A stretch of 46,183 nucleotides of DNA, filler included, from Jimgerdemannia flammicorona (taxonomy: Eukaryota), in assembly GCA_003990765.1 (NCBI GenBank). It is 2 parts of 2 records of this genome, joined end to end, with 100 filler letters (N's around TTAATTAATTAA, not from the genome) between each part and the next. Parts side by side here need not be neighbours in the genome. Positions count along the whole stretch, not along the records: positions 1 to 23,046 come from RBNJ01001166.1; 1 more part is not named here. One strand, written 5' to 3'. Positions 1-46,183 of this stretch are shown in pieces. A model generated the notes under the pieces. That model was not told the DNA's origin. It did not search any database and worked only from the letters and a program-made list of their open reading frames with translations. How positions within the stretch are numbered: the first letter of the stretch is position 1; every line of letters begins with the position of its first letter. The position numbers were made by a program, and so were the translations under genes.

Positions 1-1790
1 TACATTCTCCCCTCTTACTATCCTATCCCCCTAGGGCCCCCCTCCCCCCCTTCCCTATATCTTCATACTTAAATACTATCTTATCATCCACTACTCCAAC
101 TCTTCCCTCACTCTGCTCATAAATCCTCTTTACCAAACAGTGCCACTGATCACTCTGCAGACTCCATTCCAGCCACCAGTCTGTTAAAACATCCTCTATC
201 AACCCTTTCTACCTCAATAGCTGCTCCCCCAAACCCAAATATTTCCTTTCCTCAAAAATAAACAACCAGTAGTCTGCCAGCCCTATCTATATAGTTAATA
301 TCTAACCTAAAGTAAGTTACTTCTTTCCAATCTCCTCCACCAATCTATTCTTAAGATCTTCCCATTGACCCCTCTCAACATCCCCCCTATATATAATACT
401 CAATCAATACTTAACTACTAATCAAAAATCACCAAGTACCTTATACTCTCTCAGCTAATATTCTGACATCTGCATAAACCCCCCTTCCTGCCCTATATTA
501 TAACATTTCTCATAGTCAAAACTCTCCCTCTCCACAAGGTAGTCTGAGCAAAAGTTGAGTATGACATTTCTTTATAGTATATGCCACCAGACTATCCAGT
601 ACATAGGTGATAACTATATATATATCTCCTCACCTTACTCTAGGTTCAGACTTCATTTTAGTTCTACTTCTCTCCAATATCTGCTATCTGCTAACTGCCA
701 GGCCAAGCATCTTGGCCCAACTCCCTCTAGTACTTGACTTCTTCACCAATATCAAAATCTAGAAGAGGGGTACCCCTCAATAATACTTTATCCTATCTCT
801 ACATTACTGGACCCCAAGGTATCTTCCCTTCATCTCTCTATTAGCAAATTTCAATGTAATGAGTCCCATCTGCTACTTTCTATCAGAAGCTCTTATATCA
901 TATATACTTACTATTTTGCAATCTAATAAAGGACAATAGATCTCTAATAGAGCCTCTTAGTAAGCATCTCATCTCTCAGATCTTCTTTATCAGTAGAACC
1001 CAGCTACCACCCCTCAGTTCTACTGCTCTCTTCAGTCACTATACTCTTAAACAATACAGCCTCTTTGGAAAGTCAACCAACCCAAGTCCTCCTCTAGCCA
1101 CTAGTAGTGACAAGATTTCCTAGCTAATATGACTCCTTCTTTCAGCTCAGATCTAATCTCTAGCCAACTTCAAAAGCCTCTTCACTACCCAGGTCAGAAA
1201 GTCCAGATGATATGCCAGATACCATAGCTTCAGCAGTCAGTAGACATTCAAAATTGTAATATATCTCACCAAAGAAATGTGGTGACCTTCTCAACTCTGC
1301 AGAGCCTCCCTCCAGATAGCCACCCTATGTTTCCACCAAGGTCTTGGTAGAACTGATCTATATACTGAAAGATAGACTCCCAAGTATCTTACAATCTCTT
1401 CAGTAGGGACAATTGTTCCAATAATATCTCCTCCCACCAGGCCATTGCCCAATACTATTGTTTCATACTTATATTAGTTAAGTTTCACCTCAGAATATAT
1501 CTCATACTACTCTATTATTTCTCAGAGCTTCTTGATATCTGCAATTAATCTCAGACCAACCACCATATCATCTGCAAAGACTCCAACTTTCCACACCACA
1601 CCAAATACTGAGAGCCCCACTATCTTTCACCAGATCCTATCCATCAATAGCTCTAAGGACAGAGTATACAAAATAGATAACAGTAGATCTCTCAGGAGAA
1701 TATCTCTACCTAGAGATAATGCTATCTCTCTATGCCCATTACATATAAGCACTGCTCTACTCTCTTCCAGCAGGCTGATTATTGTCTAAA
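1..1790 (-). mobile_element. Degenerate non-LTR retrotransposon (L1/Tx1-like LINE), RT domain to 3' end
   Basis: Minus-strand translation with stops gives SRAVLICNG..LGRDILLRDLLLSILYTLSLELLMDRI (decayed G-VRQGDPLSP-L), KVGVFADDMVVGL (FADD at 1567-1578) and RYLGVYL (1368-1388). Bases 1-60 resemble the LINE 3' end at about 22950-23010. Almost no CpG. Confidence 0.85.
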
Positions 1791-2408
1791 AGAAGATAAT
1801 TTTTTATTAAATATAGAAGAAGCAGTAATTTGATATAGATATTTAGTATAATAGGAATTCTGATGAAATTTTCAAAAGATAGTCATACCTCTAAATAACT
1901 CTAATAAAGAGAAGTATAAATATTCTGAAATAATTCTATATAGATAACTATCTCTCCAATATAAGTATCCAGTAATAATACTAAGAATAAACCAAAAACA
2001 AGATTGCTGTTACTGTTTTTAAAGTTATTGAATACTAATAGAATTCTACAAAACTATCTTCTATTAATATATAAATTTCTAGAGACCCAGATCTAAATAA
2101 AGCCCAATATGTAATATCTTAGAAGAATACAATATTTCCAGGCTTTCTGCTATCAATAAGAACTTAAGAAGTACTATAAGATAGGATATCTCATCTATCA
2201 ACAAGCTATCCTCAGTATTACTAAATAATAAGTCTATCTTTTTATTGACAACCATACTTATATAGTTACTAAGAGACTCTATATTCTTTTTTATATCCAA
2301 CCCTAAGTTCTCAACTACCTTTATAGAGTATTCCTTAAGAATATTATCAATTTGAGTAATGAATAATAGAGTGAAATTATTTTTCAAGTAGTTCAGTATA
2401 CTGTCCTT

Positions 2409-3494
2409 CAGTTTGATGAATATCTAAAGTTTAGTACTAAGTCTAATAAGTAGACTTAACCAAAGAAGAGAAGGATGTAATAAATTATTACATATATATA
2501 TCTTCAAGTCTCTGAAAATTCCAACAGAAATTTCTATAGAATTTCTAACTAATAGTTATAATTATCTAAATTAATATAACTATATATAGATATATCAAGT
2601 ATACCATATTTAGTCATAGCCTTTAAATATATATATATAAATACTCTCTATATTGAGTATATTGTAATCTTAGCTCTACTTTCTCTAAATATAAGAATAA
2701 AGTAGTATTCTTATTATCAAAAACTCTCAGATCTAACTTATTAATAATTTTAAGTCTGATTAACTTGAGATATAAGTATGATACTTTTATCAGTATAAGA
2801 ACCTAAAAGCAATACTTAGACTCTGCTATAATAGATATTAGAACTCAGTGCTTTCTTAAGAACTCAGAACTTAGGACCAAAAGTTATCTTTGAATCTCTA
2901 TAATATATTAATTCTATTAGTATATAGTTTTATTACACCACTCTTTAGTTTGATAAGTATCTAGAGTTTAGTACTAAGTTTAATAAATAGACTTAAACAA
3001 AGAAGAAAAGAATATAATAAATTATTATATATATATACCTATAAGCCACTGAAAATTCCAATAAAAATTCTGATAGAAATTTCTATAGAAATTTCTATAA
3101 AATTTCTGACTAGCAGTTATAGTTATCTAAAATAATATAAATATATATAGATATGTATACCTAATATACTATATTTAGTTATAGTCTCAAATATATATAA
3201 ATACTCTCAATATTGAGTATTGTAACCTCAGCTCTACTTTTTCCAAACATAAGAATAAAATAATATTCTTATCACAAAACTCTCAGATCTAACTTATTAA
3301 TGATTCTGAGTCTGATTAGCTTGGGATATAAGCATGATACTTCTATTAGTATAAGAACTTAAAAGTGATATCTGGACTCTATCACAACAGATAACTAGAA
3401 CTCAGTGCTTCTTCAAGAACTCAGAACTTAGGGCTGATAGTCACCATTAACTATCTGCAATATAGTAATTTTATTAGCATATTATTTTATTATA
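2409..3494 (+). repeat. Tandem direct repeat of two LTR-like units (LTR 2476-2937 and 3013-3494), each preceded by a polypurine tract
   Basis: 2409-2937 aligns by eye with about 2946-3494. Copy 1 starts TGTAATAAA and ends TTTATTACA (perfect inverted termini) after AAAGAAGAGAAGGA. Copy 2 has the same termini with transitions (TATAATAAA...TTTATTATA) after AAAGAAGAAAAGAA. Confidence 0.75.
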
Positions 3495-3749
3495 GTTATT
3501 ATGAATTATAACAATTTTATCAGATATATAAATTAAAAAATATAGTTTAATTAATTTGAATTATAATTTAAAAGTTAGATAATATTGTTAAAATAATAAT
3601 CTATTTATGACTAAAACAGTAACTGAGAGTTTATATATAAAGATTGATAGTATTTTTTTTAATAATTTAGATAAGATTGTCAAATTGTTTTATTTAAGAG
3701 TCTCAGTTATAGGATATATTATTATAATTAATACTTTTAAATAAATAAA

Positions 3750-3848
3750 ATCAATTTGAATTAAATTGCATTGAGATTTGATTTGAATATTTCAAATTAA
3801 ATCAAATTGAGGTCAAATTTGATTCAATTTGATTTGTTCTGAGCACTA
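3750..3848. mobile_element. Probable terminus of a DNA transposon (hAT-like subterminal repeat array)
   Basis: Dense array of TCAAAT/ATTTGA/TTGAAT variants in both orientations ending in GAGCACTA. Restoring CpGs gives (TCGAA)n-type repeats next to a TAGTG terminus on the minus strand. The family is an inference; the other end is not seen. Confidence 0.4.
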
Positions 3849-5496
3849 ATGGTAATTTTAATTTATATTATATTAAAATAGTTATCACATCTATCTCTTG
3901 CCAAATTAAAGCTATAATGCACAAGAAATACCGCTTGGAAATGCAATAAGTTTGTTGGTTCCCAAGCTGGATGAAAGAGCAGGTAATTATGTCGCACATG
4001 AAAATTGCGAAAGGTGGAAACATTATCGCGTTTTGTCGACACTTTATATGCCAACGGGAAGGCGCGCCCTTCACGACATACCGAATTGGCGCTCCTGAAC
4101 CTACCACAAAACCTGTGGCTGTTGAGTTTTCGTGACGACAAGTGTTTCACTAAGCCCTGCTCGCTAAAGGGTATCTTCAATTCCCATAAACCAACACGTT
4201 TTGTCATCGAAACGGGAGGTTTGGCATAAATGTATATACACGCGCTTATCTGCATATTATTTGACTTGGCTGCACATGCTGGTTACAACTTTTTTTTTAC
4301 TTGCGTACAAATGGAAAGGACGTCAAGAGTAGGCATCTCAGAGATCCTACAAATCGTTGCCCATCGTCAATTGGTCGACACAACCCATAAACTCCAAGTT
4401 CCGAGTGCACAGAAAGCAAGCGGCTTCCCATAAGCTGCCTCGCAAATGGCCCGTCGTTGCCACTTTGTATTAGCGCACCAAAACACATGCTAAACTCTGG
4501 CTGATCGTTTTTTGGCCTTCGACCACTCCTCGAGAGATGATGCTTTGGAAATGTACAGGAAAACGGACTCGTCGTCGTTCCGTACTTGCCCTTGTGTGGG
4601 AAACATCAACGTCGGTTGGCGAAAAGAAATCGATCAACAAAAAAAGTTTAGAAAAAAAAAAATTATTAGTTGTTGTCGCGTGCTCGATTGTGAATCCTCA
4701 AACCCATCCAATTTTCAGACCCATCAAACGTGCCATACCTTGCACTCTAGGTCATTCAAGCAACCCGATCCCATAACGAAAATCCGACATCCACGACAAT
4801 CGAACTCCTTTGCCTGTTGGCAAAGCGAAACACAACGTCCGTATTGTGGAAGCAAGATCCATGTCACCGGCATTGACAATCCTCCCACAAAAACGTAAAG
4901 CTCCTTGTGACAAAATACTCTGAGGGATCGCAAGGCAGTCAGTTGCAATGATGCGACACGAGGAGAGCCTCCAGACGTCCCCCGCCCGCAATTCCCTGTA
5001 CATGAATCGAGAGAATTCCAGGCACCGGACGGAGCCGGCATAAAAAGTCATAAATGTTTGCGAGCGAGTCCTTGGAGGCGAGCATACAGCTCGGGTTCAA
5101 GTCGGTGCCTTTCTATTCGACATACCTAGTTGGGTTCAAATGCTTGCACTGGCATTTAATACTGTAGGTAGCTCCCATGGGCAATTGTAGTACGCTAGGC
5201 TTTGTGCGCCATAGTTGGTAAAGAATATCGGGATCAGGTGAACGGCCTTGAACCTTCTGTTAAATAGTTTATTCTCCAAATCTCTGCACAGTGTACACTA
5301 TATTAATATTCCGCGGGGGAGAAGGTGGCAGAAAATAAACATTCACAAAGAAAATTGCGTGGTGGGCAATGAAAAGAAAAGAAGGCTAACCCCCCTTGAA
5401 GGATCAGTGTTCGATAAAAATTGTTCAGTCAAGGAAGGGGGGAAGGGGAAAACAAAGTCAATCAAGATCGCCAAGCTCGTATCCCTTGTCCCCCAC

Positions 5497-8400
5497 CTAC
5501 AGGGATTCGACTTTCAAGTCACCGACCATGACCCTAGCGGCCTTCGAAAACGCCTCTTTGATAGCATCGGCGTTAGTTTGGGCCTTAATATGCAAGCCCC
5601 CGTTTCGGCTCGCCTGGCAGGCTTGTATAATTTCTGCCTCGTTCTCTAGATTGCCGACCGTAATGGCCAGCAAGGAGATGTGGCCGCTGCTTCGGAGCTC
5701 TGCCTGAACGTTGTTCCGCGCCGTAGGGTTTGAGGAATTATCGTAGCCATCTGTGAGAGCGACGACCCAAAGCGCGCGAGGTGACCCAAAGGCGGGCTTG
5801 GATGACGACGCGGAGGACGCGGATTTCAGGGTCTGAATGGCGTGTAGAAGGGCGTCCCCTGATGTATAAGAGAGTGCAAGCATTTTAGATTTTCAATGAT
5901 CACAGAGAGGAAGAAAAAAAAAGGGGGGGTAACGTTAAAAGAAATAGACTTACAGAACGCGGTAGCTCCATTAGTTGATGTTTTTGTCTGCACTAAATTG
6001 ACCATCATTGTCTCGTCCCTTGGCTGAAGAGACCATACCACCTGCATTTTATGCTGGAACGTAGTCAAGCTCAACCGGTCACCAGGGAAAGTGTACTTGG
6101 TGATGATATCCGTTAGGCTCTGGCGACACGCCCTAATGTACGCGCCAGTCATGGATCCCGAGCAATCGAGCACGAACGCAACGTCTTTCACCATTGTAGT
6201 CGAGGACGTATCGAAAGCGTGGCCGAAGAGGGGTACACCGACTTCGCGGACCGAGGCGGCAAAGGCAGGGCGGTTTACCGAAGGGGATTCGCAGATGCGA
6301 ATGACTTCTTTGACGCAGAAGAGTTGCACGTAGGCGACAATGGTGTCGTAGCGCTGGAGAACGTCTATGAAGTGGATAAACGATGAAAGACCATTAAAGA
6401 AGATAAAGATTGTTCAAAAGCAGGAACAGACTACTTACAGGTATACCACGACACAGCCTCTTCCGGCTTCCCACTCCGATCGGCTAATATGCCCATATTC
6501 ATCGCCGCATACTGGATGCTAATGTGATTTCCCCTCTCCTTGACTGTCTCGTACGCGTCAGTGATCAAGCCGGCTGCCTCGGCGGACCGCCCAGTATCCA
6601 GGTAAAGCTGACCCAAGTTACCAGACACCTGCGCAATGCCCTCGACGCTATCATTCTTACGGTGCAAGTCGAGGGACCTCTGCAGATGCTGCTCGGCATT
6701 CGCCTGGTTTGCGCCGGATTGTGGCTCAAACTCTTTGTAAAGGACCCCAAGGTTCATGAGGCGGTTTGCGAGTACGATCTCGTAAGCCGCTTTGCGGCTG
6801 GGATCTTTCTCGAGGTTCGCGAGACTTTCGGCTGCGCATGAATATGAATTGCGAGTTAGTCGGGTGTTAATCATAGCGGTGAGAGACATAATGGATGGCA
6901 AACTTACCATTTTGAATCGCAAGGTTGTACATGTTAAGGGCCTCGTCGAGACGGTTGCCCATTTGCTTTAACGCATTGCCTTTGTTGTTGAGGCAAACGC
7001 CGCGGCCTCGCTCGTTACGGAACTGGATCATCATCCTTTCCGCAGCCTCGTACTACATGCAGGAAAGGGATAATTATTAGGCAAATTGGCATCGAAGAAA
7101 TAACGATGACGATTGATTAGCAAGCGGAGACGTACGTTCTCCAACGCTCGGTCGAGGTCTCCAGCGTAGTAGGCCTGGTTGCCGAACCGAACTGAAATAG
7201 TTAGCGGAAACTACACACATTAGCAACCTGAACCATTACATTCATAAACGATAGCAAAGGTCCAGTTTAGCCTTCAAACCTACCAGCAATAAGAAGGTTT
7301 TTAAAATGCTCATGAATGACATTAAGCTCGGCCGACACGGGCACCCTTTCCCCGAGCTCTACCGCCAAATCCACCTGACACATGCGAGTAAGCCAGTCAT
7401 TCAACTCAGCGATAGGAGCCAAGATGCGCTCCGCTGTTTTTCGGCATATTCGGTAAGCAAAGTAAGTGAGGCCTAACAGGAAACCAAAAACAAGGCCGGT
7501 AGAGACGCCACTAAAGATGGTGGTTCGAACGCGCATCTGTGAGCTCAGTGCTTCGATGTCTGACGAGGGTACAGTGAGGCAGGCAATGAAGTCTGTGCCA
7601 TTAATAGGAGCGGCGGCCACACGCCATTCGGTGCCGGATTTTGTGTAGACGTCAGAGAGACCGCTTGCTGCGAGTTGTTTGACGAGGGTGAGGAAGGCCG
7701 CGCCTTGTGTAGCGTTGCCGGCGAATTCGACAGTCGCAAGAGTGGTCGATTTCGTGTAAATATCGATGGTGTGGTTGGCGCTGTCGACTTTCGGACTTTA
7801 GGGATCCATTATAAATTGAGTCGCGGGTTCATAGGCTTGAGATACTGCATAAAAAACAACTACTCACTATACGATAAGGGTTCCGTTCAGATCCACCATA
7901 AACATGTACCCATTCCGCAACACAGACGTCTGGGTCAACGCGCTATTCAAACTGTCCATTTCCAACTCAATAGCAATAACGCCTTTGAGCCCAGCCTGTG
8001 TAAAGAGCGCCTGCGATGTGGTAGTAGCGACGCGTTTCGTGATGGCGCTGATGAACGGCGGCGAGAACTGAGCAGGCCCCAGAACATCGACGACGCCCGC
8101 CGCAGAAGCAGACGTGAGTGCCTTCTGATACCAAGCGCGGCATGCCGGAATGAAGCCCACTTTTTGCTGCAGCTCGGCCGGGGCGAAGGACACATTACAG
8201 AAGGTCCCGGTGCGGCGGCTATCGTCGAAGACGTAGGGATAACGCCGGAAGCCGAAGTCGGTGAAACCCGCGTAGATCGCTTGGATGGAGGGCTGGGGTT
8301 GAAAATGGGCTGGGTTAGGCAATTGGGAAAGTAGGATTTGGTAAAGTCCTAAGAAGATGGTGTTCAAATACCTTTCCAATGGCCAGGGCTCGCATCACAT

Positions 8401-9045
8401 TGTCCAAGATGGTGGAACGGGACATATTTTCCGTAGAAGCATTGAGCTGGGCGATGGTGGTGATGTTAACACTGAAGTACCCCGAATACAGTTTTTCCTG
8501 ATTTCCTGGCGGTCGCGGGGGGTCAACGAGCGGGGTGTCTATCTCGGTGGTAAAGTAGGATTCATACGGCCTTATGGGCGAGGATGAACATAAATATCCT
8601 TTACAGTTGCAATTTCTGACGATGTGCTGATTATGGCAAACCCGCATTCGAATACACTTACTTGGTATAATTAAGCGGTAGCTCTGATGGCAAGTCCGAC
8701 CGAAACAGCTCGAGGGCGTACGTGGAGGCCACGACGTTGTCGGCAAGGAACCCGTTAGTGATAGCTTGGGCGATCGCTGCGCGACCGAGGGAGATACTCT
8801 TGAATGCGTTTATCTCGGTATTCTCGATGATGTCCTGGATAGTCGACGCCCAATTGTTGGACCGTTTATAGATGACGACGGTCATGCCGAGCCCGAGGAT
8901 TAGCATGCCGAGAGTGAGTGGCACCACCAGGCTGGAGTGTCGAGGAGTGGATGATAAGTTGACTCGATGAGTTATTTTCACATGATACAGGACAGGCATT
9001 CAGTGCATTTATGTACCGAAGGATAATGTGGTTCGTCAGTTTCAT
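5497..9045 (-). CDS. Putative two-TM membrane receptor: dCache-like extracellular domain, HAMP, TPR repeats, C-terminal vWA domain (10 exons, 933 aa)
   Basis: Hand-spliced exons: 9045-9017, 8931-8662, 8570-8372, 8292-7868, 7795-7284, 7191-7136, 7052-6908, 6831-6439, 6364-5954, 5858-5497, total 2802 nt. All introns are GT-AG and phase-consistent, with no internal stop. TM1 LVVPLTLGMLILGLGMTVVIY. Cache-like motifs IYAGF..GFRRYP, FIPACRAWY, GVIAIEL, GYMFMVDLNGTLIVYP. TM2 IFSGVSTGLVFGFLLGLTYFAY. HAMP-like ILAPIAELNDWLTRMCQVDL..AELNVIHEHFKNL. TPR-like GNQAYYAGDLDRALENY, LNNKGNALKQMG, LMNLGVLY, SGNLGQLYLDTG, AMNMGIL. vWA VAFVLDCSGSM, GATAFWDAL, VVALTDG. Confidence 0.9.
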
Positions 9046-9058
9046 GGTTGCGATGTGG

Positions 9059-9123
9059 TGTTTTGACGGAAAGGCTTCGATGAAGAGAACTGTTTTGACG
9101 GAGAGGCTTCGATGAAGAAAACT
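9059..9123. repeat. 32-bp tandem duplication just upstream of the receptor ATG (likely 5' UTR)
   Basis: TGTTTTGACGGA(A/G)AGGCTTCGATGAAGA(G/A)AAC occurs twice in tandem. Confidence 0.85.
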
Positions 9124-12100
9124 TTAGGTCATTTATGAAGCTCGAGTGTAGACACCACCAAGAATTTATTGAGGCAAAGTCGATAACTCCAAGTCGACCT
9201 TCTGACTATATATATACATATTTGGGGTCAGGTGTGGTGCCCGACATCTGTCTTTCCCCTTGATCCGGAGCCTTTATCCAAAAATAATTGACCTTGATTT
9301 CGTAATGACCACGTGCGGACTATTCAGGGCTCACTTGGTGCCAACCCCTTCCTGAAGCGACGGAATCCAAGTCCTTCATCGAAAAATATTTGGACAATTT
9401 CAAGGCTACCCTTCAGGGGTCCAAAAATAGACTGTTTGTGGATAGAAACACATAAGCACGTTCCCCGTTCGGGGTTACCGCGCCACCTGTAATACTCTCG
9501 TGTTCTTGTTCTTCCTTCCTTATTAACAGTCCAATGGGTAAGCCTCTTTTCTTCCCACTGTATTTATTTCCCCTCTCCGATCCTCCATCCAATTCGCCAC
9601 ATTCAACCAGACTGCCTCAACAAAATCGATGAAACCAACGAACTCCACACTAAGTTCTACAACATGGTCAAGACAATCCGGGATAACATACAGTCTCCGG
9701 AAGTGACTACGCATACCACAACGTGCAGTTGCCGGCGTGGGATCCGGTAAATAACCCGTGCTCCGTTGTCGAACAACTACCCGATCTACCGCCAACGTAT
9801 GAGATGCATGCCTCTGAAAATCGGCATTCACCTGTCACGGAGACGTCCAACCTCCAGGGCCAATTAAGGGCGTCGCTAAGCTGTTCGACGTGCCGAAGCG
9901 GAAGTGAAGGGAATGCAGTGTGTAAATAATGGGCCTGCGAAGGAGGAGCGAAGGAGGAGCGTAGGCGGTTTGGGTAGGACAAGTTGACTCTTCACGTATT
10001 TATATTTCTCTGAATAAACCAATGTTTAATAGCCACATCTTGGCCAACAGTTTCAAAAACGGCCCGTCGTCGACATCTGTGCAACGTCAAAGAACTCGTC
10101 CAGTCGTAATCCACATTAAGCAATCGGTATCAATGCACGTGAACGGGAAACAAACGATGCAAGCAATGACGACAAGCGAAATTTTCTGGACCAAGATCTG
10201 CCGTCAATAATAATGTACTTCCTCGTATGGTTTTTACGCGCCTTTATTTTATATTCATTTTTTGGGGAATTGTGATTGATATTTTGTAAGGACGGACGGA
10301 TGCTTCAATCCTCAACGGACAGGTTACTGAAGATTATTTGGTCGACGTGCGCCCCGTATCTATTTGGATTTTACGTATGCTTTTAATCATGTTGGGATGT
10401 GGGTTTCGGCGTCACGTGCAGGGCGGCGCGGAATCCTTAAGTCTATATTGGGATCATGCGGAACAGATTGTGCGGTTGGCTACAGCGTCAATAGTGTCTT
10501 GAGTCCCTCGGTCAATATAACACCCTGGCCCAACGGCCTGCCTTAAACAGTGAAACAGTGGCCTGTGCATAAATCAAGCCACCCGTCGATATTTAGTATA
10601 CGAGAGGTGGCTCTGACGAGCAGCTACTAAAATTATCTCAAACGTGGGCAACAGGCGCGTGGCTTGCCATGCCCAAGTGACGATTACCGATTTGTGTCGA
10701 GGTATATACACGCTTCGTAGATGGTATCAACTCGATTGACTGAAATAATTTTTTTTATGGTCTAATATCGACTTTTACAAAATTTTAATCGCCTAAATCC
10801 GTTATACCTTCCATTTATCCTTCCATCCTCTTCGTTAGTAAATATGTCAATATCGGTATTGTTCGCGTCTTCTAAAAGGGCCAATTCACTACTTGGGAGT
10901 TGTTCCGTTTATTTTTGTATTTTATTCCATTTCCGTAATCGCAGAGGTCGTATTTTTAAATTCTAAGGGGACCTAATTATATAGATGTGGCGCATTATCC
11001 CCAAGTCAGGAAATCGGTACTTTTTTTTTTTGGCACTGACGGTACGCCATGCGTAACTCCGCCTCTCGCCTAACCTTCAAACGCAACCCCGCCGGCCTCC
11101 TTAAGCTTATCCGGCTGGTAATCCTCTTTGCCGGCGAGGTGCTAGTCTTCCATACTGCGACCTGGTCAATGTCACTGGCCCGAGCACCAATCATGGCGCG
11201 CGAAGGCCCCCCTAAGCCACCCTTTCATATTGCCATGGGACCCACAGATCACAGACGCGCAATCGTATAGCCGCACAGGTATTGTTTATTGGCTGATCGA
11301 GTTCTGTACATGCACAAGATCTGGCGAGTACTCCACACCGCACTCCGTCCTCAAGTGGACTTCTTTTTGGCGACTCATGGATGAGTGGTCCGACGATGAT
11401 GCCACGCTGGGTGGCTGCGTCGTATATACACTACCCCACAGGAAGCCACGACATCGGGTTTGGCGACGGCGTGCGAGTGTTTGATGTGAAATCGATACTA
11501 CATAGTAACACATTGGTGAAACGTCGTACGAGGTTGAGTTTGGGAACTACTCCTCCGTAGCCGTTTACTCTGCTTCCCTCCGCTCGTCCTACCCAGATGT
11601 CATAACGCCGCCCAGCGAACTTCCTCAACGCCGTCTCCACCCTGACCCTCCCATGTGTCCTTCTTACCCACGTTCCGCGCTACCGCCCGGACTGAACGTC
11701 GTGCGGTCTGCTCTGTCGTGTGCCGAAGTCCATCAACCAGGGCGCTGGGACCAGTACCATAATCTCATGACGCCCGAGCTGACGACCCGGATCTTGTATA
11801 AGACAATTCTAGCGATTCTGGGTGCGATCTCCAGCTGGGTGGATGCGCGTGATGAGAAATCGGAGGAGTTAGAGATACTGTTTTACGGGAGGCACAGGGA
11901 GAGCGGGCGCGAGAGCGACGAGGAGAAGGAGAAAGTTTTGGAGGACGGTCAGGGGAGTTCGCGGAGGTGGCGGGGTTTGTGGTCGTGGTGTATGTAGTAT
12001 TTGTGGCGTGGTCGGTGGTTTGGTGATTTTTTACTTTATGCAGAGAAGGAAGGGGTCATTATATTCAAATGGCAGTGCGGTAAAATGGTATATTATTACA

Positions 12101-12219
12101 ACTTTGTAATATTTTACTTGTAACTGTAATAATTTGAATTTCTCGTAGCTCACAAGATTGCAGTGACATTCAAACCATTATCTGTCCGGTTTTCCTATAA
12201 TCTAGACTAATCCTTCTTA

Positions 12220-12363
12220 CCGACTCTTCGAAATTTACGTTTTTCTATTGTTTGATTTATTTTCCTTCTAACGATTAAAGTCATCCATACCTTCCGACTC
12301 TTCTAAATTTACGTTTTTCTATTGTTTGATTTATTTTCCTCCCAACGATTAAAGTAATCCATA
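12220..12363. repeat. 74-bp tandem duplication in the intergenic region
   Basis: CCGACTCTTC..AAATTTACGTTTTTCTATTGTTTGATTTATTTTCCT..AACGATTAAAGT.ATCCATA starts at 12220 and again at 12294. Confidence 0.9.
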
Positions 12364-13253
12364 TAAAACCGAGCCATTGTCCGATACATAATCCGGTCGA
12401 GAATCTTGGCGGCCTGGTAGTTCCCATTTCTCATGCATATAACGCGCCGTGCACGACTCGCGTTTCACATATATACACACACACACGTGTCAAGCTTTGC
12501 GGTACAGGATGGTAAGGCACGTGTTCTGGGAATTGTAATCAACGGGTCCTGAAAAGCCAACCTACATAAGCCGAATGGTTCTGTCCCTCGAGACCCTTAA
12601 TTTTAGTTAGGGAAAATTGTATAAATAGTGAATGTTTGCTGATGATAATAAAGCTCCATTGGAATTCTGCAAGACAGAAGAATCCACGATTTTTCAGGCT
12701 TGACGACTGGCAAAGGCGTCGCGATTGATCCTACTTTTTCAGTTAAATCCCCGTCTTCCTCCGATAACCCGTACCCTCTATTAACTGCCACCCGTATATG
12801 TATAAACTATAAGTGATAATCAATTGGATGAGTATATGTTTGTATGTGTATTTGGGCGAATGCGTGCATGAGGAATATTTCTATCTCGAATGCGTTGCAT
12901 CAGTCAGTTCGAAGAACCCGACATACGTAAGGTGTACGAAACAGGGAGGTGGGTGGGAGTGAAAACCCGTATGAAGGCGATTGAGCGTAAGGGGAAGAAG
13001 ACAAGATGTTGGTCGTCGAACGACACACAAGAGGTCCGCAAGCTGAACGGTTCTACGCACCCTCAAGGGGACGTAGCCTGTAGCATTTGTCAGAGAGGCA
13101 GAAAAAGGCTGTATAAATAGGATAGGGTACAGAAGTAATAAAGCTATTTGAAGATTTTCTATCGGATTCAGGCAAGAACGTATAATCAGAGGAATCCACG
13201 TATAATAGGCCAATTTCATGCTTTACTTAGCTAATTAGATCCGACGTTTTCAG

Positions 13254-16200
13254 GTTACAGTATTAGCGACACGCTTGAAACAAGGTATATACCGATTTCG
13301 TGCCTGATTGCCTGATCACAAGCCGGGTTCGACTCGAAAAGGACGGACCTGGTGGCTACGGCGAGGGGTCGTCAAACTGGGAACACATCTACACCCACAC
13401 CCACTCTCACACACACACAAACATGCTAATATACTTGTCAAGGGATAACAACGGTGATCACCCCAAAGAAATCAGAGTCCGCGTCAAGGTTTCCGCGGCC
13501 GATGATGACCCGGCTGAGCTCGTTGAAAGCCATTCCTTCAACTTTCAAGAAATCCACGAGGGTCGATCTATCGCCGTCGATGTCTTCAAGTCAAAAACCA
13601 ACTCGCGGGATCTCAGAAAATACGGCAAAAAATTGTTCTGGGCCCTCTTTTCGAAAAACGAGTTCAGTTCCGCCGGCGCCTGCTGCAGGATATATTATCA
13701 CTTCGCTCAAAGGGTCGGATCCGGCTCGAACTCAACAGCGGCCACGACCTCGACGTCATCCCCTGGGAGTATGCGTGTGGAAACAATGCATATCTGACCA
13801 GTCAATGTATGTTCGTACGCCAAAGGTTCCAGCGCGGCGGGGAAGAGAGAGACGCGAAAAGGTTAGATAAACCGAAGGGGCCTCAGCCATCAAAACTTCC
13901 GCCACTTCCGTCACTTCCGCTACGCATTGTCACCGTCATACCAGACCCAATTGTCCTGCCGAACGATCCCAACGCAAGGCAATTTCCGGATCTGCATCTG
14001 AGCGATCAGTTTCAGACATTATGTGATGCATATGAGAAAACAATCGAACGGTATTACTGCAGCGTGTGTTCCCGCCGACCGTCGATCAAATGTACGAGTT
14101 GCTTAGGGACATGCCTGAGACGGGCACCGTGCTTCATTTTATGGGGCACTGCGGCTCGCAGAACAATGGTGCGAGGGCACTCATCTTTGAAGATAAAGAC
14201 ACAGGAAGTCTCGACTTCGCTGACGCGTTGCGCCTTGAAATGACCATGAATCTGCGGCTGGCCTTCTTGTCAGCCTGTGTTACTCGCCATGTCGCCCGAG
14301 ACTTGGCCGATAACGGCATCCCATACACCATTGGTTCACACTGTCCCCTGCCGGACGACCTCGCCCGCAAGTTCGAGTCCAAATTCTACATGTGCCTTGC
14401 AGGCGGCGGCACCGTCGAAAAGGCGATGTTGGAGGCGCGCGCCTCCATGAAAGAACCAAAAGATACCCGTCAATGCTACTACTTCCCTGGTGCCATGGTG
14501 CTCTACTCGTCCACGTTTCGGGAAGAGGATGGCGCATTCAAGTGCGGAGAGGAAAACCCACGATAGAAGTTGATATGCCCCCTCACGACCTCGAAGAGAT
14601 CTCCTTCACACGGTTTTTTTTGCGGACGCAAGGAGGAGCTTATCGAGACAACCCGCGTTTTGAGACGTATGGCGGAGAGAGGGACACAGACCTATCCCAT
14701 GTATACCATTGAAGGTATTGCCGGTCAGGGCAAGACGGCGTTGGCTGAGAAGGACGTCAGGCGGATAGCGCATCTCTTCCCCAGTGGGATCTTTGCTTGG
14801 CGATTCGATCATTCGCACGAGATATCGGTCATCAAATATCTCCAGGGACCATGTTCCAGGAAAATGTCGGCAATGACTTTCACACGTTGGAGCAGACCAT
14901 CATCATGAAATTCCGAGCCCATTCGACGAGGTTGTTGATCCGATATCTTGAAGTGCGCGCAAGTCAGAGACGATGAAGACGCTGTGATATTGGTAAATTG
15001 GCTTCGGAAGGTTATGTTGATACCGGGGATTCCAGTAAGAATTCATGCGACATCGCACCAGCGGCTAATGTGGACAGCAGAGGAAGACGTGATGACTCTC
15101 GACGGTTTTACTGGCTTGGACTTTGACAGTGGTGTTGAATTGTTCATTCGAAATCTTGACGCTCAAGTGAGGCAGAGGATGGCGAAGGAGGCAAATTCCA
15201 CGCAGTTGCTGCACGATCTCGTCAGGCTTGTAGACGGGCATCCATTGTGTTTGGAATTCCTTGGCCATGCCACCAGAAAACCACAACATCAGAGTGCGTC
15301 ACTTAAGGAACTCGTTCGTGAAAACTTCAGCACAATGCTCGCGGAAGGCTCGTTTGGTAGTAGAAACCTCGAATCCCGTTTCCGACCGACGATCGACGAG
15401 CTTCGAACTCAACACCGCCTGCTACTTTGTATGTGTTCTCTCTTCACCGGACCGGTCACAGAAAGGATGCTAGCGTTCATACATCATTTTGTCGAATTCA
15501 ATTGTTCCCCGGAAGAAAAGGTCGATTGTAGTATTGAGAACCTGCAGAAACTATGCGATATTAAGTTATTGACGAAAAGAGATGATGAATACAAGATCCA
15601 CGGCGCTCTTAGGGAAGGTATGAGACAGTATAATTCTGTGATGAAACTACAACTTTGTTTCCCGATAGTTGGCGTAAGTACAAGGAATGTCGACAATGTC
15701 ATAATATTGTACACCATAAGCCCCGTTCTTCACTTCACTACGGATGCTTCGCAGTTGCCACTCGAACACCATGGAAAAATTGTAGAGCAGGACCAAATGA
15801 CAGCATTTCAGCTGTATTACTCACCATGTGGATATGCCTTGGCAACACCGATTATAAACGTGTCATCATAAGCGGCCACAAACTCGAAAGGGACGGTGTG
15901 CAGCAGCAAATGTTATTTGGTGGATTGATTGTGTTCAGACGTAATACGTCCAAAATTCTCCATACCAGCTTTCCTGAGTTCTGCAGGTAACACATCATAC
16001 CGATTGTGACAGAAATGAAATCGCCGTTCATTCTGTGTTTGCATCGTGACGATGCCCATCTCGTCAAACGGTCTACTACAAATGCTGAACAGAATATAGG
16101 CCTGATGAAGAAAGCCATGGAAACTTTACAATCTGGTTTGGGGAAGACGCACGTTATAAATAGGACAGAACCTCCCCCAAGTGAGTTTTTAGTTTCTTCA

Positions 16201-16966
16201 ACTCCCCGAGCAACGATTGCTGGAAACAATGCAAACTCACAATACCATAATCGATCTGTTTATTTGAATACACAAACTGATGGACATTATCTGTGGAGAA
16301 GGGCGGCCCTCAAATACTTTGTTAGGTAAGCAAAAATTTGGTATAATAATGTGGACAGGAGGAACTAATAGGAATCGTTCATTGACAAAAATGCTTTCCA
16401 TTCACCAAACCAAAGTCGGCGATGAGAACCAACCGGCAATGGAAGTAGATTTTGGCAATGTCAGCACATTTGGAGAATTTGTTGGGCATCAGCAAGAGCT
16501 CCAAAAATTGAGAGAACTACTGATTGACGAAAGAATTCGCTATATAACCATTCGCGGTTTCGGCGGGATGGGAAAAACGGCATTGGCAATCCAAGCAGTC
16601 AAGAACTTCAACTCTGGCGGAGTGCTGGTAATATCTCTGGTTGGAAACCCGAGTTCGGATTCAGTAATCTCGACGATTGCTGGATTTCTCAACATCAACA
16701 TCGAAATGTCTCGAGATCCTAAGATTCGACAAAATGTTGTGAAGACCAAGTTATCAATTGGAGGGCCGATGTTGTTTTTATCTCGACAATATGGAGGATT
16801 TCAAACATGCAACCGAAAAGGAAGACTCAGCGACAAAAAAGGATGCAATGTCTTTGATGAGATTTTTCCACCTAATACCCAAAAACCTCAAAATTCTTGC
16901 AACACCACGAATCGCGCTCAATTGGCCTAATGAACAATTTGTCAAGTTGAATGGCTTAGCACCACA
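13254..16966 (+). pseudogene. NLR-like pseudogene: CHAT (caspase-like C14 clan) protease plus two tandem STAND (NB-ARC-like) NTPase modules; frameshifted and 3'-truncated
   Basis: Stitching frames gives YGKKLFWALF..RIRLEL..LDVIPWEY, VLHFMGHC (14132-14149) and LAFLSAC (14261-14278), the CHAT His/Cys dyad. NTPase 1: FCGRKEEL, GIAGQGKT (14714-14737), ATSH, GHPL, KIHGALR. NTPase 2: FVGHQQEL, GFGGMGKT (16556-16579), LFYLDNMED, ILATPR, VKLNGL. Frame changes near 13673, 14050, 14555, 14615, 14850, 14945 and 16780. The 5' end is uncertain (possible exon 13254-13284, possibly from 12890). Confidence 0.85.
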
Positions 16967-17134
16967 TGTGATTCTGGGCAAGTGGTAGGCATGTAGCGCT
17001 GGTCTCTTTGTCAGCAAGAGTATATAGAACAATTGGGGCATCGTCATCGAATTTCGCTTTCTTAAGTGGTGGTTCATAGCTGTCGGCCATGGTTGAAGGT
17101 TCTGAGGATTGAGAACAACCACCACCAAAATTTC

Positions 17135-20120
17135 AAGTAAAAAGGATGGGGCTAGCCCATGGGCTGGTAGAGGGTCAGATGACTCTAATGTCCAAGAGTT
17201 TCTGAATGTGTTCTTTCTCAAATATCTTTAGGTGATAGAGTATTCTATAGGGTTTCTGCCAGATGGATGTTGTATTTTCTGTATTTATACTGTAGTGGTA
17301 TGATGGATTATATGGCAGATTATCATAATCTATAGTAAAGTATCTCAAAATTTATAAAGAAGTTCTACTAGTTACTACTACTGCTAAGATATCAGTTCTT
17401 CTTTAATATTGATAGAAGGTTTTATTTTCTCCTAAGTCACAGAGACCTTTCCTTTCCTGAGACCTTTTGACATTTTCTGATAGATTTAGTTTATAGACTT
17501 CTCTGTATATCTAATTGAGATAGGATACTAAATGGCCTATGATAGTTCCTTTTGGCAAGATGAGGCTGTCTCAGCTTTGGTTAGTTGCTTGAGAATATAT
17601 CTGGTTCATTTTGTCAAGAAATATATATCCTTCTATATCAAGGTTCTTGAGGTCTTTATTTGGTTCAAAGAAAAAGTTTCTGAGATCTGATAGTGTAAAG
17701 ATTTTGAAGATAGTCTGCTCTTCTGATTCCAGGATGAGGTTCTTGAGAAGTTTGACTGATTGGTAGTATACTTATTAGAGTATATTCTTTTTAAAGTAAT
17801 TGACTTAAAGGAGAGATATCTTCTTTATATCTGAACTTCTAAATCTTCTAGTCTGTCTTATATCTTGGATCAGTTCCAAGACCTTCTATAGTTAGAGAGT
17901 CTCAACTTTTATAAAAAATACTTGAGAGACTTTTTCTTCTCTATAGATTTAGATCTATTCAGTACTGTTATTTCTTAAGATAATCTTAATTTTACCTATA
18001 TATCCAGGATCTATAGTTTCTTCTTCTATAGTAATATCTTATTTTATAAGTCCAGATCTTGAGGTTAGTTGAGGTGACTGCATAGTAAGTCTTATACTAA
18101 GAAGTACAGTATTTTCAGTATTGATAGTTTTATCTCAGAGATTATAAAGATTATTATCTATATCTTTCTTATAGACTTTTGTTAGAGATCTGGCTTCAGA
18201 GTATAGTAAGATATACTATATAATATATTTGCTAGGTGTAGGTTGTTCTTGAGCTGATGTTTTTATAGTTATGAGTCTTTAAGCTCTAATATTAAGATAT
18301 AACACTCTGGCTCTAGTAGAGAAATCTTGGAGATAGTTGATTCCTCTCTTTCCAGTAGAGTTTAGGGCTTCCATAAAATTGATAACATCTTTTATCTATC
18401 TTTGGTAAGTTGTATATCTAGTGAGAGCTAGAATATTATCTTCTAGATTATAGATCTTAAGAGTTTTTTTATAGGTCTCTTGACTCAGTCTTTTCAAATT
18501 CTGGCTCTATTATCTTCTCTCTTGAGTATATATATTAGAATATCTTAACTAAGATATATTTTCTCATATTGGTAGATTTGACAACTTGGGTATTTTCTAT
18601 AGTAATAGTGTCTAATTACTTAAAAATACTATTTTTAGTTATCAACTTCTCACTGTTCTGAGAATTAGTAGCCATCTGTATTATAGATAAAAGAAGAGTA
18701 ATTAAGGACTATACTTCTGTGCAGATGAAGTATCTTCTTTTATAAGATCATTTTATCAGTATTGTAGTTATTTTCTGAAATATAATTATCTATATAGTAA
18801 TTATTGAAGATACTGATTAAGAGTGTCTTTGTCTTTCTTATTGATCTAATAGATAGCACTAATATCAGTAATCTCAGAGAGAGTGAAAGATCATTTGATA
18901 CTGATATCTTTCTATTCAAAAGACTCTTTTTTAGTTTCTTATCTTGAAATAATAGTAACTATACTTGATCCTTTTTCAGTATTCAGAAATTATCATCTTC
19001 TGATAGTATTTAGTATAAGTCATCTTAAGAGATCTGCTCAGAGAGTTCTTCTAGTTCAGAAATATCTTTATCTACTTTTCTTATTCTCAGATTACTTATA
19101 CTTTTATAGTCTCGACTATAGAGTCTAATATCTTCTATAAGTGGTTATATTTCTTCTTTCTCTTTCTATATTTAGAGTATACTATACTAGGGAAGTTTCT
19201 GGTCTGATAATCTTGGAGAAATATCTAGGATACTTATATCTTTTAAGATAAGTAGTTTATTCTTTAATTTATTCTGCAATAATACTAATTATAATAGAGA
19301 TAGTATTTTGAGCTTATATATTATCTTCTGGTCTATCATCTACTAGATTGATTTGTAGATAAAGCCTGGAGTCATTTGTATCTTCAGATTTCTTCTCTTT
19401 CTCTATAGTAGATTCTTTACTATTAGCTTACTCTTCCTAGATAATAACATTCTTCTTCTTCTTAGATTACTTATAACTGATAATCTTAATTTGATACTTC
19501 TTTTCTCTATAGTCAAATTTGAGTACTTATTGTCTAATATTAATAACTATATTTATTTTATTCATCTAATTAATATCAAGAATTATGTATATTATAATTG
19601 ACAGCCTTAGTAATAATAGTCTTTGAGATAAAGAACTAGATATATCTAAAAATAATAGTAATATTTTATACTTCTCCTAAGAGTTGAGTTCAGACTCTAT
19701 CTGCTATTATAATGCTAAGAATGAACAGTCTATCAATGAGTCACTAAAGTGTATTTAGAAATCTTTTAGTAATAATATAGATATATATACTAATGAGGGT
19801 TTTTGTCTTCTGTTCTCCAATATCTTTATATAAATATATACTAATATATCTTTCTATAGCCTAGATAGTAGATAGTACTAGTTCTTATTGTGAGATTAGA
19901 ACTCAGTCAGTGTTGGATCTAGTAGTTCTCAGTAATTTATTTCAAACTTTAGTAGATATTAACTGTAAGAATTATAAGAGAAGAACTTCTATATTAATGT
20001 TTTAGATCTTCTTTCAGGCTTTATTATAAATATCATAGAGTATGATCTTTGAAATATACTTCTTTCTAAGTTTTGAGATTGTAAACTCTTATTCTTTCTG
20101 CTCTATTTCTTTATCTTTAG
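17135..20120 (-). mobile_element. Truncated, heavily mutated Ty3/Gypsy fragment (protease, dUTPase, start of RT)
   Basis: Minus strand: protease C-terminal remnant TQLLGEV..near 19500-19750; dUTPase remnant TSRSGL..EETIDPGYIGKIKIILRN..EKVSQ..RQTRRFRSSD (about 17830-18200); RT N-terminus EHIQKLLDIRVI*PSTSPWASPILF ending about 17137. Confidence 0.8.
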
Positions 20121-20130
20121 AGAGAGGGGG

Positions 20131-21119
20131 GTTTTTTTTTTTTTTTTTTTTTTTTTTTAGTGTTGTTTTTTTTTTTTTTTTTTTAATTTTTTTTAACAAA
20201 CTCAAATCCCATAGATTTTTATTAAAAGAGAACCTAGACTATATAGATCAAAACTCTCTCTCACTCCTACCTCAAGAACTATATCTCTATAAACTTAGAC
20301 TAGCTATTGTCTAACAGCTTAACTATATTAAGTATAGCAGAACTTATATTAGTCTATATCTCATTCTGTATACTATGCTCTTTCTACTATTAGGAGAAAA
20401 GTAATTATATGCTCATGACTGAATATATATACTCAAAACTCTAATATATATATAAGACTATATTTAAGTCAATTTGTATAGCCTCTATTATCTCAAATAG
20501 AGTAATTAGCAAAAAAAAACCCATCTAAAAAATACAAAATAAAAGGTAAAATCTGGAACTTATATATGAGATAAGAGGAGACTCACAATACTCTATTACT
20601 CAAGTCTGTAGGCCTCAATTATATTACTATATCAGCTCTTAGTTCTAGTTAAATATAGTCAAAATATCTAATCTAGGTAGCTTCAGATTCTCTAATAACT
20701 CTCAATAACTGAAGTCTAATCTTACATATTACCAAGAGCTACTGAGGGTGATATCTATTACCTAACTACTCTATACTAATCAGAAGATCCTACTCATATA
20801 GTATCTATATTAGCTTTAATAACTGTCATTAGTCTGATACACTGGTTCATCATAATTGTCCTTTCTTTTATCTATAATAGTCATTTCTCTTCTTATCTTG
20901 ACTCTATCAAAAAAACGATCACTATATTAGAACTATACTTACTAGAAAGCTTATCAAACTCAGAGAGCTCTACTATAGATACTAGAGATCTACAGATAAT
21001 CTACATATACTGATACTTGATAACTAAGGTTGGCTGACTCAGTATATAGTCCATAATATATCAAGATGATATCTTATTGATAATAGTAAAAAAAAAAAAT
21101 ACTACACCAAAATAGGTAT
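20131..21119 (-). mobile_element. LINE 3' fragment with poly(A) tail (family B, same as 41720-42918)
   Basis: Poly-T at 20132-20194 followed by AACAAACTCAAA..., colinear with 41745-42700. Cut off at the LTR starting at 21120. Confidence 0.75.
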
Positions 21120-22860
21120 TGTAACAGACCAAAATATACTACCTGAATTATAACTTAGCCAGATGATGTGAATAATTAGCATACTTACTCAGCATGATGT
21201 GACTTCTAGTATATCATAGTTACCTATACCTGCCACACTTATAATTAGCCAAGACATTAGATCAGGATTGTTTACCTATATCTTGAGGATACACTCATGT
21301 CCTATGGACACACTCATGTCCTACAGACACACTCATGTCCTGCAGACACATTCATGTCCTGTGGATACACCTGTACCCAAAGGACACACCCAAATATTAC
21401 CAGAAGTGGTAAATCTATAGTTAGCCATATAGTAACCAGATAGCAACCAACTTGTATAAATTACCCCAGAGACAAGAGTGAATAAACCTCAGTCTGAATT
21501 GAAGTGCAAACCAAAGAAGCCTCTAAAGATTGAGCATTGGTCTCCTTATTCTACTCCGGTCCACTTTCTGATACAAAGATTGATTGGTATGCTTGCCAGA
21601 CTAAACCTGAAGATTTGCTGCTAAAGTTCAAGGAAGAACTTCACTGCTTTTTGAAGAATCCATGTTTTTGATGCCATTCTTGCCACAAGCCAGTCTTTCT
21701 AATATAACTTTGCAGTAGAGCCAGTCTATGACATAACCCCATGCAAACAAAGTCAGTCTTTGATGTAACTTGCCAAGAATCCTAGTTAATTCCCAGTTAA
21801 AACTGCTGATTCAGGAGAATTCACATCATCTGCCATTTCCAAGTTATTCGCTGTATTCCCAGTTGAAGCTGCCAATTCAGAAAGAATCTGTGCCATCATA
21901 TTCCCAGAAGAACTCTATTTGTGCTATCTGAGTAGTACTCCCAATTGAAGCTAAACCCACAACATCTGAGTTGATTATTTCCAGTGAGCCCAAGTTATCA
22001 AGTTATCCACTGCCAGTACAATTCCTAGTGAACCCACACTCAAATCGAGTTATCTGCTAAATTATCAGAATGTCCCACATAAGGAACCTATTGCACTACA
22101 TAAGATCGTTACACAGAAATCGCATAAGGAGAACTGCTAAATTGCCAGACTATCACATAAAGAGATCATCACACTATATAGAAATCACCCACTATTCAAA
22201 AAGGAAACCACTCATACTATACATAAATTCTACCATTCTCAGTTGATCTAAGAAGGAAACCCATTCATACACACAAATCGCCGCTATACTCAGAGAACTG
22301 TCCCAATTAGGAAATTGACATACATACAAACTACTCGCAGATATCTAGCTTAACTATTATACTGCTAAACACCAAGAATCTCAGGAATCTTAGAACATTT
22401 TATTACTTTTTGACAAAGTAACTGGAGGCTCAAGCCAAACTACATCAACCCCCAATCTTGTAATTTGCCTCCATTGAGCCGGCATATTATATTTGGGGGC
22501 TCAACTAGGAAGATTTTAAAATTAACATGACTTTTCAGCTCACAAGAACTCATAGTCAAACTGGATACATTTGATACAATACTAACCTCTGCTACTATAG
22601 GAGAACCAGTTATCACCAGCATCTGGACAGGAAGAGAAGTAATCACTTTAAGACTTGCCAATTACCCAGTATCAGAAGGATTCCAACTAGAACCAGAAGG
22701 CAGTACAGCTCAAAATCCCCAACCAGATCAACCAGACAATACAGACAGCCTTGCTAGAGATTTTGGAGAGCTCACACAAGAACTAGAAGACCTTATCACA
22801 TGGACCCAATACTTTACAGCCAGACACCCCACACCAGTCTCACCAATCTCACCAATAGAA

Positions 22861-22865
<5 letters not shown>
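21120..22865 (+). mobile_element. 5' LTR (21120-22491), tRNA-Pro-like PBS and start of gag of another LTR retrotransposon
   Basis: Starts TGTAAC and ends ATTATA (transition-mutated GTTACA). Followed by TGGGGGCTCAACTAGGAA (22494-22511), resembling the tRNA-Pro PBS TGGGGGCTCGTCCGGGAT. A decayed reading frame from ATG at about 22527 is interrupted by poly-T at 22866. Confidence 0.7.
21287..21391. repeat. 19-bp minisatellite (about 5 units) inside the LTR
   Basis: Units of GGACACACTCATGTCCTAT-type sequence, head to tail with no spacers. Confidence 0.9.
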
Positions 22866-22906
<41 letters not shown>

Positions 22907-23035
22907 GTCGCTTGGACTGCCCTTTATTACCGATCTATTCTATATAGTTACAACGATCCCCCCCCCTATCCAATCCCCCTAGGGGGTCCCTCCCCCCCTA
23001 CCCCTTCCCTGTGAAAGACCTCTCTTTCGAATTTT
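22866..23035 (-). mobile_element. LINE 3' end with poly(A) tail (family A, related to 1-1790), relatively young
   Basis: About 38 T followed by a C-rich tract (CCTATCCAATCCCCCTAGGGGGTCCCTCCCCCCCTACCCCTTCCCT) similar to bases 20-57. Retains several CpGs. Confidence 0.6.
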
Positions 23036-23046
23036 TTTTTTTTTTT

Positions 23047-23146
23047 NNNNNNNNNNNNNNNNNNNNNNNNNNNNNNNNNNNNNNNNNNNNTTAATTAATT
23101 AANNNNNNNNNNNNNNNNNNNNNNNNNNNNNNNNNNNNNNNNNNNN
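23047..23146. other. Assembly gap with artificial linker N44-TTAATTAATTAA-N44
   Basis: A symmetric 100-nt block whose central 12-mer gives stops in all six frames. True adjacency of the two sides is not guaranteed. Confidence 0.95.
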
Positions 23147-23157
23147 TTTTTTAATAA

Positions 23158-24686
23158 TATAATAGTGACCCCAGAATGATGACATCAGCACAAGAAATAG
23201 TCTTTCCTTGCAAGCCACCAGATCAAAGCACAAGAAGATCATATGGTATATGAGATGAGTAATGATGACTAACTATGAGTCATTGTGACCACAGTACAAG
23301 CATCCTGAGAAATATAAAAGAAGGATCAAGAAACTATAGTAGCAGTAACCAATAAGACCCACTAATTCCAAAATAGCTCAAAGACTTGCCACAAATGAAA
23401 TACCTGCTGCTTGCCAAATCTCAAGATCAAGGAACCACTAAGATCTTAGTTGAAGAGAAGATGTTCCAAGACATCAGAAGAGCCATGAGGACCTACTCAA
23501 GAAGAACTCCTAGTGTTAACCTGGGTACTGGTAACTCTTATCACTATATTCTCTACCACTGTGAAATGGAAACAAGGATCACTATTGCTACTGAATGCCT
23601 CTAAATATGGCAGGAGTATGAAATAGGAAATCTCCTCTACTAGAAGTTCTCACAGGCCAGCCCTCAAGAGCTACAAGATACCACTTCCATGGATATATGC
23701 AAGGCAAGAATGGCTAAGAAGATTCATCAGATCTTCAGGCATACACTATGGTCAATCCCCAACTTGGAGTATGTTAGAGTCTCAGATTTCAGAGACCTGT
23801 CATTCCACTGTATCAATGTACTAAAAGCCAGGGTAGCTACAGAAGCTCAGTCCACTATTACTCTCAATAGTGATGAAGTAGAAGACTTCTGGTATCCCAT
23901 CCTTCAGGACAACTCAGACCAATTCCTACAAGGATTGATCTCAGTATTCTAAGGCCCAAGCATCTAGGTTAGACCTCCCCAAGACCCCACATTTGTTCTC
24001 TATTTTGTGGAAGAGAACCTCATGGACTAGAGAGCACTAGACCTCTTTCCCACCACTGAATATGATGATGTCATCGGTGATGACATCATCCCACATGATA
24101 TATGTGAGATGTGCAATGAAGTACATGAAACATGTGATGATGGTGAATTTGTAGACCTCATCTCCTTTAAAGACATTCTGACCTCTGATGATGAAGCCCC
24201 CATAGTCCTGAACATTCTGCTCTAAGTCTCTTAGTTATATTGAATAATGCTAGCACTGGCATTCTGATGTAATACTAAAAAATACCAGCACTGGTATTCT
24301 GATATTATACTGAATTATACCAGCATCCTGAACCTATACAACCATTAGTACCGACCCTGGAACTTAGCAGTTTTTCCTATCCTAGTATTTTATTTTAGTT
24401 ATTGAAATTTATATTTAACTTTATATTTTAGCAACTATTGAATTATATTTTATATAAATACCCCTCTTATTTCCTCTGAAATAAAGTCAGTCTTCTTAGT
24501 GCAATATACACACTTTCTTGCAAGCAATCTAAGAGATAACAAGATAGTTAAAGATAAGAAGTTTGAGGACTATAAGACCTTGAGAAGGTACTCCAATAAG
24601 AACTTGCTTATAATAAACTTGAGTTAGTCTAAGAGATATATCTTGAAGAGAATCTGATATATTTGAAGGACTCAGTGATCACTACA
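23158..24686 (+). repeat. 5' LTR (about 1.53 kb)
   Basis: Starts TATAATAGTG (mutated TGTA..), ends CACTACA, colinear with 30380-31968. Confidence 0.85.
23485..24225 (+). pseudogene. LTR-encoded ORF of unknown function (247 codons including stop, acidic C-terminus), copy 1
   Basis: Single frame MRTYSRRTPSVNLG...EDFWYPILQDNSDQFLQGLISVF...DDEAPIVLNILL*. Most internal stops correspond to CAA/CAG/TGG in the other LTR copy. Confidence 0.65.
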
Positions 24687-24708
24687 TGATAACTTGGTGC
24701 CCATCAAG

Positions 24709-27700
24709 ATGAATCCCTCACTTTCAAGCTGAAAAATGAACAACCCCCACAATAACTACCCTGACTACAAGAGTCACTCCTGCAAGAATTCAAGACAAGA
24801 TGGAAATGTGCCCCCCTACATTCTATGGATATATGTACTACTGAAGAGTCAATCCTGACCTTCATTGAAGACTTTGAACAATTCACTACTATATAAGCCC
24901 TTGGTGTGGATGCACAATTGGCCCTTCTATCAGTCAGCCTCAGAGGACCTGCCAGAGACAAGTTCAATGCAGCCACTATTGCTGATAATAGTGCAGCCAA
25001 ACTTGTCAACATAAAGGCCTTCCTCAGAACAACATACTATACTAAAGAAATCAAGCAAGCTCTCAAGGATCAACTCAATACTATCTGTCAGGGACTTAGT
25101 GAAGATCCCAACTCATTCTATACCCAAATCTGCTACTAGATTGTCCTGGCTGACTATAATGATACCCTTAAGGAACAAATAGCAGATTCAACCTTTCTCA
25201 AAGGAGTTTACCCTGAAATTGCCCTAGCAATCTGGTCTACCCCAGCTGTACTGACCCTTGATCAGAAAGTGGTCTTTGCACAGAGATATTGGACTGCTAG
25301 ACACTCTGCTGAACACTCAATGGAGAAAATAACTGGCATCAAGATAGAGCCATCAAAGCCAACTAATATCATACCTGCTATAGTTATAAACAGACAACCA
25401 ACCCCACCTATCCCCAAAGCAGCCAAAGCTGACCCAGTGGAGGAACTTGCCAAGCAGTTCGCCAAGATGACTATACACTTTGGTAATGTTGTTAGAGAAG
25501 TCTAAAGTGCCAACAGGAGACCAGTGCAGATATTTGCAGCTACTACAGAAGAATGCAATATTATATACTTCAGATATAGAGAAGAAGGCCACTATGCAAA
25601 GAATTGCATAACTGAAACAAGATGCAAAGCCCAACCAAGCAATGCTAGCAGAACCAGAGAACAAACCAATACAGTAGTCATTGAGGAGATTGATGATACT
25701 GATGATGAAGAATACTATGAAGAGCTTGAATTCTACCCTGCTACTGAAGGTACCAGAACCTGGTCCAAGCTCTATGACAAGAAGAGCAACAACAAGCCAG
25801 TTGGAAGACCAAAGTAGATCCCAGCTGTCACTATTCAAAGCAAGACTCAACCTGAAGAGATTGATCAAGACATGGAGTTAGATGAAGCTGCCTGCCAAAT
25901 CATTGAAGGCACTACTCCAGTCTCAGGAGAAAGTGAAAGCAAGAAGGAACAGAAGCTGCACAAGACCAAGATCCATTAGTATGATATGTATCTACAAAGA
26001 TCTCAAGGAACAGAAGGTCAATACTACTTTTGGACAGCTAGCCAAAGTTCCTGCCTTCAGACAGCAGTTGAGAGTAGGACTTGCAACTACTACCAAGAAT
26101 CAAGAGTATAAGATTGTAGAAGCTCACAATGCACAAGAAGAATCTGAAAACTCAGGTAAAGAATCTGAAGACCAATACAAGATATCAGCCTATACCCCAT
26201 GTCAGATCGAAGATTGTATCTTTGATGCTATTATTGATACCGGTGTGGGAGGATGCCTCATGAACAAGAAGGCAATTGACTACTTAGGTTGGGACATTGA
26301 AGAGTCTACCAAGATGGTCTATGTTATAGTAGATAGTATACAAGCTACCCCCCTTAGCTAAATCTGAGAAGTCTCTATCAAGATAGGAGGAGCTACTATC
26401 CTAGTAGATGTAATTGTTACAAGTGCCACCAACTATGATATCTTCATTGGCAACCAATGGCTTCACAAGGCCAAGGCCATCATTGATCTCAATGTCCAGA
26501 AGATGCAGATCAACTATAGAGGAAGAAAGGTACAAGTCTCTATCAATGTCCACAAAGGAGTCCTACCTGACATGGAGGAAGGAGATGAAGAGGACACAGA
26601 GGTCTTCATGTACTCAGTAAACAAGAACAAGAACAAGAACAAGACACCCAAGCTCACAGATTAGCAGTGGTATAACAAGATTATCAATGGCTATGCCTCT
26701 CAAGGAAGATACCCCCATGGTACTAGGATGTACTGCTCTGAACACCTGAATGACTGCTGGTTCTGTATTAGTGAAGTCAGGAAAATCCACCAACAGAAAC
26801 ATGAGCAAGAAGCTGCTGAAGTAAAAAGAAAAGCTGAAGAAGATGACCAGCCCTCAGAGCTTCAAGCTAACAGTGATGATGAGGAAGAACAAGAACCAGA
26901 TATCATCCTTAAGGTCAAGAAGTTCCACCCCAAAGCTAAGACCCCAGAATACAAGACTGAAGGAGCCATAGGAATAGATCTTGCCAGCATTCAAGATACT
27001 ACCCTTGAACCACAGACCACCACCCTACTTGGCACTGGAATTGGAGTCAAGCTGCCAGAGAACCATGCCAGAATTATCAAGACCAGGAGCAGTCTAGCCA
27101 AAAGTAAAATCTCAGTTGAAGGAGGAGTAATTGACCCTAATTATACTGGTGAGATCTTCCTATAGTCAGGAATCACAACCCCACTACCCCATTCGAAGTC
27201 AAGAAGCATAATAGGATTGGCCAGATGCTGATCCACGAAATCAAGAAACCCAAGATCACTGAAGCCATTGAACTCATCAAGACTAAGAGAGGAGAACAAG
27301 GCTTTGAATCTACTGGAAGAGGAGCCTATGCTGCTATCAAGATTACTGAACTTGAACACAAGAAAGACAAGGACCAGAACAAGCACACATATACTATTGG
27401 AGAAAACTTTCTCCTAGAAGAACAACTTCTCAAGATCCTGCACCAGAATGAAGGAGTACTTGCTATAGACTTTAGAGATATCTACAATCAAGAACCCAAG
27501 TACTACTATGAAGTTGACACTGGTGATATCAAGCCCATCTACCAGAAAGCCAGACTCATACCACCTGCTTACAGAGAATGGCTGTGAGCAGAACTCAAGG
27601 AAATGGAAGAAGTCAGAATCAACAACCAAGCTATCAGTCCCTGGGCTTCACCCATTATCCTCACTCCAAAGAAAGGAAGCAAGCCTGGAGAGTTTGCACC

Positions 27701-30017
27701 AAGACTCTGCATTGACTACAGGAAGCTCAATGCCATCATCAAGAAGGATAGGCAGCCCTTGCCAAATATTTAAAAAATTCTTACCACTCTTGGAAGTGAA
27801 GCCAAATACTACACCACCTTGAATCTGTTCTCAGACTTCTATCAGATTGGTCTCACTCAAGATATCAGTGAGAAATCAGCCTTCATCACACCTGATGCCA
27901 CCTATATCTACCTGCAAATGCCATTTGGAATCAGTAAGTTTCCAGCAAATGATGAACAGAGTCTTCAGTAACAAGATTGGAAAATAGCTCTTTGTCTATG
28001 TTGATAATGTAATCATCTTCAGTAACACTGTATGGGAATATGTCAATTATATATAGCTAGCCCTCAAGAAGCTCAAGGAGCATGGCCTTTACATTAAGCC
28101 CAAGAAATGCAAGTTTTCAGCTCAAGAAATCACCTATCTAGGATACCTCATCAACCAGACCAGAATCTATACAGATCCCATAAAGATTGAGGCTATTGTA
28201 GCCTACCCGAGACCCAGAATGACCACAGAAGTCTATGCCTTCATTGGACTGACTAGCTACTATAGAAGATTCATCAAAGCATACTCCAATATTGCAGCAT
28301 CTATCTACAAGCTACTGAAGAAGGAAACCAAATTCAAATGGACCAAGGAATACCAAGAAATCTTCAATAAACTCAAGACCAGGTTGACCTAAGTATCTAT
28401 CCTCAGAAGACCAGATTGGAACCTAGAATTCATCCTGCAAACAGATGTGAGTGCTATAGAACTTGGAGCAGTCCTAGCTCAGAAGAAAGATAGACATAAA
28501 TATATCATCTCCTATATAAGCTAAGGTATCTATGGAGCAGAACAGAACTATGAGTCATGCAAGCTCAAATGCTTAGCAGTAGTTTGGGCAGTAGACAAGT
28601 TCCACTACTACCTAGCCAGGAAATACTTCACTATTCAAACAGATCATTCTGCCCTTGCCTGGCTATTCCACACTCTGAACCCCAAAGGAATATATGCCAG
28701 ATAGATCTACAGGTTACAAGAGTATGACTGTACTGTCAAGTACTGCTCAGAAAGAACCAACACCAATGCTGATGCACTCTCTAGGACACTCCAAAACACC
28801 CCCATCAAGATTACTCAACATAAATAAGGAGTTATACTATAGATTAATTAGCTATCTTAGGTAGTGGAAGATGTCCAACCACCTTGAACCCTGAATAATC
28901 ACCATCATCAACTGGACTTGGAAACAGTTTAAACTAGACAACATGATACTCAGAAAAGAAAGAAAGCTAGTAATATCTGAACATAAAAAGTATCAAGTAA
29001 TAAAGGAAGTATACAAGCAAGGACACCTAGGAGGAATCAACATATATGACAAGGTAAGAAGAACTATGTGGTGGCCTAAGATAGAAGAAGACCTATACCA
29101 ATTTGTCAAAGGGTGTGACAAGTACCAAAAACAGAAACAAGATCAGCAAGACCAGGCACCCAGGTCATCAAGAATTGAGCCTATCCCCTTCCATCACATC
29201 ACAATGGATATTATTAGGCCACTACCAGTAACACTATCAGGAAACTGCTATATTATAGTTATTGTAAATCTCTTTACCAAATAGATAGAAGCAGAAGCAT
29301 TACAAGAAGCCAATGCTCTCTCTATAGCTGACTTCCTGCACTAAGAAATCATCTGCCACTACAAGATACTGAAGCAAATCACAACAGACCACAGTACAGA
29401 ATTTGTCAATAGATTCTATAAGATAATATATCAGAAATATATGATCCAGCACATCAAGACCACCACATACCATCCTCAAGAAAATGGACAGACAGAGAGA
29501 ACCAACAAGACCCTCAAGAACATCCTGGTGAAGATCTCAGAGACATATGAGAATTGGGATAATTATCTCCCAACTGTTCTCTCTGTCCTATAAATATATG
29601 GTCACAGAGCACATACTTTACTCCAAGGAAACTGCTCTTTAGAGAAGAAGATTCTGATGAAACCTCAGTTACAAATATAGACCTAACTTGGAGATAGGTT
29701 GATGCAGAAATCTGGAGACTACACTAAATCAAGAAGAAGACTAAAGATTACATCATCAAGTCACAAGCACTGATAAGGAAGAATACAGGAAAGAATTACA
29801 AAACTCTAGAACCCATCCAAATTGGAGAAAAGGTCCTACTATATCGAAATATAGTAGAAGCCTCATAGTTGTGAAAACTGGAGCCTAAATGGGAAGGACT
29901 CTTCTATGTACAAGATATCAAGGGAACTACCTTCTGGCTTAGAAAAATCTCAGACACTATACTGCCTACCATGGTGTACAGGAATAGACTCAAGGAGTAC
30001 CACAAACCTATATAAGA
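24709..30017 (+). pseudogene. gag-pol of the Ty3/Gypsy element (many stops and frameshifts)
   Basis: gag SLRGPARDKF..LNTICQGLSEDPNSFY; decayed knuckle YFRYREEGHYAKNC; protease AIIDTG (about 26227-26244); RT SPWASPII, RLCIDYRKLN, VYVDNVIIFS; RNase H ILQTDVSA..LGAVL; integrase GHLGG..MWWP, ITMDII, YHPQENGQTERTN, and GPY/F-like KLEPKWEG. Confidence 0.9.
26900..27320 (+). pseudogene. dUTPase domain embedded in pol between protease and RT
   Basis: VKKFHPKAKTPEYKTEGAIGIDL, GTGI, TRSSLAK, GGVIDPNYTGEI, RIGQM and RGEQGFESTG match the five trimeric dUTPase motifs. Confidence 0.9.
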
Positions 30018-30379
30018 GAAGCAAAATATGATGACTGCCTATGAGGTTCTAGTCTGCAAATTGTAACAGTATGTCTTGTGACTAGCAAGCTATCTGTCTG
30101 GACCATTCTTTAAGAAATACAGTACTAGTAACTACTCATCTGTGAGACTTTCAAAGCCAGAGGAGTTCAAACTGTCAACTGATTGATCAAGATCAGAATC
30201 AGAACCTTGCTCTATATAAAAGGAGTGATCCTTCACCATTACACCAAAATACATAAGAAAGATGCCAGTCCATAAACACCACTTTTTGACCTCTTGCTAG
30301 AGGTTATGGGATCAGCAAATTTTTCAGAACTGGACCAATGAATAAGAATGCTCAAGAAGATCCTTATTCAGGAGGAAGA

Positions 30380-31968
30380 TGTAATGATAACTCCAGAATG
30401 ATTATATCAGTACAGGAGACAGCCTTTTCTTACAAGCTATCAGATTGGAGCACAAGAAGATCATATGATATATAAGATGAGCAATGATAACCAACTGTGA
30501 GTCATTGTGACCACAGTTCAGATATCTTGAGGAATATAAAAGAAGGATCAAGAAACTACAGTAGTAGCAACCAATAAGACCCACTAATCTCAAAATAGCT
30601 CAAAGACTTACCACAAATGAAATGCCTGCTGCTTGCCAAACCTCAAGGTCAAGGAACTACTAAGGCATCTCAGTTGAAGAAAGGATGTTTCAAGACATCA
30701 GAAGAGCCATGAGGACCCACTCAAGAAGGACTCCTAGTGTCAACCTGGATACTAGTGACCTTTATCATTATATCCTCTATCACCATGAAATGGAAACAAG
30801 GATCACCATTGCTACTAAATGCCTCCAAATGCAGTAGGAGTATGAAATAGGAAACCTCCTCTACCAGGAGTTCCTACAGGCCAGCCCCCAAGAGTTATAA
30901 GATACCACTCTTATAGATATATATGAAGCAAGGACAGCTAAGAAGATCCATCAGATCTTCAGGCATGCACCATGGTTGATCTCCAACTTAGAGTATGTTA
31001 GAGTCTCAGATTTCAGAGACCTATCATCCTGCCATATTAATACACTAGAAACCAGGGTAGCTATAGAAGCCCAGTCCACTATTACTCTTAATAGTGATGA
31101 AGTAGAAGACTTCTGGTATCCCATCCTCCAGGATAACCCAGACCAATTCCTGCAAGGATTGATCTCAGTATTCCAAGGCCCAAGCATCTAGGTTAGACCT
31201 CCCCAAGACCCCACATTTGTCTCCTATTTTGTAGAAGAGAACCTTATAGACTGGAGAGCCCCAGATCTCCTTCCTGCTACTACCAAATATAATGACATCA
31301 TTGGCAATGATGTCATCTCACATGATATTGAAGTATATGAAATATATGATGATGATGAATTTGCAGATCTCATCTCCTTCAGTGATGATGAGGATGAAGC
31401 CCCTATGGTCTTAAATATTCTGCTCTGAAGTTCTTTAGTTATATGAAGTTATGCCAATATCAGTATTCTGATGTAATACTGAGTTATATCAGCACTGGCA
31501 TTCTGATATAATACTGAGTTATGCCAGCACTAGCATTCTGATGTAACACTGAATTATTCCAGCACTATTTTCCTATACCACTAGAATTATACCAGTATCC
31601 TGAACCTGTACAACCATCAGTGCTGATCCTGGAACTTAGCAGTTTTTCCTGTCCTAGTATTTCATTTTAGTTATTGGAATTTATATTTAGCTTTATATTT
31701 TAGCAACCATTGAATTATATTTTGTATAAATACTCCTCTTATTTCCTTTGAAATAAAGTCAGTTCATTTAGTCTACTCAGTACAATACACATACTTCCTT
31801 GCAAGCAATCTAAAAGATAACAAGACAGTTTAAAGATAAGAAGTTTGAGGACTATAAGACTTTGAGAAGGCACTCCAATAAGAACTTGCTTATAACAAAC
31901 TTGAGTTAATCTAAGAGATACACCTTGAAGAGAATCTGGTATATTTGAAAAACTCAGTAACCACTACA
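30380..31968 (+). repeat. 3' LTR (about 1.59 kb), containing ORF copy 2 at 30709-31428
   Basis: Starts TGTAATGAT directly after the PPT and ends CACTACA. Confidence 0.87.
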
Positions 31969-31974
31969 TGATAA

Positions 31975-34900
31975 TATTTAGAGGATATTGCTACTGAAGA
32001 TTGCTTGTATATTAGTTATAGAGTATCTGTTATTCAGATCATTAACCCAATTAGTATAATATGTATCAGATAACTATATAGTACTACTTCTGCTTTATTC
32101 CTTATCACTGCTGTCTCCTAAGTTGAGTATATAGTATACTATGTATATCTTTAATATATCTAAAAATATACTTAATTGTCATCTAATGAATATTATTATA
32201 GCAGGATGAGTACTGTGTTACTTTGTTAACTATATATAATATATTGGATCTTATTTCAAGTATAAGATATATAAGAGATCTTATAGCTTATTAATAGAGA
32301 ATGTCATTATCTTTAGTCATAGTATCAGACTTCTTTAGCCTTATAAATATCTCTATATGTATTCTGACTGACTTGAATTTACTTATACCAAATTGTTTAA
32401 ATATAGTCTAAATATATATAACTTACAATTGATATTTAGTATATTTATATCTGTCATATATGATTGATATTCCAAAAAGATTGGATATATTATCTATATC
32501 TATCATTTTGAATTTCTGGTAGAGTATTATCTTTACATTATTGATCTAGCTCATTATTATAATCAGAATGATATTATCCATCCAAATATCTAAGTATACT
32601 ATTCCTAAAGATATATATCAAATATATGTACATAAATCATTTTTACAATACTTAAATCTATTATCTAAGAGGTATTTATTGATTTTATAGTTTTACAGCC
32701 TTACTGCTTATTTGATACTATAGAGATCTTTATATAATTTATATATGAGCTCCTTTTGCTCATTGTTATATAGTTTGAATCCTTATAGTTAACAGATATA
32801 TAGTTCTATATTTATATTACCATTCAAGAAGACTGTCTTAATATTTATTTGGTAGATTTCATAGTTATATTTAGCTCTAATCACAAGAAATATTCTAAGC
32901 AAAGTAAGCTTGAATACTGGGAAAAAGGTCTCATTATAGTCTATACTATATTCTTGTAAATACCTCTTTACTATAAATTGAGTTTTATACTATTCTATCA
33001 TTCTATCAGCTTTATACTTAATCTTATAGACCTATTTTAATCTAATAACTTACCTATCTGGTACTATTCTCAATAAGTAAATTATATTCCTTATCTATAG
33101 TCTTTTTTCACTCTTTTTTATCATTTGAGTATATGGCTTTATTATAGTTTGCTAGCTTATCAGTCATTGTTATATAGATATATTTACAGATATAGTTCAT
33201 ATAATGTTTATAATTATAATGAAATATCTTAAGCAGGTCCTAATAACCTTCTAAATCTGCTCAAATTTTATTTTATACTCTAGATTTGTATCTTTTCTTA
33301 CCCTTTAGAGAGATATCCTCCTCCTTTTCATTATTCTCATTTATAATTTCCATAATTCTTAGCTCTGATAACCTTATTAGTATATATATAGATTATGCTA
33401 GTACTGGTATAGATACTGGAGATATTGAGATAGGAATTTCTATATAAATTTTCTACTTAATCTTTTTGAATTGAATGTTATAAGAAATAACTATACAGTA
33501 TTTCTATGGATTCTACAATCTGTATGCTACTCTATTATATCTAAGAAATATATACTTATCTATCTTAGGCTTGAATTTGACTGTATTGCTACCTTTATTC
33601 AAAACATAAGTCTTACTTTTAAATATCTATAGATATAAGATATCTGGCTTATCTCTACTGTATAATTCCTCAGAAGTAAGGCCACTATTATTTCTGAATT
33701 TGCCATTTCTAAATTACTGATTATTACTATTCTTAGATTACTGATTATTGCTATTTCTAGATTACTGATTATTGTTAAATTTACTGAATCTACTAGAATT
33801 CTTACTTAGAGCTCAAAAAATATAATAACTTCAGATATATACTACTATATTCACTGCTTTAGCCCAGAAGGAGTATGATAAGCTAGCTGTATTTATCATC
33901 ACTTAAGTCATCTCTACTATCATTCAGTTAAAGTATTCTGCTATACCATTTTACTAAGGTATATATATAGAGAGCTATTATAGAGTATTAGATATTATAT
34001 TTTTTTAAGAAGTATCTAAAGGCTTTGTTGATATATTTCTTACTATTATTTAAGTATAGGATCATATCTTATATCTTATTTTATTCTCTATAATTATCTT
34101 GAATTTTTTGAATTTTTTGAATATCTTATTTTTTACTATAAAAAAGTATAAATAGACTTTACAAGTATAATTATTAATAAAGATGATAAAATACTTCTTT
34201 CTAAAGTATATTTTCATTTATATGAGACCATAAATATATATATAGATTAGATTGAGTATACTGACCACTCACTTTATCTATTTCTGAAAAGGTCACTAAG
34301 AAGTCTTATTTACTATATATCTATTATAAAAGCTAAAATCTGATGATACATATATATTCAGTAATCTGTATATAGATTTTTACTCTTTATTATCTATTTC
34401 AGACCCATATTACTGATGTATTCCAAGTATTTCTACCATATATACTAGAGATTCTCTTAAGGTTATAATTGCAGAATATATAGATAATATACTACTCAAT
34501 ATACTATTAATTATATATTAATTCCTCTTTTTTGATATATATATTAGCTTCTTATTATTCTTTGAATTAATCACTATTATACTATTTGAATATATATTTA
34601 CATACTCCTTAATCTCCTTGAGCCATCATCTGGTCCATCAAAAAGAGGTTCTTACCTATATTTGATATATATATATAGTATATTCATAAAGATATCTGAA
34701 GATTCATAAATTTTTCTATATAAATATATATCAATATTCCCTTTGTCTTGAGTGTAGATGATATTATTATTACCTAGTTTGATAGATATAGGGTATTGAA
34801 ACTTCTTATATATATATAGAGAACTACTCATAGTATACTATTATATATTGTATTATATCAGAATTTATGAGCCAGATATCTTCACTGTATATTGATACTA

Positions 34901-35300
34901 CTAGATATATAGCTTACATTGGTGCTGATACTTATATTACTATTTTTTATTATCTGAAAAATATTTTACTAATTAGGATTTATAGATGTCAAATTAATAG
35001 TACTGCTTCTGTAACTGGTATTGATAATTACAGCATTTTTTATCATTATAAAAGTATTTCCTGATTTGCTCCTATACATATCTCTCTTTATATATAGATA
35101 GATTGCCACTTCTACAAAGAATAGACCTCTACTACTACTACTTTTATTACTAGTATCTATCATATTTGTCTATTATTGCTCTTATTATTATTGACCACTC
35201 TTTTTCTTCTTCTTATAGTTACAGTCTTGCTCATGATATCTATACTTATTACAATAGAAGTGTTTACCATTAAATTTGACTTATTGACTATCACACTGCT
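31975..35300 (-). mobile_element. Heavily mutated Ty1/Copia relic (integrase and RT recognisable)
   Basis: Minus strand EIYQINIKTVFLN (from EIHQMDVKTAFLNG, about 32822-32860), IWMDNII..KFKMIDI (about 32490-32590), and LYIP**NGIAE (about 33940-33972). The IN-before-RT order is copia-type. Ends are approximate. Confidence 0.8.
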
Positions 35301-35309
35301 GACTTTGCT

Positions 35310-46183: not shown

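What the first reader, a model, noticed from the sequence alone, without database searches (positions are those of the whole stretch)
5497..9045. Intact spliced gene for a TM-dCache-TM-HAMP-TPR-vWA receptor: candidate undescribed fungal signalling receptor
Seen: ten phase-consistent exons give a 933-aa ORF with two hydrophobic helices around a roughly 370-aa Cache-like region, then a HAMP-like helix pair, about five TPR-like repeats and a vWA domain with full MIDAS (DCSGS, T, D). Established: TM-dCache-TM-HAMP is the input module of bacterial chemoreceptors and histidine kinases, whereas animal alpha2delta/CACHD1 proteins carry vWA extracellularly inside the Cache region. Inference: here vWA is cytoplasmic and there is no kinase, cyclase or MCP domain, so output would be through TPR/vWA protein interaction. 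I recall similar architectures among uncharacterised protist proteins but cannot verify that, and I know of no characterised fungal example.
Basis: partly seen in the sequence, partly recalled or inferred. Interest (0 to 1): 0.85.

Follow-up and report, generated by a model that had tools for sequence, protein, structure and literature searches.

The report
Fungal Cache sensor with docking tail
An intact, expressed fungal gene encodes a prokaryote-style membrane sensor whose inner end carries only protein-docking domains, a receptor type I found in no paper and which also occurs in chytrids, giant-virus bins and Asgard archaea.

Summary
On the minus strand, 9045..5497, ten exons joined by nine GT-AG introns (72-95 nt) give a 933-aa frame. 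Spliced RNA-run contigs show 7 of the 9 introns, including the three that bridge the two deposited gene models of Jimgerdemannia flammicorona, 282 and 430 aa. A 929-aa chytrid protein is collinear from the first residue to the last.

No enzyme domain was found. Pfam does not call the HAMP; profile-profile alignment and the fold do.

The family is not only fungal. Full-length relatives occur in at least nine chytrid genera, in giant-virus bins, and in Asgard archaea, where the gene sits beside a short dCache-HAMP paralog and a PLP decarboxylase. This scan had already noted the Asgard operon on other DNA, but no fungal member.

Most relatives carry the published amino-acid-binding motif. The window's copy keeps R, W and Y but has F, F and E at the other three positions.

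No paper describing the family was found. Ligand, topology and partners are inferred.

The parts
5497..9045 (-). Whole gene, ATG 9045 to stop 5497-5499; 10 exons, 933 aa
   Evidence: Model built. It is 100% identical to deposited fragments P0001 and P0004 and collinear with P0006.
9017..9045 (-). Exon 1 (residues 1-10, start of TM1 region)
   Evidence: The N-terminus matches that of P0006. An X1 contig lies on 9017-9150 and stops at the exon end. No joint was seen for intron 1.
8662..8931 (-). Exon 2 (TM1 and long N-terminal Cache helix)
   Evidence: The intron 2 joint 8569>8661 is seen in X1 and X2.
8372..8570 (-). Exon 3 (Cache, membrane-distal module start)
   Evidence: The junction with exon 4 is the same as in deposited P0001. 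No RNA joint was seen for intron 3.
7868..8292 (-). Exon 4 (Cache distal module with pocket residues F213, R218, W220, Y221, F246, E275)
   Evidence: Pfam dCache_1 at E 7.7e-5 and MCP-like_PDC_1 at 5.2e-5 on this frame. Motif positions. The intron 4 joint 7795>7868 is seen in X3.
7284..7795 (-). Exon 5 (Cache proximal module, TM2, most of the HAMP-like region); absent from the deposited annotation
   Evidence: The intron 5 joint 7191>7284 is seen in X1 and X3.
7136..7191 (-). Exon 6 (end of HAMP-like helix 2, first TPR-type helix); absent from the deposited annotation
   Evidence: The intron 6 joint 7052>7136 is seen in X2.
6908..7052 (-). Exon 7 (TPR)
   Evidence: Pfam TPR_1 at E 0.005 on this frame. 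The intron 7 joint 6831>6908 is seen in X2, on a contig with 21 other letters, so probably a paralog's transcript.
6439..6831 (-). Exon 8 (TPR)
   Evidence: Pfam TPR_12 at 38.6 bits, over the cut-off of 30.1. The intron 8 joint 6364>6439 is seen in X2.
5954..6364 (-). Exon 9 (linker helices and first half of vWA, with DxSxS of MIDAS at 6153-6167)
   Evidence: Pfam VWA at 34.3 bits, over the cut-off of 23.8. Coordinates. The intron 9 joint 5857>5953 is seen in X1.
5497..5858 (-). Exon 10 (second half of vWA, MIDAS D850 at 5749-5751, stop)
   Evidence: Pfam VWA at E 1.7e-4 on this frame.
8868..8930 (-). TM1 (residues 11-31)
   Evidence: Kyte-Doolittle 19-residue window above 1.6. Helix 3-86 in the model of P0006.
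7525..8867 (-). dCache_1 sensor region (residues 32-398; includes introns 2-4)
   Evidence: Nine N-x-S/T sequons lie here against two in the 512-aa tail.
7456..7524 (-). TM2 (residues 399-421)
   Evidence: Helix 385-447 in the model of P0006.
7184..7449 (-). HAMP-like helix-loop-helix (residues 424-481; includes intron 5)
   Evidence: hhalign to a Pfam-positive HAMP, alignment, helix/loop/helix. Pfam HAMP itself was not hit.
6279..7183 (-). TPR-type helical repeat region (residues 482-705; includes introns 6-8)
   Evidence: Pfam TPR_12 at 47.4 bits on P0004. Ten helices at 8-220 of P0004 in the model. LGN/Pins TPR matches.
5524..6191 (-). vWA domain with MIDAS D743, S745, S747, T811, D850 (residues 735-925; includes intron 9)
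   Evidence: Pfam VWA at 64.6 bits on P0004. Foldseek match to the ITIH4 vWA 9c4f_I: TM 0.82 by target, rmsd 3.0..

Best explanation
The locus is one intact, spliced and transcribed gene of Jimgerdemannia flammicorona. It encodes a 933-aa two-pass membrane protein built like a prokaryotic transmembrane receptor. The parts, in order, are a short N-terminus, TM1, a 366-aa dCache_1 sensor outside the membrane, TM2, a HAMP-like helix pair, about six TPR pairs, and a vWA domain with a complete metal site (MIDAS).

Shown here: the gene model, its expression as spliced RNA, the domain folds, and the family's spread (chytrids, giant-virus bins, Asgard archaea).

Inferred: the protein works as a dimer. 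A small carboxylate- or amine-bearing ligand, amino-acid-like, binds the membrane-distal Cache pocket. The change passes through TM2 and the HAMP-like bundle. The output is not a catalytic act but a change in what the cytoplasmic TPR groove and the vWA metal site can bind, so the receptor recruits or releases a cytosolic partner.

The fungal clade and the giant-virus/metagenome clade together branch apart from the Asgard sequences. When the tree is rooted on the short paralogs, they branch from within them.
For: Gene and expression:
- 10 exons, 933 aa, all introns GT-AG.
- 100% identity to deposited fragments P0001 and P0004.
- End-to-end collinearity with P0006.
- 7 of 9 introns are seen as joints in RNA-run contigs. 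Introns 4 and 5 are seen in a metatranscriptome run (X3). Introns 2, 6, 7, 8 and 9 are seen only in X1 or X2, whose RNA label is a guess.
- Of 18 letter differences in those contigs, 12 fall on third codon positions. They touch 17 codons, of which 11 stay synonymous, so diverged copies are transcribed and constrained.

Sensor:
- The family profile hits solved amino-acid sensor domains: Mlp37 6iop at 1.3e-26 and PctA 5ltx at 3e-25. It also hits alpha2delta-1 at 2e-30, over both Cache and vWA stretches.
- Foldseek on the AF2 model of P0006 (pLDDT 84.1) gives full-length B. subtilis chemoreceptor models first (E 1.5e-11). It then gives PscC, Mlp37, CtaA and PctA tandem-Cache domains at TM 0.59-0.79 by target.

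HAMP-like region:
- hhalign of the family against the Heimdallarchaeota short paralog gives probability 99.8 and E 8.5e-29, and the alignment runs through that protein's Pfam HAMP at 416-478.
- The model shows a helix to 447, a loop at 448-462, and a helix at 463-487.
- UniRef names the Gonapodya fragment P0038 'HAMP domain-containing protein'.

Dimer: for two copies of P0006 1-495, the tool's verdict is that the model supports binding but does not show it.
- Score 0.42, best of 3 controls 0.00. The runs agree in at least 78% of contacts, and partner pLDDT is at least 69.
- The mark was reached by 21 of 30 proteins solved as pairs of one chain and 0 of 23 solved as single chains.
- On eukaryotes it was reached by 17 of 29, but by only 1 of 7 with no older solved relative, and by 0 of 30 single chains.
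- The interface runs along TM1 and the N-terminal helix, TM2, and both HAMP-like helices.
- Dimers of Cache receptors are solved, so this pass may come from likeness.

Output:
- Pfam VWA 64.6 bits and TPR_12 47.4 bits on the window's own P0004.
- AF2 pLDDT 91.2, and vWA fold matches.
- MIDAS is intact in the window and in 35 of the 36 aligned relatives; P0022 departs.
- No enzyme domain was found in any of the 40 relatives scanned.

Topology: only two hydrophobic segments; 9 sequons in the 366-aa middle region against 2 in the 512-aa tail; 4 K/R after TM2 against 2 before it.

Family:
- 114 representatives at E<=1e-3.
- 30 of 35 proteins of 859 aa or more carry dCache_1, TPR and VWA together at E<=1e-5.
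- Fungi (10 rows) form one clade with support 100. Fungi plus giant-virus and metagenome rows are one side of a branch against the Asgard rows with support 99.
Against: - Pfam HAMP is not hit in the window's exon 5. It is also not among the 25 families most often matched in 36 relatives, the least of which was matched by 6 members.
- Pfam dCache_1 on the window's own pieces stays at 22.7-22.8 bits, under the cut-off of 45. These pieces could only be scanned as fragments. P0001 alone reaches only E 0.0033 against PDB.
- The window's pocket reads F R W Y F E where the published amino-acid motif has Y R W Y Y D. All three J. flammicorona copies share the F, F and E, and one has also lost the R. 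The ligand may therefore differ, or binding may be lost.
- No topology predictor was available, so the cytoplasmic position of the vWA rests on analogy, sequon counts and a weak charge bias.
- No single contig spans the whole transcript.
- No partner is known in fungi. The short paralog, the decarboxylase and the propeller that accompany the archaeal gene have no match in this 46-kb window.
- The dimer score comes from a model that may remember solved Cache dimers.
Confidence: 0.6

Rival explanations
1. Two separate genes, as in the deposited annotation: a 282-aa secreted or membrane Cache fragment and a 430-aa soluble TPR-vWA protein.
For: The deposited models BC938DRAFT_471467 and BC938DRAFT_471466 are separate. 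A stop codon lies directly after the exon 4 donor if intron 4 is not removed. No single RNA contig covers the whole locus.
Against: Spliced contigs remove intron 4 (X3), intron 5 (X1, X3) and intron 6 (X2), which link the two models in frame. Exons 5 and 6 encode the Cache proximal module, TM2 and the HAMP-like region, and these are conserved in the single-chain P0006 and in all full-length relatives. Without them the Cache fold is cut in half.
Confidence: 0.03
2. A real single protein that no longer acts as a ligand-gated receptor in this fungus. It would be a membrane-anchored TPR-vWA scaffold, or an auxiliary subunit of a channel or transporter in the manner of alpha2delta, whose Cache domain serves only as a structural or protein-binding ectodomain.
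For: Three of six pocket residues are changed in all three J. flammicorona copies, and one copy has also lost the Arg. Among the nine chytrid sequences the last motif position varies: D in 4, Q in 4, A in 1. The family profile matches alpha2delta-1 over both Cache and vWA. No enzyme output exists.
Against: R, W and Y of the motif, aromatic residues at the two Y-to-F positions, and an acid at the D-to-E position are all kept. F at the first position is listed as a motif variant in the paper's dataset. The HAMP-like transmitter is conserved along its length, which is hard to explain for a passive anchor. The vWA here is not inserted in the Cache and lies after TM2.
Confidence: 0.22
3. A recently acquired or foreign gene without a host function. 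It would be either a giant-virus-derived insertion in decay or a contig from another organism in the field-collected material.
For: Among named eukaryote hits the family is patchy: chytrids, Gonapodya and J. flammicorona. Its sister group includes giant-virus bins. The window's sequence sits among chytrid sequences in the tree with support 89-98.
Against: The gene has nine spliceosomal introns and an intact frame, and it is expressed. At least three to four diverged paralogs exist in the same assembly. Differences in transcribed copies are mostly synonymous. The neighbours are ordinary eukaryotic genes: CHAT, NB-ARC-like and dUTPase. The AU test does not reject a tree with the nine chytrid rows as one clade that excludes the window, p 0.104.
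Confidence: 0.1

Closest known systems
Bacterial dCache_1 amino-acid receptors with HAMP (PctA/PctB/PctC of Pseudomonas, Mlp24/Mlp37 of Vibrio, McpB/McpC of Bacillus subtilis)
   Same: Both have the order TM, double Cache, TM, HAMP-type helix pair. The family profile matches their solved sensor domains at E 1e-26 to 1e-18. The best fold matches are full-length B. subtilis chemoreceptor models. The family consensus carries their amino-acid motif (motif as given in PMC8915833, passages read).
   Different: There is no MCP signalling, kinase, cyclase or phosphatase domain. The output is TPR plus vWA. The host is a eukaryote and the gene has nine introns. Pfam does not recognise the HAMP. The window's pocket reads F R W Y F E.
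Animal alpha2delta subunits of voltage-gated calcium channels and CACHD1
   Same: They are the only described eukaryotic proteins that combine dCache_1 of the amino-acid type with a MIDAS vWA domain. They give the best whole-chain PDB hit for the family profile, E 2e-30, with separate Cache and vWA stretches.
   Different: In alpha2delta the vWA is inserted inside the Cache domain and lies outside the cell (PMC8915833). Here it is C-terminal, after TM2, the HAMP-like region and the TPR. The family's vWA is not specially close to that of alpha2delta: 46 bits for that stretch, against whole-chain scores of 67.7 bits for 8s05 and 62.9 bits for ITIH4.
The long receptor of the Asgard archaeal four-gene cluster (propeller protein, dCache-HAMP-TPR-vWA, short dCache-HAMP, PLP decarboxylase).
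   Same: The architecture is collinear over the whole length, for example query residues 1-884 matched in L014 and L017. It has the same Pfam set. The nearest ESM Atlas cluster is archaeal, commonest phylum Thorarchaeota, score 0.99.
   Different: The archaeal genes have a short dCache-HAMP paralog directly downstream: 10 of 11 loci examined, and the eleventh runs off its contig. A decarboxylase lies nearby in 6 of 6 tested. The window has neither. The archaeal long receptors mostly have Glu where the fungal and viral ones have the carboxyl-binding Arg: 5 of 10 read YEWYYD and 1 of 10 reads YRWYYD.

Membership tests
dCache_1 (Pfam PF02743) | Profile match over Pfam's gathering score (45 bits) | tested here: inconclusive
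   The window's own pieces score 22.7-22.8 bits, at E 7.7e-5 to 8.1e-5, but could only be scanned as fragments. P0006 scores 35.4 bits. Many relatives are over the cut-off, for example P0039 at 66.4 and P0034 at 64.7. At E<=5, 35 of 36 members match.
dCache_1 (Pfam PF02743) | Double PDC fold between two membrane helices, with homology to solved Cache sensor domains | tested here: met
   The family profile matches Mlp37 at 1.3e-26 and PctA at 3e-25. The AF2 model of P0006 matches PscC, CtaA and PctA tandem-Cache domains at TM 0.74-0.79 by target. This was tested on the chytrid ortholog and the family profile, not on the joined window protein.
dCache_1AA amino-acid sensors (AA_motif of PMC8915833) | Six motif residues: Y, R, W, Y, then Y, then D | tested here: not met
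   The window reads F R W Y F E. F at the first position is a variant listed in the paper's dataset; the later Y to F and D to E changes were not seen in the passages shown. The motif is met in P0006, in 3 of 3 giant-virus loci and in 23 of 27 metagenomic relatives.
HAMP (Pfam PF00672) | Profile match | tested here: not met
   There is no HAMP hit at E<=0.1 in the window's exon 5 or in P0006. HAMP is not among the 25 families most often matched by 36 members at E<=5.
HAMP (Pfam PF00672) | About 50 residues directly after the last TM helix, forming helix, connector, helix, and homologous to accepted HAMP domains | tested here: met
   hhalign of A1 against L017:6763-8247 runs through that protein's Pfam HAMP at 416-478 (27.6 bits), with probability 99.8. 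The model has a helix to 447, a loop at 448-462 and a helix at 463-487. Against a Psychromonas chemoreceptor the alignment reaches only the first helix.
HAMP (Pfam PF00672) | Parallel four-helix bundle in a dimer | tested here: inconclusive
   The two-copy model puts residues 424-443 and 464-479 of both copies in contact. Score 0.42, best control 0.00. The mark was reached by 21 of 30 solved pairs of one chain and 0 of 23 single chains. The runs agree in at least 78% of contacts, and pLDDT is at least 69. This is a model that may draw on solved relatives.
TPR | Pfam TPR profiles over cut-off; stacked helix pairs | tested here: met
   TPR_12 scores 47.4 bits against a cut-off of 30.1 on P0004. 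The AF2 model has ten helices. LGN/Pins matches appear.
vWA with MIDAS | Pfam VWA over cut-off, the alpha/beta fold, and DxSxS, T, D | tested here: met
   VWA scores 64.6 bits against a cut-off of 23.8. The match to 9c4f_I has TM 0.82 by target and rmsd 3.0. D743, S745, S747, T811 and D850 are present.
alpha2delta / CACHD1 | vWA inserted within the dCache_1 domain, on the outer side | tested here: not met
   The Cache region is uninterrupted at residues 32-398, and the vWA follows TM2, the HAMP-like region and the TPR at 735-925.
Chemoreceptors, sensor kinases and cyclases with Cache input | An enzymatic or MCP signalling output domain | tested here: not met
   No such Pfam family is hit in the window's frames, in P0006, P0001 or P0004, or in the 40 relatives scanned.
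Asgard long/short Cache receptor pair | Adjacent short dCache-HAMP paralog, with a decarboxylase and a propeller gene nearby | tested here: not met
   tblastn of 12 short paralogs, 4 decarboxylases and 4 propeller proteins against the 46-kb window found nothing outside the gene itself. The rest of the genome could not be searched.

The most novel reading that the evidence does not exclude
This is the eukaryotic branch of a receptor family that arose in Asgard archaea and passed to fungi and giant viruses. It would signal across the membrane with no enzyme at all: ligand binding at an amino-acid-type Cache pocket would gate what a cytoplasmic TPR and metal-site vWA arm can bind. In zoosporic fungi, whose copies keep the full amino-acid motif, it could be the receptor behind amino-acid sensing by zoospores. 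That link is recalled and was not checked here. Either way, fungi would have a prokaryote-style chemosensor class that published surveys of eukaryotic Cache proteins did not report.
Probability: 0.3. Interest if true: 0.9.

Novelty: new variant of a known kind. Interest (0 to 1): 0.78.

Why it matters
Two published generalisations do not cover this family.

- PMC8915833 (passages read) says that dCache_1 amino-acid sensors were not detected in fungi, and that in all eukaryotic dCache_1 proteins a vWA domain is inserted in the Cache. In the part of its Dataset S3 that I saw, the only fungal row is Aspergillus niger.

Here an uninterrupted Cache domain with a HAMP-like transmitter and a cytoplasmic TPR-vWA tail is encoded by an intron-bearing, transcribed fungal gene. 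It is also encoded in at least nine chytrid genera, several with the complete amino-acid motif.

The family links three worlds that matter for early eukaryote evolution: Asgard archaea, giant viruses and early-diverging fungi. It also offers a testable case of transmembrane signalling whose output is pure protein docking.

On the practical side, the deposited annotation of this locus splits the gene and omits both membrane-spanning parts. That is why the architecture is invisible in databases for this species.

Tried and rejected
- A search for the path with the fewest introns gave 7-intron solutions that skip coding sequence. I rejected them because they delete residues conserved in P0006, and the RNA joints fit the 9-intron model.
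- A word-index search with exon 5 found no relative among 3185 candidates. This is a limit of that search, since HMMER and profile methods later found many relatives.
- No whole genome is held for the window. Paralogs, a short partner elsewhere in the genome, and synteny could therefore not be examined.
A 13-sequence alignment worked.
- P0001 alone against PDB gave one weak hit, 7w0w at E 0.0033.
- Pfam HAMP was not hit.
- No NCBIfam model came near its cut-off.
- Introns 1 and 3 gave no RNA joint. Run X4 lies only on 7953-8226 in exon 4 and shows no joint.
- The idea that J. flammicorona received its copy from a chytrid is not supported. The AU test does not reject a tree with the nine chytrids as one clade, p 0.104.
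- The idea that this family's vWA is the direct source of the alpha2delta insert is not supported. Other vWA structures score higher than the alpha2delta vWA stretch.
- The branching order among fungi, the virus/metagenome clade and Asgard is unresolved in the unrooted full-length tree, support 32. Only the split of fungi plus virus/metagenome against Asgard is well supported.
- The search of earlier findings by place and by sequence returned nothing.
- Paper searches for the architecture returned no description. The library lacks most subscription journals.

Full report
WHAT IS THERE

The gene lies on the minus strand. From ATG 9045 I placed nine introns by frame, donor and acceptor. The ten exons are 9045-9017, 8931-8662, 8570-8372, 8292-7868, 7795-7284, 7191-7136, 7052-6908, 6831-6439, 6364-5954 and 5858-5497. 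They give 2802 nt, 933 codons and one terminal stop. All introns are GT..AG and 72-95 nt long.

WHOSE GENE IT IS, AND THE DEPOSITED ANNOTATION

- Exon 4 finds a 282-aa protein of Jimgerdemannia flammicorona (BC938DRAFT_471467, P0001) at 100% identity. It also finds two paralogs at 75% and 64%.
- Exon 9 finds a 430-aa protein of the same species (BC938DRAFT_471466, P0004) at 100%, and paralogs P0005 (84%) and P0008.
- P0001 equals model residues 26-307 and ends at a stop that lies just inside intron 4. P0004 equals residues 504-933.
- The deposited annotation therefore splits the locus. It leaves out exon 1, the start of exon 2, exons 5 and 6, and the start of exon 7. The missing parts include part of TM1, the membrane-proximal Cache module, TM2 and the HAMP-like region.

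ONE GENE OR TWO

Two lines of evidence say one.

First, P0006 (929 aa, Polyrhizophydium stewartii) is collinear with the model from the first residue to the last five. It crosses all nine junctions without a gap at any of them. Identity is 458 of 918 aligned positions.

Second, contigs from four runs were laid on 5400-9150. X1 and X2 are from one coded organism, and their RNA label is a guess. X3 is a root metatranscriptome and X4 a soil metatranscriptome. They show joints with CT..AC ends on the + strand at introns 2 (X1, X2), 4 (X3), 5 (X1, X3), 6 (X2), 7 (X2), 8 (X2) and 9 (X1). Introns 4, 5 and 6 are the ones that join the two deposited models.

Limits: introns 1 and 3 have no joint, and no single contig spans the locus.

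Eighteen letter differences in those contigs fall 12 on third codon positions, 3 on first and 3 on second. They touch 17 codons, of which 11 stay synonymous. Diverged copies are therefore transcribed, and the differences look constrained.

DOMAINS

Pfam on the window's frames and on P0001 and P0004 gives:
- dCache_1 at 22.7-22.8 bits, under the cut-off of 45, on fragments only;
- TPR_12 at 47.4 bits;
- VWA at 64.6 bits;
- no enzyme domain.

A HMMER search of 1.84 billion representatives with P0001 found 114 proteins at E<=1e-3, most of them 850-1040 aa. I scanned 40 of these. Of the 35 that are 859 aa or longer, 30 carry dCache_1, a TPR family and VWA together at E<=1e-5. The other five lack one of the three at that threshold: P0050, P0052, P0056, P0060 and P0062.

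A profile of 36 full-length members (A1) hits the following in the PDB:
- alpha2delta-1 at 2e-30, over separate Cache and vWA stretches;
- the solved amino-acid sensor domains Mlp37 (1.3e-26), PctA (3e-25), CtaA, Mlp24 and PctC.

The AF2 model of P0006 built with A1 has pLDDT 84.1. It shows:
- a helix at 3-86;
- a beta-rich region at 125-384;
- one long helix at 385-447;
- a low-confidence loop at 448-462;
- a helix at 463-487;
- eleven further helices to 723;
- an alpha/beta domain at 735-918.

Foldseek puts full-length Bacillus subtilis chemoreceptor models first (E 1.5e-11). It then lists vWA domains, tandem-Cache domains and LGN/Pins TPRs.

The window's own tail (P0004, with alignment A3) folds at pLDDT 91.2. 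Its vWA matches that of ITIH4 at TM 0.82 by target.

THE HAMP QUESTION

Pfam HAMP is not hit in the window's exon 5 or in P0006. It is also not among the 25 families most often matched in the 36 members.

Three results nevertheless support a HAMP-like region:
- In a Heimdallarchaeota locus, the gene right after the family member is a 495-aa dCache_1 protein with a Pfam HAMP at 416-478 (27.6 bits). hhalign of A1 against it gives probability 99.8, and the alignment runs through that whole HAMP.
- A column alignment shows the same spacing in the window's protein. The Pro in helix 1 and the Glu at the start of helix 2 are shared. That these are HAMP hallmarks is recalled, not tested.
- Against a Psychromonas chemoreceptor the alignment reaches only helix 1.

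I file the region as HAMP-like: homologous by profile and fold, but not a Pfam member.

DIMER

Two copies of P0006 1-495 were folded by complex prediction. The tool's verdict is that the model supports binding but does not show it.
- Score 0.42; best of 3 controls 0.00.
- The runs agree in at least 78% of contacts, and partner pLDDT is at least 69.
- The mark was reached by 21 of 30 proteins solved as pairs of one chain and 0 of 23 solved as single chains.
- On eukaryotes it was reached by 17 of 29, by only 1 of 7 with no older solved relative, and by 0 of 30 single chains.
- The contacts run along TM1 and the N-terminal helix, TM2 and both HAMP-like helices.
- Cache receptor dimers are solved, so the pass may reflect likeness.

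TOPOLOGY

Only two hydrophobic segments exist. The 366-aa middle region has 9 N-x-S/T sequons against 2 in the 512-aa tail. There are 4 K/R after TM2 against 2 before it. Two Cys in the Cache region are nearly invariant in the family.

I take these, together with the analogy to Cache receptors, as reasons to place the Cache outside and the tail in the cytosol. This is an inference, because no topology program was available.

LIGAND POCKET

The six positions of the published amino-acid motif (PMC8915833, passages read) read as follows:
- Y R W Y Y D in P0006, in 3 of 3 giant-virus loci and in 23 of 27 metagenomic members;
- F R W Y F E in the window and in paralog P0003;
- F C W Y F E in paralog P0002.

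F at the first position is a variant listed in that paper's dataset.

The window keeps the Arg, the aromatic cage and an acid. A carboxylate-bearing, amino-acid-like ligand therefore remains the best guess, but the copy does not meet the motif.

WHERE ELSE THE FAMILY OCCURS

Fungi:
- Named hits among the 30 looked up are all fungal. They are Nowakowskiella (three proteins), Rhizophlyctis, Cladochytrium (two), Chytriomyces, Zopfochytrium, Irineochytrium, Blyttiomyces, Borealophlyctis, Chytridium, Physocladia, Rhizoclosmatium and Gonapodya.
- Short fungal hits that carry the conserved stretch just after the HAMP-like region are cut-off long forms, not a second gene type.

Giant-virus bins:
- In IMG/VR, three giant-virus bin contigs encode full-length relatives.
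- The two bins that could be searched hold NCLDV capsid genes in other contig entries (C4, C28, C44); I did not map the receptor's contig onto that numbering.

Archaea:
- In one genome per prokaryote species, 19 of the 80 loci kept match over more than 600 residues, and all 19 are archaeal MAGs.
- By record title they are Heimdallarchaeota 5, Hodarchaeota 2, Thorarchaeota 2 (one on a 3.16-Mb chromosome), unnamed archaea 9, and one labelled Methanobacteriota.
- The other 61 loci match only the vWA or only a Cache stretch.

In the archaeal loci the gene sits in a conserved cluster:
- A short dCache gene lies directly downstream in 10 of 11 loci, and the eleventh runs off its contig.
- Pfam was run on 9 of these short genes. 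All 9 have dCache_1, 7 have HAMP at E<=1e-4, and 5 are over the HAMP cut-off.
- A PLP decarboxylase (Orn_Arg_deC_N) lies nearby in 6 of 6 tested.
- A beta-propeller protein lies nearby in 4 of 4 tested.

The giant-virus loci also carry a short Cache gene beside the long one. The window holds none of these partners.

TREES

Full-length tree:
- It has 50 rows (the window, 9 chytrid, 10 archaeal, 3 giant-virus, 27 metagenomic), built with IQ-TREE quick under LG+G4.
- Nine of the 19 long archaeal loci, most of them partial, the short proteins and the fragment proteins were left out.
- Fungi form one clade (support 100) and archaea form one clade (100). The three virus rows are scattered in a 26-row metagenomic clade.
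- The order among the three groups is unresolved, support 32.

Sensor-plus-HAMP tree:
- It has 58 rows. L003's short gene and three long-branch rows were left out. It is rooted on the short paralogs.
- The archaeal long receptors form a basal grade, and fungi plus virus/metagenome rows form one clade with support 99.
- The same split has support 99.4 in the full-length tree.

The window's sequence sits next to Polyrhizophydium and Cladochytrium, support 89-98. A tree with the nine chytrids held together is not rejected, p-AU 0.104. I therefore make no claim of transfer between fungi.

WHAT IS KNOWN

- PMC8915833 states that no dCache_1 amino-acid sensors were detected in fungi, and that in all eukaryotic dCache_1 proteins a vWA is inserted in the Cache. 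In the part of Dataset S3 shown to me, the only fungal row is Aspergillus niger.
- PMC4822843 states that Cache in fungi is limited to histidine kinases.
- Searches for the architecture in the paper library found no description. The library lacks most subscription journals.
- No NCBIfam model fits.
- The nearest ESM Atlas cluster is an unnamed archaeal one, commonest phylum Thorarchaeota.
- Eight earlier AI notes of this scan describe the Asgard cluster on other DNA. I had found the cluster independently before reading them. None concerns a fungal member.

VERDICT

- The gene is best described as a new variant of the Cache-HAMP transmembrane receptor, with a non-enzymatic TPR-vWA output, in a eukaryote.
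- It belongs to a family shared with chytrids, giant-virus bins and Asgard archaea.
- The ligand, the topology, the dimer and the partners are inferred.

Noticed in passing
window 5497-9045 against deposited models P0001 and P0004: The deposited annotation splits this gene into two proteins (282 and 430 aa). It omits exons 1, 5 and 6, so both membrane-spanning parts and the HAMP-like region are missing from public protein sets. Paralog models P0002, P0003, P0005 and P0008 look cut in the same way, and P0003 ends at the same residue as P0001.
   Followed up: yes
L007, L008, L011, L014, L015, L017, L019, L020, L022, L024: In Asgard archaeal MAGs the long receptor lies in a conserved cluster with a beta-propeller protein, a short dCache_1-HAMP paralog directly downstream, and a PLP-dependent decarboxylase. 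The long and short archaeal sensors mostly carry Glu or Asp where the fungal and viral ones carry the carboxyl-binding Arg.
   Followed up: partly
L001 4258-5766, L002 949-2448, L003 3810-5510: The giant-virus bin loci also carry a roughly 500-570-aa short Cache gene next to the long receptor. The two from L001 and L002 group with the archaeal short paralogs (support 100), so the pair seems to have moved together.
   Followed up: partly
L015 2966-6064 and 6070-7857: In this archaeal locus the long and the short sensor cluster with each other in the tree of the sensor region (support 100) rather than with their own kinds. This suggests gene conversion or a recent duplication.
   Followed up: no
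window 13279-16930 (+): The open frames here carry a CHAT (caspase-like) domain at 14036-14566 (E 8.4e-15) and a weak NB-ARC match at 16268-16930 (E 8.6e-4). This may be one spliced NLR-like gene.
   Followed up: no
window 26665-27587 (+): A dUTPase is split over two adjacent frames (26665-27165 and 27153-27587), which points to an intron or a frameshift.
   Followed up: no
window 1-4000, 18001-20000, 32001-34000, 44001-46000: There are AT-rich blocks (GC 0.24-0.29) between gene-bearing stretches of GC 0.45-0.51. GC skew is strong at 1-2000 (-0.45) and at 36001-40000 (+0.31 to +0.37). These are probably repeats or degraded elements.
   Followed up: no
window 6715-7015 in run X2 (record 10): A spliced contig with 21 letter differences uses the same intron 7. 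It matches the residue changes seen in paralogs P0005 and P0008, so at least one paralog is transcribed and spliced alike.
   Followed up: partly
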